Positions 1-64,000 of a stretch of DNA of 64,000 bases are shown one piece after another (the stretch's first letter is position 1; each line of letters begins with the position of its first letter). The position numbers were made by a program, and so were the translations under genes. Under the pieces are notes generated by a model. It did no database searches, was not told the DNA's origin, and worked only from the letters and a program-made list of their open reading frames with translations. Origin of the DNA: Candidatus Omnitrophota bacterium. Its GTDB lineage: Bacteria > Omnitrophota > Gorgyraeia > Gygaellales > Profunditerraquicolaceae. Where the stretch lies: positions 73,846 to 137,845 of the forward strand of contig JBAZJY010000002.1 in NCBI GenBank assembly GCA_041651115.1, given 5' to 3'.

Positions 1-3000
1 AATGAATACGCTTCAGAGCTTATCCGGGAACTGATCATCCCAAAGCTTACCCGGGAAATAAATACTTCTAAGAAATACGCATCCCTCAGGCAGGTGTACT
101 ATTCTCTGATCCTGGCGCAATGGTTTAAAGCAAAATTCAATTCGGGCAGCGGCAAATATGAAAACCTCATAAATAGAAAAAACCTTTCCGGCCTGACTTC
201 GCAAATATTCTGGGATAAGCAATTTTACTTCCAGCAATATCAGGATTCATTCAATAAGGGCGAGTACAACCTGAAAGAAAATCGCTCCACTCCCTTTGGC
301 CAGACCATCCGCACCTATATGAGCGGCGGCCTTACCCTGGGCAATGAAATATCGTCAGCTATACAGGCTCAAACCATCGCTTCCAAACGCAGCAGCAGTC
401 CGCTTGCCAATAAAACTTTTAATCAGGCGGCAGAGATAGATGCAAACGGTAATATTAGGATAGCCGAAGGCAGTGTTTCTGCGCAAGAAGAGAATATCGC
501 TATTTTGCACGCGCTTATTAATCAGGGGCCTAAGGCATTTTTGTCCGGAGAAAAAGGCGATGAAAACAGGGATAGGGTAATCGGTATTGCCGAAAAATTT
601 GATTTCTACGTGGAGGAACTTTTAGACGAAGAGGATGAAGAAGATTTTTTTGAGTACGTTTTAGGGCTGGAAAAGCTGCTTAAGTTAAATCCCAGGGTCC
701 ATCAAGAGCCATCGGAGATGTTCGTCCATCTGGATAATCTTTCGCATAATCTGGGGCACATTAACAATCTTTTTAATATCGCGATCATAAGTTTCAATAA
801 AGTAGATGAAGTGGAATTAAGAACAGGGCAGATGAATATGTATCTTGCCGAGTACCAGGCCATAAGAAAACTGCTCTCCTGGGATGGCCTCAACAAAATT
901 AATCCGGAAGCCGTTAGCGACTTATTTACCGATACTATCCGTTATGTGGTGGGTTCGCGCGCGCTTTTTAAAGAAATAGGAGATATCTTAAATTCCAACA
1001 GGGACATGATAAGGGAAAAAGAAGAGGGACTGTATAGCCTGATAGACGGCTATCTGGAAAGAGCCAGGCTGGTTGATTCCGAATGCACCCATAATCTTGG
1101 GATCCTGAAACGGCTCAAGGAAGAAATATATGAGCCCGGAAAAAAAGAGCCGATTAACATTGGAGTTTCTGTCTACGAGGCTATTGAGCCATATTTGCAT
1201 AATGGCCATAGGGTCAAGTTTATTACGGATTTCCGGGATCAGGGAATGATGGTGCAGGCCAATGCTTTGCGCCTCTCCTATACATGGACTAATCTCATCG
1301 GGAATGCCATAGATGCCGTTAATAAATTCAAGCGTACTCCCGAAGGAAGAGGAGTCGATGGGATATTGACTGTTTCTGTCAGGCCGGTGCATACGGAGAA
1401 TACGGACATAATGGAAGTATCGTTTCAGGATAACGGCGGCGGTATTTCCAAGGCGATGAGCGAGAACGACAGGCTGTTTCTGCGCGGCGAATCCGACAAG
1501 CAGGGGGGCACAGGCAGGGGCCTTGCTTTGTGCAAAGAGGCTGCGGAATTTCACGGCGGGACTATAAGTGTTGAACCGAGGAGAGTGAGTGAATTTGACG
1601 ACAGGCCCGAGAAAACAGAAGATCCGAAGCGCGGCGCTAGATTTGTCATCCGCCTGCCCGTTGTTGCCAGCTCGCCGGTGGCTATAAGCGAGATCGCTCA
1701 AAAGGATAGCGATAAGATCACCCGGGAAGATAAGGCCGCCATGCTTAACCACGCGCGGCAAATGGATTTTTACGTCCAGCGCATAGAGGAAGAGAACGAT
1801 AGCCAAAACCTGAAAGCATATGCGACAGCGCTCGCAATTCTGGAAAAAGAAGGAGTTAAGCCGGCAGAAGGAGTTTACGCGGGCAAGCAAATAGATTTTA
1901 ACATCGTCAGCCACGATATCGGCCATATGATCATAGAAATGACCGTACTTCTCGGTATTTTGGAATTAGTGCCTGTAGAGAACGATCCGGCTGGTTATAA
2001 AAAGAGGGCATTGGAGCTGTGGGCTAAAATTCAGGCTTGGCAGGCAATCTTAGACTGGGAAAAAACCCTTGGCATTGCTCCCGGCATCCTCTCACGCATG
2101 ACAGAGGAGATTGGCAGCGATCTTGACAGCGTGGGCAATTTTTATAACGAGGTAAAAGATTATTTTAACCGGCATGTAGATAGTGAGATAGTGGCTGATT
2201 ATTCGGCGGCAGTAGACTTGCGCAGAGGAGAGAGAGAAATAATTGACTTTCTTCTTAGTGAGCTTAAGAACAACATATCAGATCCTTCAAGGGCCGCGGC
2301 CATAGATGAAAAATTTATTATCAATAAATTAGTGTGGTCTTATGAAAAACTAAAATCGGCTAACCTGAACTTTCAACTAAGGTTAAGAGCAGAAAATCTC
2401 CAAACATATGGAAACCCGCTGCGCGTTTATTCTATTTTTAAGAACCTGATCACTAATGCCGTAGATGAAGCAGCGGGGCTTGCCACTGGAAGCAAGTTTG
2501 TTAAAACGCCATCCGGTAAGTTTACAGAGGTTCGGCTTACCGATGAGCAGAAAAGGACTGTTGAAGAAAATAAAACCATCATTATCGCGAATAAGAACAT
2601 TAAAGAAGGCGACAAAGATTACGCGGAGTTCAGCATTGAAAACATAGCCTATATAACTCCGGAGATGAATGCGGAGTTATATGGCGGCAGAAAACTTTTT
2701 GCCAAAGGCCAAACCGGTAAAGAAAGCGGCACAGGCCTTGGCCTGGCCCTCATTGAAGAGATCGTTAAAGAGCACGGCGGAAGCGTTGATTATTACATTA
2801 AAGATATTCCCGGCGATGATACGCTTAAAAAGATACAATTTGTGGTAAAGCTGCCCGCGGTTTCCAGCTCGCCGGTCAGCGGCGATAAGGTTATCTTGAG
2901 CACGGCGGGAACAACAATCTCTTTATCTTCCGGAGACCAGGCCCGGATAGTAAGTGAGTTCCGGAGGCTGGCCAATCAAATTACTACGGAATTTTCGGAA

Positions 3001-6000
3001 GAAGATTTCCGCGAGAGCATGGGTTTAATTGTCGGCACGCATGAAAACGGAGCATATAGAATTACCAGGCTGGTTCCGATCACTGAGTTTGAAAAAGGCA
3101 GCAGCTATGATTTCCTTCTTCCCGGAAAGGCCCAGGTGATCCGGATCATTGAGAATGAACTGCGGAGCGGTGAACAGATCCTGGGTGATTACCATAATCA
3201 TTCTTATGAAAGACTGCGCAGTTTTCAGAAACCGGGCCCCAGTTCAGAGGATGCCATGGGAGGCGGATACTTGAATATTATCGGATACGAGAATAAGATC
3301 GCAAATAACCGCCTGAACATAGTTTTAGAGCCCGAATTGGACTTGGATAAGATAACCATGGATGAGCTGGCGAATTTTGACCCGTCTAATTCGCGGGTTA
3401 TCCTCTATCCTTACATATCGCCGAACAGGGGATTGGAGAGAAGGATTATCGAGCTGGATAAGATCTATTTGGATGCCTTGACAAAAGAAGTTAATTCCGG
3501 AGCGACCAGCTCGCCGATGAAATTGGGGGATCTTAAGAAATTAGCTCTCGGCGCAATGATGGCGTTTTATTTGTCCTGCTTGAGCTTCCATAACGTTAAT
3601 GCCCAAGTCAATGACACGCCGGCAATTGATTATTATTTTACCGTTAGCTCGCAGCTCCAGGATTCCATAAACAACTTAGTAAAGAAAGAGTTTTATGACA
3701 TAGTTTCGTTATCGCCAGACCAGATAAAGCAGCTGTTGACGGCAAAAGACCTTACGGAATTTAAGTCGGTGGCTGAATCTATGTTAGAGAAGAAGGGGTT
3801 AAGCCTGCCTTATTATGCACCGGAGGATATTGCGGATTTAGTATCTTCCTCAAAAACAGGGGACAGCGATATCCAGAGGCTAATCAGGATCAAAGGCGGC
3901 CTGAATTATCTCAGTCAGCATCATCCCTGGGTATTCAGGTTCGTTATGTTTAATGCCCAAAGAATAATTTTTGATTTTACTTATAATAAAAGCGGGGGAT
4001 ATGAAAATGAGCGCAAAATATATTACGGCGTTTTGCTTGACAACTATGCCATTGAAGAAATCGCCGCATTTCTGGCGCATGAGGCCGCGCATAGCTTCTT
4101 GGAGCTGATGGGAATGCCTGTAGGCGGGGCCGCAGGAGAGAGCGTTGCGATATATTTAGGTGATCTGATATTAAAAAACGCAAATATCAGGTTAGGCGCA
4201 GATAAATTTATCCTTAATTTGTCTTCTGAAGCGGCAAACAGAGGTCATTGGGGGCCGTGGCAAGATGCATATTATGAAGAAACCTATAATAAGGCCGGCA
4301 TTGAATTAAGGGATCATCTCAGGCACTTGGAATTTATTACTAAGCTGCCCGCAACATTGTTGGATATCATCATATTTGGCTCAAAAGACCAGTGGGAAAT
4401 TTATCCGGAATACAGGCGGCTGGGGCTCGATGCGCTTGGGGAGATATTAGAATCTGTTGAGTCGCAGCCGGTTGAAACCAAGGAATTCTTCGGAGTTTTA
4501 TTTGCCAACTATTTTGATGAATTGTGGAACGCGGGGGACGGGCTATATCGTGAATTGATACGCGCATATTTATTAAAAAACACAAACTACATCCCTGCGG
4601 CAAAACAACGGTTGATATTAGATGAGGTCGGCAATGCTCAAGTGGATGCCAGCTCGCCGGTGAAGGCTGCAGGGTTCTTGAAGACGACCGCGCTGTTATC
4701 AATGCTGTTTTTCCTGCCGGTGTTTGTCCAGCAGTCATTCAGCCAGAGCGCAAGGGCGCCTACCAATGTAGAGATGACGATATATATGTCGCGCGTAAAG
4801 GACCTTTCCGAGGCCAAAGACTTAGGCAGTTTATTAAAGATCATCAAAGACGATAAGGCCCATGCATTGTTTAAGATGCAGGCGATGGATGCCGTGCAGC
4901 GCATGCCTATGGTAATGAATAAGGCCTCGGACCTGATGAGGGCACTTGGCGCGATTGAAGACATTTATAATGATCCGCAGACCAGCAATCTAATAAACGG
5001 GAATACAGTCAGCTGGCTGGAACAGATCATGAAGAAATATGAAATTATCTGGTGGGGGGGTAAGGATACTCTCTTTGCGCCGATAGATGTTTATAAAGGC
5101 ACAGCAGAACTGATCCAGCAGATCGCTGCCGATCACCCGGATTTTATCAAGCCCGGGTCGTTGGCAGAATTCATCAGCAGGCAGCGCCAACCGCAGCTGC
5201 TTTATAAGCCGTGGCCGCATTATCCGGTTTATCAAAATCCGCAGTTTATCGCCGGGGTGCAAAAATATAACGCCGACACGCGGGAATACTATTCCATTTC
5301 CATGGCTGTTTATGACCTGCTGAATCTGGCCGGGGTAGGCTTAAGCGATACGACTATCAGCCAGGCAACGGATTATATTATGCAGCAGCGGCAGGCCTTT
5401 GGCCAACGGGTATTCTTTGATAAAGAGACCACAGCCATATTCATTGTTACCGAAGGAGAGGAATCTCAAAAGGACGTTGATCTGTTACGGGGCATTGCGC
5501 TGGACGCAGGAGTCTTGGAAGAAAATATCCATATTTTCCGGGGCATGAAAGATAAGCGTAAGCTCGCAACGCTTATTTCCGAGAGCACCGGGCCGCTAAC
5601 CATCGCCACAAATATGGAAGGGAATGAAGCGTCCTGGCGCATGGATCCCGAAGGCAATCAGCTTTCTTATGCAGAGTTTGCCAAATGGCTTGAGGCACGA
5701 AGTATTTTAACCAATGTAAATATTATTCTTGACGGCTGCCTGTCGACCAACCTTACAGAAGGGATGATCAATCTGCTTTACGATCCTTATGATCCTGCTT
5801 CCAAAGCAGCAGCTATCAGAAGGGGCCTGCCGACCGTAGTCTCAACTTCGGACGATAACCACCCTAGTTATGCGGACCAGCAAGGCCAGAGTTTCTTTTA
5901 TTCCGAGTTAAGCCTTATGCCGCGCGTTCCCGGAAAGCCGCTCCTGGGCAGGCAGATATTAGATACCGAGATTGCCGGATATAAACGGATGTTCGTTCTT

Positions 6001-9000
6001 GAAAATCCGCGCGTTTCGGTTTTTCTGCCGCTGGAGGGCAGGGAAGAGTTAGACCATATTTTCGGCGGCAAGACAAAATGGGGAAAAGTCTGGTTTTTCC
6101 CGATCGGCCAGGCTGAACCTAAGACCGATACGCTTAAGCCGGATGGCCTGCTGGCGCTCGGGCCAAAAGAAACCGTTACCAGCTCGCCGCTGAAGGCCGG
6201 CGGGTTCTTTAAAACAGCTGCGTTGGTATCAATGTTGGTGCTCCTGCCGGCATTGGGCCAGCCATTATTCGGCCAGCAAGCTGAACTTTTATCTACCGAT
6301 GCGCAAGGCCGCGCAGAGTTTAAGAACAATGTCTCTCTTACTTTGGCATCTTTAGGGGGAGCCGTTGATATTACGGCAGCTGCCGAGGCTGATCGCCCCC
6401 GTACATACAATTACAACCCTCAAACCGGGATGCTGGAGATTACATATGCTATTCCGGGATATGTCAATGTCAGCAAACCCAACGACGTAGTTACAATAAC
6501 CGCGCGAAAAATTGTTCCGCAGTTTGCCCTTATTACCGATGAATCGGGAAGCCAGGATAAAGAAGCCATGACCGAGCAGGGCCGTCAGTTCGCAAGAGTC
6601 CTGCAGTTTATCCAGAATAGATATCCTGGCATGCGCAATATCCGAATAAGCACGGTTACCGATCCCAACCCTCAAGTTTCCTCTTATTCCGGTGCAGCCG
6701 ATGCGCAAGATTATTTTAATCAGCCGGTATTCCAGAGCGACCCGTTACTGGGAGCCACGCATTTCGTAGAGGCAGTAAGAAATACAATCAAATCTTTTAA
6801 TAATAGCGCTCCGGGGATAATTTTAGCAGCCTCTTCAGATTTTGAACAGGATCCTTTGGCCAGAGGCAGTGATCCTGTAAAACCGGAAGATTTGAGAGCT
6901 CCTTTTTATGAAATGGCCGGTGAATTAGAGGAGCTTAATACCCACCTTTTTATTGCAACGCAAAATGCTGACAGTCAAAAGAACATCCGAATATTGACGG
7001 ATGAGTATCTTAAAAAGTGCGAGGCGGAGGGAAAGGCGCCGTATATTCATTACCAGGTTGTAGGCGCGGAAAATATGAGCGCCGCATTTACCTCTTTTAT
7101 CGCTGAATCTGATTTTCCTGAACAAATTCCTTTACCTACGCAGAATAAGGATATCAAGATAGATTTTCTTTCTTCTGGCCCCGGCGGGCAAGACGCCTCC
7201 GGAGCGGTCAACCCGCAACAGGGGTCCCTTGCCGGTAGTATAAAAATAAACGGAAGCACTTTAGTCCTAAAAGATTTATTTAAGGGATTAGGGGATGTTG
7301 ATTCCGCGCAGGTCGTTTTTTCGTATGAACCCCTGATAGTTCCGCTACCATTAACGCACACCCCGCAGGATATTTACCTGGTGAAAGATTATAGCGGCAG
7401 CGTCAGGGATATAAAGTGGAATGCTTTCCTGAAAGACTTACTTATTAAATTAAAAGAGAGAGGAGACCGGATTATCGGCGGGACATTCTTTGGCCCGGAA
7501 GTCATCTCGGTAGCCGGTTTTGATGGCGTTTTAAGCGCCGTGGAATCGCCCAGGGGTGGGTATACCCATGGCTGGGCGGCCTTAAAAAAGATCTTCCAGC
7601 AAATGGACGATATGCCCGATAATGCGACATTATATTTTATTTCAGACGGCGTATTTAATGACCGGGATTTTACTGACGGGGAGAAAGAACGGGTCAAGGA
7701 AAAATTCCTGCAGAAATTAAAGGATAAAAACATACGCTTTGTCTGGATCGCGCCCGAAAAGGCTTCTCCGGGCGTAACCAAATTTTTGTCAAATGCCGTT
7801 AATAACGGAAAAGCAGCGGACAATCTCCGGGCTTCTTTAAGCCCCTATGCCACGCTGTTGACATTTGCCGTTGCTACCAACCCGGACAGGGGAGTGGTGT
7901 TTTATAAAAACGAAGATACGATTTCCGGCCTGGCCGAAGCCACGGGGCTTTATAGCAGGAAAGTTATCGATGTCCCGGAAAAATTCCCCATAAGGCAGGT
8001 GCAAATATTGTTTCAGGATGAGGGGAAAGAAAAGCGGATAGTAGTAGATATGCAAGACACAGAAGAAAAGCCCGGTTCCAGCTCGCCGATCACCGAGTTA
8101 TCCGGCCAGCTGCCTGAAGAAGAAGCCGCGCAGCTGGAAATACCATTTGTATACCCCCAGAATGCGCCTACCGTCATCTTGCCGCTGAAACTCAACGGCG
8201 CTGATAAAAAAGAATTAATGGAATATAAGGGTACCCTGGAGATTTTAAAAGCGAAATTATCAAATTACCTTGAACATCCCGAATATCTTAAAGACAAAGG
8301 AAAGCTCGAAAGCGTTTTGCCTATCGCCAAAGAGGCAATCAGCGAATTTTTGGGAAAAGTAGCTGCTGCCGATAAGTTAAGGCCGGTTTATGATACCTTT
8401 GCCCGGGCGGATTTTGATGCTCCTATAAACACAGATTTTGGCGACCAGTTTAATGGTTTTGTTGCTTATGTTCAAATGGGGATAAACCAACTTGATTCGC
8501 AAGGATCCATTTCATCGCGTTTAATTTTGAGCCTGATAACTACGCTTACCCAAACCATTGAATTTTTAGAGAACGCAATTTTAATCTTTGAAAAACTCAC
8601 TGGCCCCTCAAAGAGCGAATTTAAAACCAAGCTGTCAAACGGAGGATCGGGAAGCCCTTCCGTCCTCATATTGGATCTCAATGACCTTTTAAGCAGTGTC
8701 GGCTCAGAGATCAGCTCGCCGGTAAAAACAGAAGCTACGAATGATAAGGGCGGTATTGATTTTAGGGCGTTGCCGGTTGTGACGCAGCCGGTTTTAGGGA
8801 CGGTTCTCAGCCAAGGAGAAAAACGTCCCCAAATGGGGACGCTTTTACCTTGGACTGAGAACCGTCCCTCTCTTGACCAGGAATTACAGCAGATTAGGAA
8901 GATGATTGATTCCGGAATTGTTCCCTCAAGCGAGAGAATCAAGGAATATGCGCAGACTTGCGGCAGCCAGGACATAGATAAAATATTATCTTGTATCGCG

Positions 9001-9159
9001 GATATCTTAAGACTGGAAGAAGAGCGGGTTGAGGAAACCGATCCGCAGTTAAGACAGTTGGTCATGGTGCTTGAATCGGATAAGCCGGCAAATGAGATGC
9101 AGCTGGCAGTAGCCGCGATCTCGTTTTCCGCGAAAGATCCGGTTCTGGTGAAACCTTAA
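1..9159 (+). CDS. Giant multidomain protein, 5'-partial (frame open from nt 1; >3,050 aa). It has two GHKL/HATPase_c ATPase modules, an HExxH zincin-like motif, a vWA domain with a DxSGS MIDAS motif, and SSP-punctuated modules with internal signal-peptide-like segments.
   Basis: Frame 1 is open from nt 1 to the TAA at 9157-9159; the ORF track starts it at an in-frame GTG at 94. HATPase_c N/G1/G2 boxes are visible twice (NLIGNAIDAV..DNGGGIS..GGTGRGLALCKE at ~1290-1540; NLITNAVDEA..GTGLGLALIEEIVKEHGG at ~2440-2770). HEAAH lies at 4078-4092, DYSGSV at 7387-7401, and SSP junctions at 1667, 2864, 3506, 4649, 6179, 8078 and 8712. Confidence 0.7.
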   Translation, partial: NEYASELIRELIIPKLTREINTSKKYASLRQVYYSLILAQWFKAKFNSGSGKYENLINRKNLSGLTSQIFWDKQFYFQQYQDSFNKGEYNLKENRSTPFGQTIRTYMSGGLTLGNEISSAIQAQTIASKRSSSPLANKTFNQAAEIDANGNIRIAEGSVSAQEENIAILHALINQGPKAFLSGEKGDENRDRVIGIAEKFDFYVEELLDEEDEEDFFEYVLGLEKLLKLNPRVHQEPSEMFVHLDNLSHNLGHINNLFNIAIISFNKVDEVELRTGQMNMYLAEYQAIRKLLSWDGLNKINPEAVSDLFTDTIRYVVGSRALFKEIGDILNSNRDMIREKEEGLYSLIDGYLERARLVDSECTHNLGILKRLKEEIYEPGKKEPINIGVSVYEAIEPYLHNGHRVKFITDFRDQGMMVQANALRLSYTWTNLIGNAIDAVNKFKRTPEGRGVDGILTVSVRPVHTENTDIMEVSFQDNGGGISKAMSENDRLFLRGESDKQGGTGRGLALCKEAAEFHGGTISVEPRRVSEFDDRPEKTEDPKRGARFVIRLPVVASSPVAISEIAQKDSDKITREDKAAMLNHARQMDFYVQRIEEENDSQNLKAYATALAILEKEGVKPAEGVYAGKQIDFNIVSHDIGHMIIEMTVLLGILELVPVENDPAGYKKRALELWAKIQAWQAILDWEKTLGIAPGILSRMTEEIGSDLDSVGNFYNEVKDYFNRHVDSEIVADYSAAVDLRRGEREIIDFLLSELKNNISDPSRAAAIDEKFIINKLVWSYEKLKSANLNFQLRLRAENLQTYGNPLRVYSIFKNLITNAVDEAAGLATGSKFVKTPSGKFTEVRLTDEQKRTVEENKTIIIANKNIKEGDKDYAEFSIENIAYITPEMNAELYGGRKLFAKGQTGKESGTGLGLALIEEIVKEHGGSVDYYIKDIPGDDTLKKIQFVVKLPAVSSSPVSGDKVILSTAGTTISLSSGDQARIVSEFRRLANQITTEFSEEDFRESMGLIVGTHENGAYRITRLVPITEFEKGSSYDFLLPGKAQVIRIIENELRSGEQILGDYHNHSYERLRSFQKPGPSSEDAMGGGYLNIIGYENKIANNRLNIVLEPELDLDKITMDELANFDPSNSRVILYPYISPNRGLERRIIELDKIYLDALTKEVNSGATSSPMKLGDLKKLALGAMMAFYLSCLSFHNVNAQVNDTPAIDYYFTVSSQLQDSINNLVKKEFYDIVSLSPDQIKQLLTAKDLTEFKSVAESMLEKKGLSLPYYAPEDIADLVSSSKTGDSDIQRLIRIKGGLNYLSQHHPWVFRFVMFNAQRIIFDFTYNKSGGYENERKIYYGVLLDNYAIEEIAAFLAHEAAHSFLELMGMPVGGAAGESVAIYLGDLILKNANIRLGADKFILNLSSEAANRGHWGPWQDAYYEETYNKAGIELRDHLRHLEFITKLPATLLDIIIFGSKDQWEIYPEYRRLGLDALGEILESVESQPVETKEFFGVLFANYFDELWNAGDGLYRELIRAYLLKNTNYIPAAKQRLILDEVGNAQVDASSPVKAAGFLKTTALLSMLFFLPVFVQQSFSQSARAPTNVEMTIYMSRVKDLSEAKDLGSLLKIIKDDKAHALFKMQAMDAVQRMPMVMNKASDLMRALGAIEDIYNDPQTSNLINGNTVSWLEQIMKKYEIIWWGGKDTLFAPIDVYKGTAELIQQIAADHPDFIKPGSLAEFISRQRQPQLLYKPWPHYPVYQNPQFIAGVQKYNADTREYYSISMAVYDLLNLAGVGLSDTTISQATDYIMQQRQAFGQRVFFDKETTAIFIVTEGEESQKDVDLLRGIALDAGVLEENIHIFRGMKDKRKLATLISESTGPLTIATNMEGNEASWRMDPEGNQLSYAEFAKWLEARSILTNVNIILDGCLSTNLTEGMINLLYDPYDPASKAAAIRRGLPTVVSTSDDNHPSYADQQGQSFFYSELSLMPRVPGKPLLGRQILDTEIAGYKRMFVLENPRVSVFLPLEGREELDHIFGGKTKWGKVWFFPIGQAEPKTDTLKPDGLLALGPKETVTSSPLKAGGFFKTAALVSMLVLLPALGQPLFGQQAELLSTDAQGRAEFKNNVSLTLASLGGAVDITAAAEADRPRTYNYNPQTGMLEITYAIPGYVNVSKPNDVVTITARKIVPQFALITDESGSQDKEAMTEQGRQFARVLQFIQNRYPGMRNIRISTVTDPNPQVSSYSGAADAQDYFNQPVFQSDPLLGATHFVEAVRNTIKSFNNSAPGIILAASSDFEQDPLARGSDPVKPEDLRAPFYEMAGELEELNTHLFIATQNADSQKNIRILTDEYLKKCEAEGKAPYIHYQVVGAENMSAAFTSFIAESDFPEQIPLPTQNKDIKIDFLSSGPGGQDASGAVNPQQGSLAGSIKINGSTLVLKDLFKGLGDVDSAQVVFSYEPLIVPLPLTHTPQDIYLVKDYSGSVRDIKWNAFLKDLLIKLKERGDRIIGGTFFGPEVISVAGFDGVLSAVESPRGGYTHGWAALKKIFQQMDDMPDNATLYFISDGVFNDRDFTDGEKERVKEKFLQKLKDKNIRFVWIAPEKASPGVTKFLSNAVNNGKAADNLRASLSPYATLLTFAVATNPDRGVVFYKNEDTISGLAEATGLYSRKVIDVPEKFPIRQVQILFQDEGKEKRIVVDMQDTEEKPGSSSPITELSGQLPEEEAAQLEIPFVYPQNAPTVILPLKLNGADKKELMEYKGTLEILKAKLSNYLEHPEYLKDKGKLESVLPIAKEAISEFLGKVAAADKLRPVYDTFARADFDAPINTDFGDQFNGFVAYVQMGINQLDSQGSISSRLILSLITTLTQTIEFLENAILIFEKLTGPSKSEFKTKLSNGGSGSPSVLILDLNDLLSSVGSEISSPVKTEATNDKGGIDFRALPVVTQPVLGTVLSQGEKRPQMGTLLPWTENRPSLDQELQQIRKMIDSGIVPSSERIKEYAQTCGSQDIDKILSCIADILRLEEERVEETDPQLRQLVMVLESDKPANEMQLAVAAISFSAKDPVLVKP

Positions 9160-9244
9160 AAGCGTATTGTTACGAAGCGGGGCGACCTGCCTGTTTGGTT
9201 TATCAGCCAAAGTAAGCCAAAGAGCGCGCCCCCTTTAATTTACG

Positions 9245-9279
9245 GGGGATAACTTTAGCCTTGACAAAGTTATCCCCCG
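9245..9279. promoter_or_regulatory. Perfect 13-bp inverted repeat (GGGGGATAACTTT-N9-AAAGTTATCCCCC) with the loop carrying a TTGACA -35-like hexamer. It may be an operator or the terminator of the giant gene.
   Basis: Read directly: gggggataacttt agccttgac aaagttatccccc. An upstream ccccc run (9230-9234) could pair with ggggg instead. Confidence 0.4.
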
Positions 9280-9289
9280 GTGGTAAACT
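9261..9289 (+). promoter_or_regulatory. Candidate sigma70-type promoter for the pyr operon (TTGACA-17-TAAACT).
   Basis: TTGACA at 9261-9266 is followed by a 17-nt spacer and TAAACT at 9284-9289. The -10 matches TATAAT at only 4/6 positions. Confidence 0.3.
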
Positions 9290-9342
9290 TATAAAAATTG
9301 AAGATAACCTTTAAGCTGGCTCTTGAGAAGTCGGCAAGGTGA

Positions 9343-9954
<612 letters not shown>

Positions 9955-9957
9955 ATT

Positions 9958-10905
9958 ATGACCTGGACAAAAAAAGATCTATTGGGCCTGGAATACCTAA
10001 GCCGCGAAGAACTGGAATTGATCCTGGCAACCGCGGAATCCTTTAAAGAAGTTTCCAGCCGCGAGATCAAAAAAGTCCCTGCCTTGCGCGGAAAGACCGT
10101 AGTGAATTTATTCTATGAGCCGTCTACGCGCACAAGGGTTTCTTTTGAGGTTGCCGCAAAAAGGCTGTCTGCCGACGTAATTAATATTGCCACGGAAACT
10201 TCCAGCGTAAAGAAAGGAGAAACGCTTATTGATACGGGTAAGAACATACAGGCGCTCAAGGCGGATATTATCGTGATGCGCCATAATTATTCCGGAGCAG
10301 CGGCAATGCTGGCGCGCAGCCTTGATATCAGCGTAGTTAATGCCGGAGACGGCTGGCATGAGCATCCTACGCAGGCGCTGCTGGATATTTTTACCCTGAA
10401 GGAAAAACTGGGAAAGATCGCAGGTTTAAACGTAACCATTGTTGGAGATATCGCCCATTCCCGCGTTGCCCGTTCAAACATCTGGGGTTTGACTAAGCTG
10501 GGCGCAAAAGTAACGGTTTGCGCCCCGGCCATGATTATCCCGCCGGCAATTGAGCAAATGGGGGCTTATGTTACCAGTGATATTGATAAAGCGCTTGCCT
10601 CTGCCGACGCAGTGAATGTCTTGCGCATGCAGTTTGAGCGCGATGAACAAAATGCCTTTCCAAAACAGTTGGAATATTTTAAGAATTTCGGGATCACCGT
10701 TGATCGCTTGAAAAAAGCAAAGAAAGACATCATCGTCATGCATCCCGGCCCGATCAATCGCGGCATTGAAATGTCCAGTGAAGTTGCAGACGGCGCCAAT
10801 TCCGTAATTTTAGAGCAGGTGACCAACGGCATTGCCGTGCGCATGGCAGTGCTTTTCTTGGTTGCCCAGGCAAGAGAGAAGGGTAATGCAAAAAATACTG
10901 ATTAA
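9958..10905 (+). CDS. pyrB: Aspartate carbamoyltransferase catalytic subunit.
   Basis: STRTRVSFE and HPTQALLD motifs; 315 aa. Confidence 0.92.
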   Translation: MTWTKKDLLGLEYLSREELELILATAESFKEVSSREIKKVPALRGKTVVNLFYEPSTRTRVSFEVAAKRLSADVINIATETSSVKKGETLIDTGKNIQALKADIIVMRHNYSGAAAMLARSLDISVVNAGDGWHEHPTQALLDIFTLKEKLGKIAGLNVTIVGDIAHSRVARSNIWGLTKLGAKVTVCAPAMIIPPAIEQMGAYVTSDIDKALASADAVNVLRMQFERDEQNAFPKQLEYFKNFGITVDRLKKAKKDIIVMHPGPINRGIEMSSEVADGANSVILEQVTNGIAVRMAVLFLVAQAREKGNAKNTD

Positions 10906-12169
10906 GAACGGCAAGGTTATTGACCCGGCGCAAAATATCAACGGAGAAACCCTGGATATCCTGGTGCAGTCCGGAAAAATAGCCAAGCTCGCTAAAAATA
11001 TTAAGGCAGATGCCGATAAAGTAATTGATGCCTCGGGAAAGATCGTCATGCCTGGTATCGTAGATATGCACGTGCATTTAAGGGAGCCGGGCAGGGAAGA
11101 TAAAGAAACCGTGGCCAGCGCTACAGCCGCGGCATTAAAGGGCGGGGTAACGTCGGTGCTGGCAATGCCGAATACCCAGCCGGCAATGGACACTAAAGAA
11201 AGCCTGATATTATTAAAGAAGATTGTTAGGGCTTCCGGCCTTTGTAATGTTTTTATCTGCGCTGCGATCACCAAGGAAAGGCAGGGCAAAGAATTAACCG
11301 ATATCCCAGGGCTTAATAAGTCAGGCGCGATCGCCATATCAGACGACGGCGCGTCAGTAGATGACGAAAACTTGTTTTTGGCAGCGATGAAAAAGGCAAA
11401 GGCCGCCGGTATCCCGGTGATCTGCCACTCCGAAGATAAAAAACTTTCCGGTAACGGTGTAGTTAACCGGGGGATCATCTCCACTAAACTTGGCTTGCGC
11501 GGAATTTCCAGAGAGTCGGAATATACAAGGGTTGAGCGCGATATTAAACTGGCAGAAAAGGCAAAGGCAACAATCCACATTGCTCATGTCAGCTGCCGGG
11601 AGTCAGTGGAGCTCATCAAGCAGGCGAAAAAAAGAGGGGTCAGGGTAACCGCGGAAACTGCCCCGCATTATTTTTCTTTGGACCAGGACGCGCTAGCTGG
11701 CTACGATACAAATCTTAAAATGAACCCGCCGCTTAGAGAGGCCGCGGATGTGGAGGCAATAAAGCAGGGGTTGAAGAGCGGGGTGATTGATGCGATCGCC
11801 TCTGACCATGCCCCGCATACAGAGAATGAAAAGGACATTGAATTTGACCGCGCTGAATTCGGGGTGATCGGCCTGGAAACCGAACTTGCCGCCGGCATTA
11901 CCGAGCTGGTGCAAAAAGGAGTCCTGGATTGGCCGGGCCTGGTAAAAAAATTCTGCCTTAATCCGGCAAAAATATTAGGTATAGACAGGGGTACTTTACA
12001 AATCGGCAAACCGGCAGATATCATGGTTGTTTCGCCCAAAGATGAATGGATAGTGCAAAAGCATGGACTCGCCTCCAAATCCAAGAACTCCGCGTTCATC
12101 GGCAAAAAACTAACCGGCGTTGCCGAGTATACTGTCTGCAACGGAAATATCGCATATCAAAGGCTGTAA
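10886..12169 (+). CDS. pyrC: Dihydroorotase.
   Basis: DMHVHLREPG and SDHAPH metal-binding motifs. The ATG at 10886 (MQKILIKNGKVIDP) overlaps the pyrB end; the track ORF begins earlier at an alternative start. Confidence 0.88.
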   Translation: MQKILIKNGKVIDPAQNINGETLDILVQSGKIAKLAKNIKADADKVIDASGKIVMPGIVDMHVHLREPGREDKETVASATAAALKGGVTSVLAMPNTQPAMDTKESLILLKKIVRASGLCNVFICAAITKERQGKELTDIPGLNKSGAIAISDDGASVDDENLFLAAMKKAKAAGIPVICHSEDKKLSGNGVVNRGIISTKLGLRGISRESEYTRVERDIKLAEKAKATIHIAHVSCRESVELIKQAKKRGVRVTAETAPHYFSLDQDALAGYDTNLKMNPPLREAADVEAIKQGLKSGVIDAIASDHAPHTENEKDIEFDRAEFGVIGLETELAAGITELVQKGVLDWPGLVKKFCLNPAKILGIDRGTLQIGKPADIMVVSPKDEWIVQKHGLASKSKNSAFIGKKLTGVAEYTVCNGNIAYQRL

Positions 12170-12174
12170 AAGCA

Positions 12175-12203
12175 TTGAATATCGCCCACAATAAAGCTAT
12201 AAT
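12175..12203 (+). promoter_or_regulatory. Near-consensus promoter (TTGAAT-17-TATAAT) ending 8 nt before the EndoQ ATG, implying a leaderless or near-leaderless transcript.
   Basis: ttgaat at 12175-12180, a 17-nt spacer, tataat at 12198-12203, and ATG at 12212. Confidence 0.45.
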
Positions 12204-12211
12204 ACTATTCT

Positions 12212-13453
12212 ATGGAATTTATCGCTGATTTCCACATTCACTCAAGATACTCGCGCGCCACATCCAAGGATATGGATGTCAAGCATCTGGCGGAATGGGC
12301 AAAATTAAAGGGCATCACCCTGATGGGCACGGGTGATTTTACCCATCATTTGTGGCTTGAAGAGCTAAGAAATAACTTAGAAGACCTTGGCAATGGCCTG
12401 TTCAAATATAATGATATACATTTTATCCTCACCAGCGAGATCAGCAGTATCTATTCCAAAAAGGGGAAGACCTACCGCATCCATAATATGGTCTTCAGCC
12501 CTTCGCTTAAGACTACGGATAAGATCAATTATAAGCTTTCACAGTGCGGCAACCTTGCTTCTGACGGCAGGCCGATACTGGGCTTAGACGCGGCAGAGCT
12601 TGCGCGTATTGTCTTCGATATTGACGAGAACTGCATGGTCGTTCCCGGCCATATCTGGACACCATGGTTTTCCCTCTTCGGGTCAATGTCCGGCTTTGAC
12701 CGCATTGAAGATTGCTTTGAAGACCAGGCGCCGAAGATCTTCGCTTTGGAAACCGGCCTCTCCAGCGACCCGGCAATGAACTGGCGTTTAAGCGCGCTGG
12801 ATAAGTTCACCTTGATCAGCAATTCCGACAGCCACAGCCCGTCAAAGATCGGCAGAGAAGCAAATGTATTTGACTGTGATCTGGATTATAAAACGATCCG
12901 GGAAGTGCTTAAGACCAAGGACCAAAAGAGGTTTTTATACACGATTGAATTTTTCCCGGAAGAGGGCAAATACCATTATGACGGCCACCGTAACTGCGAT
13001 ATCAGATGGTCACCTAAAGAAACAAAACAGCATAACGGGAAATGCCCTAAGTGCAACAAGCCGGTTACTGTGGGGGTGATGAATCGCGTTGACCAGCTGG
13101 CAGACCGGCCGGAAGGATATAAGCCGTCCAATAGCATTCCCTTTAAGAATCTTATCCCCTTTGAGGAGATCATTGCCGAGGCAAAGGGCGTGGCGTCCAC
13201 TTCTGTCAGCGTAGAGCGGGACTATCATAGCCTGCTTGCCAAATTTGGCACAGAATTCAATATTCTGCTGCGCGCATCAGAAGATGAACTGCGCAAGGGC
13301 CTGCCGTCAAAAGTCGCGGAAGGAGTTTTGCGGGTGCGCAAGGGCAAAGTGAATATTAACCCCGGGTTTGACGGAGAATACGGCAAAGTCGCCATTTTTG
13401 GCGAAAAAGATAAGCCGACAGCAGAAGGTGAAAAGCAATTAAGCTTGTTTTAG
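12212..13453 (+). CDS. Endonuclease Q (EndoQ) homolog. It has a PHP-like N-terminal domain and a C-terminal zinc finger.
   Basis: The N-terminus FIADFHIHSRYSRATSKDMDVKHLAEWAKLKGITLMGTGD closely resembles the archaeal EndoQ N-terminus. GKCPKCNKP is a Zn-finger near the C-terminus. Confidence 0.7.
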   Translation: MEFIADFHIHSRYSRATSKDMDVKHLAEWAKLKGITLMGTGDFTHHLWLEELRNNLEDLGNGLFKYNDIHFILTSEISSIYSKKGKTYRIHNMVFSPSLKTTDKINYKLSQCGNLASDGRPILGLDAAELARIVFDIDENCMVVPGHIWTPWFSLFGSMSGFDRIEDCFEDQAPKIFALETGLSSDPAMNWRLSALDKFTLISNSDSHSPSKIGREANVFDCDLDYKTIREVLKTKDQKRFLYTIEFFPEEGKYHYDGHRNCDIRWSPKETKQHNGKCPKCNKPVTVGVMNRVDQLADRPEGYKPSNSIPFKNLIPFEEIIAEAKGVASTSVSVERDYHSLLAKFGTEFNILLRASEDELRKGLPSKVAEGVLRVRKGKVNINPGFDGEYGKVAIFGEKDKPTAEGEKQLSLF

Positions 13454-13458
13454 TATAT

Positions 13459-13530
13459 GCGCCTGTGGCCCAACGGATAGGGCACTAGCCTCCGGAGCTG
13501 GTGGTACAGGTTCGATTCCTGTCAGGCGCA
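13459..13530 (+). tRNA. tRNA-Arg (anticodon CCG).
   Basis: Cloverleaf folded by hand: acceptor GCGCCTG/CAGGCGC, anticodon loop CTCCGGA, T-loop TTCGATT. No encoded CCA. Confidence 0.85.
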
Positions 13531-13541
13531 CTTTTATAACA

Positions 13542-13623
13542 GCGGGTCCTGTCTGCTGATTTACCCCGCTGCGCTCAAGCTTGCGCTTTCGCTCGCGGGG
13601 TCCCCCAATCAGCAGCCACCCGC
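13542..13623. repeat. Copy A of a structured ~85-nt intergenic repeat (long imperfect hairpin; central AAGCTTGCGCTTTCG loop). It is MITE-like or a small structured RNA.
   Basis: About 85% identical to 37638-37731. Internal arms pair as ctgctgatt/aatcagcag, accccg/cggggt and gcgggt/acccgc. It lies immediately 3' of tRNA-Arg. Confidence 0.6.
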
Positions 13624-13652
13624 GCTAACGAATAAGTGTTTATGAGAATGCC

Positions 13653-14105
13653 ATGACTAAGAAAATCATAGGGGTAATTGGCGGAAGACAGTGTAATAAG
13701 GAAGTGGAGCAAACAGCCATAAAATTAGGCAAAAAATTGGCTAAAGTGGCTGATTTACTTGTTTGTGGCGGTTTAAGTGGAGTAATGGAGGCGGTAAGCA
13801 AGGGTTTTAAGGCTGCAGGAGGCACAACCATAGGTATTCTACCGGGTTACCACAAGACCGAAGCTAATTCTTTTGTTGATATAGTCATTCCTACGGGAAT
13901 GGGATTAGCAAGAAATGTGCTGGTGGTCAAGGCAGCCGATGTTGTAGTAGCCTTGCCCGGAGAAGCAGGTACGCTTTCTGAAATCGCCTATTGCCTGCAA
14001 TTCGGCGTTCCCGTAGTAAGTTTTAATTCCTGGGATATCCCCGGCGTGATCAAGGCCAAAACTATTGAGCAAACAATCAAAGAAGTCAGGAAAAAGTTAA
14101 AATGA
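13653..14105 (+). CDS. LOG / TIGR00725-family Rossmann-fold protein (predicted nucleotide 5'-monophosphate nucleosidase-like).
   Basis: GGxxGxME core ([12 protein letters not shown]) and PGExGTLSE motif; 150 aa. Confidence 0.6.
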
Positions 14106-15724
14106 AAAAGAAAGTGATTATCTTAGGTGGCGGCCCGAACCGGATCGGCCAGGGCATTGAATTTGATTACTGCTGCTGCCACGCTTCCTATGCGCTTGAG
14201 GAAGAAGGCATTGAAAGTATTATGGTCAACTGTAATCCCGAGACCGTATCCACGGATTACGATACCTCTGACCGGCTGTATTTTGAACCGATAACAATAG
14301 AAGACGTGATGAACATTGTTGAATTGGAAAAGCCGATCGGCTTGATCGTGCAATTCGGCGGCCAGACCCCGCTTAACCTGGCAGTCGGCCTGCGCAAGTT
14401 GGGCGTGAATATCCTCGGTACCAGCGCAGACAGCATAGACATTGCCGAAGACCGTAAACGTTTTAAAGAAATGCTCCACAAGCTAAGCCTGTTGCAGCCG
14501 GATAACGGCACGGCGTTTAATTTCAAAGAGGCCGAAGCAGCGGCAAAGCGGATCGGTTATCCGGTGCTGGTGCGGCCTTCCTATGTGCTCGGCGGCAGGG
14601 CAATGGAGATAGTTTATGACGAATCTATGCTGGAAAAATTCATTGCCGAGGCGGCGCGGGTATCGGGCGAACATCCGGTATTGATCGATAAGTTCCTTGA
14701 AGATGCCATTGAAGTTGACGTGGACTTGATCGGCGACGGAGAAACTTTTGTCATCGGCGGGATCATGGAGCATATTGAAGAAGCGGGGATCCACTCCGGA
14801 GATTCGGCAATGGCCTTGCCGACATTTACCCTCTCCGGCGGGATTTTAAATAAAGTCAGGCAGGCAACATACGAAATGGCAAAAGAACTTAAGGTCAGAG
14901 GCCTGATGAATGTCCAGTATGCGGTTAAAGACGATAAAGTCTATGTGCTGGAGGTTAACCCGCGGGCATCGCGCACCGTTCCGTTCGTGTCTAAGGCGAT
15001 CGGCGTGCCACTGGCAAAACTGGCGACTAAAGTAATGATGGGGAAAAAACTAAAAGACTTCAAGTTTACCAAAGAAATTATCCCGGATTACTTTTCCGTT
15101 AAAGAATCGGTTTTCCCCTTCAGCCGCTTCTCCGGAGTAGATGTGATCCTGGGACCGGAAATGAAATCCACCGGAGAAGTAATGGGCATAGACAGTGATT
15201 TTGGCAGGGCGTATATCAAGAGCCAGTTGGCAGCCGGCCAGGATCTGCCGGTCAAGGGAAATGTTTTTATCTCGGTAAGAGACCGCGATAAGCGCGCGAT
15301 AGCTTTTATCGCTAAAAAACTACAAGACCTGGGATTCAAGATTCTTGCTACCTCCGGCACAGCTTCGGCGCTGGAGAAAAATGGCATTAAAGTCAAGGTC
15401 CTGCGTAAGATCGCCGAGGGCAGGCCGAATATATTGGATCTAATGAAAGACGGGAAGGTTCAGCTGGCGATCAACACGCCTTCAGGCAGGGTGCCGCGCC
15501 AGGATGAAGTGGCCATCCGTTCGCGCGTTATTCGTTACGGCATACCTTATACCACGACGATTTCCGGCGCCCAGGCAACTACAAATGGCATTGAGGCGCT
15601 GATGAAAAGGGGCCTGGATGTAAAGCCGCTGCAGGAATACCATAAAAAAATCAAAAGTCAAAAATCAAAAGTCAAAACAAGATGGCCTAAGGAAGATAAA
15701 AATGCCGGAACTTCCAGAAGTTGA
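14102..15724 (+). CDS. carB: Carbamoyl-phosphate synthase large subunit, C-terminal half (second ATP-grasp plus MGS-like domain). This is a split carB.
   Basis: Starts [28 protein letters not shown], which is the second repeat of CarB. An MGS-like domain (ILATSGTAS) sits at the C-terminus. The low-complexity tail overlaps fpg. Confidence 0.85.
15646..15673 (+). repeat. Tandem 14-bp duplication (AAAAATCAAAAGTC x2, 28 bp) in the carB 3' tail.
   Basis: Read directly. Removing one copy restores a TAA at 15688-15690 ahead of the fpg RBS. Confidence 0.6.
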
Positions 15725-16502
15725 GACAATAAAGAGGGAATTAGAACAGGTGTTGGCGGGTAAGAAGATCATCGACGTGATCGTCAATAACCCGAAGGTC
15801 ATCCGCGAGCCGAAGAAAGACGGTTTTGTCAAAGGCTTAAAAGGCGCCGGGATCAGGAATGTTTTAAGAAAAGCAAAGCTTTTGATCATTGAGCTTTCTA
15901 CCGGTAAATCCCTGGCCATTCATCTAAAAATGACCGGCCAGCTGATCTATCCGGGTAACGGCAAGTCCAGCAGGGTAAGCTTCAAGCTTTCCGACGGCAG
16001 ATTGCTGGATTTTAATGACCAGCGCCTGTTCGCGGAATTGCGGCTGGTTAATGACTGGCGCGCCTTAAAGTTCGTGCGGGAGTTGGGGCCTGAACCGTTT
16101 GATATTACCCGGGAACGTTTCAAGGCAATGCTTACCGATAAAAAAACAAAGATAAAGCCGCTGATCATGGACCAGCAATTCATTTCCGGTATCGGTAATC
16201 TGTATGCTGCCGAAGCGTTATTCAGGGCAAAGATAGATCCTTCGCGCCCGGCATGCAGCCTGAAAGATGCCGAAAAAGATTTGTTGTTTAAGGAAATAAA
16301 AGATACATTGAAAGAGGCGATAAAATACGGCGGCTCGTCCGTTGACCAATATGTGCGTTCAACGGGTAAGCCCGGCAATTACGCGAAATACCACCGGGTT
16401 TATGACCGCCTGGGCAAGCCTTGCCCAATATGTAAAACGCCGGTAAAGCGAATTGCCTTGGGTGGCAGGGGAACATATTTTTGCCCTAAATGCCAGAAAT
16501 AA
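15702..16502 (+). CDS. mutM: Formamidopyrimidine-DNA glycosylase.
   Basis: N-terminal MPELPEVE catalytic motif and a C-terminal zinc finger CPICKTP..CPKCQK. Confidence 0.9.
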
Positions 16503-16518
16503 CGGGAGCTAGCAGAAG

Positions 16519-17211
16519 ATGAAAAAACGTATTAAGATAAACGGAGTCATCATTTTTATCTGCGTCATCGCAATGATGCTTTTTCCTAATGTATTTTTGC
16601 GCATGAGCTTCAACAAGATAGATATTTTAACGGGCATACTAGGATTAGAGCTTATGTTTTTCGGGCTGCTGCTAAGGGTTTCCAGCCGCGGTTATAAATC
16701 CGAACTTTCCGTAGGGGGCAATAATCTTGTGCGCACCGGCCCATACTCGTTAGTAAGGAACCCGATGTACCTGGGTATTTGTTGCATTGCCCTCGGTATT
16801 ATCATGGTGCTATTCCAGTGGTGGACGCTGGCCGTATTCGGTATATTTTTTGCGTTGCGTTACCTTACCTTGATCCGGGTTGAAGAGAAAGGCCTTCTTG
16901 AAAAATTCGGACACCGTTACAGCGAATATCAGAAAGACGTGCCGCGGATATTGCCCAGGCTGAACACGCGGCTGAATAAGGACCTGCTGAATTGCCTGCC
17001 GTTAAAGCTGAGCTGGATAAAAAAAGAACTGAACAGCATTTTGATCATTGTCCCGGGGGTCTTAGGCATTGATATGTGGAAGAAATTCATATTATGCGAA
17101 AACGACCTCGCGCTGCCGTATTTTTTGATCCTTAGCTGGATAATCTGCGCGCTGATTGTCCTGGCAGCTGTTCTGGTAAAAAATTATGAAGGCTACCCAA
17201 AGCAAAAGTAA
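16519..17211 (+). CDS. Isoprenylcysteine carboxyl methyltransferase (ICMT) / phospholipid methyltransferase-family membrane protein.
   Basis: Multi-TM protein with the RTGPYSLVRNPMYLG family motif. Confidence 0.65.
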   Translation: MKKRIKINGVIIFICVIAMMLFPNVFLRMSFNKIDILTGILGLELMFFGLLLRVSSRGYKSELSVGGNNLVRTGPYSLVRNPMYLGICCIALGIIMVLFQWWTLAVFGIFFALRYLTLIRVEEKGLLEKFGHRYSEYQKDVPRILPRLNTRLNKDLLNCLPLKLSWIKKELNSILIIVPGVLGIDMWKKFILCENDLALPYFLILSWIICALIVLAAVLVKNYEGYPKQK

Positions 17212-17998
17212 GATCTTAAGCAATTTAAAAATATCCGGGAACTATTTTAAGCTCCAGGTTATCTGTCCTTGCGTTGCTGCTGCAGCTCGGCCCGGGCAGT
17301 TTGTGATGGTGCAGGTGAATAACGGCATTGAGCCGCTGCTGCGCCGGCCGCTGGGCGTGCATAGGCTTCCGGGGCAGAAAAAAAATATCGTAGAGCTGCT
17401 TTATGAAGTTGTGGGCAGGGGAACAGGTCTTCTTTCACGCAAAAAGCCAGGCGAAAGCATAGATATTATCGGCCCGCTGGGCAATGGCTTTGATTATGGG
17501 CCAGCCTACGGCCGGTACAGGCCGCAGGTTTTGGTAGCCGGGGGAATGGGGGTAGCGCCGTTAACTTTTCTTGCAGAAAAGTTAACGGAAGGCAAAAGGC
17601 AAAAGGCAAAAGGCAAAATTATAGTTCTGCTTGGGGCAAAGACCAAAGATCAGATTCTTTGTGAAAAAGAATTCAAAAAAATAGGTTGTGAAGTGAGGAT
17701 TGCTACCGATGATGGTTCGCGTGGATTTAAGGGCAGAGTTACCGATTTATTGAACCGCGAATTACGCACCACGGATTACGCACCGTGGACTATTTATGCC
17801 TGCGGGCCAGGGCCGATGTTAAGGGCAATATCCTGTTTGTCAAAAGACCGCAGCCTGCCTGCGCAGCTTTCTTTGGAAGCGCATATGAGCTGCGGCTTTG
17901 GCGCCTGTTTAGGCTGCGTGGTTAGTACTACCGGCGGATATAAAAGAGTATGTAAAGAAGGCCCGGTTTTTTCGGCCGAGGAAATTATCTGGGAATAA
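17186..17998 (+). CDS. pyrK: Dihydroorotate dehydrogenase electron-transfer subunit.
   Basis: FAD/NAD-binding fold with a C-terminal 2Fe-2S cysteine cluster CGFGACLGCVV. Confidence 0.85.
   Translation: MKATQSKSKILSNLKISGNYFKLQVICPCVAAAARPGQFVMVQVNNGIEPLLRRPLGVHRLPGQKKNIVELLYEVVGRGTGLLSRKKPGESIDIIGPLGNGFDYGPAYGRYRPQVLVAGGMGVAPLTFLAEKLTEGKRQKAKGKIIVLLGAKTKDQILCEKEFKKIGCEVRIATDDGSRGFKGRVTDLLNRELRTTDYAPWTIYACGPGPMLRAISCLSKDRSLPAQLSLEAHMSCGFGACLGCVVSTTGGYKRVCKEGPVFSAEEIIWE
17591..17618 (+). repeat. (GGCAAAA)x4 heptanucleotide tandem repeat inside pyrK.
   Basis: Read directly. It encodes KRQKAKGK in a linker that is longer than in typical PyrK. Confidence 0.8.
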
Positions 17999-18011
17999 AC
18001 TGGAGGGGCAC

Positions 18012-18371
18012 ATGACCCAAATAGCTTATATTCTTCTGGGTTTGGCTGCCGGGATCTTCGGCGGAATGTTCGGCATCGGCGGAGGCGCGATCCTCGTTCC
18101 TGCGCTGGTATACGTTTTCGGCCTGACGCAGCATCAGGCGCAAGGGACAACCCTGGCAGTAATGATTCCGCCGATCGGGCTGCTGGCGGCAATGCGTTAT
18201 TATTACGGCGGCAATGTAAAGCTGGGCATGGCAGGGTTTATTTGCGCTGGGTTTTTTATCGGCGGCCTGATCGGCGCCAACTTTGTGCAGGGCATATCTG
18301 CTCCACTGTTGAAAAAGCTATTCGGCACGTTCCTTCTGGTGGTGTCTTTGCATATGGTCATCGGAAAATAA
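18012..18371 (+). CDS. Half-size TSUP (TauE/SafE, DUF81) membrane protein with a single 4-TM repeat.
   Basis: GxGGG motif (FGIGGGAILVPAL); 119 aa, whereas canonical members are about 250 aa. Confidence 0.6.
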   Translation: MTQIAYILLGLAAGIFGGMFGIGGGAILVPALVYVFGLTQHQAQGTTLAVMIPPIGLLAAMRYYYGGNVKLGMAGFICAGFFIGGLIGANFVQGISAPLLKKLFGTFLLVVSLHMVIGK

Positions 18372-18372
18372 T

Positions 18373-19314
18373 ATGAAAACAAAAATTTCCGTTAATATCG
18401 GCAGGCTCAAATTAAAGAACCCGGTAATGGTTTCCTCCGGCACTTTCGGGTATGGGGAAGAATTCTCCGATTTTGTTGAGCTGAAAAAAATCGGGGCGAT
18501 CGTATCCAAGACCATCACTTTGAATCCGCGTAAAGGAAATCCTCCGCCGCGTACCTGCGAAACCCCGGGCGGCATGCTTAATTCCATTGGCCTGGAAAAT
18601 CCCGGGTTAAACGCATTTATCGGCGATAAACTGTCTGTTTTAGTTAAGACCGGAGCGCCGGTAATCGTGAGTATCGCCTCGGAATCCGGCATTGCTGAAT
18701 TTGTAAAATTGGCAGGATGCCTGGATAAGTTGAAAGAGGTTGCGGCAATAGAAGTAAATATATCCTGCCCGAACGTGCGAAGCGCAAAGCGTATGGCCAC
18801 CAGCGCTAAATTGATTTCGCAGGACCCCAAGGCAACCTATGAGACGATCAGGGCAATACGCAAAGTTACGGGAAAAACATTGATCGCTAAACTTTCGCCG
18901 AACGTTACCGATATTTCCGAGATTGCCCTTGCCAGTGAAGCGGCAGGCAGCGATGCAGTAAGCTTGATAAATACCTTGACCGGGATGAGTATTGACGTGG
19001 ATACGCGTAAGCCGAAGATCGCCTGCGTTACCGCAGGCTTGAGCGGCCCGGCGATCCGGCCGATTGCCGTAAGGATGGTCTGGGAGGTTTATCGCGCAAT
19101 AAAGCTACCGGTGATCGGCATGGGCGGCATTAACGATGTGAATAGCGCTTTAGAATTTCTCATTGCCGGAGCAAGCGCCGTGAGCATAGGCACGGCCAAT
19201 TTCATTAATCCCGGGGTAGCCGAAGAAATCATTTCCGGCCTCGGGCGATTTATGGTAAAAAATAAGATAACTGACATTAAGCAGCTTATCGGGAGCGTGA
19301 AGCTTGAAAAGTGA
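18373..19314 (+). CDS. pyrD: Dihydroorotate dehydrogenase catalytic subunit (class 1B).
   Basis: NPVMVSSGTFGYG N-terminus and TIM-barrel FMN motifs (GMGGI). Confidence 0.9.
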   Translation: MKTKISVNIGRLKLKNPVMVSSGTFGYGEEFSDFVELKKIGAIVSKTITLNPRKGNPPPRTCETPGGMLNSIGLENPGLNAFIGDKLSVLVKTGAPVIVSIASESGIAEFVKLAGCLDKLKEVAAIEVNISCPNVRSAKRMATSAKLISQDPKATYETIRAIRKVTGKTLIAKLSPNVTDISEIALASEAAGSDAVSLINTLTGMSIDVDTRKPKIACVTAGLSGPAIRPIAVRMVWEVYRAIKLPVIGMGGINDVNSALEFLIAGASAVSIGTANFINPGVAEEIISGLGRFMVKNKITDIKQLIGSVKLEK

Positions 19315-19978
19315 GATCATCCTGGCTTTAGACGTTGACGCGGCGCAAAAAGCAAAAAAAATTGCGGCAAGGCTTTATCCGAAGATAAAAATATTTAAGA
19401 TAGGCCTGCAGCTTTTTAGCGCTAGCGGCCCGGAGATGATCAAATATATCAACCGTAAAGGCGCAGCTGTTTTCCTGGACCTGAAATTATTTGATATTCC
19501 CAACACGGTTGCCAATGCTATCCGGCAGGCAGTGCGGCTAAGAGTCAAAATGCTCACTTTGCATATTTCCGGCGGAGAGGCAATGTTAAAAGCAGCCGTA
19601 GAAGCAGCCAAAAACGAAGCGCGCTCGCTTGGCGTAAAAAAACCGCTTTTGATCGGAGTAACTGTATTGACCAGCCAAAAAGCCTCTGCGGAAACAGTGC
19701 TAAGGATGGCAAAGGCAGGCCTTGCCTGCGGTTTAGACGGGATAGTCTGCTCTGCCCGCGAAGCAGCATATTTAAGGAAGAAAATAAAAAGCAGGTTTTA
19801 TATTATTACTCCAGGCATAAGGCCGGGTAATGCATGCACCGACGACCAGAAGCGCACTGCCACTGTCCGGGAAGCGGTTAAGGCAGGAAGTAATTTTTTA
19901 GTAATCGGCAGGCCGGTACTCAAAGCAAAAAATCCGCTGCTCGCGGTAAAAGAAGTCTTAGCAGAAATTGGAGAGTAG
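19304..19978 (+). CDS. pyrF: Orotidine-5'-phosphate decarboxylase.
   Basis: IILALDV..KIGLQLF..DLKLFDIPNTV motifs. TTG start overlapping the pyrD stop. Confidence 0.85.
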   Translation: MKSEIILALDVDAAQKAKKIAARLYPKIKIFKIGLQLFSASGPEMIKYINRKGAAVFLDLKLFDIPNTVANAIRQAVRLRVKMLTLHISGGEAMLKAAVEAAKNEARSLGVKKPLLIGVTVLTSQKASAETVLRMAKAGLACGLDGIVCSAREAAYLRKKIKSRFYIITPGIRPGNACTDDQKRTATVREAVKAGSNFLVIGRPVLKAKNPLLAVKEVLAEIGE

Positions 19979-19981
19979 ACA

Positions 19982-20590
19982 ATGGCAGAAGAAATCAAAA
20001 ATCTGATTGAGAAGATCCACAGCGAAGGAATACAGGCAGCTGAAGCCAAGGCCGCAGAGATTGAAAATAAGGCAAGAGAAGAAGCAGATGCCATCGTGAG
20101 CCGGGCAAAAGAAGAGGCGGAGGCAATGCTTTCCGCAGCCAAGGAACGGATCTCGCGCATGGAAGAAAAAAGCAAAACCCTGCTTACCCAGGCAGCAAGA
20201 GACCTCCTGCTTTCTTTGCGAAAAGAGATCAATGCTGTTTTGGGCCGCCTGGTCAACGCAGATGTGCGTTCTGCGTTAAACCCGGATGCGCTGCAAAGAA
20301 TAATCCTGGAGATGGTCAAGAATTATCCCGGAGGCCAAGAACAGGAAATTGTAATTTCCTTAAAGAAAGAAGATGCCGAACAGTTACAAAAACATTTCTT
20401 GGGCCGTCTCAAGGAAGAAACAAAGAGAAATATCGTGATCAAGCCTTCGGAAGATATCCTCGGCGGCTTTACTATCAGCTTTGACGCGGGAAAATCCCAA
20501 TTTGATTTTACCGATAAGGCGCTGGCAGAATACATCAGTTTATATCTTAAGCCGAATTTAAGCGGGATACTTAAAGAAGCGACTTCCTAA
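19982..20590 (+). CDS. atpE: V-type ATP synthase subunit E.
   Basis: About 200 aa, highly charged and helical (AEAKAAEIENKAREEAD..), positioned at the operon head. Confidence 0.7.
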   Translation: MAEEIKNLIEKIHSEGIQAAEAKAAEIENKAREEADAIVSRAKEEAEAMLSAAKERISRMEEKSKTLLTQAARDLLLSLRKEINAVLGRLVNADVRSALNPDALQRIILEMVKNYPGGQEQEIVISLKKEDAEQLQKHFLGRLKEETKRNIVIKPSEDILGGFTISFDAGKSQFDFTDKALAEYISLYLKPNLSGILKEATS

Positions 20591-20591
20591 A

Positions 20592-21125
20592 ATGAATTCT
20601 AATTACGTTTATTTGATTTCTCAATTGCCAATGCTGCATTTTAACGCAAAGCCGGCGCTTTCTTTTGAAAAGTTCATGGAGCTTTGCCAACGATTCATCC
20701 CGGAAAAAGACGCGCAGCGTCTAAGCAGCCTGCCGCAGCCGGATAGCTATGCCGGATCCAAGGAACAAGATCCGGTTATCCGGCAGTGGATTGACTTTGA
20801 CCTGTCTTTAAGGAACGACTTGGCAAAGATCCGCGCCAGCCGCAGGCATGTTGACCCTGCGGCCTACTTACGCGCCGGCGGCTTACGTGACGGCAGCGTA
20901 ATGCATGTTGTTAATGCCGCTCAAAGGAACCCTTCTCCTTTGGAAGCGGAGAGATTGCTTGATGAAGCAAGGTGGCATGAACTGGACGAGTTGGAAGCGG
21001 GCCGGTTTTTTGACTTTGGGGCTTTGGTGATCTACGCGTATAAATTGATCATCCTTATCCGCTGGGAAAAGATAGGCAGCGCGGACAAAGAAAAGATATT
21101 TGAAGAAACTCTTGTTAAAAATTAA
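20592..21125 (+). CDS. Hypothetical protein occupying the position of the conserved DUF2764-like gene in Chlamydia/spirochaete-type V-ATPase operons.
   Basis: Sits between atpE and atpA. No recognisable motif. Confidence 0.35.
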   Translation: MNSNYVYLISQLPMLHFNAKPALSFEKFMELCQRFIPEKDAQRLSSLPQPDSYAGSKEQDPVIRQWIDFDLSLRNDLAKIRASRRHVDPAAYLRAGGLRDGSVMHVVNAAQRNPSPLEAERLLDEARWHELDELEAGRFFDFGALVIYAYKLIILIRWEKIGSADKEKIFEETLVKN

Positions 21126-21138
21126 GGCGGGCTAAAAG

Positions 21139-22875
21139 ATGCGAGAAATAAGAAAAGGAAGGATTACGAAGATCAACGCTAACATGGTAAGCGCGCAGTT
21201 CAGCGACTTTGTCATGCAGAATGAAGTCGCTTATATTATCCACGGCCAAGAGCGCTTAAAAGCGGAAATCATCCGCGTGCGCGGCAACTCCGCGGAGATG
21301 CAGGTTTATGAAGCCACTACCGGCTTGAAACTCGGCGAAGAAGTTGAGTTCAGCGGAGAGCTGCTTTCCGTGGAATTGGGGCCGGGGTTACTGGGTCAGA
21401 TCTTTGACGGCCTGCAGAACCCACTTCCTTTGTTAGCGCAAAAATGCGGATTTTTCTTAAAACGCGGTATTTATATGGATCCCCTGGAAGACAAGCAGGA
21501 ATGGGAATTTACCCCGCTGGTTAAGCCGGGAGATAAGCTGCGCGCCGGAGAAAAGATCGGTTTTGTCCCGGAAAAAATATTTAAACATTATATCATGGTG
21601 CCGTTTGCTTTATCCGGCGTATTTGAAGTGGTGAATATTGCCGCGGCAGGCAAATATAATTTAAAGCAGCCGGTCGCGCAAATAAAGGACCAGAATGCCA
21701 AGGTTTTTGATATTTGCCTTTCCCAGGTCTGGCCGGTAAAGATGCCGATCAGGGCCTATGCGGAAAAACTCAGGCCGCAGGAGACTCTGGTTACCAAAAT
21801 GCGCCTGATCGATTCGCTCTTCCCGGTTGCCAAGGGCGGGACCTATTGCATCCCCGGCCCGTTTGGCGCGGGAAAAACCGTGCTGCAGCAATTGACCAGC
21901 CGCCATGCGGAAGTCGATATCGTGATCATTGCCGCATGCGGCGAACGCGCCGGAGAAGTCGTAGAAACTTTGAAGACCTTTCCGGAGATAACCGACCCGC
22001 GCACCGGCAAGCCATTAAGCGACCGCACGGTAATTATCTGTAATACCAGCTCTATGCCTGTGGCTGCCCGCGAATCAAGCGTTTACACTGCCGTAACCAT
22101 TGCCGAATATTACCGCCAGATGGGGCTGAATGTCCTGCTTCTGGCTGATTCCACGTCGCGCTGGGCGCAGGCAATGCGGGAAATGTCCGGCAGGCTGGAA
22201 GAGATCCCCGGCGAAGAAGCATTCCCCGCGTACCTTGAATCGCGCATTGCTTCTTTTTATGAAAGGGCAGGTCTGGTGCGGCTTTATGACGGCACAACCG
22301 GTTCAGTTACTATCGGAGGCACAGTCAGCCCGGCAGGCGGAAACTTTGAAGAACCGGTAACCCAGGCAACGCTAAAGGTCGTGGGCGCTTTTCACGGCCT
22401 TTCCCGGGAACGCTCCGATGCCAGAAGATACCCGGCAATCGACCCTTTGATCAGCTGGAGCAAGTATAAAAGCTTCATTTCCGATGACCGGGTCGCCTCC
22501 GGGCACGGTATCTTGCGTAAGAGCCATAATGTGGCGCAAATGATGAAGGTTATCGGCGAAGAAGGCACTGCCCTGGCCGATTACACGGATTATCTTAAGG
22601 GAGAATTTTTTGATTTTGTCTACCTGCAGCAAAATGCGTTTGACGCGGTGGATGAAGCCTCAGCCAAAGAACGGCAGGCATATATATTTGATTTTATCTA
22701 CGGGATCCTGAGCGCGGAACTTGTTTTTAAAGACAAAGAAGACGCGCTGCGTTTCTTCCAGAAATTACGTCAGCTTTTTAAAGGCTGGAACTCCGCCGGC
22801 TGGGAAAGCAGGGAATTCCATGAGGCGGAGGCGGAAATAAATAGTTTATTGAAAGAGAAAATAAAGGAAAAATAA
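21139..22875 (+). CDS. atpA: V-type ATP synthase catalytic subunit A.
   Basis: Walker [10 protein letters not shown]; 578 aa. Confidence 0.92.
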
Positions 22876-22876
22876 T

Positions 22877-24169
22877 ATGCAAAAAGTTTATACCAATATC
22901 ATCCAGATCGCCGGAGACGTGGTTACGGTTGAAGCGGAGGGGGTAGGGTATTCGGAGATTGCCCAGATCTTTACCCGCAACAGCGTTTCTTTGGCGCAGG
23001 TTATCCGTCTCGACGGGAAAAAGGTATTTTTACAGATCTTTGCCGGCAGCCGCGGAGTTTCCACCGGGGACAAGGTAAGGTTCTTAGGCCATGCCATGCG
23101 CGTTGCCAGCGGCGCAAATCTTCTAGGCCGCGTTTTTAACGGCAGCGGCCTGCCTTTGGATAACGGGCCGCAGCTGACAGACGAGATGATCGAGATCGGC
23201 GGGCCGCCGGTAAACCCGGTAAAAAGGATCATCCCGCGTAAAATGATCCGCACCGGTATCCCGATGATTGATGTTTTTAATTCGCTTGTCGAGTCGCAGA
23301 AACTGCCGATCTTTTCCATTGCCGGCGAGCCGTATAATGAATTGCTGGCGCGCATTGCCGTGCAGGCGGAAATCGACATCATTATCCTCGGCGGCATGGG
23401 CCTGAAATACGACGACTTCCTTTTCTTCCGCGATACGCTTGAAGAGCACGGCAGCCTTTCGCGCTCGATCATGTTCGTGCATACGGCAGCTGACCCGACA
23501 GTAGAGTGCCTGCTGGTGCCGGACATCAGCCTGGCAGTGGCGGAAAATTTTGCGCTGCAGGGGAAAAGGGTGCTTGTGCTTTTGACCGATATGACTAATT
23601 TCTGCGATTCTTTAAAAGAGATCGCCATTACCATGGAGCAGATCCCCTCTAACCGCGGATATCCGGGCGACCTATACAGCCAGCTTGCCAGCCGTTATGA
23701 AAAGGCAGTGGATTTTGACACTGCCGGATCGATCACCATCCTGGCGGCAACTACTATGCCCGGAGACGACGTCACGCATCCTGTCCCGGATAATACCGGC
23801 TACATTACCGAGGGCCAGTTTTATTTAAAGAACGGCGTGATCGAGCCTTTTGGGTCCTTAAGCCGTTTAAAGCAGCAGGTAAACGCTAAAACCCGCGACG
23901 ACCACCGGGTGATCATGGATATGATGATCCAGCTTTTTGCCAGCTACCGCGAAGCGCTGGAAAAACAATCCATGGGTTTCCAGATGAGTGCCTGGGATAA
24001 AAAGCTTCTGCAATACGGAAAGCTTTTTGAAGAAAAAATGATGTCTTTAAAAGTGAATATCCCTCTGGAAAAGGCGCTTGACCTGGGTTGGCAAATCATG
24101 GCAGATTGTTTCCAGCCTGAAGAAACCGGCATCAAAAAATCCATGATCGAGAAATATTGGCCAAAATGA
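22877..24169 (+). CDS. atpB: V-type ATP synthase subunit B.
   Basis: Degenerate P-loop region, A/B-family fold, 430 aa. Confidence 0.9.
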
Positions 24170-25482
24170 AGCCTTTTATTATCTCCTGTCTTGTGGTTTT
24201 ATCGTTTCTACGCATTCCTGCTTTTGCCGGCGAGGAAGATAAGCTTAACAAGGCCTGGCAGCATATCGCTGTAAATCGTCTATTTAGCCAGCAGCTTAGT
24301 TCCGAAGAAGCCATAGTCTGGCACCTTGATTATAATGGTTTTGCCGCGCTCGTTCCCGGCTGCCTGATGATTTTTGATTACGATAATGAAACCCCCGCTC
24401 CGCAGAATGATAAGAAATCCGAAACCGGCATTGTGGAAAGCCTGCTTACGGGAGTGATCAACCCCGAAGAAATCAAGGACCAGCCCGTAATATTTTTCTT
24501 TTCTCATGAGCATCCGGCGGAAAAGCTGATCAAACTGCTTAAATGGAAGGATGCGATCAAGGATGTGCTTTTTGTTTTGCCGGAGGGAATCTATTTAAAA
24601 TATGAGGAGCAAATCAAGGAGCTCAAGCAGGCAGACAGCGCCGATTTAAATAAAAAAGACGTTTTTAGCGTGATTAAACGCGTACTGCCAAACCACACAT
24701 ATGTTGTTAAGGGCAATACTATTTCAGTGCTTGAGCAGCAGGCGCCGCATCCGGGCGTGGAGTTTATCGTAGAGACTGCCAACGGCCTTACCATATATCA
24801 TTCGGGCTCCCTTCTCTGCCGGCATTGCCCGGATGTAGAGAACGAACGCATAGCCCTGGCAGTTTATTCGGACCTGCGCAGCCCCGCCGGAAACATTTTT
24901 CTGGCTGGTAACTGCGCTATCCCGGAATACGACATCGGGATAATCGGCGTAAGCGGGTTTAAGCCGGGGGGTTTTGAGGCAGAGATAGCCGGGCGGATAA
25001 AAGAGAAAAACTATTTATTGGAGAAAGATAAATTCTTTACCGAAAGAAATCCGTATTTTTGGGCTGATCTGGGAAATTTGCTTTGGGTTGAGCATGAAAC
25101 CAGCGCGATCAACGATTATTTCAAAAAAATAAAAGGCAATCCGGACATATTAAAGGACATAAAAAACGCCGTAGTCAGGAGATACGCCGAGTACATGGAT
25201 GACGTAAGACAATATTGCAGCCTGGAGACAACGCCCGATGAATGCGATGAGAAAATAAGCTACCGGAAATACGGAGGGATTTTTTATACCTTTAGTTCTG
25301 ATGTCCCAAGCTTTGCCCGGGGAGAATGCTTTCTTTTCAGCGCCGGCCATAAACCGGCCGGCGGAGAATACTTTTCCGGCTATTGGTCTTCCGAGGGATG
25401 GCCGTTATTCCCGCCAAACAGCATTTTATGGGATATTTTCCAGGAACATGGAATTAAGGATGTAGGCGATAATGAAAATTAA
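24166..25482 (+). CDS. Secreted hypothetical protein inserted within the V-ATPase operon.
   Basis: N-terminal signal peptide [21 protein letters not shown]. No recognised domain. The ATG overlaps the atpB stop (ATGA). Confidence 0.5.
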
Positions 25483-26086
25483 ATTAACTAAAGGCGAGTT
25501 AAAGCGGCAGCGCGATGCGTTAAGGCAATATCAGCGTTATCTGCCTACCTTACAGTTAAAAAAACAACAATTGCAGCTTGAGATCCTGCAGCAGCACAAT
25601 TTGCTGGAGGAAAGAAAACATGCCCTGGCAGGAAAAAAGAAGGCGGCGGCCAGCTGGGCCGGCTTGATCGTCGAGCAGAAGGAGGGCCTGCGTAATTTTA
25701 TTTTTCCGGAACGCGTGGCTACCGGCCAAAAAAATATTGCCGGAGTGGACATCCCGGTTTTTGAGAAACTTGAATTTAAGGCAGCGGATTATGATCTATT
25801 CCTTGAGCCTCTCTGGTTGGACGCGGCAATAGAGGCACTAAGGCAGATCGTCTCGCTGCAGGAAGAAATGAAGGTAATGGAAAAAGGCGTGGATATCTTA
25901 AAGCGTGAGCTACGCATCACCACGCAGCGGGTCAATTTGTTTGAGAAGGTAAAGATCCCCGAAGCGGAAGAGGCGATCAGGCTGATCAAGATCTATATCG
26001 GAGACCAGATGGCTAATGCCGTGGGCCGCTCTAAGATCGCCAAGGCAAAGATAGAAGCGAATGTTTTAGAGGAGGCACTGGTATGA
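25472..26086 (+). CDS. atpD: V-type ATP synthase subunit D.
   Basis: [36 protein letters not shown]-terminus. Confidence 0.85.
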   Translation: MKIKLTKGELKRQRDALRQYQRYLPTLQLKKQQLQLEILQQHNLLEERKHALAGKKKAAASWAGLIVEQKEGLRNFIFPERVATGQKNIAGVDIPVFEKLEFKAADYDLFLEPLWLDAAIEALRQIVSLQEEMKVMEKGVDILKRELRITTQRVNLFEKVKIPEAEEAIRLIKIYIGDQMANAVGRSKIAKAKIEANVLEEALV

Positions 26087-27852
26087 TCGTACCGATGAAA
26101 AAAACCACGGTCATTACCCAGCATAAAGATGCGCAGGAGGCTGTCGGGCAGCTGCGTAAACTCGGGCTGCTGCATGTTGAACACCAAAAGCCGCCGCAAA
26201 GCCAGGATATAAACATCCTGCAGGAAGATGCCGGATTAGTTAATGCCTGCCTTGAAGTTTTTGGCCAGGCTGGCTGCCAGGCAAATAATGTTATTGCTAA
26301 AACAGGGCTCGTTGATTGGAAAATAAAAGCAAGGCACGTTGTTGATTTATGGAAAAGATACGGCCACCTTGGTGATTTTTCAAATACGCTCAAGCACCAG
26401 ATCAATGAATGGCGGAAATGGGGTGATTTTGACCTGCAGAGATTACAGGAACTCCAGCAAAAAGGCATTTACCTTAAATTTTATCAGGTTCCTATCCGTC
26501 AACTAAAAGAATTCCCCCGGGAGGTTGTTATAGAGCAGGTATTTGTTACCGGAGGGCTTGCGCATTGCGTGGCGATTTCCACAAATAAATTTGAAGTGCC
26601 GTTCAAGGAGGTTAGCCTGCCTAAGCTGAGCCTTTCCGGGATGCTTGCCAAGCTTGAGGAAGATGAAAAAACGATGCAGGCGATAAAAAATGAGATCTGT
26701 CTTGCCGTAAGTTATGTCCCGGAGCTATTGGAGGTAAAAAAGAAGCTGGAAAAAGAGATTGAGTTCCAGCAGGCATTGGCAGGCATGGGAGAAAGCAGGG
26801 CAGTCGTTTATTTAACAGGATATATTCCGCGGGAATGCGAAGGCAAGATATTGGCAGAAGCAAAAATAAAAAAGTGGGGCATCTTGATCAGCGACCCGCA
26901 AGAAGATGATAATGTGCCGGTTTTGATCCGCAATCCCCGGTGGGTTTCTATTATCAGCCCAGTTTTCCGCATGTTGGAGATCGTGCCGGGGTATCGGGAA
27001 ATGGACATTAGCCGGTTATTTTTGGTATTCTTCGGTATCTTCTTCGGTATGTTAATCGGAGATTCCGGTTACGGCTTGATCTATGCAGCCGTCACTTTTT
27101 GGGCGCAGAGGAAGTTCGGTAAAAAAGTATCCAATAAAGCGATGTTTTTCCTCTTTTACGTTTTGAGTTTTTGCGCTATCATATGGGGGCTATTGACAGG
27201 AACATTTTTCGGGCAAGCCTGGTTATTGAAAGCCGGATACAGGCCGTTAATACCCGCCTTAAACGACGTAAAAAATATACAGGCATTTTGTTTTTTTCTC
27301 GGTGCACTACATCTTACATTAGCGCACTCATGGCAGGCGGCAATAAAGTTCCCTTCCTTAAAGGCGCTGGCCGACATCGGCTGGGTCTGTATCCTCTGGA
27401 CCGCTTATTTTCTGGCAAATGCGCTTATTTTAGGAGATGCTTTTCCGGGCTTCGGAAAGTGGCTGGTTAGCTGCGGCATCAGCCTCGTAGTTTTATTTAC
27501 CAGCCCGCAAAAAAATCTTTTAAAAACGATCGGCAGCGGGTTGGGGACTCTGGCGCTCAGCCTGATGAATAATTTCACCGACGTGGTTTCTTATGTGCGC
27601 CTTTTTGCCGTAGGCTTGGCAGGCGTAGCGATCGCCGATACTTTTAATTCTATGGCCGGCGGAGTTGTTTCCGCGAACTTTTTTTCGCTGTTATTGGCGG
27701 GGGTGATCATTCTGGCGGGGCATTTGTTAAATCTTTTACTGGGGCCGATGTCTGTTCTGGTGCATGGGGTGCGGCTTAATGTGCTGGAATTCAGCAGCCA
27801 CGCAGGCGTATCGTGGAGCGGGACAGCGTATAAGCCGCTCAAGCAGGATTAA
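26083..27852 (+). CDS. atpI: V-type ATP synthase subunit I (a-subunit; membrane).
   Basis: Soluble N-terminal half followed by a C-terminal multi-TM domain; 589 aa. Confidence 0.8.
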   Translation: MIVPMKKTTVITQHKDAQEAVGQLRKLGLLHVEHQKPPQSQDINILQEDAGLVNACLEVFGQAGCQANNVIAKTGLVDWKIKARHVVDLWKRYGHLGDFSNTLKHQINEWRKWGDFDLQRLQELQQKGIYLKFYQVPIRQLKEFPREVVIEQVFVTGGLAHCVAISTNKFEVPFKEVSLPKLSLSGMLAKLEEDEKTMQAIKNEICLAVSYVPELLEVKKKLEKEIEFQQALAGMGESRAVVYLTGYIPRECEGKILAEAKIKKWGILISDPQEDDNVPVLIRNPRWVSIISPVFRMLEIVPGYREMDISRLFLVFFGIFFGMLIGDSGYGLIYAAVTFWAQRKFGKKVSNKAMFFLFYVLSFCAIIWGLLTGTFFGQAWLLKAGYRPLIPALNDVKNIQAFCFFLGALHLTLAHSWQAAIKFPSLKALADIGWVCILWTAYFLANALILGDAFPGFGKWLVSCGISLVVLFTSPQKNLLKTIGSGLGTLALSLMNNFTDVVSYVRLFAVGLAGVAIADTFNSMAGGVVSANFFSLLLAGVIILAGHLLNLLLGPMSVLVHGVRLNVLEFSSHAGVSWSGTAYKPLKQD

Positions 27853-27879
27853 GTCAATTTTTAAAGAAGGGAGTCTGAT

Positions 27880-28326
27880 ATGTTGGAGCAATTCAAAGAT
27901 TTAGGCGCGATAACGGCTTTGGCTCTTTCTGCGTTCGGGTCAGCCCTTGGCGCCGGCGTTGCGGGGATGAGCGCAATCGGTGCATGGAAGAAAAATTTTT
28001 CCCAGAATAAACCGGCGTCCTTTATGATGGTGGCTTTTGTCGGCGCGCCGCTTACCCAGACGGTTTATGGCATGATCATTATGAATAGGATGGCCGAGAT
28101 CGCCAACAAAGGAACATACCTCTGGAGCGTCGGGATTTTCGCTGGCATTGCCATGGGGCTTTCTGCATACTGGCAGGGTAAATGCGCGGCAGCTGCCTGC
28201 GACGCCATGGGAGAAACAGGTAAGGGGTTTGGAAACTATATTGTTGTCCTGGGTATTATTGAAACCGTCGCGTTGTTCGTGATGGCGTTTACTTTAGGCG
28301 TCCTGGGAAAATTCGCCGGCGCATAA
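27880..28326 (+). CDS. atpK: V-type ATP synthase subunit K (proteolipid).
   Basis: Four predicted TM helices, with a conserved Glu in the last helix (GIIETVALF). Confidence 0.8.
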   Translation: MLEQFKDLGAITALALSAFGSALGAGVAGMSAIGAWKKNFSQNKPASFMMVAFVGAPLTQTVYGMIIMNRMAEIANKGTYLWSVGIFAGIAMGLSAYWQGKCAAAACDAMGETGKGFGNYIVVLGIIETVALFVMAFTLGVLGKFAGA

Positions 28327-28332
28327 AATATC

Positions 28333-28409
28333 GGGCGGTTAGTTCAGCTGGTTAGAACGTCTCTCTTACACAGAGAAGGTCAGGGGTCCGAGTCCTCTAC
28401 CGCCCACCA
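28333..28409 (+). tRNA. tRNA-Val (anticodon TAC), CCA encoded.
   Basis: Acceptor GGGCGGT/ACCGCCC, anticodon loop CTTACAC, T-loop TCCGAGT, 3' ACCA. Confidence 0.85.
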
Positions 28410-28419
28410 TAAATATTTG

Positions 28420-28448
28420 TTGCAAACAGCAGATTTTTAGTCTACAAT
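28420..28448 (+). promoter_or_regulatory. Promoter for tRNA-Asp (TTGCAA-17-TACAAT).
   Basis: ttgcaa at 28420-28425, a 17-nt spacer, tacaat at 28443-28448. The tRNA starts 16 nt downstream. Confidence 0.5.
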
Positions 28449-28464
28449 TAGCACCCTACGAATT

Positions 28465-28540
28465 GGGGTCGTGGTGTAGCCCGGTCTAACACGTCGCCCT
28501 GTCACGGCGAAGATCGCGAGTTCAAATCTCGTCGACCCCG
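28465..28540 (+). tRNA. tRNA-Asp (anticodon GTC).
   Basis: Acceptor GGGGTCG/CGACCCC, anticodon loop CTGTCAC, T-loop TTCAAAT. Confidence 0.88.
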
Positions 28541-28569
28541 TTGAAATTTTCCGACAAGGAAAATTTCAA
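28541..28569 (+). terminator. Perfect 12-bp hairpin (TTGAAATTTTCC-N5-GGAAAATTTCAA) immediately 3' of tRNA-Asp. It may be a processing site or terminator stem.
   Basis: Read directly. No T-run follows. Confidence 0.35.
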
Positions 28570-28648
28570 CGGCACTTGAGCGAACGATAGTGCGGCGGCA
28601 AGCCGCACAGTGAGCGAAAGTGCATGTTCCATTAACCTTCCCCACCAT

Positions 28649-29779
28649 ATGCAACCGCTGAAAATATTGTATGTGATCACGAAGCTTGAATTAGGCGGCG
28701 CGCAAAAACAACTATTGGCCCTGATCCGCGGCCTTGATAAAGATAAATTCCAACCATGCTTATTTACCGGCGATAGCGGCCTGCTGGATGAAGAGGCGGA
28801 CGCGATACCGGGGCTGGGAATAAAAAGGTCAAGCCGGCTTAAAAGGCAAATCAGCCCGCTTAACGATTGGCTGGCTTTATGTGAGATCCGGCGTTTCATT
28901 AAGGCAAACAACATAGATATCGTTCATACGCACAGCTCCAAGGCGGGGATCATCGGCCGCATTGCCGCAAAGCTTGCCAACGTAAAGATCATTATCCATA
29001 CCGTGCACGGGTGGAGTTTTAATGATTATCAAAATCCCCTGATCAGATGCGCGTATATATGGCTGGAAAAAATCACCGCAGGTTTTTCCCGCGCTTTGAT
29101 CGTTGTATCCGAGCACGACCGGCAAGAAGGATTAAAACAGGGCATTGGCAGGCCGGATAAATATTCTCTTATCCGTTACGGCATAGATCGCAATGAATTC
29201 ATCCCGGGATCGAACACGGGTGAATTAGCGGTATGCACGGTTTCCTGCCTTAAGCCGCAAAAGTCTCCGCAAGATTTTATACGGCTTGCCGCAAGTATAA
29301 CTAAGAAGTATAATAACGTAAGATTTATTATTGTTGGTGACGGTGTCTTGCGCAGGCAGATTGAAAAGATGATCAATAGTTTCGGCCTGCAGCAGAAAGT
29401 CAAACTTTGCGGATGGCAGCGCAACGTAGCCGAAATACTGGCAGCCGCCGATATTTTTGTCCTTACTTCGCTTTGGGAAGGCTTGCCGATTTCCGCGCTT
29501 GAGGCGCTTAGCTGCGGCCTGCCGGTTGTGGCAACCGACACCGGGGGAATATCCGAAATAATAGAAGAAGGCAGGAACGGTTTTCTTTGTCCCCGCCGGG
29601 ATATCGGGCAAATGGCGGAAAAATTGGAGAGGTTACTTAAAGATAGATCCATGAGAATAAAAATGGCAGCTGCGGCAAAAGAAAGCCTGACAGCAGATTT
29701 TGATATCAACGCGCTTGCGTTTAATACGCAAAAACTGTATGCAAGCTTATCCGGTTTGGGGAATTGTTGTCATGCTTAA
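28649..29779 (+). CDS. Glycosyltransferase family 4 (GT-B fold).
   Basis: EGLPISALEALSCGLPVVATDTGG motif. ATG at 28649 (MQPLKILYV); the track ORF starts upstream at 28610. Confidence 0.85.
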   Translation: MQPLKILYVITKLELGGAQKQLLALIRGLDKDKFQPCLFTGDSGLLDEEADAIPGLGIKRSSRLKRQISPLNDWLALCEIRRFIKANNIDIVHTHSSKAGIIGRIAAKLANVKIIIHTVHGWSFNDYQNPLIRCAYIWLEKITAGFSRALIVVSEHDRQEGLKQGIGRPDKYSLIRYGIDRNEFIPGSNTGELAVCTVSCLKPQKSPQDFIRLAASITKKYNNVRFIIVGDGVLRRQIEKMINSFGLQQKVKLCGWQRNVAEILAAADIFVLTSLWEGLPISALEALSCGLPVVATDTGGISEIIEEGRNGFLCPRRDIGQMAEKLERLLKDRSMRIKMAAAAKESLTADFDINALAFNTQKLYASLSGLGNCCHA

Positions 29780-30746
29780 ATATTTTGCCATAGCTCTGAT
29801 TGCTTTTTTCGCCGGTCACGCCGCGGTTATTATTTTAAGAAAGATCGGTGAAAAAAATAAGATCTTAATGCGCCACGGCATTCCGCAGGTCGGAGGCGTG
29901 GCAATGTTCGCAGGCTTCGCAGCCGCGGTCATGGCATGTTCCGCATTTTACTGCGGCCTGCCCCGGCAGGTCTTCGGAGCGTTTTTTGCTTCGCTGGTGA
30001 TGTTTTTGTTCGGGCTGGTAGATGACAAATACGAATTATCGGTGGCGGCGAAATTCCTGGCTCAGGTCATCAGCGCCTGCGTCCTTGTCCTCTTCGGCGT
30101 AAAAACAAAAATCGCGGGTATCCCGGATGCAGCCAACATGTTTATTACTTTCGTCTGGCTGCTGGGGATTGCCAATGCCTTTAACCACCTGGACATTATT
30201 GACGGATTAGCAGGTATATCCGCGCTGGCGGTAAGCGTTGTATTCTTTATCCTTTCTTCATCCGGCAACGATCCGGCAACGGCGTTCTTTTCTCTGGCCC
30301 TGGCAGGAAGCATTTTAAGCTTCCTGTTTTATAATTTTCCGCCGGCAAAAATATATATGGGCAATTCGGGAAGCCATTTTTTGGGGTTTGCCCTTGCTGC
30401 TGCGGCCCTGATGGTCAGCTATGCTTCCGCCGATAAAAAGATCGCCCTGCTCAGCCCGTTGTTTATCCTCGGCCTGCCGATCCTTGATACGAGTTTTTTG
30501 ATCTGGGTAAGGATAAAAAAACGCCGGCTGCCGTTTAATAAAAGCAATGACCACATTGCCATGAGGCTGGTTGCCGCAGGCTTCTCCGTTAAAAAAACGC
30601 TGTTGATCCTGTCTGCCGTAGGAATACTTTTTCCCATTTGCGGGCTGATCCTGGTAGTCCTGCCGGCCCCGTTTTCCGTATTCGTTGTTTTGGCAGCATT
30701 ATTAACGGCAGCAGTTTTTTCCGTAAAGATGTTCCGCAAGCGATAA
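29772..30746 (+). CDS. Polyprenyl-phosphate sugar-1-phosphate transferase (WecA/MraY family).
   Basis: DDxxD-like (GLVDDKYELS) and NAFNHLDIIDGLAG motifs; multi-TM. Confidence 0.85.
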   Translation: MLKYFAIALIAFFAGHAAVIILRKIGEKNKILMRHGIPQVGGVAMFAGFAAAVMACSAFYCGLPRQVFGAFFASLVMFLFGLVDDKYELSVAAKFLAQVISACVLVLFGVKTKIAGIPDAANMFITFVWLLGIANAFNHLDIIDGLAGISALAVSVVFFILSSSGNDPATAFFSLALAGSILSFLFYNFPPAKIYMGNSGSHFLGFALAAAALMVSYASADKKIALLSPLFILGLPILDTSFLIWVRIKKRRLPFNKSNDHIAMRLVAAGFSVKKTLLILSAVGILFPICGLILVVLPAPFSVFVVLAALLTAAVFSVKMFRKR

Positions 30747-32048
30747 ATGGCTAAAAAAAGGATCATTATTTTAGGCGCAGGCCTTGCCGGCTTAAGCGCT
30801 GCCTGGCACTTAGAGAGGCGCGGGATTGAACCCGTAATCTTTGAGCGGGAAAAAGAAGTGGGCGGCCTCTGCCATTCAAAATCAATAAGCGGATTCGTAT
30901 TTGATTACAGCGGCCACCTGCTGCATTTTAAAACCCGTTATGTTTTTGACCTGATTAAGCGGCTGCTGGGGCATAATCTGGTTGAGCACCGGCGCAGCGC
31001 GTGGGTTTATTTCCGCGGCCGGTATATCCGCTATCCGTTCCAGGCCAACCTCTATGGCTTGCCTCCACGCATTATCAGGGAATGTGTTGTCGGGTTTATG
31101 CGCAGCGCAGCGCCTGCCAGCCGCAGCTATGCCAATTTCCTTGACTGGATCAAGGGGAATCTCGGAGAAGGCATTGCCAAGCATTTCATGATCCCCTATA
31201 ACACAAAATTCTGGACTGTGCATCCGCGGAAATTGACCTGTGATTGGCTGGATGCTTTTATACCGGTCCCGGATTTCGCGCAGCTTATCCGGGGGGCAGT
31301 GGGAGCCAAAGATGAAGCCTTGGGCTATAACGAACGGTTCTGGTATCCTCGCGAAGGCGGTATACGCCAGCTACCTCTGGCATTTGCTTCCGGGATCAGG
31401 AACATCCATACTGCTTGCCCGGTTGCGGAGATCAACTTGCAAAAAAGGCAGCTGAAGCTGGAGTCCGGCGCCAAAGAAAAATTTGATTGGCTGGTATCAA
31501 CGGTAGCCCTGCCAGAACTGCCTTTCATGGTTAAAGATATGCCGGGCAGGATGCAGGGGATGTTTGCTAAACTAAAGTGGAATTCCGTAGTAAATTTAAA
31601 CCTCGGACTTGATAAAAAAGATAATTCCGGCAGGCATTGGGCGTATTTCCCCCAAAAAAATATTTGCTTTTTCAGGCTGGGTTTCCCGCATAATTTTTCC
31701 GACAGGGTCGCGCCTGCCGGGAAAAGTTCGCTGTACGCGGAAGTGGCTTATTCCCCCGATGCGCCGGTAAAAAAAGAATTGCTTAGCAAACGGATAAAAA
31801 ATGATCTGGTAAAGGCGGGGATCATCAATAGCCCGAAAGAAGCTTGCTGTGATGATATTAATGACATAAAATATGCCTATCCCATCCATGACCGTAATTA
31901 CCGGCCGGTAAGGGAGGGAATCCTGGATTTCTTAAAGCGTAACAAAGTAATCTCGTGCGGCCGTTACGGCTCGTGGCGTTATTTTTCCATGGAGGACGCT
32001 ATACTTGACGCCAGGGATGCGGTTGCTCTTCTATCAAAAAAAGCTTAA
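30747..32048 (+). CDS. FAD/NAD(P)-binding oxidoreductase (amine-oxidase / UDP-galactopyranose-mutase-like fold).
   Basis: N-terminal Rossmann motif IIILGAGLAGLSAAWHL..E..GG; 433 aa. Confidence 0.6.
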   Translation: MAKKRIIILGAGLAGLSAAWHLERRGIEPVIFEREKEVGGLCHSKSISGFVFDYSGHLLHFKTRYVFDLIKRLLGHNLVEHRRSAWVYFRGRYIRYPFQANLYGLPPRIIRECVVGFMRSAAPASRSYANFLDWIKGNLGEGIAKHFMIPYNTKFWTVHPRKLTCDWLDAFIPVPDFAQLIRGAVGAKDEALGYNERFWYPREGGIRQLPLAFASGIRNIHTACPVAEINLQKRQLKLESGAKEKFDWLVSTVALPELPFMVKDMPGRMQGMFAKLKWNSVVNLNLGLDKKDNSGRHWAYFPQKNICFFRLGFPHNFSDRVAPAGKSSLYAEVAYSPDAPVKKELLSKRIKNDLVKAGIINSPKEACCDDINDIKYAYPIHDRNYRPVREGILDFLKRNKVISCGRYGSWRYFSMEDAILDARDAVALLSKKA

Positions 32049-32052
32049 AGTA

Positions 32053-33651
32053 ATGAAGCATAAATACGCCTTCCTGTTGATCCTTTTGATCGCCTTCCAC
32101 GCGGTGAATAACTACGTTTGGCTCAAGCAAGATAATGAAAGTTTGGCGAAAGACACCGCCAGCCACGTCAACCGCATAATCTCTATCCGCGAAGAATTAC
32201 AGAATATCGACCTTTTTAGAGAGAAGATCCCGGAAGAACCCGGCCCGTTAGCCACCGTCTTTGCTCCGGGAAGCGCGTGCTGGCCGCAATTCTTCCATTT
32301 TATTGCCGCTTTAATATCCTTTGGCTGCAAGGACATCCTGTTTTGTATCAGGTTTTACAACATGTTGTATTTTGCCCTCCTTGTCGTCGCGGTTTACTTC
32401 CTCGGGAAAAAACTGTTCAATCCCCAGGCCGGCATGCTTGCCGCGTGCATTATCTCTTTTTATCCGGGCGTATTCGGCCTTTCCCGCAAATGCGGCCTTG
32501 ATTTTCCGCTGATAGCTTTTATTTGCGTAGTTGCCTATTTCCTGCTTAACTGCGATAATTTTCAGAAGCGCCTGCCGAGCATATTATTCGGGGTAAGCTT
32601 AGGGGTAGCAACTTTTTTCAAAGTGCAAATCCTGATTTTTATCGCCGGCCCTTTAGCATACGTAGCGCTCAAGGGGCTTATCTATGGCAGAGATAAGAAG
32701 GGTTGTTTTTCCAACCTTTTCTTTTCGCTGGCGCTGGCAGCTGCCATATCCCTGATTTGGTGGAACCGGATCTTTTTTATCGAAGCCCCGGAAGCCAATG
32801 CCTACGCGAAATTAGTTTTTAAATATTTCTCGATTAACGTGCCGCTGCAGATGCGCAAATATTTTGAAGCGCTCTATATCCATATGTCTCCGCTTTTTTC
32901 TGCGGCATTTTTGCTGGGTTTGTTCTTGTGTTTCCGCAAGGCAAGCAGGGATGCGATGTTCTTCCTTGGCTGCTGGATCATACCGCCGTATCTTTTCTTT
33001 TCCGGGATGCTGCCGTACAATAACCAGAGATATATCTTTCCCGTATTTGGCGCGCTTACCCTGATCTCGGCCATGGGATTAATGCAGATCCCCGCCAAAA
33101 AAACAAAGCGCTTTTTAATCGCCTCCCTGTTGATCCTCGGTATCGTGCAGTTTTTCCTGGTAAGCTACCGGGGCGCTCTTGAGCCGTTCGTTTTTACTTC
33201 TGAATTCGGGCAGCCGCCCGAAAAGAATAATCACCGAGCGGTTATGGAAAAGTTCAATTGGATAATCGAAACAGACTGCCCCGGCCAGAAAAGGATCGCC
33301 ATTATCGAGGAGCAATACTTTAAGACGGATTTCTGCATACGCCTCGGATATTTATTAAAGGTGCTGAATAAAGAGAATAAAGTTTTTTTAAGCGCCGGGG
33401 GATTTATCGTTCCGCGTTTCCAGGTTTCAAAAGAATTCCTGGATAATGTAAATGATTTCCAGTTTTTGATCGCCTTTTCCGAAAATGAAGAAGGCCCCGA
33501 CTTTTCCGGGCTGCTGGCGTCTTCTATCAGCGCTGAGCGGGAGGCGGTATTGAAAGTGATGGAGCAATTCAAGTCTTACATGGTCATGGAAAGGGCCATG
33601 CTCCTGCCTGATGAAATCTATGTTTTTCTCTTGAGGCGGCAAGAAGATTAA
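32053..33651 (+). CDS. Multi-pass membrane glycosyltransferase, GT-C superfamily (ArnT/PMT-like).
   Basis: About 12 predicted TM segments, a large C-terminal soluble domain, and its location in a glycan cluster. Confidence 0.55.
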   Translation: MKHKYAFLLILLIAFHAVNNYVWLKQDNESLAKDTASHVNRIISIREELQNIDLFREKIPEEPGPLATVFAPGSACWPQFFHFIAALISFGCKDILFCIRFYNMLYFALLVVAVYFLGKKLFNPQAGMLAACIISFYPGVFGLSRKCGLDFPLIAFICVVAYFLLNCDNFQKRLPSILFGVSLGVATFFKVQILIFIAGPLAYVALKGLIYGRDKKGCFSNLFFSLALAAAISLIWWNRIFFIEAPEANAYAKLVFKYFSINVPLQMRKYFEALYIHMSPLFSAAFLLGLFLCFRKASRDAMFFLGCWIIPPYLFFSGMLPYNNQRYIFPVFGALTLISAMGLMQIPAKKTKRFLIASLLILGIVQFFLVSYRGALEPFVFTSEFGQPPEKNNHRAVMEKFNWIIETDCPGQKRIAIIEEQYFKTDFCIRLGYLLKVLNKENKVFLSAGGFIVPRFQVSKEFLDNVNDFQFLIAFSENEEGPDFSGLLASSISAEREAVLKVMEQFKSYMVMERAMLLPDEIYVFLLRRQED

Positions 33652-33661
33652 GGCGCGGCAT

Positions 33662-34552
33662 ATGGCTAGCCCATATTTCAGCATCATTATCCCTTTTTAT
33701 AATAAAGAAAAGTCTCTTGATACCTGCTTGAGGTCTTTAGCGCTGCAGGATTTCCCTAAAGATAACTATGAGGTCATCTGCGTAGATAACAATTCTACGG
33801 ACGGTTCGGCTGCCATAGTCAAAAAATATGGCAACATAAAAATAATCGAAGAGAAGATACAAAATGTCTATGCCGCCAGGAATACCGGGATAGGGAATTC
33901 ATCCGGCTCAACCGTGGTCTTTACCGACGCGGATGTGGAGGTACCGGTTGATTGGCTCTCCAATATTTATTCCGCAATGCAAAAGAATAAATATGATATA
34001 CTCATCGGCTGGTATTGGCCGGCCCGGCCCATCAGGCTGCTGCAAATACACAGCCTGCTGCTTTGCGAGAGGATAAAGAAGGCGGTAAAAGACAAAGATA
34101 CCTCTATGGTTACTGCCGGAGCGATCTGCCTTATCATCAAAAAGGAAATATTCCTGAAAGAAGGGTTGTTCTTTGATAATTCCAACAGCGAGGATATGTA
34201 TTTTACGATAAGATGTATGTCGGCCGGCTACAACGTGGGATTTGAAGAAAAGATCGCGGTAAAACGCAATGATATTGATTCTATAGGAATCTTTGTGTTG
34301 AAGAATTTTATATACGGCTGCTCCAATGCCCTGGACATAAAAGACAGGCTTCTCTTTTCGGGAAAGCTCAAATATATGTTCATTACCGTAAAATTCATGT
34401 TTAAATATTTTCCGGTAGGCATGGGCCTGTTGCTGTTTACCTTTTCCTTTTTCTCCGGCTATGTTTTAAGCAAAACCCGGATATTGTCTCCGCAAGACTT
34501 GTCCCGCCTGGTGCAGCGCTACACGCGGTTCATCAGCAAAAACGCCGTATAA
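33662..34552 (+). CDS. Glycosyltransferase family 2.
   Basis: SIIIPFYN..VICVDNNSTDGS..FTDADV (DxD) motifs. Confidence 0.8.
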   Translation: MASPYFSIIIPFYNKEKSLDTCLRSLALQDFPKDNYEVICVDNNSTDGSAAIVKKYGNIKIIEEKIQNVYAARNTGIGNSSGSTVVFTDADVEVPVDWLSNIYSAMQKNKYDILIGWYWPARPIRLLQIHSLLLCERIKKAVKDKDTSMVTAGAICLIIKKEIFLKEGLFFDNSNSEDMYFTIRCMSAGYNVGFEEKIAVKRNDIDSIGIFVLKNFIYGCSNALDIKDRLLFSGKLKYMFITVKFMFKYFPVGMGLLLFTFSFFSGYVLSKTRILSPQDLSRLVQRYTRFISKNAV

Positions 34553-34556
34553 CGTA

Positions 34557-35702
34557 TTATTTCATCCAATCCGTGTGCAGGCCCGGGTTAAATTCCAATT
34601 CCATCGGCTGGTGCACGGACGTCCGGGTCATATTGCAATACCAGCGGTTGCGCGTCATTCCGCAGTGATAATAAGATTTCCTTGCCCTTAGCGCCTGGTA
34701 TTTTTCATTGTTCCATATCGTCCGGAAATCTCCGCCTGCGTATTTGCCCATCTTAATGTTACCCTGGCAGCAGCTCATTACCGTGCCGTCGGTCCTGAAA
34801 ATCGTCCCCATCCACGGGTATGGGCATTTCCCGCGGTAAGGATTATATTTTTCAAGATAGGGCATGGCATATTGATCAATATCAATGCTAAAGTCATCCC
34901 AGTTATTATTTTTTTCCAATTCTATTCCTCCGATCCGTTTCTGGCAGGAAAACCTTATTTTGTTGGCGTCGGCAAAGGCCTCGGCCTCCGTAAATACTTT
35001 ATACGCCTTATCCGCTATCGCGGAGAGCTGGAATTCTCTTTGGAATACGCCCATGTCGCAATTGTTGAGAAAAATGTCATTTATCCCGCGCGCTTTGAGG
35101 AACTCCATTATTTTCGGCACTTCATCAATATTAAAAGGAGAACAAGTGGTAGCAATGCGGATATGGAAACGCGGGTTCTTTATTTTTTCCCGGAAGGAGA
35201 TATATTTTTCTATATTAGCGATGACCTTTGTGAATTCAGCTCCCCGCCGTATCTTTTCGTAAAGCGCGGGCGTAGCCGCGTCCAGCGAGATGTTTACAAA
35301 GAAGCCTAGTTCTACGAGCATCCGGATGACCCCTTCTTTGGTATTTACGGCATTGGTGAATATTTTCGGCAGGAAATCATATTTGGCGCAGGTCTCGGCC
35401 ATTTTAGGGAAATTAACCGCCATGGTCGGCTCTCCGACGAGAAAAAGGTTAACTTCCGAGGCGTAAGGGAAAAGCTCCTTTTCTATTTTCTGGAACAGTT
35501 CCAGCGGCATCTCTTTTTTGTCCTGGCGCCTCTTCGGCCAGCACATGATGCAGTCCAGGTCGCACCTCTGCGTAGGCTCGACAAAAAGCCTGAAAGGATA
35601 GGATTGGAGTACCTGCTTTTTCTGCCGCGCCTCTTCGATGTTCAGGACGGCGTTTTTGTATGCGGCAGTAGCTTTAAATTGTTCCGTGGTTAATATGGCC
35701 AT
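34557..35702 (-). CDS. Radical SAM protein with a SPASM-like C-terminal cysteine cluster.
   Basis: CDLDCIMCW (CxxxCxxC) near the N-terminus plus C-terminal CxxC..C clusters. It is the only convincing minus-strand gene. Confidence 0.8.
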   Translation of the reverse strand: MAILTTEQFKATAAYKNAVLNIEEARQKKQVLQSYPFRLFVEPTQRCDLDCIMCWPKRRQDKKEMPLELFQKIEKELFPYASEVNLFLVGEPTMAVNFPKMAETCAKYDFLPKIFTNAVNTKEGVIRMLVELGFFVNISLDAATPALYEKIRRGAEFTKVIANIEKYISFREKIKNPRFHIRIATTCSPFNIDEVPKIMEFLKARGINDIFLNNCDMGVFQREFQLSAIADKAYKVFTEAEAFADANKIRFSCQKRIGGIELEKNNNWDDFSIDIDQYAMPYLEKYNPYRGKCPYPWMGTIFRTDGTVMSCCQGNIKMGKYAGGDFRTIWNNEKYQALRARKSYYHCGMTRNRWYCNMTRTSVHQPMELEFNPGLHTDWMK

Positions 35703-35763
35703 GAGCCCGATTATACATCGTTTCGGCAGGTTGCGGAATTATTTTTATGCGCTGCCTAAACTC

Positions 35764-35792
35764 TTGATATTTAAGCCCGGTGTTGTATAATA
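35764..35792 (+). promoter_or_regulatory. Consensus-like promoter for tRNA-Leu (TTGATA-16-TATAAT).
   Basis: ttgata at 35764-35769 and tataat about 16 nt downstream. The tRNA begins roughly 30 nt later. Confidence 0.5.
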
Positions 35793-35820
35793 ACCCTGCC
35801 CAATCTTTAAGGAAAGCTAC

Positions 35821-35901
35821 GCGCGGGTGGTGGAATGGCAGACACGCTACTTTGAGGGGGTAGTGGGGCGACCTGTGAGGGTTCAACTCCCTCCCCGCGC
35901 A
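35821..35901 (+). tRNA. tRNA-Leu (anticodon GAG), long variable arm.
   Basis: Acceptor GCGCGGG/CCCGCGC, anticodon loop TTGAGGG, long variable arm, T-loop TTCAACT. Confidence 0.8.
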
Positions 35902-35916
35902 TAAATTTATAGTCTT

Positions 35917-36249
35917 ATGGGGGAACCGATGGTTACGATAGAAGACTTCCGGAAATTAGAACTAAAAGTCGCTGAAATCAAGGAAGTTAATGATCATCCC
36001 AACGCAGACCGCCTGTATGTGATCACCGTTGACTTGGGCGATAAAACCAAGCAGATCGTTGCCGGGATCCGGGCGTCGTATCAGAAAGAAGACCTGATCG
36101 GCAAACAGGTCGTGGTTATTGATAATCTTGAGCCGGCAATGCTGCGCGGCGTGGAAAGCCAGGGCATGCTCCTGGCTGCTTCTGATGAAGAAGGCATTGC
36201 CGTTGTCAGCCCGCTTAGGAAAGTAAAGTTAGGCAGCATCGTCAAATAA
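35917..36249 (+). CDS. tRNA-binding protein (CsaA / Trbp111 / EMAP-II-like OB-fold).
   Basis: LDLRVAEI-type motif (ELKVAEIKEVNDHPNADRLYV) and the typical 110-aa size. Confidence 0.8.
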   Translation: MGEPMVTIEDFRKLELKVAEIKEVNDHPNADRLYVITVDLGDKTKQIVAGIRASYQKEDLIGKQVVVIDNLEPAMLRGVESQGMLLAASDEEGIAVVSPLRKVKLGSIVK

Positions 36250-36734
36250 TGAGGCAGCTCCTGCCGAAAGAAGCTTGTTTAAAATGCCAGGGCTGCTGCC
36301 GGTTTGCTGAGGCGGCAACTATCTGGGCGCCCGCCCTTTTGGATAAAGAAATAAAAACCCTCCTAAAGAAAAACGCAGCCGCGTTCATTTCCCCCGGGAA
36401 GAAGCTTAAGCCCGTTGCCTCTAAAGATAAAAATATTTTTCTCTGTCCGTTTTTAAACTGCAGCGATAATCAATGTAAGATTTACTCTCTAAGGCCGCTT
36501 GAATGCCGGCTTTATCCGTTCCTGATTAACCGTAGCAGCGGCAAGATCTATCTTGCGGTTGACCGTAATTGCCCTTTTGTCAGTGAAAAAATGGAAAGTA
36601 AACCGTTTAAGGATTACGCCGCTTATTTGGCGCGCCTCTTAAACGGCAGGGCCTTCCGGAAATTATTAAAAGACAATCCGCAGATCATCCAGGCGTATCC
36701 GCAAGTAACGAACATTGCCCGGATAAAGGTATAG
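36249..36734 (+). CDS. YkgJ-family (UPF0153) cysteine-cluster protein.
   Basis: CLKCQGCCRF and CPFL..C..CKIY..RPLECRLYPF motifs. Confidence 0.7.
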   Translation: MRQLLPKEACLKCQGCCRFAEAATIWAPALLDKEIKTLLKKNAAAFISPGKKLKPVASKDKNIFLCPFLNCSDNQCKIYSLRPLECRLYPFLINRSSGKIYLAVDRNCPFVSEKMESKPFKDYAAYLARLLNGRAFRKLLKDNPQIIQAYPQVTNIARIKV

Positions 36735-36736
36735 CA

Positions 36737-37639
36737 ATGAAATTAAAGAAACTCCGGCTGCAGGATAAATCTTTATTTGTCAGGTTCCTTAATTTACGCG
36801 GGCAGGGAAAAGAGTTGTCGGTTTTCGCGTTCGCCAACATCTATATCTGGAAAAAGCTTTATGATATCCGCTGGATAGTTATTGGTGAATGCCTGTGCGT
36901 ATTTTTTATAGACAGGATCGGCGCGTTTTTATACCTGCCTCCGCTGGGCAGGCAGATAAGCCGTAAGAGCGTAGATCCGGCGTTCAGGATCATGGATAGC
37001 TTTAATTCCAATAAGGAAATTTCCCGCATTGAAAACATAGAAGAGGCGGATATCGCCTTATTTAAAGAACTTGGCTATGCGTGCGAATATAAATCCAGCG
37101 ATTATGTCTGTAGCCGGATTAGCCTTGCCGGATTATCCGGAGATAAATTCAAGCCCAAGCGCGCGGCATATAATTATTTTGTGAAGCATTATAAATACGA
37201 ATACCTGCCATTTTCTCCGCGTTATAAGGCCGGATGCCTGGAATTATTCAGGCTTTGGCAGGAACAACGCGCCGGCGCAAGCAGTGACAAGATCTATCGC
37301 GGCATGATCGAAGACAGCCTCGGATGCCTGAAGATACTTTTTGCCGCCTGTCGCAAGCTTGATATCACCGGCAGGATAGTCAGGGTTGAAGGAAAGATCA
37401 AGGCATTCAGCTTTGGTTATCGGCTGAACCGGGAAACTTTTTGTATTCTTTATGAGATAACCGACCTTTCCATTAAAGGAATAGCGCAATTCATTTTCCG
37501 CGAATTCTGCTCCGAGTTGAAAAAATTCCGTTACATTAATATCATGGATGATTCCGGGCTTGAGAACCTAAAAAAAGTAAAGCTTTCGTATCGCCCTGTA
37601 AAATTAGTACCTGCATATATTGCAAGGAGGCATAAGTAA
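36737..37639 (+). CDS. Hypothetical protein, possibly DUF2156 (MprF C-terminal-like aminoacyl-tRNA-dependent transferase fold).
   Basis: SVFAFANIYIWKKLY resembles the family's F.NLY.W N-terminal signature. About 300 aa. Assignment made from motif memory only. Confidence 0.4.
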   Translation: MKLKKLRLQDKSLFVRFLNLRGQGKELSVFAFANIYIWKKLYDIRWIVIGECLCVFFIDRIGAFLYLPPLGRQISRKSVDPAFRIMDSFNSNKEISRIENIEEADIALFKELGYACEYKSSDYVCSRISLAGLSGDKFKPKRAAYNYFVKHYKYEYLPFSPRYKAGCLELFRLWQEQRAGASSDKIYRGMIEDSLGCLKILFAACRKLDITGRIVRVEGKIKAFSFGYRLNRETFCILYEITDLSIKGIAQFIFREFCSELKKFRYINIMDDSGLENLKKVKLSYRPVKLVPAYIARRHK

Positions 37640-37731
37640 TTGCGGGTCCTGCCTGCCGATTTACCCCGTCCTCACTGAAAGCTTGCGCTTTCGTTCGGTC
37701 GGGGTCCCCAAATCAGCAGTCACCCGCAATT
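37638..37731. repeat. Copy B of the structured intergenic repeat, with perfect 10-bp terminal inverted repeats AATTGCGGGT/ACCCGCAATT.
   Basis: Aligns with 13542-13623 and overlaps the stop codon of the upstream gene. Confidence 0.6.
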
Positions 37732-37743
37732 ACTATCGTACCT

Positions 37744-38565
37744 ATGAATAAGAATATCGACGCAGTAGAATTCACGATTTTTGATACCGAAACTACCGGC
37801 CTTGACCCGTCATTAGGCGATCGGATAGTTGAGATCGCCGCCGTGCGCAGGAAAGGCAAAGAAAAGTTAGCTGAATTTCAAACTTTGATTAACCCCGGAA
37901 GACAGATATCAGCCGCCGCCTTTAAGGTAAATCATATTACTCCGGAAATGCTTAAAGACGCGCCGCAAGCGGCAGAGGTGATGCCGAAATTTTTGGATTT
38001 TATCCGCGGCACCTGCCTTTGTTCTTATAATGCCGGCTTTGATATTGAATTCCTGAATAATGAATTGGCGCTTTGCCGGGCAGGCAGCCTGGATGAGGTC
38101 GTTGCCGCGGATATTCTAAAAATGGCAAGGCGGCTTTTGCCCGGCCTGGAGCGCTACGCATTGTGGTTTGTGGCGGATAAGCTGGGGGTAAAAATGCAGC
38201 AGGAGCACCGCGCAATGTCCGACGTGGCAATGACCATACAGGTCTTTGATAAGCTTAACGCGATACTGGAGGCAAAAGGTGTCCTGGATTTCCATAATTT
38301 TTCCGGATTGTTCGGGTTGAAGTCGCAGCTCCTGGATGACCTGACCAATCAGAAACTTGCCCAGATACAGCAGGCGCTGGACCTGAAATTAAAGATCAAG
38401 ATAAAATATCTTTCCGGCTCAAGCGCCGCAGTAACCGAGCGCGAAGTGATCCCTAAAGAAGTCCGCAAGGAATACAACCATTATTACCTGATCGGGTACT
38501 GCTGTTTAAAAAAAGAAGAACGTTCTTTCCGCGTTGATGGCATACTACATCTTGAAGTCGTATAA
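37744..38565 (+). CDS. DEDD-family 3'-5' exonuclease (DnaQ / Pol III epsilon-like) with a C-terminal extension containing a WYL-like motif.
   Basis: Exo I motif FDTETTGLD, Exo II/III motifs (YNAGFDIEFL; HRAMSDV). The C-terminus carries RSFRVDGILHLEV. Confidence 0.75.
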   Translation: MNKNIDAVEFTIFDTETTGLDPSLGDRIVEIAAVRRKGKEKLAEFQTLINPGRQISAAAFKVNHITPEMLKDAPQAAEVMPKFLDFIRGTCLCSYNAGFDIEFLNNELALCRAGSLDEVVAADILKMARRLLPGLERYALWFVADKLGVKMQQEHRAMSDVAMTIQVFDKLNAILEAKGVLDFHNFSGLFGLKSQLLDDLTNQKLAQIQQALDLKLKIKIKYLSGSSAAVTEREVIPKEVRKEYNHYYLIGYCCLKKEERSFRVDGILHLEVV

Positions 38566-39913
38566 ATTAAGCCTTCCGGTTTTGAATATTTTCGCAGCCT
38601 TGAGCCGGCAAAGGCATTGTTTTTTCCTGGACTCCAGCCTTAATTCCGGCGGCTTAGGCAGGTTTTCCTTTTTGGGCGCTGACCCTTATTTTGTTTTAAG
38701 GACGGATAATAAAAATCCTTTTGCAATAATGCGGCAGTTGCTTGAATGCGGCAGCGCGGCATCTTATCGTAAAAATATCCCGTTCTGGGCGGGGGCAGTG
38801 GGTTATTTGTCTTATGACCTGGGGTTCACGCTGGAGGGCAGCGTTAAAAAAAGAAAAAAGCCTGCCTCCGGAGTTCCGGAATGCGTTTTTGGCTTCTATA
38901 ATACCGCGGTGATCGTTGATCATTATAAGCGGCTGCTTTATGTTTTGTCGCTCGGGCTGCCTGAGAAAAAATCTTCTTTGGTTAAGAAACTGGCAGAACT
39001 TAATTTTAAAAAGCTCCGCAGCTTGCTGGCGCAGGCAGAAACCCGCAGGCATGCCGGTGGGCCGGATGAACTTTTAGGGCACCAGCCGGCGCGGATAAAT
39101 TCGGATTTCAGCCGTAACGATTATATCAAAGCCGTAAAACTGGCAAAAGAATATATCCGCCGCGGCGACATTTATCAAGTCAACCTTAGCCAGCAGTTCA
39201 ACGCGCGATCCGGCCTTTCCGGCCAGGAGATTTACCGCAGGCTGCGGCTTGCCAGCCCGGCTTGTTTTAGCGCGTATTTTGACGCCGGAGATTTTCAGAT
39301 CATCAGTTCTTCTCCGGAAAGGTTCCTCAAACTGGAAAGAGGCGCGGTTTCCACGCGGCCGATGAAAGGCACGCGGCCGCGCGCGGACCAGCCGCTGCTG
39401 GATAAAAAACACAGGCAGGAGCTTTTAGCCAGCGCCAAGGACAAAGCAGAATTGCTGATGATCGTAGATCTAGAGAGGAATGACCTGGGCAGGGTGTGCG
39501 ATTATGGCTCGGTAACTGCCCCGCGTTTAAGGCAGCTGGAAAAATACCGCACGGTATTCCAGACAACTGCTACGGTAACCGGTTCCCTGCATAAAACCAA
39601 AGACCGGCTTGACCTTTTAGAGGCCTGCTTTCCCGGAGGCTCGATCACCGGCTGCCCAAAGATCCGCGCGATGGAAATAATCGAGGAATTGGAGCCTGCG
39701 CGCCGCGGTATCTATACCGGCAGCCTCGGCTATTTAAGTTTTTCCGGGGGTATGGATTTTAATATCATGATCCGCACCATCCTTAAAAAAGGCGACAGGT
39801 TAAGTTTCGGAGCAGGCGGCGGGATTGTTGCCGATTCAGACCCGGCTGCAGAGTACGAAGAAACGCTGATTAAGGCAAAAGGCATGTTTGAAGCGATCGG
39901 CAGGCAGGTATAA
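38537..39913 (+). CDS. pabB: Aminodeoxychorismate synthase component I (chorismate-binding, TrpE/PabB family).
   Basis: C-terminal chorismate-binding motifs (RGIYTGSLGYL; GAGGGIVADSDP). Paired with a downstream class-IV aminotransferase-fold gene. Start uncertain. Confidence 0.7.
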   Translation: MAYYILKSYKLSLPVLNIFAALSRQRHCFFLDSSLNSGGLGRFSFLGADPYFVLRTDNKNPFAIMRQLLECGSAASYRKNIPFWAGAVGYLSYDLGFTLEGSVKKRKKPASGVPECVFGFYNTAVIVDHYKRLLYVLSLGLPEKKSSLVKKLAELNFKKLRSLLAQAETRRHAGGPDELLGHQPARINSDFSRNDYIKAVKLAKEYIRRGDIYQVNLSQQFNARSGLSGQEIYRRLRLASPACFSAYFDAGDFQIISSSPERFLKLERGAVSTRPMKGTRPRADQPLLDKKHRQELLASAKDKAELLMIVDLERNDLGRVCDYGSVTAPRLRQLEKYRTVFQTTATVTGSLHKTKDRLDLLEACFPGGSITGCPKIRAMEIIEELEPARRGIYTGSLGYLSFSGGMDFNIMIRTILKKGDRLSFGAGGGIVADSDPAAEYEETLIKAKGMFEAIGRQV

Positions 39914-39914
39914 T

Positions 39915-40661
39915 ATGGAAGAAATAGATTTTGGCATTTTTGAAACAATGCGTTCCCGTAACAAGAAAATCATTTATTTTAACCGGCATCTGGAGCGGAT
40001 GAGAAAATCCGCAAAGGCCCTCGGCTTAAGCATTCCGTACTCATCGGCAGAGATAAAACGCCTTATTGCAGAAGCAGTTAAGCAATGCAGGGCCAAAGAC
40101 GTCCGCCTGCGATTAGTTCTTTGTGCCGGCAAGGGAAAGAGCAGGTTGACGGTCTCGGCAAAAAAATATCAGCCGCCTGCTCCGGAAAAATATAAGCGAG
40201 GTTACTCCGTCTGTATTTCCGATTTAAGACAGGCAGAAAATTCTTTTCTTGCGCGCCTGAAGCTGGTAAGCCGGATACCCTACGAGCTTTCCTATCGGCA
40301 GGCAAAGGACAAGAATTTCGACGAAGCGATCATCCTGAATAACCGCGGCTATATTTGCGAGGCAAGCCGCAGCAATATATTTTTTATAAAAGGCAGCACC
40401 CTATTTACTCCCTCGCTTGAATGTTCCTGTTTGCCGGGCATCAGCCGCCGGGTAGTTTTTGATATCGCCGCAAAAAACAAGATCCCGGTATATGAAGGAA
40501 AATTCACCATCGCTGACCTAGCCAATGCCGACGCGGCGTTCCTTACCAATTCCCTGATCGGGGTCATGCCGCTGACAAAAATAGAGAACAAGCCGATAAA
40601 TAAGCGCCGTCCCCATCCGTTAATCCGCCTCTTTATGCATCGCTACGCCAGCCTTGTTTAG
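39915..40661 (+). CDS. pabC: Aminodeoxychorismate lyase / class IV aminotransferase-fold protein.
   Basis: Fold IV size and motifs (NIFF..G); adjacent to pabB. Confidence 0.65.
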   Translation: MEEIDFGIFETMRSRNKKIIYFNRHLERMRKSAKALGLSIPYSSAEIKRLIAEAVKQCRAKDVRLRLVLCAGKGKSRLTVSAKKYQPPAPEKYKRGYSVCISDLRQAENSFLARLKLVSRIPYELSYRQAKDKNFDEAIILNNRGYICEASRSNIFFIKGSTLFTPSLECSCLPGISRRVVFDIAAKNKIPVYEGKFTIADLANADAAFLTNSLIGVMPLTKIENKPINKRRPHPLIRLFMHRYASLV

Positions 40662-40681
40662 AGCCATGGTTTCTGTTATAA
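40647..40681 (+). promoter_or_regulatory. Candidate promoter with an extended -10 (TTGTTT-17-TGTTATAAT) upstream of the lipoprotein gene.
   Basis: Read directly. RBS GGAGG lies before the ATG at 40706. Confidence 0.3.
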
Positions 40682-40705
40682 TTTAGGCTAAATTACGGAG
40701 GTATC

Positions 40706-43075
40706 ATGCCCTTAAGATTACTTTTAGCCGCGTTTATTTTTGTCAATCTGGCCGGATGCAACGCAAAAACCGACCTAGACGAAGCGCGGCAGGCAGTGCA
40801 GCAGTCCAATGTTTCATACATCCGCGCCGCAAAAGCTTATCAAGCCGCGATTTCCCGCGCTAAAGGCAGCGAACAATTAAACCAACTGCATTTTGAACTT
40901 GGCCGGCTCTATCACAGCCGCGGCGATCTAAAAGCCGCTGTTGAAGAGCTCAAAAAAACAAGCCGGCCTGAGGCAGCCAAGCTTATTGCGCTTTCTTATT
41001 TTCGGTTGGGAGACTTTACCGACGCGCTGGAGGCGTTCAATAATCTTAAAGAGCCCGACGACGAAACGCGCTATTACCACGGCCTGACCTGCGAGCGGCT
41101 TAATCTTTATGACCAGGCATTGGATATTTACCGCCAAATAAAGGCAGGACAATTTTCGCGGCTTGCCTCCGGACGCGCCGGCATGATCGAAAGGAAGGCC
41201 GGTCCGGCGTTGATCAAGGATATTGACCCGCGAGCCGCCAAAATAATCGCCGGGGCGCCGGCAGACGAAGAGTACCCTCAGGCAGGGGGACTGATTTTAT
41301 CCTGCGACGAGCGCATTGAAGTTACCGATAAAGATACCCAGATCGCCAGCCTGCATTATATAATTAAAATACTTAACGAGCGCGGCAAAGAAGATTTTTC
41401 CGAAGCCCAGATAGAGTATGATACCACCTATGAGAAGATCGAGTTGGAATATGCCCGCACGATCAAGCCCGACGGCACGGTTGTGGACGTGGGCAGCCGC
41501 CATATCCGCGATGTTTCCAGATACCTGAATTTCCCGCTTTACAGCAATGTCCACGTTTATATTATTTCTTTTCCCGAGATCGCCGAAGGCGCGGCAGTAG
41601 AGTATAAGCTTAAGATCTACCGTAATAAATTGATCAACAAAAACGACTTTGTACTGGATTACCCCCTGCAGACATCTGCCCCGGTGATTTCCGCGGATTT
41701 CTTGCTGGCTGTTCCGGCATCAAGCGATATAAATATAAAAACGCTGAATGAAAAATACAATAATTTTAACGCCGACCTAAAGCCGGCGATTGAACAAACT
41801 TCCGGGCGTAAGGTTTATCGCTGGCAGTTTAAGAACATTCCCCAGATCATCCCCGAAACAGACATGCCGGCAGCAGTCCAGATTAATCCGACGATCCTTA
41901 TTTCTACCTTTAAAACCTGGGAAGATATCCATAAGTGGTGGTGGGCATTGGCTAAGGACAAAATAAAGGCCGACGAAGCAACAAAAAACAAGGCCCGCGA
42001 ATTAACGCAGAAAGTTTCCTCGGAAGAAGAAAAGATCCGGGCAATATACAATTTTTGTGCGCAAAAAATACGTTATGTTGCGGTTGAATACGGCCAGGCA
42101 GGCTATGAGCCGCATAAGGCAGAGGATATCTTCCGGAACAAATACGGCGACTGCAAGGACCAGGCAATACTCCTGGTAACAATGCTTAAGGAGATAGGCG
42201 TAGAAGCATATCCCGTATTGATCCCCACGCGCGAGGCTTATAACCTGGATCCGGATTTTCCTTCTATGATGTTCAACCACTGCATTGCCGCCGTAGTGCT
42301 TGAGGATAAAGTCGTATTTCTTGACCCTACGGCTGAAACCTGTTCTTTCGGCGACCTGCCTGCGGATGACCAAAACCGGCAGGTGCTCATATTTAAAGAC
42401 GGAAAATACGAGATCGCGGCCACGCCGCTTTATCCGGCCGGGCACAATTCAGCCAAGCAGGTCATAGAGATAAAGATCCACAGCGAAGAGAATATTGCCG
42501 CTGAAAAAACAGTTTTCACGCACGGCATGTACGACCAGGCCCAGCGCTATTGGCTGTTATATACCCCTCCGCAGCTGGTTGAAGAAGTGCTGAAACAAAA
42601 GATACAGGAAATTTCCATCGGCAGCCAGCTTGAAAATTACAATATTGATAATTTAAACGACCTGAATAAACCGGTAGTCCTGAAATATGCTTTTAAAGGC
42701 AAAGAATACCTTACTGTCGCGGGGAAGTTAATGATCCTGCCGCAGTTGACAGGGATTGATTCCGGCATTGTTGCAAAGGACAGCCGCCGTTTCCCTATTG
42801 ATTTTAACGTCCTGGAAAGCAAGGAAACGGATTTTAGTATTGCATTACCGGACGGTTTTAAGGTCAAGTATATGCCTGAGAGCGTCAGCGAAGACAGCCC
42901 GTGGCTGAAGTTCAGCGCCGCTTACAGGCAGGACGGCAAGAATATATATTTTCTGCAAAGAATGGAAATGAAAAATACGCTTGTAACTGAAACGGAATAC
43001 CCCGCATTCAAAAATTTTATTGAGCGGCTGGCAAAAAAGATCAAGCAAAGGATCGTGTTGGAAAGGAACAAGTAG
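40706..43075 (+). CDS. Lipoprotein with N-terminal TPR-like repeats, a DUF3857-like region and a transglutaminase-like cysteine-protease core.
   Basis: Lipobox LAGC at the signal-peptide end; YGDCKDQAILLVTMLKEIGVEAYPVLI matches the transglutaminase-core Cys motif. Confidence 0.65.
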   Translation: MPLRLLLAAFIFVNLAGCNAKTDLDEARQAVQQSNVSYIRAAKAYQAAISRAKGSEQLNQLHFELGRLYHSRGDLKAAVEELKKTSRPEAAKLIALSYFRLGDFTDALEAFNNLKEPDDETRYYHGLTCERLNLYDQALDIYRQIKAGQFSRLASGRAGMIERKAGPALIKDIDPRAAKIIAGAPADEEYPQAGGLILSCDERIEVTDKDTQIASLHYIIKILNERGKEDFSEAQIEYDTTYEKIELEYARTIKPDGTVVDVGSRHIRDVSRYLNFPLYSNVHVYIISFPEIAEGAAVEYKLKIYRNKLINKNDFVLDYPLQTSAPVISADFLLAVPASSDINIKTLNEKYNNFNADLKPAIEQTSGRKVYRWQFKNIPQIIPETDMPAAVQINPTILISTFKTWEDIHKWWWALAKDKIKADEATKNKARELTQKVSSEEEKIRAIYNFCAQKIRYVAVEYGQAGYEPHKAEDIFRNKYGDCKDQAILLVTMLKEIGVEAYPVLIPTREAYNLDPDFPSMMFNHCIAAVVLEDKVVFLDPTAETCSFGDLPADDQNRQVLIFKDGKYEIAATPLYPAGHNSAKQVIEIKIHSEENIAAEKTVFTHGMYDQAQRYWLLYTPPQLVEEVLKQKIQEISIGSQLENYNIDNLNDLNKPVVLKYAFKGKEYLTVAGKLMILPQLTGIDSGIVAKDSRRFPIDFNVLESKETDFSIALPDGFKVKYMPESVSEDSPWLKFSAAYRQDGKNIYFLQRMEMKNTLVTETEYPAFKNFIERLAKKIKQRIVLERNK

Positions 43076-43079
43076 TTTT

Positions 43080-45011
43080 ATGGAAAGCAGCGCCTTATCG
43101 CAGCAGTCCCGCAAATATATCCGTTTGGACTCGGTATTCCCGGTTGAATTTCAGGTAATCGGGTTAGACGACGCAACCCGGATGTCCGAATGGCTGCAGG
43201 GTTTTACCCGTAACGTCAGCAAAGGCGGCATTTGCCTTGAAGTAAACCGCCTGCCTGCTGATGTGGCGGCGCTCTTGCGCAGCCGGCAAGCGAAATTGTC
43301 GTTAAAAATAGAAATGCCTGTTTTACGCAGCCCCGTTCCCGCCGTTGCCAACATCGTCTGGATAAAAGAGCCGGAGGGCCATGATCAGAAGTATGTGATC
43401 GGCTTAAGCTATGAAGAGATTGACAGGTGCCAGAATTCAAAGATCATGTTCCAGGCGCGGCTGAAAAAAATAATCCTTCCCGTAGCCGCAGCGATCATCC
43501 TGATCTTGGCATCTGCCTTTTTACTGGGCACTTACTTTAATATGAAATTGGTCCGCGGCAACAAAGCTGCCGTGGAGCAGCTTGTTAAGACCATCCAGGA
43601 ATCAAGCTTTGCCAAGCAAAAAATAAGAGAGATCACCGGAGACCGGGAGGAGTTGCTGTCAAAGATCCAGGCTCTGCAGTTGCGCATAGAAACGGTTGAA
43701 AACGAGAAAGCAAGAGCCGAACAGGAAAAGATCGTGCAGGCCGGGTTCAGCCCGGATATCCACGTGGGAAAGCTGATGCAAGAAAAGTCAGCGCTGGAGG
43801 ATAGCCTTATCCGGCTGCAGCAGAAAGAGAGCGCGATCGCCGAAGAATTGCTGCAGCTTGACCAACGCAAGGCCAGGCTTGAGAAAACGAATCTGGATAA
43901 AATGTACCACTGGCTGGCGATCCATCAAAACCACCGCACCGGCCTGGTAATGAGCTTTGAAGGAGACGGCGAGCTGACCAATTGGGCGTTTGTTTATGAC
44001 CAGTCCCTGGCAGCCCAGGCGTATTTAATTTTATCCGATTTTGAACGGGCAAAAAAAGTGCTGGCCTTTTTTGCCAAGAAAGCGCAAAGGAGCGACGGAT
44101 TATTTTATAACGCTTATTATTCCAACGATTCCACTCCCGCAGAATTTACCGTGCATTGCGGCCCAAACCTCTGGCTGGGCATCGCGATCATCCAGTATTC
44201 CGAGAAGACAAAAGACAACACGTTCATGAAGCTGGCAGAAGAGATCGCGCAGGCGATCATCAGGCTGCAAATGGAAGATCAGGACGGCGGGTTAAGGGGC
44301 GGGCCAAATGTCGAATGGTATTCTACGGAGCATAACCTTGACGCTTACGCGTTTTTTAACATGCTTTATAAGCGCACGGGTAAAAGTCAATATCGCGACA
44401 GCCGGGATAAAATACTGCATTGGCTGAATATACATACTTACGATAAGGAGGATGTCCCGGTCATCCGCGGCAAGGGCGATGCTACGATTGCCACAGATAC
44501 TTATGCCTGGTCCATTGCCGCCATCGGGCCGCAAAAACTGGAAGAGATCGGCATGAATCCCGATATGATCATGGATTTTGCCGAGAAGAACTGCGCGGTG
44601 GAGGTAGATTATATCCGGCCGGAAGGCAAGGCCGTCAAGATCAAGGGTTTTGATTTTGCCCCGCAGAGGCACCTTGGCCGGGGCGGAGTTGTTTCTGCGG
44701 AATGGACCTCGCAGATGGTCATATCCTTTAAGATCATGGCTGATTTTTACTATAAGAAAAAAATGCCGGCTAAGGCGCGCGGTTATGAATTAAAGGCTGA
44801 CAATTACCTGACCGGCCTCGGCAATATGATCATTTCCAGCCCTTCTCCGTCGGGGCAAGGCGACAGCTGCCTGCCTTACGCAACTCAGGAAAACGTAGAT
44901 ACCGGCCACGGCTGGATGACGCCTAAGGGTAAGACTACCGGATCGGTAGCCGGCACAGCATATACACTTTTTGCGTATTATAATTATAATCCGCTGAAGC
45001 TGAAAGAATGA
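43080..45011 (+). CDS. PilZ-domain protein with a TM segment, a coiled coil and a C-terminal (alpha/alpha)6-barrel-like domain.
   Basis: RxxxR (RKYIR) and N/DxSxxG (RNVSKGG) c-di-GMP-binding motifs. One TM (ILPVAAAIILILASAFLL) and a long heptad region. Confidence 0.6.
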   Translation: MESSALSQQSRKYIRLDSVFPVEFQVIGLDDATRMSEWLQGFTRNVSKGGICLEVNRLPADVAALLRSRQAKLSLKIEMPVLRSPVPAVANIVWIKEPEGHDQKYVIGLSYEEIDRCQNSKIMFQARLKKIILPVAAAIILILASAFLLGTYFNMKLVRGNKAAVEQLVKTIQESSFAKQKIREITGDREELLSKIQALQLRIETVENEKARAEQEKIVQAGFSPDIHVGKLMQEKSALEDSLIRLQQKESAIAEELLQLDQRKARLEKTNLDKMYHWLAIHQNHRTGLVMSFEGDGELTNWAFVYDQSLAAQAYLILSDFERAKKVLAFFAKKAQRSDGLFYNAYYSNDSTPAEFTVHCGPNLWLGIAIIQYSEKTKDNTFMKLAEEIAQAIIRLQMEDQDGGLRGGPNVEWYSTEHNLDAYAFFNMLYKRTGKSQYRDSRDKILHWLNIHTYDKEDVPVIRGKGDATIATDTYAWSIAAIGPQKLEEIGMNPDMIMDFAEKNCAVEVDYIRPEGKAVKIKGFDFAPQRHLGRGGVVSAEWTSQMVISFKIMADFYYKKKMPAKARGYELKADNYLTGLGNMIISSPSPSGQGDSCLPYATQENVDTGHGWMTPKGKTTGSVAGTAYTLFAYYNYNPLKLKE

Positions 45012-45640
45012 ACAAGGAGCTGAACTCTATTTATAATAAGTTATACAAGGCCTTTGGCCCGCAGAAATGGTGGCCGGCAGAAACAGCTTTTGAGGTGATG
45101 GTGGGAGCGATCCTCACCCAGAATACCAGCTGGACTAACGTGGAAAAAGCGATTGCCAGCCTAAAAAAACATAAAGCGCTGGATTCGCGCAAGCTGCGCC
45201 GCCTAAGCCACAAGCAGTTAAGCCGGCTGATTAAGCCGGCAGGTTACTATAACATTAAGGCAAAACGGCTGAAGAATTTTCTTGATTTCTTATTCGGCGC
45301 GTATAAGGCCGACATCAGAAAAATGTCAGCTGTTGACACCGATATTTTGCGCGGGCAATTGCTGTCGGTAAACGGCATTGGCCCGGAAACAGCGGATTCA
45401 ATCCTGCTTTATGCCTTGAACAAGCCGGTGTTCGTAGTCGATGCTTACACTAAGAGGATCATCGGCAGGCACAAGCTGATAAAAGAGTCTAGCGGATACG
45501 ACGAGGTGCAGAAGCTGTTTATGTCCGGCCTTAAGAAGGAAGAAAAAATATTTAACGAATATCACGCGCTTCTGGTAAAATTAGCTAAGGACTTCTGTTT
45601 AAAGTCAAAGCCAAAATGCGAAAAATGCCCGATAAAATAA
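45008..45640 (+). CDS. HhH-GPD superfamily base-excision DNA glycosylase (endonuclease III-related).
   Basis: HhH motif LLSVNGIGPETADSIL, a catalytic Asp (VVDAY) and a C-terminal Cys cluster. Confidence 0.7.
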   Translation: MNKELNSIYNKLYKAFGPQKWWPAETAFEVMVGAILTQNTSWTNVEKAIASLKKHKALDSRKLRRLSHKQLSRLIKPAGYYNIKAKRLKNFLDFLFGAYKADIRKMSAVDTDILRGQLLSVNGIGPETADSILLYALNKPVFVVDAYTKRIIGRHKLIKESSGYDEVQKLFMSGLKKEEKIFNEYHALLVKLAKDFCLKSKPKCEKCPIK

Positions 45641-46965
45641 AAAAAGAAAAAAGCCGGCTATGGAAAAGATTATACCGGGATTTTTCTTTAGGCCCTGCCA
45701 GGATAGAAAGGTTCATCAGCCAGATGCACGCGGAAATGGATGCCGGGCTGGCCGGCAGGAAAAGTTCGCTGGAGATGCTGCCGGCATTCGTGGATATCCC
45801 GTCGGGAAAAGAAAAGGGAAGGTTTATCGCCCTTGACCTGGGAGGCACAAACTTTCGCTTGCTTGAACTCCGGCTTAAAGGAAACGGCAGGATAAAAAAG
45901 CTTAAAGAAAAAAAATTCATCTTAAAAGATAGTTACATTAAGGGCAACGGAGAAGAGCTTTTTGATTTTTTTGCCGGCTGCATCAAAGATTTTTCCGGCA
46001 GCGCGAGCTGCGACATCGGATTCACTTTTTCTTTTCCGGTCAGACAGAAGGCCGTTGCTTCAGGCATACTTTTATATTGGACAAAGGGGTTTTCCGCCAC
46101 AGGCGTTGTCGGTAAAGACGTGGTAGCCATGCTTAATGAAGCACTGGCACAAAAGGGGCTAACAGGCATAAAAGTTTCCGCGCTGGTCAATGATACCGTA
46201 GGCACGCTGGTTAGCCGGGCTTATCAAGACCATAGCTGTGATACCTCGGTGATCCTGGGCACAGGGACAAATGCCTGTTACCGCGAAAAATTTTCCCGTA
46301 TTGCCAAATGGAAGGGCGCAGGAACAAAAAGCGGCTATATGCTGGTGAATACGGAGTGGGGGAATTTCAATAAGGTTGATGTTACGGTTTATGACCGCAT
46401 GCTTGATAACGCCTCGGAAAATCCCGGCTATCATCTTTTAGAAAAAATGATTTCCGGTATGTACCTGGGAGAACTTGTCCGGCTGGTCATGTTGGATACG
46501 GCAAAGCAGGGTATTTTATTTTGCGGCAAAATGCCCGCGGTATTAAGATCAAGGCGTAGTTTTAAAACCGAAAACATGTCTTGCATTGCCGCTGATCAGA
46601 CCGCCAGCCTGGTAAAAACCGAAGCATTATTACGCAAGCTGGGGGTTATTGGTTCATCTTACGCAGATCGCAGGCAGATCAAAGAAATATGCAACTTAAT
46701 AGCCAGCCGCAGCGCCCTCTTAAGCGCAGCTGCTCTGGCGGCAATAATTTTAAAAGTTGATCCGCGCGTCTTGCGCAAACACACGGTTGCTGTTGACGGG
46801 ACAGTATACGAAAAATACCCGGGCTTTGCCAAAAAGATCAGGGTCGGGCTAGGGCAGATACTCGGCAACAAGGCCAAAAAAATAAAAATAGCTTTAACCA
46901 AAGACGGTTCAGGCACAGGCGCTGCAATTATTGCCGCAATATCAAAGGAGGAAGGTTATGCGTAA
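45616..46965 (+). CDS. Hexokinase-family sugar kinase (eukaryote-type).
   Basis: Signature LEMLPAFV..GKEKGRFIALDLGGTNFRLL plus other hexokinase motifs (e.g. GTGTNACY). Confidence 0.8.
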   Translation: MRKMPDKIKKEKSRLWKRLYRDFSLGPARIERFISQMHAEMDAGLAGRKSSLEMLPAFVDIPSGKEKGRFIALDLGGTNFRLLELRLKGNGRIKKLKEKKFILKDSYIKGNGEELFDFFAGCIKDFSGSASCDIGFTFSFPVRQKAVASGILLYWTKGFSATGVVGKDVVAMLNEALAQKGLTGIKVSALVNDTVGTLVSRAYQDHSCDTSVILGTGTNACYREKFSRIAKWKGAGTKSGYMLVNTEWGNFNKVDVTVYDRMLDNASENPGYHLLEKMISGMYLGELVRLVMLDTAKQGILFCGKMPAVLRSRRSFKTENMSCIAADQTASLVKTEALLRKLGVIGSSYADRRQIKEICNLIASRSALLSAAALAAIILKVDPRVLRKHTVAVDGTVYEKYPGFAKKIRVGLGQILGNKAKKIKIALTKDGSGTGAAIIAAISKEEGYA

Positions 46966-47638
46966 GTTGATCATTACCCTGGCGATCATTTTAAGTTTAA
47001 CGGCGGTATCTTATGCGGCGCCTTGTTACGGCACAAAACTGCCCGAAAAACACAAATTCTTTGCCAGTTTTGAATCGTATTCTCTTTTTAAGCGGTATCT
47101 GGAAGACAGCCAGGGCAAAGTACGTTCGCAGCAGCAATTTTACGGCATGTCTTTCGGCGTATTTGACTGGCTTTCCATTGACCTGAAGGCAGGGGGCGGC
47201 AATGTTAAGCAGCATCCCCTTGGCAGCGACGAAGTAGATTATTCATCCAGCTTTGCCGGAGGATACGGCTTGCGCGTAAAATTCTTTGACAAAAATAATA
47301 TGAAGGCGGTCCTGGGGTTCCAGCATATCTGCGTCCACCCCAAAAGCACGCATTTGGGCGACATAAGGAATAAAACGATCCTGGATGATTGGCAATGGTC
47401 ATTGCTCGGGTCCTATGGGTTCAAACACTTGACGCCATATCTGGGCGTAAGGTGGTCAAGGGTTGATTATATCCACTGGGTAGGCGATAATAAAAAACGC
47501 GTGATGTCGGATTTTACCAAAAGCGTGGGTCTGGTCTATGGTTTTGACATCCTTTTAACAGAAAAATTCTGGCTCAACATCGAAGGTTCCAGCTTTGACA
47601 GCGACGCATTAGCAGTCAGCATAAATTACGCGTTTTAA
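46958..47638 (+). CDS. Putative outer-membrane beta-barrel protein.
   Basis: Signal peptide, alternating amphipathic strands, and a C-terminal aromatic residue (..INYAF). Confidence 0.45.
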   Translation: MRKLIITLAIILSLTAVSYAAPCYGTKLPEKHKFFASFESYSLFKRYLEDSQGKVRSQQQFYGMSFGVFDWLSIDLKAGGGNVKQHPLGSDEVDYSSSFAGGYGLRVKFFDKNNMKAVLGFQHICVHPKSTHLGDIRNKTILDDWQWSLLGSYGFKHLTPYLGVRWSRVDYIHWVGDNKKRVMSDFTKSVGLVYGFDILLTEKFWLNIEGSSFDSDALAVSINYAF

Positions 47639-47642
47639 GATT

Positions 47643-47718
47643 AGGGACGGTTCTGGGCCAAAGCGAAAAGTGTCCCCAAAAGCAAGACACTTTTCCCTTT
47701 GTCCGCAGAACCGTCCCT
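47643..47718 (+). terminator. Nested perfect hairpins (outer 13-bp AGGGACGGTTCTG/CAGAACCGTCCCT; inner 8-bp AAAGTGTC/GACACTTT). A terminator or structured regulatory RNA between the OMP gene and the M20 peptidase gene.
   Basis: Read directly. Confidence 0.4.
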
Positions 47719-47729
47719 ACCACGACTTT

Positions 47730-48851
47730 ATGATAAATAAACAGAGGTTAGTAAGATTATTGCAGCAGTTGATCCGCATAGATTCGCAGAATCCCGGGTC
47801 AACGGAAAAAGAGATCGCGTTTTTTGTTGCCGGGTACCTGCGCAAGCTCGGCCTGGTTACCAGGATATACGCGTTTAAAAAAGACCGCTCAAATTTGCTC
47901 GCCTACCTGAAAGGCCGCGGCAGCAAATCGCTTTTGATCACGCCCCATCTTGACACTGTACCCGCGGGAAGGAACTGGAACTTTTTGCCCTTTGGCGCAA
48001 CGATCAAAAATAACCGGATATACGGCCTGGGCGCTACCGATTGCAAATGCAATCTTGCCGCAGGCATGGAAGCGATTAATAGTTTAGTTGAAGATAAGGA
48101 AGTTTTAGATTATAATCTGGTCTTTGCCGCTACGGCAGATGAAGAGACCGGCTCGGATCGCGGCCTGATACCGCTGATAAATAAAGGCATATTAAAGCCG
48201 GACGCGGCGGTAGTATTGGACGCAGATGACTTTGAGATCGTGGTCGCGCAAAAAGGCCTGATCCATTTAAAGGTAAAAATTTCCGGTAAAAAAGCGCATG
48301 GCGCTTATCCGTGGCGCGGAATCAATGCCATTGCGATTGCCGTGGATATTTTGAAAGACCTCAAGGCGTATAAGTTTAAATATACGAAGAATAAATACCT
48401 GAAGCCGCCGACGGTAAATATCGGCACGATCCGTGGCGGGGACAAGGTTAACATCGTTGCCGATTGGTGCGAATTTGAATTGGATTTCCGTTTTTTGCCG
48501 GGGATGCGCGCGGAAAAGATCATCAGTGATCTAAAAAAGATCATCGGCAGGCGTGCCAGGAAATATAAAATTGAAATCTCCGGCATACAAAAAGATTATC
48601 GCATAGACAGCAGGCATCCTTTAGTAAGCAGCCTTAGCGCCGCGTTCAAGCGCTGCGGTATCAGGCCGGATGTTTCCGGCTCAGAAGGCGCGACCACGAT
48701 AACGTTCTTTCAGGATAAAAATATCCCGGCGATTGCCACGGGCTTCGGGGCAGCGGGATGCGCGCATACGGTTGACGAATACGTAAAGATTGAAGACCTT
48801 TATAAGGGCAGCCGCGCACTGGAAGAATTTTTAAAAAGGTATAAATTCTGA
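47730..48851 (+). CDS. M20-family metallopeptidase (ArgE/DapE-like).
   Basis: Metal-binding motifs HLDTVP and ADEETG, and a dimerisation domain. Confidence 0.8.
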   Translation: MINKQRLVRLLQQLIRIDSQNPGSTEKEIAFFVAGYLRKLGLVTRIYAFKKDRSNLLAYLKGRGSKSLLITPHLDTVPAGRNWNFLPFGATIKNNRIYGLGATDCKCNLAAGMEAINSLVEDKEVLDYNLVFAATADEETGSDRGLIPLINKGILKPDAAVVLDADDFEIVVAQKGLIHLKVKISGKKAHGAYPWRGINAIAIAVDILKDLKAYKFKYTKNKYLKPPTVNIGTIRGGDKVNIVADWCEFELDFRFLPGMRAEKIISDLKKIIGRRARKYKIEISGIQKDYRIDSRHPLVSSLSAAFKRCGIRPDVSGSEGATTITFFQDKNIPAIATGFGAAGCAHTVDEYVKIEDLYKGSRALEEFLKRYKF

Positions 48852-48871
48852 ATTTACGCAAGGAGAAACTC

Positions 48872-49837
48872 ATGGAAGGTATTAAAATCATCAAGCGGCC
48901 GAAATTAAAAGACCCTTATCTTATTGTTGCCTGGCCGGGAATGGGCGAAGTGGCGTTTAAATCAGCGCACTACCTCGTAGAAACGCTCAAGGCGGAAGAA
49001 TGCGCAGAGCTATTGGCGGATGAATTCTTTTATCCTACCTCAAGCAACGTTAAGAGCGGGGTATTAAGCCTGCCTGACCTGCCGAGCGGCAAGTTCTATT
49101 ACTGGAAAAATAAATCCGGCAAGAACGACATTGTCATCTTTATGAGTAATGCCCAGCCTGACCTTTCCGGCTCAGAGTTATATTGCGAGCGGATACTTGC
49201 TTATGCCAAGCATATTAAAGTAAAGGCTTTGATCGGCATCGCGGCAATGCCGCAGCCGGTGGAGCATACGCAGCAGCCCAATGTCTGGGTAACCGCGACT
49301 TCCGCGGACCAGATCAACAGCTTAAAAAAATACGAGCTGGATATCCTTGCCGACGGCCAGATCAGCGGCATGAACGGCCTGTTCCTCGGCATTGCCAAAC
49401 GCGAAGGATTCCAGGGATTCTGCCTGTTGGGTGAGATACCGCTTTATACCATCCAGATTGAAAATCCTAAAGCCAGCTGCGCGGTATTGGAGGCTTTGGC
49501 AAAAATACTGGGTATCCAGATCGATCTTAGCAGCCTGCTGACACAGGCACACATCATGGAAGAAGAGATCAATAAGCTCATGGATTATCTGAAGCTCGGC
49601 ACTCCGCTGGGGCCCATCGGAGAAGAGGAGATCGAAAAAATAAAAAAATCCCTTAGCCAGCTTACCAAGCTTCCGGCTTCGGTCAAGGAAAAGATCGACG
49701 GGCTCTTTAACCAGGCAAAGACGGATATCAGCAAAGCCGGAGAACTTAAGCGGGAGCTGGATAAATGGAACGTGTACAAGGAATACGAGGACCGTTTCCT
49801 TGACCTGTTCAAGAAAAAAAAGGACAACAGCAACTAA
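48872..49837 (+). CDS. PAC2-family protein (proteasome-assembly-chaperone-like fold).
   Basis: N-terminus PYLIVAWPGMGEVAFKSAHYLV matches the PAC2 signature. It has a C-terminal charged extension. Confidence 0.55.
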   Translation: MEGIKIIKRPKLKDPYLIVAWPGMGEVAFKSAHYLVETLKAEECAELLADEFFYPTSSNVKSGVLSLPDLPSGKFYYWKNKSGKNDIVIFMSNAQPDLSGSELYCERILAYAKHIKVKALIGIAAMPQPVEHTQQPNVWVTATSADQINSLKKYELDILADGQISGMNGLFLGIAKREGFQGFCLLGEIPLYTIQIENPKASCAVLEALAKILGIQIDLSSLLTQAHIMEEEINKLMDYLKLGTPLGPIGEEEIEKIKKSLSQLTKLPASVKEKIDGLFNQAKTDISKAGELKRELDKWNVYKEYEDRFLDLFKKKKDNSN

Positions 49838-49849
49838 CCCGGCGGAAAA

Positions 49850-50464
49850 ATGATCAAGGCAGCGATCTTTGATTTAGGCAACGTGTTGATCAACTTTGAC
49901 CACCGCATTGCGGTCATAAAAATCGCTCCCCTCTGCGCCATGCAGGAAGAGGAGATCTACAATTTTTTCTTTGACTCGCCGCTTACCGGCCTGTTTGAAG
50001 AAGGCAAGATCGACGCCCTGGAGTTTTTCTCGGAAGTAAAAAAATCCCTGCAACTCAAGATTGGTTATGATGAGTTCCTGCCGGTATGGAACGAGATCTT
50101 TTTTCTTACCGAATCCAACCGCAGCGTATATGGCCTGGCGGAAAAATTGAGGAAGAAATATAAGACCGCGCTCCTTTCCAATATTAACTCCCTGCATTTT
50201 GATTATCTGAGAGAGAATTTTCCCATCTTTGGCCCTTTTCATAATTTGCTCCTTTCTTTTGAGATGAAGCTTAAAAAACCCGACGCCGGTATTTATAAAA
50301 AAACGCTGGAAACCCTCGGCGTATTGCCCCACGAGGCCTTTTACACCGACGACCGACCGGAGCTTATTGAGAGCGCGGCCGGGCTGGGCATACAGGCTTT
50401 TGTATTTAAAGGAGTTGAGCAGTTAAAGGATGACCTGCTCGCTGCGGGCGTAGAGATCGGCTGA
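49850..50464 (+). CDS. HAD-superfamily hydrolase (subfamily IA).
   Basis: Motif I FDLGNVL and motif II/III/IV placement. Confidence 0.75.
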   Translation: MIKAAIFDLGNVLINFDHRIAVIKIAPLCAMQEEEIYNFFFDSPLTGLFEEGKIDALEFFSEVKKSLQLKIGYDEFLPVWNEIFFLTESNRSVYGLAEKLRKKYKTALLSNINSLHFDYLRENFPIFGPFHNLLLSFEMKLKKPDAGIYKKTLETLGVLPHEAFYTDDRPELIESAAGLGIQAFVFKGVEQLKDDLLAAGVEIG

Positions 50465-51204
50465 TGAAAACGGCTAAGTTCCAACCCAGGTTTTACCGGC
50501 AATGGCTAACCGCAAAAGGATTATTTAAAACAGGCGTCAGGGTAAAAGAGACCGACCTGATGATCTTATCCGATAAGCCGATAGACCGCGATTTTTGCGC
50601 AGAGAGAATAAGTTTTTACCGCAGCCAGATAGAAAACTATATTGCCAAAGACCCGAGGTTTTCATCCAGCCTAAAGCCGCTGGCAGTAGAATTGAAAGCA
50701 GCGCCGATAATAAAAAAAATGGCCGTTGCGGCAAGACTGGCCGGTGTCGGGCCCATGGCGGCAGTTGCCGGAGCGCTTGCCGAATGTTTAGGCAGGGATC
50801 TTTTAAGGCGCGGAGCAAAAGATATTATCATTGAGAACGGTGGGGATATTTTTCTGAAGATTTCCCGGCCCTGCAAGGCAGCAATTTACAGCGGCCGGTC
50901 AAAGCTATGGAGCGGCCTCGGCATTGAAATCATGCCGCAAAAAAAAGCAATGGGGGTCTGCGCATCAAGCGCTACGATCGGCCATTCGCTTAGTTTTGGG
51001 CAGGCAGAGAGCGTGGTGATCCTGGCAAAGGATGCCTTTCTTGCCGACGCAGCAGCCACGGCAACCTGCAACCGCACGCAGGGTAAAAACAGTTTAGGGC
51101 AGGCATTGGGGTTTGCCCGTTCAATAAAAGGGGTTTTTGGGGCAGTGGTTATCTTTAAAAATAACCTGGCATGTTTTGGGAAAGGGTTTAGATTAGCCAA
51201 ATGA
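50464..51204 (+). CDS. Hypothetical protein (UPF0280-like).
   Basis: About 246 aa. Weak recollection of the family; no decisive motif. Confidence 0.35.
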   Translation: MKTAKFQPRFYRQWLTAKGLFKTGVRVKETDLMILSDKPIDRDFCAERISFYRSQIENYIAKDPRFSSSLKPLAVELKAAPIIKKMAVAARLAGVGPMAAVAGALAECLGRDLLRRGAKDIIIENGGDIFLKISRPCKAAIYSGRSKLWSGLGIEIMPQKKAMGVCASSATIGHSLSFGQAESVVILAKDAFLADAAATATCNRTQGKNSLGQALGFARSIKGVFGAVVIFKNNLACFGKGFRLAK

Positions 51205-51854
51205 ACCGTCCGCCGGATATCTCCATCAACAGGCTTGCAGTTTACCTAAGGTTCCTTGAAGGTTTTGTGGAAGAAAAGGGCGCGGATTCCACGATCAACT
51301 CAGAGGAGCTGGCAAGGTTTCTTGACATAAACCCCCATCAGATACGCAAAGACCTTTCCTATTTCGGAAAATTCGGCGAAAGGGGAAAGGGGTACCGCGC
51401 CGAAGAGCTGCGGGATAAATTACGCAAGATACTCGGCCTGGAAAAAAAATGGAACCTTTGCCTTTGCGGCATGGGCAATTTAGGAAGCGCCTTGTTCGCT
51501 TACGGGGGTTTCAGGCAGCTGCATTTGGATATTGTCGCGGTATTTGATAATGACCCGCATAAGATCGGCGAATCGGTCAAGGGGGTAAAAATATTCGCCC
51601 CCGATAAGATCAGCCGCGTGGCAAAACAGCTGCACATTGACATCGCGATCATTGCCGTGCCGCCGCAGGCAGCGCAGGCAGTAACCGATAAATTGATCAC
51701 CGCCGGGGTAAGGGCGATACTGAATTTCGCTCCGGTCAAGCTCAACGTCCCCGCATCGGTGAAGCTGCGCAACGTTGATCTCTCGACGCAGCTGATCAAC
51801 CTTACTTATTTCCTCTCTTGCGTCAAAACACTTGACAAAAACAAGATATTGTGA
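51201..51854 (+). CDS. rex: Redox-sensing transcriptional repressor Rex.
   Basis: Winged-helix N-terminus (INSEELARFLDINPHQIRKDLSYFGKFG..GYRAEEL) followed by a Rossmann domain (CLCGMGNLG). Confidence 0.85.
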   Translation: MNRPPDISINRLAVYLRFLEGFVEEKGADSTINSEELARFLDINPHQIRKDLSYFGKFGERGKGYRAEELRDKLRKILGLEKKWNLCLCGMGNLGSALFAYGGFRQLHLDIVAVFDNDPHKIGESVKGVKIFAPDKISRVAKQLHIDIAIIAVPPQAAQAVTDKLITAGVRAILNFAPVKLNVPASVKLRNVDLSTQLINLTYFLSCVKTLDKNKIL

Positions 51855-51947
51855 TAAAAAAATAATATCAGCGCAATATTTTGCGCGGCTTAAATAATAT
51901 TTTGGAGGGTAAATTAATAAAATTGGAAAAATCAGGTAAAGGATTAA

Positions 51948-51980
51948 GGGCTCAAGATTCGTGGAGCCCTTATTTTATTT
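51948..51980 (+). terminator. Intrinsic-terminator-like hairpin (GGGCTC-N10-GAGCCC plus T-rich tract) ending about 3 nt before the ATG of the next gene. This is a possible attenuator.
   Basis: Read directly. A 6-4-6 palindrome GCGCAATATTTTGCGC lies just upstream (~51880). Confidence 0.4.
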
Positions 51981-51983
51981 AAG

Positions 51984-52973
51984 ATGCTTACCGTCGGCTT
52001 GACTTACGACTTAAAAAGCGATTACGAGTTTAAAAAAGGTGATCCACCGGACGCAAACGCGGAGTTTGACCATCCTTCGACAATAGACGTGATCGCAAAC
52101 GCGATCAGGTCCCAGGGCGTTAAAGTAAAAAAGATCGGTAATGCCGCAAACCTCCTTGAGCAGATCAATGACCTTAACGTGGCGATCGTTTTTAATATCT
52201 CTGAAGGCATCTCCGGCAGGAACCGGGAATCGCAGGTGCCGATACTCCTGGAAATGGCGGGTATTCCTTTTGTCGGCGCGGACGCCCTGACGCTTTCACT
52301 CACCCTTGATAAGATCATGGCGAAAAAGATCTTCATCGCCGAAAACATCCCCACCCCGAAATTCCGCGAGATAAAAAATACAGACTCGCTTTCCGACTCC
52401 GACCATCTGAAATTTCCCCTGATCGTAAAGCCGCGCTTTGAAGGTTCGTCAAAAGGCCTAAGCGAGAGTTCGCGCGTGGAAACTCCCGAAGAACTGGAAA
52501 AGCAGGCGGGATATATAATTAATACCTATAAACAGCCGGCATTGATCGAAGAATTCATTTCCGGCCAGGAATTCACCGTGGCAGTCGTGGGCAATGACCC
52601 GCCGGAAGTCCTGCCTGTGGTGCAGATAAAAATCGACGGGAAATTGCAATTGAACGATAAATTCTATACCTTCGCGCGTATCACTTCCAATCGCCTTGAA
52701 TATACCTGCCCGGCGCACATAGACGCAGGCCTGAACAAAAAAATTTCCGACCTGGCTTTAAAAACCTATAATGCGGTTGAGTGCCAAGATTTCGGCAGGG
52801 TTGATTTCCGGGTAGATAAGGACGGCAGGCCATACGTGCTGGAAATAAACCCATTGCCGTCTTTGTCCACCGAAGACGTATTTCCGCTCGTAGCCAAACA
52901 GATCGGCCTGACTTACGAGCAGATCATCGGCAGGATCTTAAGCAGCGCTTTAAAAAGGCATAACCTAAAATAA
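51984..52973 (+). CDS. ATP-grasp ligase, D-Ala-D-Ala-ligase-like family (not canonical Ddl).
   Basis: ATP-grasp motifs (LIVKP..GSSKG; EEFI.G.E.TV; VLEINPLP). Confidence 0.75.
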   Translation: MLTVGLTYDLKSDYEFKKGDPPDANAEFDHPSTIDVIANAIRSQGVKVKKIGNAANLLEQINDLNVAIVFNISEGISGRNRESQVPILLEMAGIPFVGADALTLSLTLDKIMAKKIFIAENIPTPKFREIKNTDSLSDSDHLKFPLIVKPRFEGSSKGLSESSRVETPEELEKQAGYIINTYKQPALIEEFISGQEFTVAVVGNDPPEVLPVVQIKIDGKLQLNDKFYTFARITSNRLEYTCPAHIDAGLNKKISDLALKTYNAVECQDFGRVDFRVDKDGRPYVLEINPLPSLSTEDVFPLVAKQIGLTYEQIIGRILSSALKRHNLK

Positions 52974-53996
52974 ATGAAAATCGCGCTGACCTATAATTTA
53001 AAAGAAAAGGACGAGACAAAACCTCCGGATTATTTTTCCGAATTTGATTCGGAGGAAACGATAAACGCGATCATCTCGGCGATTCGCAACCGCGGCCATG
53101 AAGTGTGCGGCGTAAACGCCGGACAGGAAAACCTTTTTTCGTATTTTAAAAGGAACCGCGTGGATATGGTATTTAATATCGCCGAGGGCAGGGCGGGAAA
53201 ATTCCGCGAATCAGAGATCCCGGCAATACTGGATTACCTTGATATCCCCTACACCGGCTCAAATACATTTTCCCTTGCCCTTGCTTTGAATAAAGCGGTG
53301 ACTAAAAAAATCCTCAAGGCAGAGAATATTCCTACCCCGCAATTCCAGGTATTTTCAAAAGGAAACGAAGACCTTGACCAGGCGTTAAAATTCCCCCTTA
53401 TCGTCAAGCCGAATTGCGAAGGCTCTGCCAAGGGCATTAACGCTTCAAACGTTGTCAATTCCAAAGACGGCTTGTACAAAAAAGCCGAGGAAATCATCGG
53501 CCTCTATAAACAGGAGGTGCTGGTTGAAGAATTTATCCACGGCAAGGAATTGACTGTGGGCGTGCTTGAGAACGGCAAGGCCACGGCGCTGCCGATCTTA
53601 GAGATCGATTTTACCGCCTGCGTTAAGAGCGGTGAATATTTTTACAGCTGGCGGATGAAAGAATTTCAGGGCAATGCCGAGCTTGGCCTGATGCCTAATT
53701 TTTACTGCCCGGCGCGGCTGGACAAAGAGACTGAAGCAAAAGTAAAAGAGATTGCTATCAGGACGCATCAGGCAGTAGGATGCTTTGACATCTCCCGCAC
53801 GGATATCAGGCTGGATGAAAATAATGTGCCCTATGTGCTGGAAATAAACCCTTTGCCCGGGCTTGACCCCAAAGAATCTAATTTCCCGATCATGGCATAT
53901 GCAGCCGGGATGAAATACGACGAGCTTATAGATGCGATACTCACCAGCGCTGCCGAGCGCTATTTCGGTAAAAAAGCAATCAGCCGGAATAATTAA
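52974..53996 (+). CDS. Second ATP-grasp ligase, paralogous to the preceding gene.
   Basis: Same motif set (LIVKPN.EGSAKG; EEFI.G.ELTV; VLEINPLPG). Confidence 0.75.
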   Translation: MKIALTYNLKEKDETKPPDYFSEFDSEETINAIISAIRNRGHEVCGVNAGQENLFSYFKRNRVDMVFNIAEGRAGKFRESEIPAILDYLDIPYTGSNTFSLALALNKAVTKKILKAENIPTPQFQVFSKGNEDLDQALKFPLIVKPNCEGSAKGINASNVVNSKDGLYKKAEEIIGLYKQEVLVEEFIHGKELTVGVLENGKATALPILEIDFTACVKSGEYFYSWRMKEFQGNAELGLMPNFYCPARLDKETEAKVKEIAIRTHQAVGCFDISRTDIRLDENNVPYVLEINPLPGLDPKESNFPIMAYAAGMKYDELIDAILTSAAERYFGKKAISRNN

Positions 53997-54013
53997 GAGG
54001 AGGGAAAGATTAA

Positions 54014-55198
54014 TTGAGTAACCTATTGACGGTTGAAACAAAAGCGCAGCAGGAAGCTGTAACGCCGCCACGCCAATCAAGAAAGTCCCTGGATTATCAA
54101 CAGATCAGCCTTTATAAAGACGTTAATCCCCTGGACTGGGAAGATTGGCATTGGCAGATCAAGCACCGCATCCGCGCAAAAGAAGAACTGTCGCAGGTAA
54201 TTAAATTAACTCCCGAAGAAGAAGAAGGCTTAAAAAAGGCAAGCGGAAGGCTGTCATTGGCAATCACCCCTTATTGGGCGACTTTGATTGACCCGGATGA
54301 CCCGGATTGCCCGCTACGCCGGCAATCCGTGCCGGTAAAAACGGAATTCGTGGTCTCTCCGCATGAAATGGTTGATCCTTGCGCAGAAGACCGTGATTCC
54401 CCTGCTCCGCATCTTGTGCACAGGTATCCGGACAGGGTCCTGCTCCTGGCTACTGACCACTGCGCAATGTATTGCCGCCATTGCACCAGAAGAAGGCTGG
54501 TAGGCGAACGCAGCATTGAAGAAACTGATTTTTCCACCCGTTTTGACGCGGCGATAGATTATATTAAAGCCAACCGCAAGATCCGCGACGTGCTGATCTC
54601 CGGCGGAGATCCCTTAACGCTGGAAGACGATCAATTGGAGAACCTGCTGCAGAAAATACGCTCTATTTCCCACGTGGAATTCCTGCGCATCGGTACCCGG
54701 GTCCCGGTAACCCTGCCGCAGCGCATCACGGAAAAACTAGCAACAATGCTGAAAAAATATTCGCCCGTGTGGATGAGCATACATTTTAACCATCCAAAAG
54801 AAATAACCAAGCGCTGCAAACTCGCCTGCGATATGCTTTCTGATTCAGGCATACCCTTGGGCAGCCAGAGCGTGCTTTTAAAAGGCATTAATGACCGGCC
54901 GTATATCATGAAAAAGCTGGTGCAGGAGCTCTTGCAGATCAGGGTAAGGCCGTATTATATTTACCAGTGCGATCCGGTAAAAGGCACGCAGCATTTCCGC
55001 ACTCCCGTGGCAGTAGGCATCAACATTATGGAAAAACTGCGCGGCCATACTTCCGGTTATGCAGTGCCTACCTATGTGATTGACGGGCCGGGCGGCGGCG
55101 GTAAGATCCCCGTAGGCCCGAATTACATCCTTTCGCAGGCAAAAGGCAAGTACGTGCTGCGTAATTACAAAGGAAAGATCTACACCTACCTGGAATAA
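54014..55198 (+). CDS. Lysine 2,3-aminomutase family (KamA-like) radical SAM / PLP enzyme.
   Basis: CAMYCRHCTRRR (CxxxCxxC) and the KamA-type C-terminus (YVIDGPGGGGKIPV). TTG start with a strong RBS. Confidence 0.85.
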   Translation: MSNLLTVETKAQQEAVTPPRQSRKSLDYQQISLYKDVNPLDWEDWHWQIKHRIRAKEELSQVIKLTPEEEEGLKKASGRLSLAITPYWATLIDPDDPDCPLRRQSVPVKTEFVVSPHEMVDPCAEDRDSPAPHLVHRYPDRVLLLATDHCAMYCRHCTRRRLVGERSIEETDFSTRFDAAIDYIKANRKIRDVLISGGDPLTLEDDQLENLLQKIRSISHVEFLRIGTRVPVTLPQRITEKLATMLKKYSPVWMSIHFNHPKEITKRCKLACDMLSDSGIPLGSQSVLLKGINDRPYIMKKLVQELLQIRVRPYYIYQCDPVKGTQHFRTPVAVGINIMEKLRGHTSGYAVPTYVIDGPGGGGKIPVGPNYILSQAKGKYVLRNYKGKIYTYLE

Positions 55199-55202
55199 CC
55201 GC

Positions 55203-55231
55203 TTGACCCCCCACATCCCCAGAGATATAAT
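55203..55231 (+). promoter_or_regulatory. Strong promoter (TTGACC-17-TATAAT) with a ~100-nt 5'UTR containing a CCATAGC-N4-GCTATGG hairpin.
   Basis: Read directly upstream of the EF-G-like gene. Confidence 0.5.
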
Positions 55232-55334
55232 AAGTCCATAGCATACGCTATGGGATGGGAATGACATAAGCTGCTGGTATTGATACTCTTTTCTCCCTCT
55301 ATTAATAACTTCCTATTAAAAAAGGAGTGCTAAT

Positions 55335-57266
55335 ATGGACGCTAAGAACAAGAGAAGTATCATCCTTTTGGGCCACTCACATTCCGGAAAAACAAGCTTG
55401 GCAGAAAGCCTGCTTTTCCGGTGTAAAGCCACCAGCCGAAAGGGCAGCGTTTTAGAAGGCAATACGGTCAGCGATTACGGCTGGGATGAGATTGAGCGTA
55501 AGATCTCCATCAACGACAGCTTTATGTTCTGCGATTTCCAGAATACCCGCATCCAGGTCATAGATTCCCCCGGTTATATTGATTTCTTTGGCGAAGTAAT
55601 TGCCGGCATCCGCGCCGCAGATAACGCGGTGGTAGTAATTGACGCGATAGAGGGCGTGCAGATAGGCACGGAAAAGGCATGGGCGCTTGCAGAAGAACTC
55701 TCTATGCCGCGGCTCATTTTTGTCAATAAATCCGATCTTGACGGCATAGATAATAACAAAGTGATCGCGGATATTAAGGCTTCGCTTTCCAAAAAGGCAA
55801 TCCCCTTAGATGACGGGGTGGAACTGATCGAACTGGTTGCTGAAAGCGATGACGCTCTCCTGGAAAAATACCTTGCGCAGGGAAGTCTTTCGCCTGAAGA
55901 AGTAAACATCGGTTTGCGCAAGGCAGTTGCCAATGCCAAGGTCTTTCCCATAATTTTCGGCTCGGCGCTGAAAGATTCAGGCATTGAAGGCCTGCTTCAG
56001 GCAATAAAAGATTACTGCGCTGCGCCTGATGAGCGGCCTAGCCCGGAGCTGGTTGAGGGCCAGCTTACTTTAAAGCCGGATGCGCCATTTTCCGGGTTCG
56101 TATTTAAAAGTATCATTGATCCTTATGTCGGGCAGCTAAGCCTGGTAAAGATCTTTTCCGGTAAACTCGCGGCAAATTCCAGTTTTTACAATAATACCCA
56201 GAAAACATCAGAACGTTTCGGCCAGATTTACCTGCCCCAAGGCAAGGAACAGCGTTCAATAGATTTTGCGGATTGCGGCGATATTATCGCCATCCCCAAA
56301 TTAAAGCAAACGCACACTTCCGATTCTTTGTGCGAGCAGGCACATCCGGTAACTTTTAAGCCGATGGCCTTCCCTGAGCCAATGATGTCTGCTTCGGTAA
56401 AGCCGCGTTCGCGCCAGGACGAAGAAAAAATTTCCCAGTCTACGGCAAAATTAACTGCCGAAGACCCGACGATAAAAGTATACCGCGACCCGGAGACTAA
56501 AGAAGAGATCATCTCCGGTTTAGGCGACCTGCATTTGAACGTTGCCGTGGGCAGGCTCAAAAAACGGTTTAACGTGGAAGTTGACCTTGGCACGCCCAAA
56601 GTCCCGTATAAAGAAACAGTTACCAAGACAGTGCGCATGCAGGGCAAATACAAGCGCCAGTCCGGAGGAAGAGGCCAGTACGGCGATGTCTGGATTGAAG
56701 TGAGGCCGCTTGAGCCGGGCAAGGGATTTGAATTCGTGGATAAGATCTACGGGGGCGCGATCCCGCGTAACTTTATTCCGTCGGTAGAAAAAGGCGTGCG
56801 CCAGGCAATGGCTGAAGGCGTGGTTGCCGGATATCCGGTGGTAGATATGCAGGTGGTGCTGCAGGACGGCTCGTATCATGAAGTTGATTCATCGGACATG
56901 GCATTTCAGATTGCCGGGTCAATGGCGTTGAGAAAGGCGACAATGGAAGCGCATCCTGCGCTACTTGAGCCGATCATGGAAGTGGAAGTTTATATCCCGG
57001 AAGATTTCGTGGGGCAGGTTTCCGGTGACCTTAATTCCCGGCGCGGCAGGCCGCTGGGCATGGAAGTAAAAGGCAAGACCAATATTGTCAAGGCGCAGGT
57101 GCCCTTGGCAGAAATGTTCACTTACGGTAATGACTTGCGTTCAATGACTCAAGGTAAAGGCACGTTCACGATGAAATTCCTGCATTATGAACAAGTGCCT
57201 GCGAAGATCGCAAATAACATTATCAGCAGGTATCAGGCGCAAGCCAAAAAAGACGAGCAGGAATAA
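55335..57266 (+). CDS. Elongation factor G-like translational GTPase paralog with a divergent G1 box.
   Basis: Five-domain EF-G-like architecture (643 aa). G1 is GHSHSGKTS rather than AHIDAGKTT. DxxG (DSPGY) and NKxD (NKSD) are present. Confidence 0.85.
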   Translation: MDAKNKRSIILLGHSHSGKTSLAESLLFRCKATSRKGSVLEGNTVSDYGWDEIERKISINDSFMFCDFQNTRIQVIDSPGYIDFFGEVIAGIRAADNAVVVIDAIEGVQIGTEKAWALAEELSMPRLIFVNKSDLDGIDNNKVIADIKASLSKKAIPLDDGVELIELVAESDDALLEKYLAQGSLSPEEVNIGLRKAVANAKVFPIIFGSALKDSGIEGLLQAIKDYCAAPDERPSPELVEGQLTLKPDAPFSGFVFKSIIDPYVGQLSLVKIFSGKLAANSSFYNNTQKTSERFGQIYLPQGKEQRSIDFADCGDIIAIPKLKQTHTSDSLCEQAHPVTFKPMAFPEPMMSASVKPRSRQDEEKISQSTAKLTAEDPTIKVYRDPETKEEIISGLGDLHLNVAVGRLKKRFNVEVDLGTPKVPYKETVTKTVRMQGKYKRQSGGRGQYGDVWIEVRPLEPGKGFEFVDKIYGGAIPRNFIPSVEKGVRQAMAEGVVAGYPVVDMQVVLQDGSYHEVDSSDMAFQIAGSMALRKATMEAHPALLEPIMEVEVYIPEDFVGQVSGDLNSRRGRPLGMEVKGKTNIVKAQVPLAEMFTYGNDLRSMTQGKGTFTMKFLHYEQVPAKIANNIISRYQAQAKKDEQE

Positions 57267-57313
57267 TTCCCGCCGCTTTTAACTAATCTGCGTAAGAAGA
57301 AAGGAACGATTAC

Positions 57314-58018
57314 GTGAAAATAGGAATTTTTGGCATTGAAGGATTTTATCAAGGCAAGGCTAACATCATTGACAGCCGCGTAAAAGCCCTGAAAGTAATG
57401 TTTAATTCTCCCAAAGAGGTTTATATTCAGGCTGACGTGGTGATTGATGCGGATAAATTAGTTGAAGCTGACGGGATTATTGCTCCGGAAAGCGCGAAAC
57501 TGGATTTGATCGTTAATGATATGGAGTTTGTAGAGACGAGGCTCGGACGGGCAACTGATGATCTGGAAAAAGGCTTGTTTACCCGCTTCAAGGAATTGCT
57601 GGATAAAGAAAAGTTCCTTTCTGAGGCGCAGCTTGGTGAAGACGAAAAGAAGCTGATTGCCGGTTACTCTCTGTTAACGATCAAGCCGGTTTATCTTGCT
57701 AAACCTGAAGAGATAGAGAATAAAGAGAAGCTGCTTTTTAATGCGTATTATTGCTTTGGCTATATTTCCTTTTTTACTGCCGGTGATAAAGACGCGCATT
57801 CATGGCCGATCAAGAAAGGCGCGAATGCCTGGGAGGCATCCGGGGCAATTCATTCAGATATTCAGAAGGGCTTTATCCGCGCGGAAGTTGTGAGCTACAA
57901 TGACCTCACTGCCGACGGCAGCCTTTCCAAGGCGCGTTCCAGTAATCACATTCGCCTTGAAATGAAGGAATATATCGTCCAAGACGGCGATTATATCGTC
58001 TTTAGGTGTAATAAATAA
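57314..58018 (+). CDS. YchF/Obg-like protein with a degenerate P-loop and a C-terminal TGS domain.
   Basis: N-terminus MKIGIFGIEGFYQGKA lacks GxxxxGK[ST]. The C-terminus QDGDYIVFRCN is TGS-like. GTG start; 234 aa versus about 363 for YchF. Confidence 0.5.
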   Translation: MKIGIFGIEGFYQGKANIIDSRVKALKVMFNSPKEVYIQADVVIDADKLVEADGIIAPESAKLDLIVNDMEFVETRLGRATDDLEKGLFTRFKELLDKEKFLSEAQLGEDEKKLIAGYSLLTIKPVYLAKPEEIENKEKLLFNAYYCFGYISFFTAGDKDAHSWPIKKGANAWEASGAIHSDIQKGFIRAEVVSYNDLTADGSLSKARSSNHIRLEMKEYIVQDGDYIVFRCNK

Positions 58019-58071
58019 CTGTTAGTTTTAGCTTCTCCTTTCGTCTATTAACATAGAAAGGAGAGGCAATC

Positions 58072-58617
58072 ATGAAAGAACTGGTTCCGGAAGAGATCAT
58101 TGAGCGTAAGATTTTTTTGATTCGTGGGCAAAAGGTGATGCTAAGCACGCATCTGGCAGAATTATATGGCGTAGAAGCCAAAGTGCTTATTCAGGCGGTC
58201 AAGCGTAATATTAAAAGATTCCCGGAAGATTTTATGTTTCAACTTACTTGGCGGGAGGCTTTATGTTTGAAGTCACAAATTGTGACTTCAAGTTCAAGGT
58301 CACAATTTGTGACCTTGGGAAAAGGTAAGAATATTAAATATTTACCCTACGCTTTTACCGAACAGGGAGTTGCAATGCTTTCCAGTGTATTGAGAAGCGA
58401 TAGGGCGGTTCAGGTGAATATTGCTATTATGCGGGCTTTCGTAAAATTACGGCAGTTTTTATCTGCGCATAAGGAGCTTACGCATAAATTGGATGAGTTG
58501 GAACGCCGGGTTGCAATGCATGACGGCAAGATTAAGGATATATTTGAGGCAATAAGGCAGCTTATGGCGGCGCCGGTTGAAGAAAAGAGAAAGATCGCCG
58601 GCTTTAGCCGTATATAG
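58072..58617 (+). CDS. ORF6N-domain protein (phage antirepressor / KilA-N-related family).
   Basis: IERKIFLIRGQKVMLSTHLAELYGVEAKVLIQAVKRNIKRFPEDFMFQLT is a near-canonical ORF6N N-terminus. Confidence 0.8.
   Translation: MKELVPEEIIERKIFLIRGQKVMLSTHLAELYGVEAKVLIQAVKRNIKRFPEDFMFQLTWREALCLKSQIVTSSSRSQFVTLGKGKNIKYLPYAFTEQGVAMLSSVLRSDRAVQVNIAIMRAFVKLRQFLSAHKELTHKLDELERRVAMHDGKIKDIFEAIRQLMAAPVEEKRKIAGFSRI
58270..58316. repeat. Two tandem perfect palindromes (AAGTCACAAATTGTGACTT; AAGGTCACAATTTGTGACCTT) inside the ORF6N coding sequence.
   Basis: Read directly. They encode a duplicated SQIVTS/SQFVTL peptide. Confidence 0.6.
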
Positions 58618-58853
58618 CAACGTTCTTTCGCAATTTTGCGTCTGGCTTGTCTTGGCTTTTCGCAGGGACGCTCGCCCCGCCCAGCGTGCGCCTAACAAGA
58701 CGTTTTATATAACTCAATAATTCCCAAGGTATTATAAAACAAATCCGGGTTAATTCCGGAGATACGATATCTAATTGCAGCGTTTAAGCGGATGGATTGG
58801 GTTGGTTTGGAGCAGGGCGTAGGAGGCTTGGAGCCAGCCGGAGAAAGGAAGGT

Positions 58854-59327
58854 ATGCGTAAATTATTGACGAGTGTAATTTTATTATTATCTGTCGCAAG
58901 CCTTACAGCTCAAGCACGGGATAGTGATATAAAACTTTTGGGTTTTGAGAGTAGAAGTACAGGTTCTGTCACGGGGCGGGCCGATCCTGATAAGCCAGGA
59001 TTTTATTACGCTGAGGCTCCAAGGATAAGAGAAAAGAAGGTGGAATCCGGAGTATTAGTTATTACCGTAGCTAACATTTTCGCAAATTGTGCTCAGAAAT
59101 TTGAAGGTAGTATTGAAGTCAAAAGTGGTATTTTAAACCTTAAGTATATAGAAAAAGAAATGAACTGGAAAGAAATGATGCTTTGTAAAGGACAGCACAA
59201 TTTAATTTATAAAATAGAAGGAATCAAGGATATTGATCGTTATAAATTTCAATTAAACGGGGAAGACATAGATTCATCAATAAAATATACTGATGGAATT
59301 CGGACAGCCACCGCTCCTCATCAATAA
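58854..59327 (+). CDS. Small secreted hypothetical protein.
   Basis: Signal peptide MRKLLTSVILLLSVASLTAQA; RBS GGAGAAAGGAAGG. Confidence 0.45.
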   Translation: MRKLLTSVILLLSVASLTAQARDSDIKLLGFESRSTGSVTGRADPDKPGFYYAEAPRIREKKVESGVLVITVANIFANCAQKFEGSIEVKSGILNLKYIEKEMNWKEMMLCKGQHNLIYKIEGIKDIDRYKFQLNGEDIDSSIKYTDGIRTATAPHQ

Positions 59328-59355
59328 AATAATTCCGGGGACAGGGTACTTAATT

Positions 59356-60153
59356 ATGGGTATATTTAGAGGGCGGGTGATCGGGGTAACTGTGGTTCTG
59401 GCGGCGTTGTTGTTCGCGCCTTCTGCCGCCTTCACCGAGGAGCCGGCAGGAGAAGAATTTTTTGACGGCCTCCTGGGCCAGCTGGATAGTATGGATGTTT
59501 CAGTCAGAAAAAAAGCAGTCATTGAGCTGGCAAGCCAGATGCGGCGCAGCACGATAAACCCCAATCTTCCGAAAGCCAAGATAAGCGCAAGGCTTCAGGA
59601 ATTTATCGGGGAAGAGAAGGTAAAATCCATAAAAACACAAGCCATCCAGGCATTGGTCTATTATGACCAGCAAGAAGGAAAGCTTGATTATCTATCGGTT
59701 TTCCGGGATTTTCTTTCCTGCGTTGATGATACAAATATTTCTTTCCGCGACTCCGGGCTTATGGATGATATCCTTCAGGAAATTTTCAGCTTTGCCTGCA
59801 TAAAGGATGGCAAAAAACTAAGAGACGATATTTACGCTTTGCTTTGCAGCCAGATCAAAAACGGAACCTCCGAGCGCCGGCTGCGGAACCTGATCCGGAT
59901 CGTGGCTAAGGCATTCTATTATGATGAATTCAGGGACGATCGGCCGGCTGATCTCTTTGCCGTGATCGCCAAGGCCATATCCACAAACTCACAGTATTAT
60001 TTGTCGGATTATGCTGCCGGGATCCTTTTGCTTAATTATATCGGCGATTCTAAAATGCGCGACGGAAAAATCATCGTTGATATGGCTTTGCGAAGCTCGG
60101 ATAATGCAACGCGCTATGTGGCAACCCGGATCGCAGAGGAGTTGGAACAATAA
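59356..60153 (+). CDS. Secreted hypothetical alpha-helical (HEAT/ARM-like) repeat protein.
   Basis: Signal peptide followed by a repetitive helical sequence. Confidence 0.4.
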   Translation: MGIFRGRVIGVTVVLAALLFAPSAAFTEEPAGEEFFDGLLGQLDSMDVSVRKKAVIELASQMRRSTINPNLPKAKISARLQEFIGEEKVKSIKTQAIQALVYYDQQEGKLDYLSVFRDFLSCVDDTNISFRDSGLMDDILQEIFSFACIKDGKKLRDDIYALLCSQIKNGTSERRLRNLIRIVAKAFYYDEFRDDRPADLFAVIAKAISTNSQYYLSDYAAGILLLNYIGDSKMRDGKIIVDMALRSSDNATRYVATRIAEELEQ

Positions 60154-60195
60154 AAGTAAAACGTTAGGGACAGTCCCTATAAGACAGGAGAGGAA

Positions 60196-61752
60196 ATGGT
60201 TAAAATCAAGCGGGCGTTGATCAGCGTGTCGGATAAAACGGGAGTATTGGAACTGGCAAAAACCTTGAATAAATTCGGCGTGGAAATTCTTTCTACCGGC
60301 GGCACGGCAAAAATGATACGCGACCACGGTATTGCGGTAAAAGAAGTATCCGAGTACACCGGATTCCCCGAAATGTTAGACGGCAGGGTAAAGACCCTGC
60401 ATCCGCGGATCCATGGCGGCTTACTTGCCTTAAGAGACAAAGAGGAACATATGCGCGCATTAAAAAACCATGATATCGGCCTGATTGATATGGTGGTGGT
60501 TAACTTATATCCCTTCGAGCAAACGATCAATAAACCCGGGGTAACCATTGAAGAAGCCATTGAGAACATTGATATCGGCGGTCCGAGCATGCTGCGCTCT
60601 GCGGCAAAGAATGCCAGGTCAGTGGCAGTAGTCTGCAATCCTTCGCGCTACGGCCAGATCATTGATGAGCTGAATAGAAATGACGGCTATCTTCCTACGA
60701 AACTGATGCGCGAGTTAGGTCTGGAGGTATTTAAGACAACCAGCCATTATGACGGGATAATCTATAATTATTTTAAAAATCAATATGATCCGGGAGTAAA
60801 AAGCGCATTCCCTGCTCAAATGTCCATTAGTTTTGATAAACTGCAAGACCTGCGTTACGGCGAGAACCCGCATCAAAAAGCAGCCTTTTATAAGTTGGCA
60901 AACGAGGCAGCAGGATTGACTGCAATGAAGCAGCTTTGGGGTAAAGAGTTGTCGTTTAATAACATCCTTGACCTGAATGCCGCGGTAAATATCGTCAAGG
61001 AATTCGCGCTTCCGGCAGTAGTATTCATTAAACACAATAATCCCTGCGGCGTTGCCGAAAATAAAGATATGCTTAAGGCATACCGCGATGCCTGGAGCTG
61101 TGATAAGCTTTCCGCATTTGGCGGGGTATTAAGCATTAATAGAAAGGTTGATCTTGCTTTGGCAAAGTTAATTGCCAAGAGCGGGTTCCTGGAATGTATT
61201 GTTTGCCCGGGCTTTGTCCCGAATGCGCTTGAACTATTAAAAGCCAAGAAAAATTTAAGGCTTTTGGAACTTCCGGGCATGCTGGACAAGACCGCAGGCC
61301 TTGATTTTAAAAAAGTAAACGGCGGCTTATTACTGCAGGATGAAGATAGCCTGACGCTGGACGAGAACAACCTGAAGGTGGTAACTAAAATAAAGCCGAC
61401 AAAAGCGCAGATGGAATCACTCCTCTTTGCCTGGAAAGTGGCAAAACACGTTAAGTCAAACGCGATTATCCTTACCCGCGGCACAAAGACTGTGGGTATT
61501 GGCGCAGGCCAGATGTCGCGTGTTGATTCGGTATTTATCTCCACGAAGAAAGCCGGCAAATTAGCCCTTGGCTCTGTGCTTGCTTCAGACGCCTTCTTTC
61601 CCAAAGAAGACGCGATCCAACTGGCTGCCAAATACAAGATCAAGGCGATCATTCAGCCGGGCGGCTCCATTGCGGATGAACAGATCATCAAAATGGCTGA
61701 TAAACACAAGATCCCGATGGTTACAACCGGCATCAGGCATTTCCGCCACTAA
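60196..61752 (+). CDS. purH: Bifunctional AICAR transformylase / IMP cyclohydrolase.
   Basis: MGS-like N-terminus (ALISVSDKTG..LSTGGTAK) and the AICARFT domain; 518 aa. Confidence 0.92.
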   Translation: MVKIKRALISVSDKTGVLELAKTLNKFGVEILSTGGTAKMIRDHGIAVKEVSEYTGFPEMLDGRVKTLHPRIHGGLLALRDKEEHMRALKNHDIGLIDMVVVNLYPFEQTINKPGVTIEEAIENIDIGGPSMLRSAAKNARSVAVVCNPSRYGQIIDELNRNDGYLPTKLMRELGLEVFKTTSHYDGIIYNYFKNQYDPGVKSAFPAQMSISFDKLQDLRYGENPHQKAAFYKLANEAAGLTAMKQLWGKELSFNNILDLNAAVNIVKEFALPAVVFIKHNNPCGVAENKDMLKAYRDAWSCDKLSAFGGVLSINRKVDLALAKLIAKSGFLECIVCPGFVPNALELLKAKKNLRLLELPGMLDKTAGLDFKKVNGGLLLQDEDSLTLDENNLKVVTKIKPTKAQMESLLFAWKVAKHVKSNAIILTRGTKTVGIGAGQMSRVDSVFISTKKAGKLALGSVLASDAFFPKEDAIQLAAKYKIKAIIQPGGSIADEQIIKMADKHKIPMVTTGIRHFRH

Positions 61753-63119
61753 TGACTTATCCGCAGGCGATCAGCTACCTTGGATCGTTAATCAATTACG
61801 AAAGATTCAGCGGCTGGGCCTATAGGGAATCTTTTAGGCTGGAGCGCTTCCGGGATTTTTTGCATAGCATCGGCGATCCGCAAGCCGGGTTAAAATGCGT
61901 GCATGTTGCCGGCAGCAAAGGAAAGGGCTCTACCTGCGCGTTCATCAGCTATGTTTTGCGCAGGTTAGGATATAATGTCGGGCTTTATACCTCTCCGCAC
62001 TTATCAGATTTCCGGGAAAGAATACGCATATTAGGTGTCAGGTGTCAGGTGTCAGGTGTCAGGCAAGGTGGGGATTTTGAAGGGATGATCCCCAGGAAAG
62101 ACCTGGCGCGGTTAGTAACCGGGCTTAAGCCGGCAATAGATAAATTTCATCGGGCTAAAAAGCATGAGCCGCTGTCTTTTTTTGAAGTTTATACGGCGCT
62201 GGCGTTTATTTATTTTAAAGAAAAGAAAGTTGATTTCGCGGTTTTAGAAACAGGCCTTGGCGGAAGACTGGATGCCACTAATACGGTTGACCCGCTGGTA
62301 TGCGTGATCACGCCGATCAGTTATGAGCATACACAGCAATTAGGCAATACGCTTAAAGCGATTGCCGGGGAAAAAGCAGGGATCATTAAATCCAAAAGAT
62401 CCATCGTGATCAGCGCGGAGCAAAAAGAAGAAGTCGCCAGAGTGATCAGGGAAAGATGCAAGCACACAGGCGCAAGATTATATCGGGTTGGGAAAGATAC
62501 AAAGTATAAAGAAAACAGAAATGGAAGTTTCACGGTCCGGGGGATTAAAGCCGGCTACTCCGGATTAAGGATCAGGCTTTTAGGCCCGCATCAAATGGCT
62601 AATGCCAGCGCTGCCATTGCAGCAGTAGAAGCGTTGGGTTTTTACGGCAGTAAAGCTGCCGGTTCTATCAGGCAAGGGCTTTATGAGACGGTTTGGCCGG
62701 GAAGATGCGAGGTTATTTTGCGCAGGCCGACAATTGTTTTAGACGGCGCGCAAAACAGCGCTTCAGCCGGAGTTTTAAAGAAGGCGATCAGGGAGAACTT
62801 CTCCGCCGCAGGCGGATCCGCCTCCGGCGGAAAGTATAAGAAACTGATCCTTGTGCTGGGCATTTCCAGCGATAAGGATATCAAAGGCATTTGCCGGCAG
62901 TTCCGCGGCTTTGTTGACAGGGTTATCCTTACTAAAGCTGATAACCCGCGAGCAATAGATCCGGAAAAGCTGGCAGGAAATTTTTGCGGTAAAGAAATTT
63001 TTATCACAAAAAACGTTAAGGAAGCAGGGAGATTAGCCTTAATGCTTGCCGGCCAGGAGGATTTAATTGTCGTGACCGGTTCTTTATTTGTGGTCGGAGA
63101 ATTCAGGGATGAAAGATAA
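61752..63119 (+). CDS. folC: Folylpolyglutamate synthase / dihydrofolate synthase.
   Basis: P-loop HVAGSKGKGST and Mur-ligase-family motifs. Confidence 0.88.
   Translation: MTYPQAISYLGSLINYERFSGWAYRESFRLERFRDFLHSIGDPQAGLKCVHVAGSKGKGSTCAFISYVLRRLGYNVGLYTSPHLSDFRERIRILGVRCQVSGVRQGGDFEGMIPRKDLARLVTGLKPAIDKFHRAKKHEPLSFFEVYTALAFIYFKEKKVDFAVLETGLGGRLDATNTVDPLVCVITPISYEHTQQLGNTLKAIAGEKAGIIKSKRSIVISAEQKEEVARVIRERCKHTGARLYRVGKDTKYKENRNGSFTVRGIKAGYSGLRIRLLGPHQMANASAAIAAVEALGFYGSKAAGSIRQGLYETVWPGRCEVILRRPTIVLDGAQNSASAGVLKKAIRENFSAAGGSASGGKYKKLILVLGISSDKDIKGICRQFRGFVDRVILTKADNPRAIDPEKLAGNFCGKEIFITKNVKEAGRLALMLAGQEDLIVVTGSLFVVGEFRDER
62044..62073 (+). repeat. (GGTGTCA)x4 heptanucleotide tandem repeat inside folC.
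   Basis: Read directly. It encodes GVRCQVSGVR, an insertion-like segment. Confidence 0.8.
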
Positions 63120-64000
63120 GAGATTAGTTTTGGTTGCGGCAAGTTTTTTGGCTTTATTCCTTGAGCTTAGCCTTATCCGCTGGCTTCCCGCCCATGTTTT
63201 TTCCCTGGCTTTCTTTTCCAATATTGTCCTGATTGCTGCTTTCCTTGGCCTTGGCCTGGGCTTTATGGCGGCAAATTTAAGGCAGGAATTATTTGATTAT
63301 TTTATTTTTATTTTAGCCTGTTTCGTGTGTCTTGCCCTGGCCTTACGCGACCTGCGCATTGAAATTCCCTTTAACAACCAGACATGGCTATGGAGCTATG
63401 TTACGGGCAACAAGGGCCAGGCTTCTTTATTAAAAGTTTCCATTAGCCAGGCGATTGCCATAATTTTTGCCGCTGCCGCGCTGGTATTTATTCCGGTTGG
63501 CCAAAAGATCTGCCGGCTGATGAAAGAATTCAAGCCCTTGCCGGCCTATTCGTGGAATATCTTCGGAAGTTTGCTGGGGATCGTTATTTTCGCTGCCTTA
63601 TCGGTATTTTCCGCGCCGGCTTATCTGTGGTTTGCCATAATCGGGGCAATTGCTGTTTTGGTGATGAATAAGAAGCGGTTTTTGATTTCCAGTGTGTTGG
63701 TTATAGCCGCAGTAGCAATAGTTTTAAAATTTGTTGAAAAAGATACTTTATGGTCTCCGTATTACGCAATTAGAACCATAGTCAGCCCGTATAATGACGT
63801 TGCTGTTTATGTAAATCGTATGCCGCATCAAGTAGCGGTAAATTTTGAAAAAAATAAAGAGTTATACGAAAAATATTTACTTGCTTATCAATGGTTCAAA
63901 CCAAAGAAGATATTAATCATGGGCTCGGGCACAGGCAATGATGTTTTTGCCGCTTGGCAGGCAGGAGCAGAACATATTGATGCCGTAGAGATTGACCCGG
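63109..64000 (+). CDS. Membrane-anchored spermidine/spermine-synthase-family protein (3'-partial, runs off the window).
   Basis: ATG at 63109 with no stop to the window end. N-terminal multi-TM region, then ILIMGSGTGNDV..AVEIDP (SpeE-like SAM-fold motif). Confidence 0.6.
   Translation, partial: MKDKRLVLVAASFLALFLELSLIRWLPAHVFSLAFFSNIVLIAAFLGLGLGFMAANLRQELFDYFIFILACFVCLALALRDLRIEIPFNNQTWLWSYVTGNKGQASLLKVSISQAIAIIFAAAALVFIPVGQKICRLMKEFKPLPAYSWNIFGSLLGIVIFAALSVFSAPAYLWFAIIGAIAVLVMNKKRFLISSVLVIAAVAIVLKFVEKDTLWSPYYAIRTIVSPYNDVAVYVNRMPHQVAVNFEKNKELYEKYLLAYQWFKPKKILIMGSGTGNDVFAAWQAGAEHIDAVEIDP

Follow-up and report, generated by a model that had tools for sequence, protein, structure and literature searches.

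A gene for a secreted protein that sits inside the operon of a rotary ATPase, overlapping the genes on both of its sides, raises the question of whether its product belongs to the pump or is simply expressed along with it. Such a gene occurs in a 64,000-nucleotide stretch of contig JBAZJY010000002.1 (assembly GCA_041651115.1), here called the window, from a metagenome-assembled genome of Candidatus Omnitrophota. The reading preferred here, to which we assign a probability of roughly 0.7, is that the locus is a standard seven-gene V/A-type ATPase operon carrying the extra gene, termed X below, as a passenger that is tolerated and plays no part in the ATPase.

Gene content and order of the operon

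Eight tightly packed genes on the + strand fill positions 19982–28326, in the order atpE, a DUF2764 gene (termed Y), atpA, atpB, X, atpD, atpI, and atpK. The first, atpE (19982–20590, 202 aa), encodes the peripheral-stalk subunit E and lies directly 3′ of pyrF, as it does in most Omnitrophota relatives; it matches PF01991 (E = 2.2e-6) and, over its full length, NF002424 (E = 2.6e-42; 144.7 bits, under the equivalog cutoff of 241). The short-form DUF2764 protein Y (20592–21125, 177 aa) is followed by the catalytic subunit A (atpA, 21139–22875, 578 aa; PF00006, PF02874, and PF16886, the last at E = 9e-23; NF003220 at 749 bits against a cutoff of 470) and the non-catalytic subunit B (atpB, 22877–24169, 430 aa; NF002555 at 745 bits against 431). 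Family searches thus place both a V/A-type A subunit, with its non-homologous barrel-sandwich insert, and a B subunit in the operon. Downstream of X (24166–25482) are found the central-stalk subunit D (atpD, 25472–26086, 204 aa; PF01813, E = 4.7e-37; NF002565, 215.7 bits against 189), the membrane stator subunit I/a (atpI, 26083–27852, 589 aa; NF004429, E = 7e-134 and 447.8 bits over the full length, under the equivalog cutoff of 799; a weak PF01496 match), and the double-hairpin proteolipid K (atpK, 27880–28326, 148 aa; PF00137; NF005174, 185.6 bits against 127). Subunits B, D, and K therefore exceed the cutoffs of the NCBIfam V-type equivalog models that they match best, whereas E and I fall under theirs. 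These matches and positions bear out the preliminary description of the locus as a V/A-type operon with the order E-DUF2764-A-B-D-I-K.

Spacing is minimal throughout, with 1 nt between atpE and Y, 13 nt between Y and atpA, 1 nt between atpA and atpB, and 27 nt between atpI and atpK, while atpD and atpI share a 4-nt overlap. The operon contains no separate gene for F or G, its intergenic gaps being at most 27 nt and no additional ORF being present between pyrF and the tRNA genes. The possibility that further subunits (C, F, or G) lie just beyond the window is moot, as the operon is located mid-window, with pyrD/pyrF upstream and tRNA-Val, tRNA-Asp, and a predicted glycosyltransferase gene (a call made by reading the translation, not by a family search) downstream. 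In the assembled enzyme, A and B would form the A3B3 catalytic head, D together with Y would make up the central rotor, which couples to the K ring, E would provide the peripheral stalk or stalks, and I would serve as the membrane stator.

The same arrangement is found across relatives. The order E-Y-A-B-D-I-K is kept in all 81 related loci having at least four of these genes, two seeming exceptions being atpA cross-hits on contigs that start inside atpB. The window atpB is 73–89% identical to that of 82 related loci, and the nearest loci found belong to Omnitrophota, Lentisphaerae, Victivallales, and Kiritimatiellae, in which the operon is syntenic and linked to pyrF. E-DUF2764-A-B-D-I-K is thus the standard seven-gene V/A-type operon of Omnitrophota and related PVC bacteria rather than an oddity borrowed from Chlamydiae. 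In other Omnitrophota this operon contains other insertions or is broken (loci L059 and L055).

The DUF2764 protein as a structural homologue of subunit d/C

Membership of Y in the DUF2764 family, proposed in the preliminary description for the 177-aa protein in the second slot, is established by PF10962 (E = 4.9e-12; 46.5 bits against a gathering cutoff of 24.1), with the match confined to residues 116–172 of Y and profile positions 205–262 of 271, so that only the C-terminal third of the protein is matched. PF10962 is the only Pfam family found for Y, no match to PF01992 being obtained, and a profile built from 32 Y orthologues retrieved nothing from the PDB sequences, even at an E-value of 10. 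A structural match, by contrast with these sequence searches, shows that Y shares the all-helical fold of subunit d/C at only 11% identity (rat brain 6vq6 chain d; Thermus thermophilus 1r5z). Y is therefore structurally homologous to V-ATPase subunit d and A-ATPase subunit C at half their size: those subunits are three-domain proteins of 320–350 aa, about twice the length of Y, and Y orthologues measure 160–195 aa in nearly all related loci. Accordingly, of the earlier statement that the operon lacks C, F, and G, the part concerning separate F and G genes stands, but subunit C is represented by its structural homologue.

It follows that the so-called reduced V-ATPases are less reduced than their annotation suggests. 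In the public sources examined, the sole names given to DUF2764 proteins are "DUF2764 family" and "hypothetical." CT309 is, we presume, the DUF2764 gene of the Chlamydia operon. As recently as 2025, CT309 was included in a screen of candidate secreted effectors, in which it was scored "not secreted" (PMC12671076). The structural match to d/C hands DUF2764 a concrete, testable role.

Boundaries and uniqueness of the inserted gene

The atpB/X junction is an ATGA overlap at 24166–24169, and the X stop codon (25480–25482) falls 11 nt inside atpD, the ATG of which is at 25472. A signal-peptide gene joined to atpB in this manner had already been noted at 24166–25482, and both the overlap and the coordinates are confirmed in the sequence; its length, however, is 438 aa from the ATG, which is also the length of the public protein P0001, the 441 aa first given being counted from an upstream TTG at 24157.

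The insertion can be delimited by comparison with the nearest relative on a large contig, L091, which has 89% identical AtpB, 87% identical AtpA, the same upstream synteny from pyrB to pyrF, and 8 nt between atpB and atpD. Nucleotide collinearity (blastn) between the two ends at 24166 and restarts at 25473, so the inserted segment (24167–25472, + strand) takes the place of 27 nt in L091, is ORF-precise, and adds no extra non-coding DNA. The C-terminus of AtpB in the window is 5 residues shorter than in L091 because translation now stops at the TGA within the ATGA overlap. Whether the inserted gene is conserved in relatives, a point left open in the preliminary description, can be answered in the negative: X is absent from the atpB–atpD junction in 82 of 82 related loci, L091 included (gaps of 4–530 nt), and from within about 8 kb, an outcome that the preliminary description had named as counting against its view of the insert. 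A control gene of 119 aa between pyrK and pyrD was detected in many of those same loci, indicating that the absence of X is not a failure of detection. X is thus an insertion into a standard operon in one lineage.

An assembly chimera would be another way to account for an arrangement known from one population only. The B-X-D junctions, however, were recovered in three assemblies from different pipelines (an NCBI/JGI contig of 579 kb, an ENA contig of 487 kb, and a Logan contig of 4.6 kb), and they are codon-precise overlaps rather than arbitrary breakpoints; the arrangement is therefore not an assembly artefact, and a chimera deserves practically no credence.

The codon usage and GC3 of X are within the host range which, taken together with the overlaps at both ends, argues against a fresh, unintegrated insertion; X may be maintained by selection. 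No promoter-like or terminator-like site was found on the + strand within X, nor a clear Shine-Dalgarno sequence of its own, and we infer from this that X shares the transcript of the operon and that its translation begins by termination-reinitiation at the ATGA. In the proposed course of events, a piece of ORF-sized DNA encoding X would have been inserted in one lineage precisely after the last codon of atpB and before the start of atpD, after which translation of atpD would have become coupled to that of X; a Shine-Dalgarno-like element (AAGGA) lies 9–13 nt 5′ of atpD, within the coding sequence of the X tail. The locus offers a clean natural case of a foreign ORF set codon-precisely, with overlaps at both ends, into a stoichiometry-sensitive operon; evidently, 1.3 kb of additional coding sequence can be accommodated at the B-D junction.

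A predicted secreted protein with a degenerate metallo-beta-lactamase fold

The N-terminus of X reads as a predicted Sec signal peptide (residues 1–21, 24166–24228, + strand), in which a short basic n-region precedes a hydrophobic core of 12 residues and an A-x-A motif (cleavage after AFA, followed by GEED). It is the only hydrophobic segment of the protein, and comparable N-termini are present in all homologues; Sec-dependent export to the periplasm would be expected for X. No Pfam model recognises X. Structural matches nevertheless identify an alpha-beta/beta-alpha metallo-beta-lactamase (MBL) fold at about residues 45–250 (24298–24915, + strand). The remainder, a C-terminal domain at about residues 270–430 (24973–25455, + strand) comprising three long helices followed by short strands in its secondary structure, gave no structural match, falls outside the MBL alignments, and is specific to the X family in alignment A4.

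The fold is degenerate. In place of HxHxDH, X has S113-H114-x-H116-P117, and throughout its family (S-H-x-H-P-x-x) the positions of the Asp and third His are variable and occupied by non-ligands, whereas canonical relatives in the same alignment keep HxHxDH. Likewise, Y211-H212-S-G-S215 replaces (Y/F)HxGD, the family motif being YHSG(S/A) with the motif-4 Asp changed to Ser or Ala, and the PMH motif of canonical relatives, which carries the motif-5 His, has no counterpart in X. C218 and C221 are conserved. The nearest known proteins form the Lactamase_B_3/UlaG-like MBL branch (PF13483; UlaG 2wyl, TM1162 3x2x, Igni18 6hrg), from which X differs by the absence of the second metal site, by its additional Cys pair, and by a helical C-terminal domain some 170 residues long. 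Loss of the whole second metal site makes a di-zinc hydrolase less likely than a mono-metal or non-catalytic binding protein, and, judged by its motifs, X is probably a non-catalytic look-alike of an enzyme.

Alternatively, X could be a working hydrolase of the periplasm whose metal centre has been remodelled, with H114/H116/H212 and C218/C221 as possible constituents; it would then be useful to the cell in a way unrelated to the ATPase and expressed from the operon by circumstance. The three His residues are invariant across the family, both Cys residues are nearly so, and the relatives with canonical motifs are themselves signal-peptide Lactamase_B_3 proteins. Against this, three or four of the canonical MBL ligands are absent, and the neighbouring genes give no clue to a substrate; the proposal is conceivable, if rather doubtful.

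The loss of ligands might also be taken as a sign of decay, X being a non-functional chance insertion on its way to becoming a pseudogene and tolerated because coupling to atpD is preserved. Of all the family members, only the window copy lacks a segment of about 55 residues (columns 261–319 of alignment A1) that is present in 10 of 10 homologues and in more distant X-like proteins, and the confidence of the structural model is lowest around residues 215–270. The 438-codon ORF is intact, however, with all 36 invariant family columns kept; its codon usage resembles that of the host, and the MBL ligands have been lost throughout the family, not in this copy alone. Decay is therefore an unlikely explanation.

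Relationship of the inserted protein to the ATPase

Genes of the X family, which is apparently tiny and restricted to Omnitrophota, occupy 11 different contexts, among them the surroundings of miaA/hflX, uppP, and greA and regions with toxin-antitoxin or transposase genes. Two of these contexts involve a V-ATPase operon: that of X itself and that in L004, in which the homologue lies 1.1 kb downstream of the atpK of that locus's own V-ATPase operon. As at least one such ATPase-adjacent case among the 10 other contexts would be expected by chance with a probability of roughly 6% (an estimate), L004 provides a marginal hint of an association.

That hint, the overlaps with atpB and atpD, the retention of every family-invariant residue, and the host-like codon usage would all suit a protein that works with the V-ATPase as a periplasmic partner or accessory factor; produced in step with the pump and then exported, it would act at the periplasmic face of I/K or on a substrate connected with the ion cycle. 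Such a partner would be expected to co-occur with the enzyme, yet X is found in 0 of 82 related V-ATPase operons, 9 of the 11 family contexts are unrelated to the ATPase, and no ATPase gene is present in the 3.7 kb upstream of the homologue in L006, which resembles that of L004 both in its length and in its similarity to the query. X also lacks a membrane anchor beyond its signal peptide, and we know of no bacterial V-ATPase with a periplasmic subunit. A partnership with the pump is accordingly improbable. A broader version, in which X has been recruited as a periplasmic pseudo-enzyme add-on, a loose counterpart to the luminal accessory proteins found with eukaryotic V-ATPases, and in which DUF2764-type enzymes are minimal seven-subunit motors with a half-size d/C and no need of F or G, appears very improbable.

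X is thus most likely a co-expressed passenger rather than a V-ATPase subunit, and a functional link between the two would not be expected. The locus is then a curiosity and not a new system, and knowledge of rotary ATPases is unchanged by it unless X proves to interact with the pump; X nonetheless defines a small family of secreted MBL-fold proteins in which the second metal site has been lost.

Comparison with known V-ATPases

No structure from the clade of this ATPase was found in the PDB, and the solved B subunit closest to that of the window, at only 294 bits, is from Enterococcus hirae, the Na+-translocating V-ATPase of which likewise has a double-hairpin proteolipid (NtpK ring, 2bl2). 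By motif inspection, atpK carries the full set of Na+-ligand-like residues (T59, Q60, Y63, Q99, and E128-T129), with ligands defined as previously described (PMC2359735). These motifs are kept in 67 of 67 relatives covering the region, and Na+ coupling is predicted for the enzyme from this residue set. The motifs P-x-T-Q-x-x-Y, Q-G-K, and E-T presumably occupy positions matching the NtpK ligands T64, Q65, Y68, Q110, and E139, a correspondence drawn by inspection and not from a computed alignment, with a phmmer search of K against the PDB giving weak matches only. The E. hirae operon additionally encodes C, F, G, and further subunits.

The order E-DUF2764-A-B-D-I-K is also that of Chlamydia trachomatis and Borrelia. 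Judged by gene order and subunit families, the operon appears typical of the divergent Chlamydia/spirochaete/Bacteroides type. A clade comprising the V-ATPases of Chlamydia, Borrelia, Treponema, and Bacteroides has been described (PMC2359735), and in Bacteroides fragilis the DUF2764 gene is again second, in an operon encoding fewer subunits than those of other bacterial V-ATPases (bioRxiv 10.1101/2023.05.11.540287). The window operon shares the subunit set and order of this type, neither having a separate F or G gene, but is distinguished from it by a short DUF2764 protein, by E and I subunits scoring under the equivalog cutoffs, and by the gene for a secreted protein that splits B and D.

Composition and Class of the V/A-ATPase Operon

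Eight forward-strand ORFs fill positions 19982–28326 with almost no intergenic DNA between them, and seven of the eight are V/A-ATPase parts according to Pfam and NCBIfam: subunit E (PF01991; NF002424, E 2.6e-42), a 177-aa protein with a DUF2764 match (PF10962, E 4.9e-12) confined to its C-terminal 57 residues, and subunits A (NF003220, 749 bits), B (NF002555, 745 bits), D (NF002565, 215.7 bits), I (NF004429, E 7e-134), and K (NF005174, 185.6 bits), with E and I scoring under the NCBIfam equivalog cutoffs. Upstream of the operon lie pyrK, a gene for a 119-aa membrane protein, pyrD, and pyrF, and downstream lie tRNA-Val, tRNA-Asp, and then a predicted glycosyltransferase gene. The 119-aa product (18012–18371, at the pyrK/pyrD junction) is a polytopic membrane protein, TSUP/TauE-like by eye, and its gene has a patchy distribution, with many other Omnitrophota carrying it at this position. 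The tRNA-Val(TAC) (28333–28409) and tRNA-Asp(GTC) (28464–28541) genes stand directly 3′ of atpK, the first of them starting 6 nt beyond the stop codon, and could share a transcript with the operon; in L091, a locus of the nearest relative, different protein-coding genes (DUF5981, NifU) follow atpK.

Scanning with AtpB, one genome per species, yielded 80 loci (AtpB 73–87% identical) from Omnitrophota, Lentisphaerae, Victivallales, Kiritimatiellae, and some mislabelled bins. As judged by tblastn with the window proteins, the order E-DUF2764-A-B-D-I-K is present in all loci of sufficient length, with pyrF directly 5′ of the operon in most Omnitrophota. CT310–CT304 of Chlamydia trachomatis and the V-ATPase operon of Borrelia burgdorferi have the same gene order. 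The V-ATPases of Chlamydia, Borrelia, Treponema, and Bacteroides form a divergent clade (PMC2359735), and the Bacteroides operon, in which DUF2764 is the second gene, is described as encoding fewer subunits than the V-ATPase operons of other bacteria (bioRxiv 10.1101/2023.05.11.540287). Since the order is common to the relatives and these published descriptions agree with it, the classification as a Chlamydia/spirochaete-type V-ATPase operon made in the preliminary description can be retained, on the evidence of gene order and the literature on the divergent clade. The operon is of a known kind, standard within this phylum. No solved structure of this ATPase clade was found in the PDB, where the best match of subunit B was to that of E. 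hirae (294 bits).

In the AtpB scan, loci L020, L040, L051, and L064 carry Omnitrophota-type V-ATPase operons, with AtpB 78–83% identical to the window's, on contigs deposited as Methanobacteriota, Methanomicrobiales, or Methanoregula MAGs, which suggests either binning contamination or physical association. Candidatus Velamenicoccus archaeovorus is described as preying on archaea. In addition, a forward-strand ORF of at least 3021 aa (94–9159) begins near the window's left end; giant ORFs have been reported to be common in Omnitrophota (PMC10066038).

A Gene Inserted Between atpB and atpD

The eighth ORF, here termed X (24166–25482, forward strand), is the secreted-protein gene that had been described as inserted between atpB and atpD with an ATGA overlap with atpB, and both features are confirmed in the sequence: the ATG of X at 24166 overlaps the stop codon of atpB, and X ends in a TAA (25480–25482) 11 nt inside atpD. 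X and the DUF2764 protein match, at 100% identity, proteins of a Candidatus Omnitrophota MAG on a 579-kb contig. The product from this ATG is 438 aa long, as in the public record; the length of 441 aa originally proposed arises from an upstream TTG.

In the 82 loci carrying both genes, the atpB-atpD gap measures 4–530 nt, and X is missing from every one of these gaps and from approximately 8 kb around them. The gene for the 119-aa protein at the pyrK/pyrD junction served as a control; it is missing in L091 and was detected in many other relatives, so the absence of X does not stem from failed detection. Among relatives on large contigs, the nearest (L091/L092; AtpB 89%, AtpA 87%, and DUF2764 protein 68% identical) is syntenic with the window upstream of the operon all the way from pyrB to pyrF, and its atpB and atpD are 8 nt apart. 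Because DNA collinearity of the window with L091 ends at 24166 and restarts at 25473, the insert is 24167–25472, in place of 27 nt of L091; it is ORF-precise, bringing with it neither non-coding DNA at its flanks nor a repeat or a mobile-element gene. By DUF2764 protein, the closest relatives (80 and 78% identity) have short contigs, one of 2.4 kb that ends inside atpA and one of 1.4 kb, so that the B-D junction is outside both. The preliminary description had held that absence from all relatives would mark a strain-specific insertion; X was not conserved in the relatives checked, and by that measure it is a strain- or lineage-specific insertion.

An assembly artefact was rejected, with the X junctions recurring in an ENA contig of 487 kb and a Logan contig of 4.6 kb; the X-less L092 comes from the same ENA sample as the 487-kb contig. 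A recent foreign origin was likewise rejected, as X does not depart from the host range in codon usage (mean synonymous log-likelihood −1.048 vs. a background of −1.095 ± 0.035) or in GC3 (0.517). Given this host-like composition, X would be either old in the lineage or derived from a similar genome.

Because X shows neither a promoter-like nor a terminator-like site on its strand and lacks a clear Shine-Dalgarno sequence, it is expected to be co-transcribed with the operon genes and translated through reinitiation at the overlapping ATGA, with export of the product to follow. The AAGGA element of atpD, 9–13 nt 5′ of its ATG, is located inside the coding sequence of the extended C-terminal tail of X.

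Nature of the Inserted Protein

The N-terminus of X is a typical Sec signal peptide (21 residues, with GE following the cleavage point), and this is the sole hydrophobic segment of the protein. No credible family match was obtained for X in Pfam and NCBIfam, nor for any of 11 family members in Pfam, and the profiles of the X and DUF2764 families matched no PDB sequence even at E 10. Only 11 homologues (30–100% identity) were found among 5.8 billion clustered proteins, those carrying a source name all being from Omnitrophota, and a metagenome scan with the family returned four loci only, of which two were new. When 1.84 billion representatives were searched by profile, the result was 18 proteins at E < 1e-30 and a tail of distant matches to profile positions 40–145 only; these are Lactamase_B_3/B_2 proteins (Pfam), that is, of the metallo-beta-lactamase (MBL) kind, some of which are fused to ankyrin repeats. 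Many of the distant relatives (P0057, P0059, and P0063 among them) have long ankyrin-repeat arrays with a C-terminal Lactamase_B_3 domain.

Alignment of the X family with its canonical relatives showed that the HxHxDH of motif 2 is replaced by S113-H114-x-H116-P117 followed by variable residues, that the (Y/F)HxGD of motif 4 is Y-H212-S-G-(S/A), and that the PMH of motif 5 has no counterpart, while C218 and C221 are conserved in the X family and have no equivalent in the canonical relatives. By these differences in motifs 2, 4, and 5, the second metal site has been lost, and a di-zinc hydrolase is a less likely reading of X than a mono-metal or non-catalytic protein. The window's X is without approximately 55 residues found in every other family member and retains all 36 invariant family positions. 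X is a secreted degenerate MBL-fold gene, and its insertion is singular and well integrated.

Relationship of X to the ATPase

The X homologues occur in eleven distinct genomic contexts: inside the V-ATPase operon (the window), 1.1 kb 3′ of atpK (locus L004), between miaA and hflX, downstream of uppP (two lineages), adjoining greA, and, for several, in toxin-antitoxin, transposase, or response-regulator regions. X has no conserved neighbour, and no neighbour of any homologue has a relative in the window. Because the window was chosen for its insertion, only L004 counts as independent; with a target of approximately 12 kb (the operon plus 2 kb on each side), a genome of approximately 2 Mb (that of Candidatus Velamenicoccus archaeovorus is 1.97 Mb), and 10 contexts, the chance of at least one X next to an atp operon is about 6%, which is marginal. 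A module of a 97-aa ORF and X was also considered and dropped, the 97-aa ORFs upstream of X in L004 and in a second locus, L006, being unrelated.

Other interruptions of the operon were found in Omnitrophota. Locus L059 has a 95-aa ORF between atpB and atpD (9404–9691) and, between atpD and atpI (10506–11765), a 419-aa protein whose N-terminus resembles a signal peptide or that of a lipoprotein, neither protein showing any relation to X. In locus L055 (9342–17125), atpB is followed by ORFs of 212 and 270 aa, toxin-antitoxin-like by eye, and then by one of 2089 aa. The rest of this locus (8 kb) gave no match to atpD, atpI, or atpK, and its operon appears to be split or truncated. Read most simply, the operon is tolerant of insertions and X is one passenger in it. 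In the complete genome of Ca. Velamenicoccus archaeovorus LiM (L044, 10013–10406), approximately 390 nt separate atpD from atpI, a wider gap than most relatives have.

The DUF2764 Protein as a Candidate Subunit d/C

The second slot of the operon (20592–21125 in the window) is occupied in nearly all related loci by a short-form DUF2764 protein of about 160–195 aa, and all public names of these proteins are "DUF2764 family" or "hypothetical." An AlphaFold2 model built with 22 homologues is confident (pLDDT 86, pTM 0.82) and all-helical. The structural result and the gene position, two independent lines, agree and point to a half-size subunit d/C, a kinship invisible to sequence methods (Pfam; the family profile against PDB sequences). 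The operon had been described as lacking C, F, and G. For F and G this holds, separate genes being missing from the operon and no ORF between pyrF and the tRNAs being able to encode F, G, or a full-length C; since structure and position indicate the same subunit, "lacking C" is probably not correct in substance. This putative assignment of DUF2764 to subunit d/C is the most useful by-product of the analysis. CT309 is presumably the DUF2764 orthologue of the Chlamydia operon. As late as 2025, a screen for secreted effectors still had CT309 among its candidates, with the outcome "not secreted" (PMC12671076).

AtpK and the Coupling Ion

AtpK (27880–28326), a double hairpin, has the motifs P57-x-T59-Q60-x-x-Y63, Q99-G-K, and E128-T129, and these residues are conserved throughout the 67 related K sequences that span this region (among loci L011–L092). 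A phmmer search of AtpK against the PDB gave only weak matches, to Thermus subunit K, and the comparison with E. hirae NtpK is therefore one of motif inspection. By the published ligand list (PMC2359735), the AtpK motifs match the Na+ ligands T64, Q65, Q110, and E139 of NtpK together with the supporting Y68, and the presence of the full ligand set predicts Na+ translocation (PMC2359735). This suggests, as a prediction, that V-ATPases across Omnitrophota and related PVC lineages are Na+-coupled.

Follow-up and report, generated by a model that had tools for sequence, protein, structure and literature searches.

In this study, we found that a YkgJ-family cysteine-cluster protein (ORF2) and a DUF2156 tandem-GNAT protein (ORF3), encoded by adjacent genes in the window (the whole 64-kb stretch of DNA that was analysed), are fused to each other in many lineages, and no published account of this pairing was found in the literature searched. 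Because YkgJ and DUF2156 form one polypeptide in so many lineages, we infer that they are two parts of one enzyme, and ORF2 and ORF3 are therefore likely to associate physically. The locus is a true operon of the Omnitrophota, whose gene order is conserved throughout the phylum and which is predicted to yield a single transcript. The explanation that we tentatively favour, with somewhat less than an even chance of being right, is that this operon encodes a two-subunit enzyme which transfers an acyl group from acyl-CoA to an amine. In this enzyme, the eight-cysteine metal-cluster protein ORF2 would work together with the soluble tandem-GNAT protein ORF3 as the functional core, and an acetyl or short acyl group would be moved from the putative acyl-CoA donor to an amine acceptor, for which a lysine of a protein is plausible. 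The enzyme would depend on the cysteine-cluster module, whose part could be structural, redox or that of a second catalytic unit. In Omnitrophota, the genes for the enzyme would be co-transcribed with that of a Trbp111/MetRS-beta-type binder of the tRNA 3′-CCA end (ORF1), usually followed by a DEDD-WYL exonuclease gene (ORF4), and in the sub-clade of the window the unit would begin with a tRNA-Leu(GAG) gene and the promoter of that gene.

Table 1. Features of the operon, in positions of the window.
Feature	Coordinates	Strand	Characteristics
Sigma-70-type promoter, TTGATA-16 nt-TATAAT	35764..35791	+	11/12 consensus match; 30 nt before tRNA
tRNA-Leu(GAG), type II, CCA not encoded	35821..35901	+	ARAGORN; Rfam RF00005
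ORF1, Trbp111/MetRS-beta-type OB-fold protein, free-standing, 106 aa	35929..36249	+	PF01588, TIGR00399
ORF2, YkgJ-family CxxCxxCC protein, 161 aa	36249..36734	+	PF03692; 8 invariant Cys
ORF3, DUF2156 tandem-GNAT transferase, free-standing, 300 aa	36737..37639	+	PF09924; BT_3689 branch
Imperfect hairpin, 98 nt, filling the ORF3-ORF4 spacer	37636..37733	+	MFE -50.5 kcal/mol
ORF4, DEDDh 3′-5′ exonuclease with C-terminal WYL domain, 273 aa	37744..38565	+	PF00929 E 3e-36, PF13280 E 3e-11

A sequence-only reading of this DNA had named ORF2 a YkgJ-type cysteine-cluster protein, which is borne out by its match to the CxxCxxCC family PF03692 (37.5 bits; cut-off 23) and by eight cysteines (C10, C13, C16, C17, C66, C76, C86 and C108) that are invariant across 44 homologues. 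ORF2 had no significant NCBIfam match, its sequence profile matched no PDB entry, and a structure-based annotation was dropped (AF2 pLDDT 60.5). ORF2 is presumed to be the subunit that carries an Fe-S or Zn cluster. The family of ORF3 comprises 480 representatives at E 1e-30 or better for the profile taken as a whole, and among the 150 best of them 56 are proteins of 420-545 aa. PF09924 was found in 56 of these 56 long proteins and PF03692 in 52, while the Omnitrophota-YkgJ HMM matched the N-terminal part of all 56. The YkgJ part is N-terminal and the DUF2156 part C-terminal in the fusions, which is the same as the gene order of ORF2 and ORF3. These counts come from 56 independent representatives; P0081, in which 19 N-terminal residues of tRNA_bind are present as well and which may reflect a deletion or an assembly artefact rather than a simple fusion, was excluded as evidence. 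The fused form had more than 540 relatives in metagenome contigs, and a single fused YkgJ-DUF2156 ORF was found in 79 of the 80 metagenome loci. The lineages with the fusion include Nitrospirota, with taxonomy taken from neighbouring proteins of at least 90% identity, and Omnitrophota also has a fused-gene locus (L087). A census of neighbours of the fused forms showed a recurrent sensor kinase or GGDEF gene, which gives no hint of the substrate. No tRNA_bind gene or tRNA gene lay within 6 kb of the fused gene in 79 loci of other lineages, so linkage to tRNA, as a general property of the family, was not upheld.

The DUF2156 identity of ORF3, which the sequence-only reading had proposed subject to an HMM check, was confirmed. 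The PF09924 (DUF2156/LPG_synthase_C) family HMM matched ORF3 with 105.2 bits (cut-off 27.5; E 4.6e-30), and the coverage is nearly complete, since residues 30-296 align with profile positions 11-297 of 298. ORF3 consists of the DUF2156 domain alone, without the N-terminal polytopic membrane (flippase) domain of MprF, and the single hydrophobic window in it (KD19 1.94) probably represents beta strands of the modelled fold. There is also no membrane gene in the operon. The AF2 model of ORF3 (pLDDT 92) shows two GNAT folds, and the helix between them (residues 136-151) is basic and conserved in the alignment, with K139 and R142 invariant even in the fused forms and in BT_3689; two GNAT folds with a positively charged joining helix define the dGNAT-alpha(+) architecture. 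The protein as a whole is also basic (pI 9.6, with a median of 9.2 for the Omnitrophota homologues, vs 5.4 for BT_3689), and three cysteines, C54 and C236 among them, are invariant among the Omnitrophota DUF2156 proteins. The loop after beta4 (S-I-K-G-I-A, with G248 invariant) is similar to the GNAT xxGx[GA] pyrophosphate loop but is not diagnostic. When a profile of 17 ORF3 homologues was run against all PDB chains, even at E values up to 10, 2HQY was the only match and no aaPGS synthase domain was matched. ORF3 is closely similar to 2HQY, of the BT_3689/HPB8_1270 branch, in both sequence and structure, and the structural neighbours next after 2HQY are all aminoacyl-tRNA transferases.

To place these genes in the phylum, we compared the loci of 80 Omnitrophota species. 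YkgJ lies directly upstream of DUF2156 in 76 of 78 loci, and tRNA_bind lies directly upstream of YkgJ in 64 of 72 loci as well as in the fused-gene locus L087, which confirms the expectation that the three proteins co-occur elsewhere. In the 8 of 72 loci without tRNA_bind, 6 retain YkgJ-DUF2156. The adjacency of tRNA_bind is weak evidence, because the whole block is syntenic in Omnitrophota, including the unrelated pabB and pabC. The exonuclease/WYL gene is directly downstream of DUF2156 in 65 of 73 Omnitrophota loci and also in L087 and L171-L173. ORF4 scored best with DnaQ/PolC-type DNA proofreading models, and a known anti-phage defence system was rejected as an identity for the locus, since PADLOC gave no match for ORF1-3 and only generic DEDDh and WYL matches for ORF4. 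In most of the related loci, the ORF3 and ORF4 counterparts overlap by about 8 nt. The hairpin between these genes in the window (z -8.5 against shuffles) occurred nowhere else in the window, nor in the related loci compared; this element, specific to this genome, is possibly one of RNA processing, stability or attenuation.

ORF1 had been described as a CsaA-like tRNA-binding protein; its identity as a stand-alone tRNA_bind OB protein stands (PF01588, E 8e-29), and the CsaA assignment does not. TIGR02222 scored 58.6 bits, under its cut-off of 119.65, and CsaA structures (E 3e-9 or weaker) matched far less well than the MetRS C-domain 1MKH (E 5e-33), with Trbp111 1PYB at E 1e-23. In contrast, TIGR00399, which covers the MetRS C-terminal/Trbp111 type, matched with 123 bits (cut-off 116.65), and the NCBI name of the protein (MFA5156526.1) is 'methionine--tRNA ligase subunit beta'. 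In a search for the partner of a possible split MetRS, no metG was found among the six ORFs of 518-663 aa that were scanned in the window. The true start of ORF1 is most likely the ATG at 35929 and not the 35917 of the longest ORF: it yields the product annotated by NCBI, and homologues begin with MASIEDF. With this start, the spacing to the tRNA gene is 27 nt instead of the 16 nt first given. Residues R73 and S77 correspond to the residues in contact with the 3′-CA (as given in PMC11286949 and PMC12021450); none of 68 homologues departs from them, and in all of these the Lys position holds Glu or Asp, as in archaeal MetRS C-domains.

The promoter-like site and the tRNA-Leu(GAG) gene were likewise borne out. 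The site recurs at an equivalent place before the tRNA in four loci, of which L171, L172 and L173 keep both hexamers and L002 has TTGCAA; promoter-like sites as a class were not enriched in the region (5 found vs 3.7 expected). The tRNA was recognised by ARAGORN and by Rfam (49.3 bits, E 1.5e-7). ORF1 and ORF2 overlap by 1 nt, the gap between ORF2 and ORF3 is 2 nt, as had been noted, and the tRNA and the three ORFs all lie on the plus strand essentially where they had been placed. As a control, 56% of the adjacent plus-strand ORF pairs in the window are spaced by 5 nt or less; since this is so common, tight spacing is weak evidence by itself, and translational coupling was down-weighted as evidence of a complex. 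ORF1-3 are plausibly co-transcribed from the tRNA promoter, since the upstream gene is divergent and a second promoter would have no space. A near-identical tRNA-Leu gene lies upstream of tRNA_bind only in L002, L171, L172 and L173 besides the window, which makes five loci of one sub-clade. The nearest upstream tRNA is tRNA-Asp(GTC) in 33 other loci, at distances of 84 nt to 4.4 kb, and 25 loci have no tRNA within 1 kb or more upstream. We therefore rejected tRNA-Leu as a general feature of these loci; it is a normal decoding tRNA, found at the head of the transcription unit in the sub-clade of the window alone.

The sequence-only reading had gone further and proposed a possible aminoacyl-tRNA-dependent transferase system, next to a glycan cluster, that adds an aminoacyl group, possibly leucine, to a lipid or glycan. 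The gene identities and their co-occurrence hold, and nothing supports leucine tagging of sugars or lipids. In favour of leucyl transfer from Leu-tRNA(GAG) to a product of the adjacent glycosyltransferase cluster are the position of the tRNA-Leu gene 27 nt upstream behind a shared promoter and the envelope/glycan genes upstream in the window; L171 and L173 have envelope genes of other kinds (Wzy_C, VTT/DedA) in that position. The comparative data largely refute it. The six glycan-cluster genes are absent from the 80 loci, except for one weak rSAM match (25% identity) elsewhere in L013, and none of them adjoins the trio of ORF1-3 in any of these loci; the 80 loci also gave no matches to the VTT/DedA and RF-1-like neighbours. 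The glycan cluster lies in the stretch of variable content that separates tRNA-Asp from the trio, and both a divergent rSAM gene and the promoter of the tRNA stand between the cluster and the trio. Aminoacyl-tRNA transferases such as MprF and Fem draw on the cellular aminoacyl-tRNA pool, and to our knowledge they do not need a linked tRNA gene. Together with the restriction of tRNA-Leu to one sub-clade, these points leave the leucylation model very improbable, and the tRNA-Leu and glycan genes are lineage-specific neighbours, not determinants of specificity.

Stripped of leucine and glycan, the proposal that ORF3 moves an aminoacyl group from aminoacyl-tRNA to some acceptor, as an ester or amide, is the strongest rival, which we consider rather unlikely. 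Here ORF1 would grip the tRNA 3′-CCA end for substrate delivery or removal of the deacylated product, analogous to the aaRS-DUF2156 fusions LysX and ErdS, and ORF2 would be a cluster-bearing accessory or a second catalytic module that, for example, N-methylates the newly added amine. The full-length PF09924 membership of ORF3 points this way, as do its two GNAT folds with a conserved basic helix between them, a helix that defines aminoacyl-tRNA transferases, and its basicity, which in the Omnitrophota proteins fits nucleic-acid binding. Every biochemically characterised PF09924 member described in PMC6103681, PMC7334510 and PMC8913301 uses aminoacyl-tRNA, and free-standing ones such as ErgS are known (PMC8913301). 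The tRNA_bind gene upstream and the invariant R73 and S77 of ORF1 are also consistent with it, since the Trbp fold binds exactly the 3′-terminal CA and tolerates 3′ adducts (PMC11286949). Against it, the fused enzyme outside Omnitrophota has no nearby tRNA_bind or tRNA gene (0 of 80 loci), which counts for acyl-CoA; some Omnitrophota loci keep YkgJ-DUF2156 without tRNA_bind; the block-wide synteny weakens the adjacency argument; and ORF1, which passes the MetRS-beta model, may simply be housekeeping. ORF3 also lacks a sequence-level match to any aaPGS, and its closest relatives indicate acetyl-CoA: 2HQY is reported, at second hand, to contain acetyl-CoA (PMC10700544). Deletion of the H. pylori homologue HPB8_1270 reduces acetylation of four RNase J lysines, which is a partial loss in a deletion mutant and not an enzyme assay (PMC10700544). 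The Bacteroides BT_3689-type gene adjoins a second GNAT gene and pta-ackA, and the characterised relatives of YkgJ, FliB and DpdM, N-methylate amines (PMC8598068; bioRxiv 10.1101/2023.04.13.536721), both of which favour acyl transfer to an amine. A point against acyl-CoA is that BT_3689 is only 27-28% identical to ORF3 and has no YkgJ partner. A third possibility, which we rate as improbable, makes the tRNA 3′ end the centre of the module: with acyl-CoA as donor, the GNAT/cluster enzyme would act on aminoacyl-tRNA or on the 3′ end of tRNA itself, like the aminoacyl-tRNA-N-acetylating GNAT toxins or Elp3 (Fe-S plus GNAT on tRNA), with ORF1 holding the CCA end and the DEDD-WYL exonuclease trimming or repairing 3′ ends. 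This would reconcile the acetyl-CoA binding reported for the BT_3689 branch (PMC10700544) with the aminoacyl-tRNA-transferase architecture that is retained, and it fits the Omnitrophota-specific neighbours (the CCA-binding OB protein, the 3′-5′ exonuclease and, in L087, a release-factor-like gene with an RF-1 domain); aminoacyl-tRNA-acetylating GNAT enzymes exist (PMC7595197, PMC7367177). These points are purely circumstantial, the neighbours are missing outside Omnitrophota, ORF4 prefers DNA proofreading models, and the trio has no toxin-antitoxin or defence signature. On the boldest reading, which has a small chance of being right, the Omnitrophota operon would be a previously undescribed tRNA 3′-end machine and YkgJ::DUF2156 a new widespread class of Fe-S plus acyl/aminoacyl transfer enzymes. 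The OB protein would hand (aminoacyl-)tRNA to the metal-cluster-assisted tandem-GNAT enzyme, the aminoacyl group might be moved to a new acceptor or the aminoacyl-tRNA itself acylated, and the DEDD-WYL protein could act on the same 3′ end.

Among the known systems closest to this operon are BT_3689 (2HQY) and H. pylori HPB8_1270, which are free-standing DUF2156 tandem-GNAT proteins like ORF3 and whose putative function is drawn from the acetyl-CoA reported in the crystal and from the H. pylori mutant phenotype. BT_3689 differs from ORF3 in being acidic, in lacking C54 and C236 and in its context, which has lrgAB, GNAT and pta-ackA genes in place of a YkgJ partner. With the synthase domain of aaPGS/MprF and with ErdS and ErgS, ORF3 shares the Pfam family, the two-GNAT fold and the basic inter-domain helix; ErgS is likewise free-standing, and MprF has the membrane flippase domain that ORF3 lacks. 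LysX and ErdS join the DUF2156 domain to a module that handles tRNA, and ORF1 might provide a similar link in the Omnitrophota operon. DUF2156 enzymes (MprF, ErdS, ErgS) are the known route by which aminoacyl-tRNA is diverted to lipid modification. Almost no free-standing member from bacteria has been characterised, and a switch to acetyl-CoA may have taken place in one branch. The identity of the donor would place the BT_3689 branch among the aminoacyl-tRNA transferases or the acetyltransferases.

ORF2 resembles FliB, the flagellin lysine N-methyltransferase, and DpdM, the preQ1 N-methyltransferase, in its N-terminal CxxCxxCC-type motif and eight conserved cysteines, and in FliB this motif is where a [4Fe-4S] cluster is bound (PMC8598068). 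Unlike these proteins, ORF2 has only 161 aa and no extra domain, and methyltransfer or SAM binding by it is putative. ORF1 aligns end to end and without gaps with Trbp111/MetRS beta subunit of Aquifex aeolicus and with the archaeal MetRS C-terminal domain, and the Arg and Ser that touch C75 and A76 are kept. The Lys of MCP1 that is needed for Ala-tRNA deacylation, and that matches K269 of Arc1p, is replaced by Glu or Asp in all 68 Omnitrophota ORF1 proteins, and R75 of Trbp111 by Ala or Val. Unlike Trbp111/MetRS-beta, ORF1 has its gene in translational coupling with one for a YkgJ protein, and no description of this arrangement was found. Taken together, these comparisons outline a large, environmentally widespread DUF2156 subfamily that is obligatorily paired with, and often fused to, an eight-cysteine YkgJ module, which defines a concrete and testable two-domain enzyme. 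Knowledge of the donor would also add a third functional setting for the YkgJ family to those of FliB and DpdM, and the coupling seen in Omnitrophota offers a possible physiological partner for the Trbp111-like protein, a long-enigmatic binder of the tRNA 3′ end.

Nearly all genes of the window lie on the + strand, including the tRNA-Leu(GAG) gene and the three genes downstream of it, ORF1 to ORF3. Since the upstream radical-SAM/SPASM gene is divergent, the tRNA-Leu promoter is the sole evident promoter for ORF1-3. The existence of the operon is firmly supported. The profile searches confirmed the sequence-only reading in assigning ORF2 to the YkgJ-type Cys-cluster proteins and ORF3 to DUF2156. 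Tight packing is usual in this genome, with 56% of adjacent gene pairs in the window spaced by 5 nt or less. One ORF of 3021 aa takes up the window's first 9 kb.

Coordinates of the features discussed, counted within the window
Feature	Position	Strand	Evidence or remark
ORF of 3021 aa	94-9159		
tRNA-Asp	28464-28541		
Glycan-gene island	28610-35702		six genes
Radical-SAM/SPASM gene	34557-35702	opposite	upstream neighbour of tRNA-Leu/ORF1-3
Promoter-like TTGATA-16-TATAAT	35764-35791	+	11/12 consensus match; 30 nt before tRNA
tRNA-Leu(GAG)	35821-35901	+	ARAGORN and Rfam agree
ORF1	start ATG 35929, 106 aa	+	PF01588 tRNA_bind
ORF2	36249-36734	+	PF03692 CxxCxxCC
ORF3	36737-37639	+	PF09924 DUF2156/LPG_synthase_C, full length, E 4.6e-30
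Imperfect hairpin, 98 nt	37636-37733		MFE -50.5 kcal/mol, z -8.5
DEDD-exonuclease/WYL gene	37744-38565	+	
pabB, longest ORF	TTG start 38534		32 nt within exonuclease gene end (38534-38565)

The product of ORF1 read from ATG 35929 is the deposited protein MFA5156526.1, and its homologues start with MASIEDF; judged from these sequences, this ATG is almost certainly the true start. ORF1 had been called CsaA-like, but it is of the MetRS-C-terminal/Trbp111 type: TIGR00399 scored 123 bits, above its cut-off, while the CsaA model TIGR02222 scored 58.6 bits, far under its cut-off, and the top PDB matches were MetRS C-domains (E 5e-33). ORF1 aligns without gaps with Trbp111, which contacts tRNA only via the 3′-terminal CA and can accommodate some adducts at the 3′ end (PMC11286949). 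MCP1 and Arc1p, which share this fold, deacylate Ala-tRNA, and MCP1 requires the Lys, Arg and Ser equivalent to Arc1p K269, R274 and S278 for this activity (PMC12021450). In 68 Omnitrophota homologues of ORF1 the Arg and Ser equivalents, R73 and S77, are invariant, whereas every one of them has Glu or Asp in place of the Lys, a feature shared with archaeal MetRS C-domains. Thus, from the residue pattern, binding of the tRNA CCA end by ORF1 is plausible and deacylase activity is doubtful. No metG, the partner expected for a split MetRS with ORF1 as beta subunit, was found among the six ORFs of 518-663 aa scanned in the 64-kb window.

The window proteins and all tRNAs were mapped onto 80 loci obtained by scanning a single genome for each species; all loci with an assigned phylum belong to Omnitrophota, and the remainder carry the title "uncultured Planctomycetales" or "bacterium". 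The DUF2156 proteins of the 80 loci share 50-61% identity with ORF3. The three genes co-occur elsewhere: YkgJ lies immediately 5′ of DUF2156 in 76 of the 78 loci with sufficient flank, and tRNA_bind immediately 5′ of YkgJ in 64/72. The exonuclease/WYL gene immediately follows DUF2156 in 65/73 loci, with pabB, pabC and a transglutaminase-like gene frequent further 3′, and the conserved backbone 5′ of the trio comprises a V-type ATPase operon, then tRNA-Val and tRNA-Asp. Because this long syntenic block includes plainly unrelated genes and tight spacing is usual, adjacency or overlap alone is weak evidence for a common function. Among the eight loci without an adjacent tRNA_bind gene, five miss this gene only, and in L030 a 613-aa ORF stands between tRNA_bind and YkgJ. 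In the other two of the eight (L004 2619-3923 and L022 4595-5899) a 434-aa ORF, integrase/recombinase-like by eye, replaces YkgJ and tRNA_bind immediately upstream of a DUF2156 gene that apparently has no YkgJ partner.

Downstream, the hairpin occupies the DUF2156-exonuclease spacer. These genes overlap by about 8 nt in most related species, so the hairpin looks like an insertion specific to the window's genome; no further copies were found in the window or the related loci compared. A canonical terminator was ruled out, as there is no T-run. The pabB/exonuclease overlap is repeated in related loci (about 25-30 nt), so that pabB and pabC, both folate genes, adjoin the block without a gap.

The sequence-only reading had suggested aminoacylation, possibly leucylation, of a lipid or glycan on the basis of the neighbouring genes. 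tRNA-Leu(GAG) is found 5′ of tRNA_bind only in the window, in L002 and in L171-L173, which are the three metagenomic relatives nearest to the window (73-79% identity), and its promoter is conserved in these four loci. For 33 other loci, the first tRNA met upstream is tRNA-Asp(GTC), 84 nt to 4.4 kb away, and 25 loci have no tRNA for at least 1 kb upstream. None of the six glycan-cluster genes is present in the 80 loci, except for a weak rSAM match (25% identity) elsewhere in L013. The tRNA-Leu and glycan genes are therefore firmly supported as lineage-specific neighbours, leucylation of a glycan is not supported, and we consider it very improbable.

The glycan genes (GT1, WecA-like GT4, amine oxidase, PMT_2, GT2 and the divergent rSAM/SPASM gene) lie between tRNA-Asp and tRNA-Leu. 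Between 32 and 36 kb GC skew drops to about 0, and between 30 and 36 kb AT skew is negative; the flanks differ in both. The region has the look of a variable island, occupying a slot bordered by tRNA genes. In other loci this slot is often filled by a protein of 504 aa that seems to carry a signal peptide, and in L171 and L173 by HD, Wzy_C and VTT/DedA genes. Some Omnitrophota have an RF-1-domain protein of 136 aa (NCBI: "peptide chain release factor-like") directly 5′ of tRNA_bind with overlapping stop and start, and a VTT/DedA-family membrane protein just 5′ of the tRNA-Leu/tRNA_bind unit; the sites of the two together are L087 4274-4684, L171 6338-6694, L172 1591-2247 and L173 4306-4956. 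Neither was found in the window or the 80 genome loci.

When 1.8 billion representative proteins were searched exhaustively with a profile, 5199 relatives came up, and 480 of these reached E 1e-30 or better. The best 150 include 56 proteins of 420-545 aa in which the DUF2156 domain is C-terminal; PF09924 matches all 56 and PF03692 also 52 of them, and an HMM of Omnitrophota YkgJ proteins matches the N-terminal part of 56/56 (E 1e-13 or better). The domain order of these fusions is the ORF2-ORF3 gene order, with an estimated linker of about 7 residues. Two fused loci were assigned to Nitrospirota by neighbouring proteins, and an Omnitrophota fused locus, L087, has the order tRNA_bind-[fusion]-exonuclease-pabB-pabC. 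With the fusions as seeds, a scan of metagenomes gave more than 540 relatives, with a single fused ORF in 79 of the best 80 loci (GC 51-65%). The recurrence of the fusion across phyla is strong evidence that ORF2 and ORF3 would act together physically. Taken together, these results firmly support a bipartite YkgJ/DUF2156 enzyme as the operon core. The best 80 metagenome loci contained neither a tRNA_bind gene nor an exonuclease homologue, nor any tRNA gene within 6 kb; linkage to tRNA_bind is thus an Omnitrophota-specific trait.

Hybrid sensor kinases or GGDEF proteins are the recurrent neighbours in the fused metagenome loci, and in the Nitrospirota-like loci the gene for either one starts 4 nt before the YkgJ::DUF2156 stop. 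The hybrid sensor histidine kinase (about 1030-1170 aa, dCache/PAS/GAF/HisKA/HATPase/REC) accounts for 18-19 of 87 neighbours scanned and the GGDEF protein (about 780 aa) for 9/87; examples 3′ of the fused gene are L089 6503-9607, L112, L120, L138 and L148, among others. A divergent protein of ~500 aa without a Pfam match lies 5′ of the Nitrospirota-like fused genes. One related protein, P0081 (498 aa, on a 3.7-kb Logan contig), joins the first 19 tRNA_bind residues to complete YkgJ and DUF2156 in one ORF; either a natural deletion/fusion has eliminated the tRNA_bind gene here, or the ORF is an artefact of assembly.

The donor substrate was considered from the fold and relatives of ORF3. Its AF2 model, of high confidence (pLDDT 91.8, pTM 0.88), predicts two GNAT domains linked by helix 136-151 (DKFKPKRAAYNYFVKH); K139 and R142 are invariant across 78 Omnitrophota sequences, and G135 and R142 in the fusions as well. 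The structural neighbours at ranks 2-8 are aminoacyl-tRNA transferases throughout (LysPGS 19.4, MprF 18.3, FemX 16.8 and 15.8, Sbb17 16.2), compared to 13.3 or less for acyl-CoA tandem GNATs. The characterised DUF2156 enzymes in the cited literature all use aa-tRNA, with a basic inter-domain helix as hallmark (PMC6103681, PMC7334510, PMC13219428). These fold neighbours, together with the basic helix, the high pI of the protein and the linkage to tRNA_bind in Omnitrophota, argue for an aa-tRNA-dependent transferase, which we regard as the somewhat less likely of the two main possibilities. Because of its nearest relatives, we tentatively read YkgJ/DUF2156 as a possible acyl-CoA-dependent N-acyltransferase. 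The only PDB entry reachable from ORF3 by sequence is 2HQY, the free-standing DUF2156 protein BT_3689, which is reported to hold acetyl-CoA in the active site (PMC10700544), and deletion of the H. pylori homologue HPB8_1270 reduced acetylation of four RNase J lysines (PMC10700544). A hybrid enzyme working on aa-tRNA or tRNA 3′ ends seems quite unlikely.

In the literature searched that mentions DUF2156, a YkgJ partner or fusion is not described, and the branch of ORF3 is not characterised beyond the H. pylori observation. YkgJ/DUF2156 is a well-defined, widespread and testable two-domain enzyme with known families as parts and no new chemistry demonstrated; to this comes an Omnitrophota-specific coupling to a Trbp111-like protein, and the fusion evidence and the donor question make it a good experimental target. 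Compared with BT_3689 (pI 5.4), the Omnitrophota DUF2156 proteins are strongly basic (median 9.2; window 9.64). The BT_3689-type gene of Bacteroides is flanked by lrgAB and a second GNAT gene, adjoining pta-ackA, with neither YkgJ nor tRNA_bind in this context. ORF2 retains all eight invariant family cysteines, and the relatives that have been characterised are FliB, an N-methyltransferase for flagellin lysines that depends on [4Fe-4S] and SAM (PMC8598068), and DpdM, a preQ1 N-methyltransferase (bioRxiv 10.1101/2023.04.13.536721), both of which target amines.

Follow-up and report, generated by a model that had tools for sequence, protein, structure and literature searches.

A lysine 2,3-aminomutase gene linked to genes of Ddl-like ATP-grasp ligases in Omnitrophota and archaea: a putative beta-lysine peptide module

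Three genes, encoding two Ddl-like ATP-grasp ligases (AG1 and AG2) and a KamA-family aminomutase, are located on the plus strand of an Omnitrophota contig, within the 64,000-nt stretch of DNA that was analyzed here (hereafter, the window). An earlier reading of the sequence alone had proposed a ligase-ligase-KamA triad at positions 51984-55198; the triad was found to be real, and all three open reading frames (ORFs) lie where that reading had placed them, intact and closely packed:

51984-52973, plus strand: AG1, a Ddl-like ATP-grasp amino-acid ligase of 329 aa, with Asp298 in the acceptor pocket
52974-53996, plus strand: AG2, a Ddl-like ATP-grasp ligase of 340 aa and paralog of AG1, with Ser302/Asn303 in the acceptor pocket
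54014-55198, plus strand: KamA, a short-form lysine 2,3-aminomutase (radical SAM/PLP) of 394 aa

The two ligases are paralogous, as had been claimed (40% identity, E 2e-80). The AG1 stop codon ends at 52973 and the ATG of AG2 begins at 52974, so the gap is 0 nt and not the 1 nt of the sequence-only reading, while its 17-nt gap between AG2 and KamA was confirmed. KamA starts with TTG, and GAGGAGG is located just 5' of this start codon. The best promoter-like site (11/12 match) was found directly 3' of the KamA stop codon and, together with the gaps of 0 and 17 nt, it suggests that the triad is a transcription unit of its own. An Rfam scan of the window detected four tRNAs only, with no riboswitch or other known RNA 5' of the operon. 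Among the genes called and scanned around the triad, no GNAT, transporter or hydrolase was found in the window's own cluster; genes for an EF-G paralog and a YchF C-terminal domain are located downstream.

KamA matched the Radical_SAM and LAM_C families of Pfam, and its residues 31-394 were aligned with PDB entry 2A5H (E 1.5e-144). In this alignment, C150, C154 and C157 of the CxxxCxxC motif correspond to Cys125, Cys129 and Cys132 of the Clostridium subterminale enzyme, which hold the [4Fe-4S] radical-SAM cluster, and R159, D320, D357 and K364 correspond to Arg134, Asp293, Asp330 and Lys337. Of these residues, Asp293 and Asp330 bind lysine, Arg134 contacts the carboxylate and Lys337 binds PLP. 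The equivalents of the cluster cysteines, D320, D357 and K364 were conserved in 105/105 ligase-linked KamAs, and the same positions, as well as R159, were conserved in 110/110 KamA-ligase fusion proteins (see below). The sequence-only reading had named Asp293 and Asp330 as the residues to check and had left beta-lysine and beta-glutamate as alternative products. Both positions are Asp in the window (Asp320 and Asp357), in all 105 linked KamAs and in all 110 fusions, which indicates the lysine type; beta-lysine was thus retained, and glutamate 2,3-aminomutase (Eam), with Lys/Asn at these positions, was excluded (TIGR04368, 473.4 bits against a cut-off of 650).

The highest-scoring model for KamA was AblA (TIGR03820), with 523.7 bits against a cut-off of 525.4 and a match to positions 6-360 of 417, a shortfall that is explained by the missing C-terminus. 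With TIGR00238, the model of the KamA subfamily, the score was above the cut-off (362.9 bits; cut-off 199.2). The protein ends at the position of 2A5H residue 367, and the clostridial region of about residues 368-416, which carries zinc-binding cysteines, is absent; all of the ligase-linked KamAs are of about 394 aa. EpmB was rejected (TIGR03821, 252 bits; cut-off 369.3), and neither epmA nor efp was present in the annotation close to the triad or in the gene lists examined for related loci. An arginine-type aminomutase was also rejected, since the model score was far under the cut-off and the residues were against it. By every known determinant, KamA is of the lysine type and is predicted to make beta-lysine.

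Both ligases matched Dala_Dala_lig_C of Pfam (AG1, E 6e-40; AG2, E 2e-36) and neither matched Dala_Dala_lig_N; AG2 also gave weak matches to RimK and TTL. The best NCBIfam Ddl model scored 197.7 bits with AG1 and 207 bits with AG2 (cut-off 243), and TIGR01205 scored 165 and 171 (cut-off 245.65). Relative to Ddl, an insertion of about 15 residues follows strand 1. Superposition of the AlphaFold (AF2) model of AG1 (pLDDT 86.9, with the omega-loop region 219-235 modelled at low confidence) on Ddl gave TM scores of 0.80-0.85, with alignments of 321-334 columns for a query of 329 residues. Hence, the canonical Ddl N-terminus that the earlier reading had found lacking is lacking at the sequence level but not at the level of the fold, given that the model superposes on Ddl. 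The top 50 PDB structure matches to the AG1 model were all of the Ddl family (Ddl or D-Ala-D-lactate ligase), so that, as far as the model can tell, the PDB contains no closer characterized enzyme. Relatives are named only “ATP-grasp domain-containing protein” by NCBI and Ddl by JGI.

Residue conservation was counted, in DdlB numbering, over 158 AG1 and 111 AG2 orthologs. The equivalents of K97, K144, E180, E187, R255, D257, E270 and N272 were invariant in the 158 AG1 orthologs; the catalytic set of AG2 was invariant in the 111 orthologs, single exceptions aside, and the equivalent of Glu15, which binds the donor amino group, was invariant. From these conserved residues, both ligases are predicted to be catalytically intact. 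On the acceptor side, DdlB Ser281 and Leu282 contact the D-Ala2 carboxylate, and Lys215-Tyr216 belong to the omega loop. The Ser281/Leu282 columns are occupied by Asp298/Val299 in AG1 and by Ser302/Asn303 in AG2, and the Ser281 equivalent is Asp in 156 of the 158 AG1 orthologs and Ser in all 111 AG2 orthologs. The Tyr216 column contains Ile in AG1 and Lys in AG2, the Lys215 column is gapped in both, and the ligases have Glu in place of H63 and Arg or Lys in place of E68. The acceptor pockets of AG1 and AG2 are predicted to be unlike that of Ddl and unlike each other.

The linkage was analyzed in 106 informative loci, namely those with sufficient downstream sequence. KamA adjoined AG1 in 100 of them (90 triads and 10 AG1-KamA pairs). 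When AG1 was at least 50% identical, KamA was adjacent in 99/100 loci; beside AG1-like proteins of lower identity it was often missing (1/5 with KamA), which suggests that the wider ATP-grasp family also uses other substrates. In addition, KamA::ATP-grasp fusions of about 700 aa, with both active sites retained, formed at least 110 protein clusters in Thermoplasmatota, Methanocellales, Woesearchaeota, Nanoarchaeota, Spirochaetales, Deltaproteobacteria and Omnitrophota. The co-occurrence proposed as a check on the triad was therefore observed in the 100 loci and, as fusions, in several phyla. The ATP-grasp domain of sampled fusions scored about 365 bits with the AG2 profile versus about 286 bits with the AG1 profile, and the Ser281 position was Ser in 105/110 fusions; by these measures, the ligase fused to KamA elsewhere is of the AG2 type.

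Fusion loci usually contained one or two more ligases of the same family, and three of the seven (L152, L173 and L174) contained a GNAT. The GNATs of related loci gave only weak matches to the generic PseH, SpeG, RimI and AAC(6') models and matched no AblB model. Some relatives encode two or three ligases or have two of them fused in tandem, one such fusion adjoining an S58 (DmpA/BapA-type) peptidase, and some lineages have a single ligase (L175). The second ligase is present in most lineages but not all, and the constant core is KamA with one ligase, either as an AG1-KamA pair or as a lone fusion of KamA with an AG2-type ligase. The module was found in Omnitrophota, Elusimicrobiota, Thermoplasmatota, Methanocellales and DPANN archaea, and nearly all Omnitrophota have it. 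Over 80 species of Omnitrophota, median identities were 80% for KamA, 76% for AG1 and 74% for AG2, as compared with 65% for PurH and 62% for the EF-G paralog, which are neighbours. No description of the module was found in the literature on aminomutases, beta-lysine, ATP-grasp enzymes, Omnitrophota and archaea, a search that did not cover the amidoligase survey of Iyer et al. (2009).

Several neighbours were considered as partners and set aside. Rex was rejected as a dedicated regulator, since rex was upstream in only 6/80 genome loci. The EF-G paralog and the YchF C-terminal gene were rejected because many syntenic loci lack the EF-G gene, for which there is also a separate promoter-like site; this synteny reflects the close relatedness of the genomes. 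A folate link through PurH and FolC, 1-4 kb downstream in divergent Omnitrophota loci, was dropped given its absence from archaeal and deltaproteobacterial loci, and this proximity was treated as ancestral gene order. A pattern search of all loci for a LysW-like carrier found one, in L174. The TreT trehalose-synthesis cluster also adjoins the module in L174, and genes for MscL, a Na+/H+ exchanger and a Na+/Ca2+ exchanger adjoin it in L171.

Based on these features, the triad probably makes a beta-lysine-containing peptide or isopeptide, in the form of a di- or tripeptide. KamA would convert free L-lysine to beta-lysine by radical SAM/PLP chemistry; AG2 and AG1 would each phosphorylate a carboxylate to an acyl-phosphate and couple it to an amine, so that each ligase would form one amide bond involving beta-lysine. 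We infer both the order of these steps and the partner amino acids. It is very likely that the ligases use the beta-lysine made by KamA. The donor-side residues are common to AG1 and AG2 and the acceptor pockets are distinct (Asp/Val and Ser/Asn), which points to two different ligations and a defined di- or tripeptide; lineages with one ligase would then make a dipeptide, and those with a GNAT an N-acetylated form. There is about an even chance that the module represents a previously unrecognized family of beta-lysine di- and tripeptides, often made by a bifunctional aminomutase-ligase. The beta-amino-acid peptide that the sequence-only reading had thought plausible is supported by the lysine-type KamA, the linkage and the fusions, and is put forward here as a proposal; its idea of a siderophore-like product found no support. 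By analogy with N-epsilon-acetyl-beta-lysine, the product would most likely be a small cytoplasmic solute, and we tentatively suggest an osmolyte-like role, for which the odds are somewhat below even. An osmotic gene context was seen in two loci (L174 and L171), and a near-universal, highly conserved module in freshwater and groundwater Omnitrophota is unexpected for a facultative osmolyte pathway.

Among the alternatives, the ligases might attach beta-lysine to a macromolecule, for example to a precursor of the cell envelope or to the C-terminus or a side chain of a protein, in the manner of RimK, tubulin-tyrosine ligase, the enterococcal D-aspartate ligase or EpmA acting on EF-P. We regard this as unlikely, as we do the related notion that the target is a conserved protein or envelope component common to bacteria and archaea, with the module as an ATP-grasp counterpart of EpmA-type beta-lysylation. 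Macromolecular beta-lysylation would account for a module that is near-universal in Omnitrophota and better conserved than the adjoining housekeeping genes in genome-reduced Omnitrophota and DPANN archaea, and the weak RimK and TTL matches of AG2 and the EF-G and YchF genes after the triad in the window are consistent with it. However, the module occurs in archaea without EF-P and without murein, the EF-G gene is not a constant neighbour and has a promoter-like site of its own, and KamA is far from the EpmB cut-off (252 bits against 369). The fold and the closest relatives are those of dipeptide-forming Ddl enzymes, the GNAT partner suits a small amine substrate, and no candidate target gene is consistently linked, the LysW-like carrier being confined to one locus. 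Polymerization of beta-lysine, with or without a partner, into storage or polycationic material, as in cyanophycin or the beta-lysine chain of streptothricin, is improbable as well. The multiple or tandem-fused ligases of some relatives and the S58 peptidase beside one of them would fit a polymer; yet a Ddl-type enzyme forms a single bond, the differing acceptor pockets suggest defined rather than iterative steps, some lineages have only one ligase (L175), and the cluster in the window has no dedicated hydrolase or primer-binding domain.

That AG1 or AG2, or both, is the organism's peptidoglycan D-Ala-D-Ala ligase, with KamA nearby by chance, is very improbable. Ddl models are the best family matches and JGI calls the relatives Ddl; moreover, a preprint lists the KEGG Ddl ortholog (K01921), with the gene unspecified, in 176/176 complete Omnitrophota genomes, a count that could stem from AG1/AG2-type genes. 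In the related loci examined (the loci, as distinct from whole genomes), no canonical Ddl was found and only AG1- and AG2-type proteins matched DdlB. On the other hand, both ligases score below every curated Ddl cut-off, NCBI does not name the relatives Ddl, AG1 has Asp/Val in place of S281/L282, and the Lys215-Tyr216 pair of the omega loop is lost. Around the triad, the annotated part of the window contains no mur or dcw genes, the Mur-ligase-like neighbour being FolC, and the family is linked to KamA in 99/100 loci and fused to it in the murein-less Thermoplasmatota, Methanocellales and DPANN archaea. These archaeal hosts argue against a role as peptidoglycan Ddl or in EF-P modification, and the earlier claim that the ligases are not peptidoglycan Ddl is upheld by the scores, the changed pockets and the murein-less hosts. 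Slightly less probable still is that lysine fermentation or catabolism starts with this KamA and that the ligases are unrelated neighbours. Clostridial lysine fermentation does begin with KamA-family enzymes, and the host organisms are anaerobes with fermentative metabolism; however, beta-lysine 5,6-aminomutase, 3,5-diaminohexanoate dehydrogenase and other genes of the pathway were found neither around the triad in the window nor in the related loci whose genes were examined, and fusion of the KamA and ligase genes is incompatible with mere neighbourhood.

To our knowledge, the roles of beta-lysine are few: the osmolyte N-epsilon-acetyl-beta-lysine, EF-P modification, lysine fermentation and some antibiotics. 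The locus suggests one more route, which ties a lysine 2,3-aminomutase firmly to Ddl-type ligases. In public annotation, the aminomutase is no more than a “KamA family radical SAM protein”, and the ligases are “ATP-grasp domain-containing protein” or, mistakenly, “D-alanine-D-alanine ligase”. If the beta-lysine peptide proposal is correct, it would add a new class of beta-amino-acid metabolites, a new enzyme activity and a naturally fused bifunctional enzyme that is handy for biochemistry; Ddl and peptidoglycan assignments would be put right where the metabolism of uncultivated phyla has been reconstructed, and there would be a hint as to how ultra-small, host-dependent microbes live.

Among known systems, Ddl shares with AG1 the three-domain fold (TM 0.80-0.85), the ATP-binding, Mg-binding and catalytic residues, and the Glu contacting the amino group of the donor. 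AG1 and AG2 differ from it in their sub-cut-off scores, the insertion of about 15 residues, the changed pocket and the omega loop, which is not conserved, as well as in the absence of a cell-wall gene context and in the occurrence of the family in archaea. EpmB/EpmA resembles the module in that a KamA-family aminomutase without the C-terminal extension feeds beta-lysine to an ATP-dependent ligase, as is proposed for the module; however, EpmA is a lysyl-tRNA-synthetase paralog and not an ATP-grasp ligase, and the module occurs in archaea, which lack EF-P. AblA/AblB make N-epsilon-acetyl-beta-lysine, a compatible solute of methanogens and some bacteria (PMC1224877, PMC12776343). As in the triad, where this activity is proposed, a KamA-family aminomutase gene lies beside that of an enzyme acylating an amine of beta-lysine, and the product is a small cytoplasmic solute, as proposed here. 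The AblB GNAT is replaced by one or two ATP-grasp ligases in the module, the acyl group would be an amino acid instead of acetate, KamA is a short form that lacks the C-terminal region, and no AblB-type GNAT was found among the genes called or scanned around the triad. In the Pbo system of Pseudomonas syringae, pboF/pboG represent a KamA-like radical SAM gene adjoining an ATP-grasp amino-acid ligase gene but, unlike the triad, they are located in a 16-gene secondary-metabolite island with NRPS parts (PMC8473136). The Pbo ligase is of the L-amino-acid-ligase (BL00235) type, unlike AG1 and AG2. In PylB/PylC, a radical-SAM mutase rearranges lysine, and a Ddl-related ATP-grasp ligase links the product to another amino acid by an amide bond. 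PylC (TIGR03909) was absent from the NCBIfam matches listed for AG1 and AG2, no PylC chain appeared in the PDB sequence search, and pylD, pylS and pylT are not present at the triad. Although PylB, unlike the KamA of the window, is neither of the KamA family nor PLP-dependent, PylB/PylC is, by analogy of the proposed reactions, the best mechanistic analogue of the module.

The genes for AG1 and AG2 (paralogous Ddl-like ATP-grasp ligases) and KamA (a lysine 2,3-aminomutase) lie in tandem, among the following features of the window.

Features of the window (coordinates, strand, description)
94-9159, +, single ORF of 3021 aa
45616-46965, +, eukaryote-type hexokinase (Pfam Hexokinase_1/2)
47670-48851, +, M20 deacylase, ArgE/DapE family (TIGR01910, 246.6 bits; cut-off 217.6)
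48872-49837, +, PAC2 proteasome-assembly-chaperone family protein
51984-52973, +, AG1, ORF of 329 aa
52974-53996, +, AG2, ORF of 340 aa
54014-55198, +, KamA, ORF of 394 aa, TTG start
55335-57266, +, EF-G paralog of 643 aa (models matched in two stretches; ∼50 aa shorter)
57314-58018, +, YchF C-terminal domain protein of 234 aa (PF06071; TIGR00092 positions 269-367 of 368)

The AG1 stop codon directly abuts the AG2 ATG, and 17 nt separate AG2 from the KamA TTG, which is preceded by a GAGGAGG ribosome-binding site. Because the best promoter-like site of the region (55203-55231, 11 of 12 matches) follows the KamA stop, ahead of the EF-G paralog, the triad looks like a separate transcription unit. 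GC content was even throughout the region. No Shine-Dalgarno sequence was found ahead of AG1 and no known, Rfam-type RNA element 5' of the triad genes. A hairpin with the arms GGGCTC (51948-51953) and GAGCCC (51964-51969) and a T-rich tail ends 14 nt 5' of the AG1 start codon; this element, within 51948-51983, could be the rex terminator or a leader element.

The window lies within a metagenome contig of 487 kb (ENA), and its closest relatives were Omnitrophota MAGs (protein identity up to 90%). Scanning one genome for each GTDB species yielded over 500 relatives, of which the best 80 loci were examined; all came from Omnitrophota-type MAGs, some wrongly labelled in the records, and AG1-AG2-KamA was present in nearly all of those long enough to judge. 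A further 80 loci, with taxonomic labels as given in the source records, came from scanning metagenomes with divergent proteins of the AG1 clade as seeds; taking the best 80 per scan biases the sample toward Omnitrophota. Among the 106 informative loci (those with 2.5 kb or more of sequence beyond AG1 on its downstream side), KamA adjoined AG1 in 100 (90 full triads and 10 AG1-KamA pairs), so the linkage on which the sequence-only reading had built recurs across genomes. KamA was present in 99/100 informative loci with AG1 identity of at least 50%, and in 1/5 below that value; in an Elusimicrobiota MAG the two genes were separated by 4 kb. AG1 was followed directly by KamA, without AG2, at L067 (290-2500), L086, L087, L117, L136, L139, L156, L162 and L165, all from Omnitrophota-type lineages, and at one AG2-less locus AG1 was 73% identical to that of the window; some lineages can therefore do without AG2.

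Conservation over the 80 species loci was higher for the triad (median identity: KamA 80%, AG1 76%, AG2 74%) than for the neighbouring genes (PurH 65%, EF-G paralog 62%, M20 deacylase 62%, HAD 52%). The EF-G paralog, only ∼62% identical between species, follows KamA in many related loci, not all. The YchF-related protein, which matches only the C-terminal domain of this GTPase/ATPase and has no G domain, is kept downstream in most Omnitrophota loci. The M20 deacylase keeps its position ∼3 kb upstream across Omnitrophota, and its role could be either to provide lysine (DapE) or to cleave an acyl-lysine product. The hexokinase, without an NCBIfam match, and the PAC2-family protein are both encoded here in a bacterium. 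Very long proteins, to which the product of the 3021-aa ORF would belong, are reportedly an Omnitrophota hallmark (bioRxiv 10.64898/2026.06.07.730766).

KamA aligned over residues 31-394 with the C. subterminale lysine 2,3-aminomutase structure 2A5H (E 1.5e-144). It has C150/C154/C157 as the cluster cysteines, R159 at the Arg134 position, K364 as the PLP lysine, and D320 and D357 at the positions of the lysine-binding Asp293 and Asp330. The top NCBIfam model was AblA (523.7 bits); the score is 1.7 bits short of its cut-off owing to the absence of the last ∼50 residues, as the chain ends at 2A5H residue 367; glutamate, arginine and EpmB aminomutase models scored far under their cut-offs. All 105 complete KamAs adjoining AG1 homologs had the same short form, with the cysteines, both aspartates and the PLP lysine invariant. 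These residues place KamA with the lysine rather than the glutamate mutases; the specificity positions singled out earlier are of the lysine type, and the glutamate option raised with them is excluded by the aspartates and the model scores.

AG1 and AG2 matched the Pfam Ddl C-terminal domain and missed all curated Ddl cut-offs (197.7 and 207 bits, respectively, against 243). Their 40% identity bears out the proposed paralogy. The AlphaFold model of AG1 (pLDDT 86.9) superposed on Ddl structures over nearly the whole length (TM 0.80-0.85), and its best 50 PDB matches were all Ddl or D-Ala-D-lactate ligases. The N-terminal domain, which the sequence-only reading had held to lack its canonical form, is therefore present, although an insertion of ∼15 residues behind strand 1 masks it. 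DdlB (sequence of PDB 2DLN) was aligned with 158 AG1 and 111 AG2 orthologs, with residue roles following the structural literature on DdlB. The ATP-grasp catalytic set (K97, K144, E180, E187, R255, D257, E270 and N272) and the Glu15 equivalent were invariant in both, so AG1 and AG2 are likely both active ligases, and the donor bound by each likely carries a free amino group close to its carboxylate. In both paralogs, unlike Ddl, H63 is replaced by Glu and E68 by Arg or Lys, inside the motif EGxxGRNRE. DdlB S281 and L282, which we take to hold the second-substrate carboxylate, correspond to Asp/Val in AG1 (Asp at S281 in 156/158 orthologs) and Ser/Asn in AG2 (Ser in 111/111). The donor sites would thus be similar and the acceptors different, that of AG1 probably presenting a cationic group instead of an alpha-carboxylate. 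The omega loop was unconserved and formed the sole low-confidence region of the AG1 model.

At the metagenome locus L152, a 740-aa protein combined Radical_SAM, LAM_C and Dala_Dala_lig_C domains, followed by an AG1-type ligase and a ligase::GNAT fusion. A search with this protein recovered ∼110 clusters of the same architecture (median ∼700 aa, range 644-879), named by NCBI only as "KamA family radical SAM protein", from Thermoplasmatota, Methanocellales, Woesearchaeota, Nanoarchaeota, Spirochaetales, Deltaproteobacteria and Omnitrophota. Lysine-specific mutase residues and ligase catalytic residues were kept in 110/110 fusions and Ser at the S281 position in 105/110; by profile score, the ligase domain of sampled fusions was AG2-like.

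Gene content at fusion loci
L171, Woesearchaeota, fusion and ligase
L172, Deltaproteobacteria, fusion and two ligases
L173, Methanocellales, fusion, ligase and GNAT
L174, Omnitrophota, fusion, ligase and GNAT
L175, Spirochaetales, fusion alone

Rosetta-stone fusion and near-obligate adjacency argue strongly that the ligase uses the mutase product, and the ligases probably act on KamA-made beta-lysine. We infer the substrates and product of the module. KamA would convert free lysine to beta-lysine; AG2, being the type fused to KamA elsewhere, would probably handle it directly; and AG2 and AG1 would form one amide bond each, via an acyl-phosphate intermediate, to give a beta-lysine di- or tripeptide, N-acetylated in GNAT-bearing lineages. 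By analogy, an osmolyte-like solute is a tentative candidate for the product. The TreT trehalose-synthesis cluster adjoining the module downstream at L174, and MscL and cation exchangers adjoining it at L171, hint at an osmotic function at two loci. L174 also encodes, upstream of the fusion, a LysW-like zinc-ribbon protein of 61 aa whose tail is acidic (...DSGDYFDD; 6287-6472), the sole such protein across the loci searched, and, downstream, a weakly matching LysX/RimK-like ATP-grasp gene with the TreT cluster (10829-15264). At L084/L085 (8001-11432), a 724-aa protein carries two tandem ligase domains of the AG1 family (∼40% identity to AG1), followed by a Peptidase_S58 gene (DmpA/BapA beta-aminopeptidase family), with no KamA nearby. 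Such tandem fusions are common among other AG1-family members, and other peptides with beta- or D-amino acids may be products of the family at large.

That AG1 and AG2 are genuine peptidoglycan Ddl is unlikely, given their sub-threshold scores, altered substrate residues, lack of mur context around the triad and the fusion of the family to KamA in archaea without murein. JGI labels their relatives Ddl, and a preprint reports Ddl (K01921) in 176/176 complete Omnitrophota genomes (bioRxiv 10.64898/2026.06.07.730766); this count may stem, in part or in full, from genes of the AG1/AG2 type, and merits a second look in peptidoglycan reconstructions. Beta-lysylation of EF-P is disfavoured by the low EpmB score and the archaeal distribution of the module. 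Modification of some other macromolecule would suit the unusual conservation, and is considered improbable; polymer synthesis and lysine fermentation are minor alternatives to a beta-lysine peptide.

No module of KamA with a Ddl-like ATP-grasp ligase was described in the full-text literature searched, whose reach did not extend to the 2009 amidoligase survey (Iyer et al.). As far as checked there, the enzyme families are known and the pathway and bifunctional fusion enzyme are undescribed. The sole similar adjacency in the literature covered, pboF/pboG of a Pseudomonas syringae toxin-related island, involves a different ligase family and has no known product. The nearest mechanistic precedent is PylB/PylC, likewise a radical-SAM lysine mutase with a Ddl-like ligase, the ligase step making N-epsilon-acyl-lysine. 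In physiology the closest precedent is AblA/AblB, whose product is N-epsilon-acetyl-beta-lysine (PMC1224877, PMC12776343).
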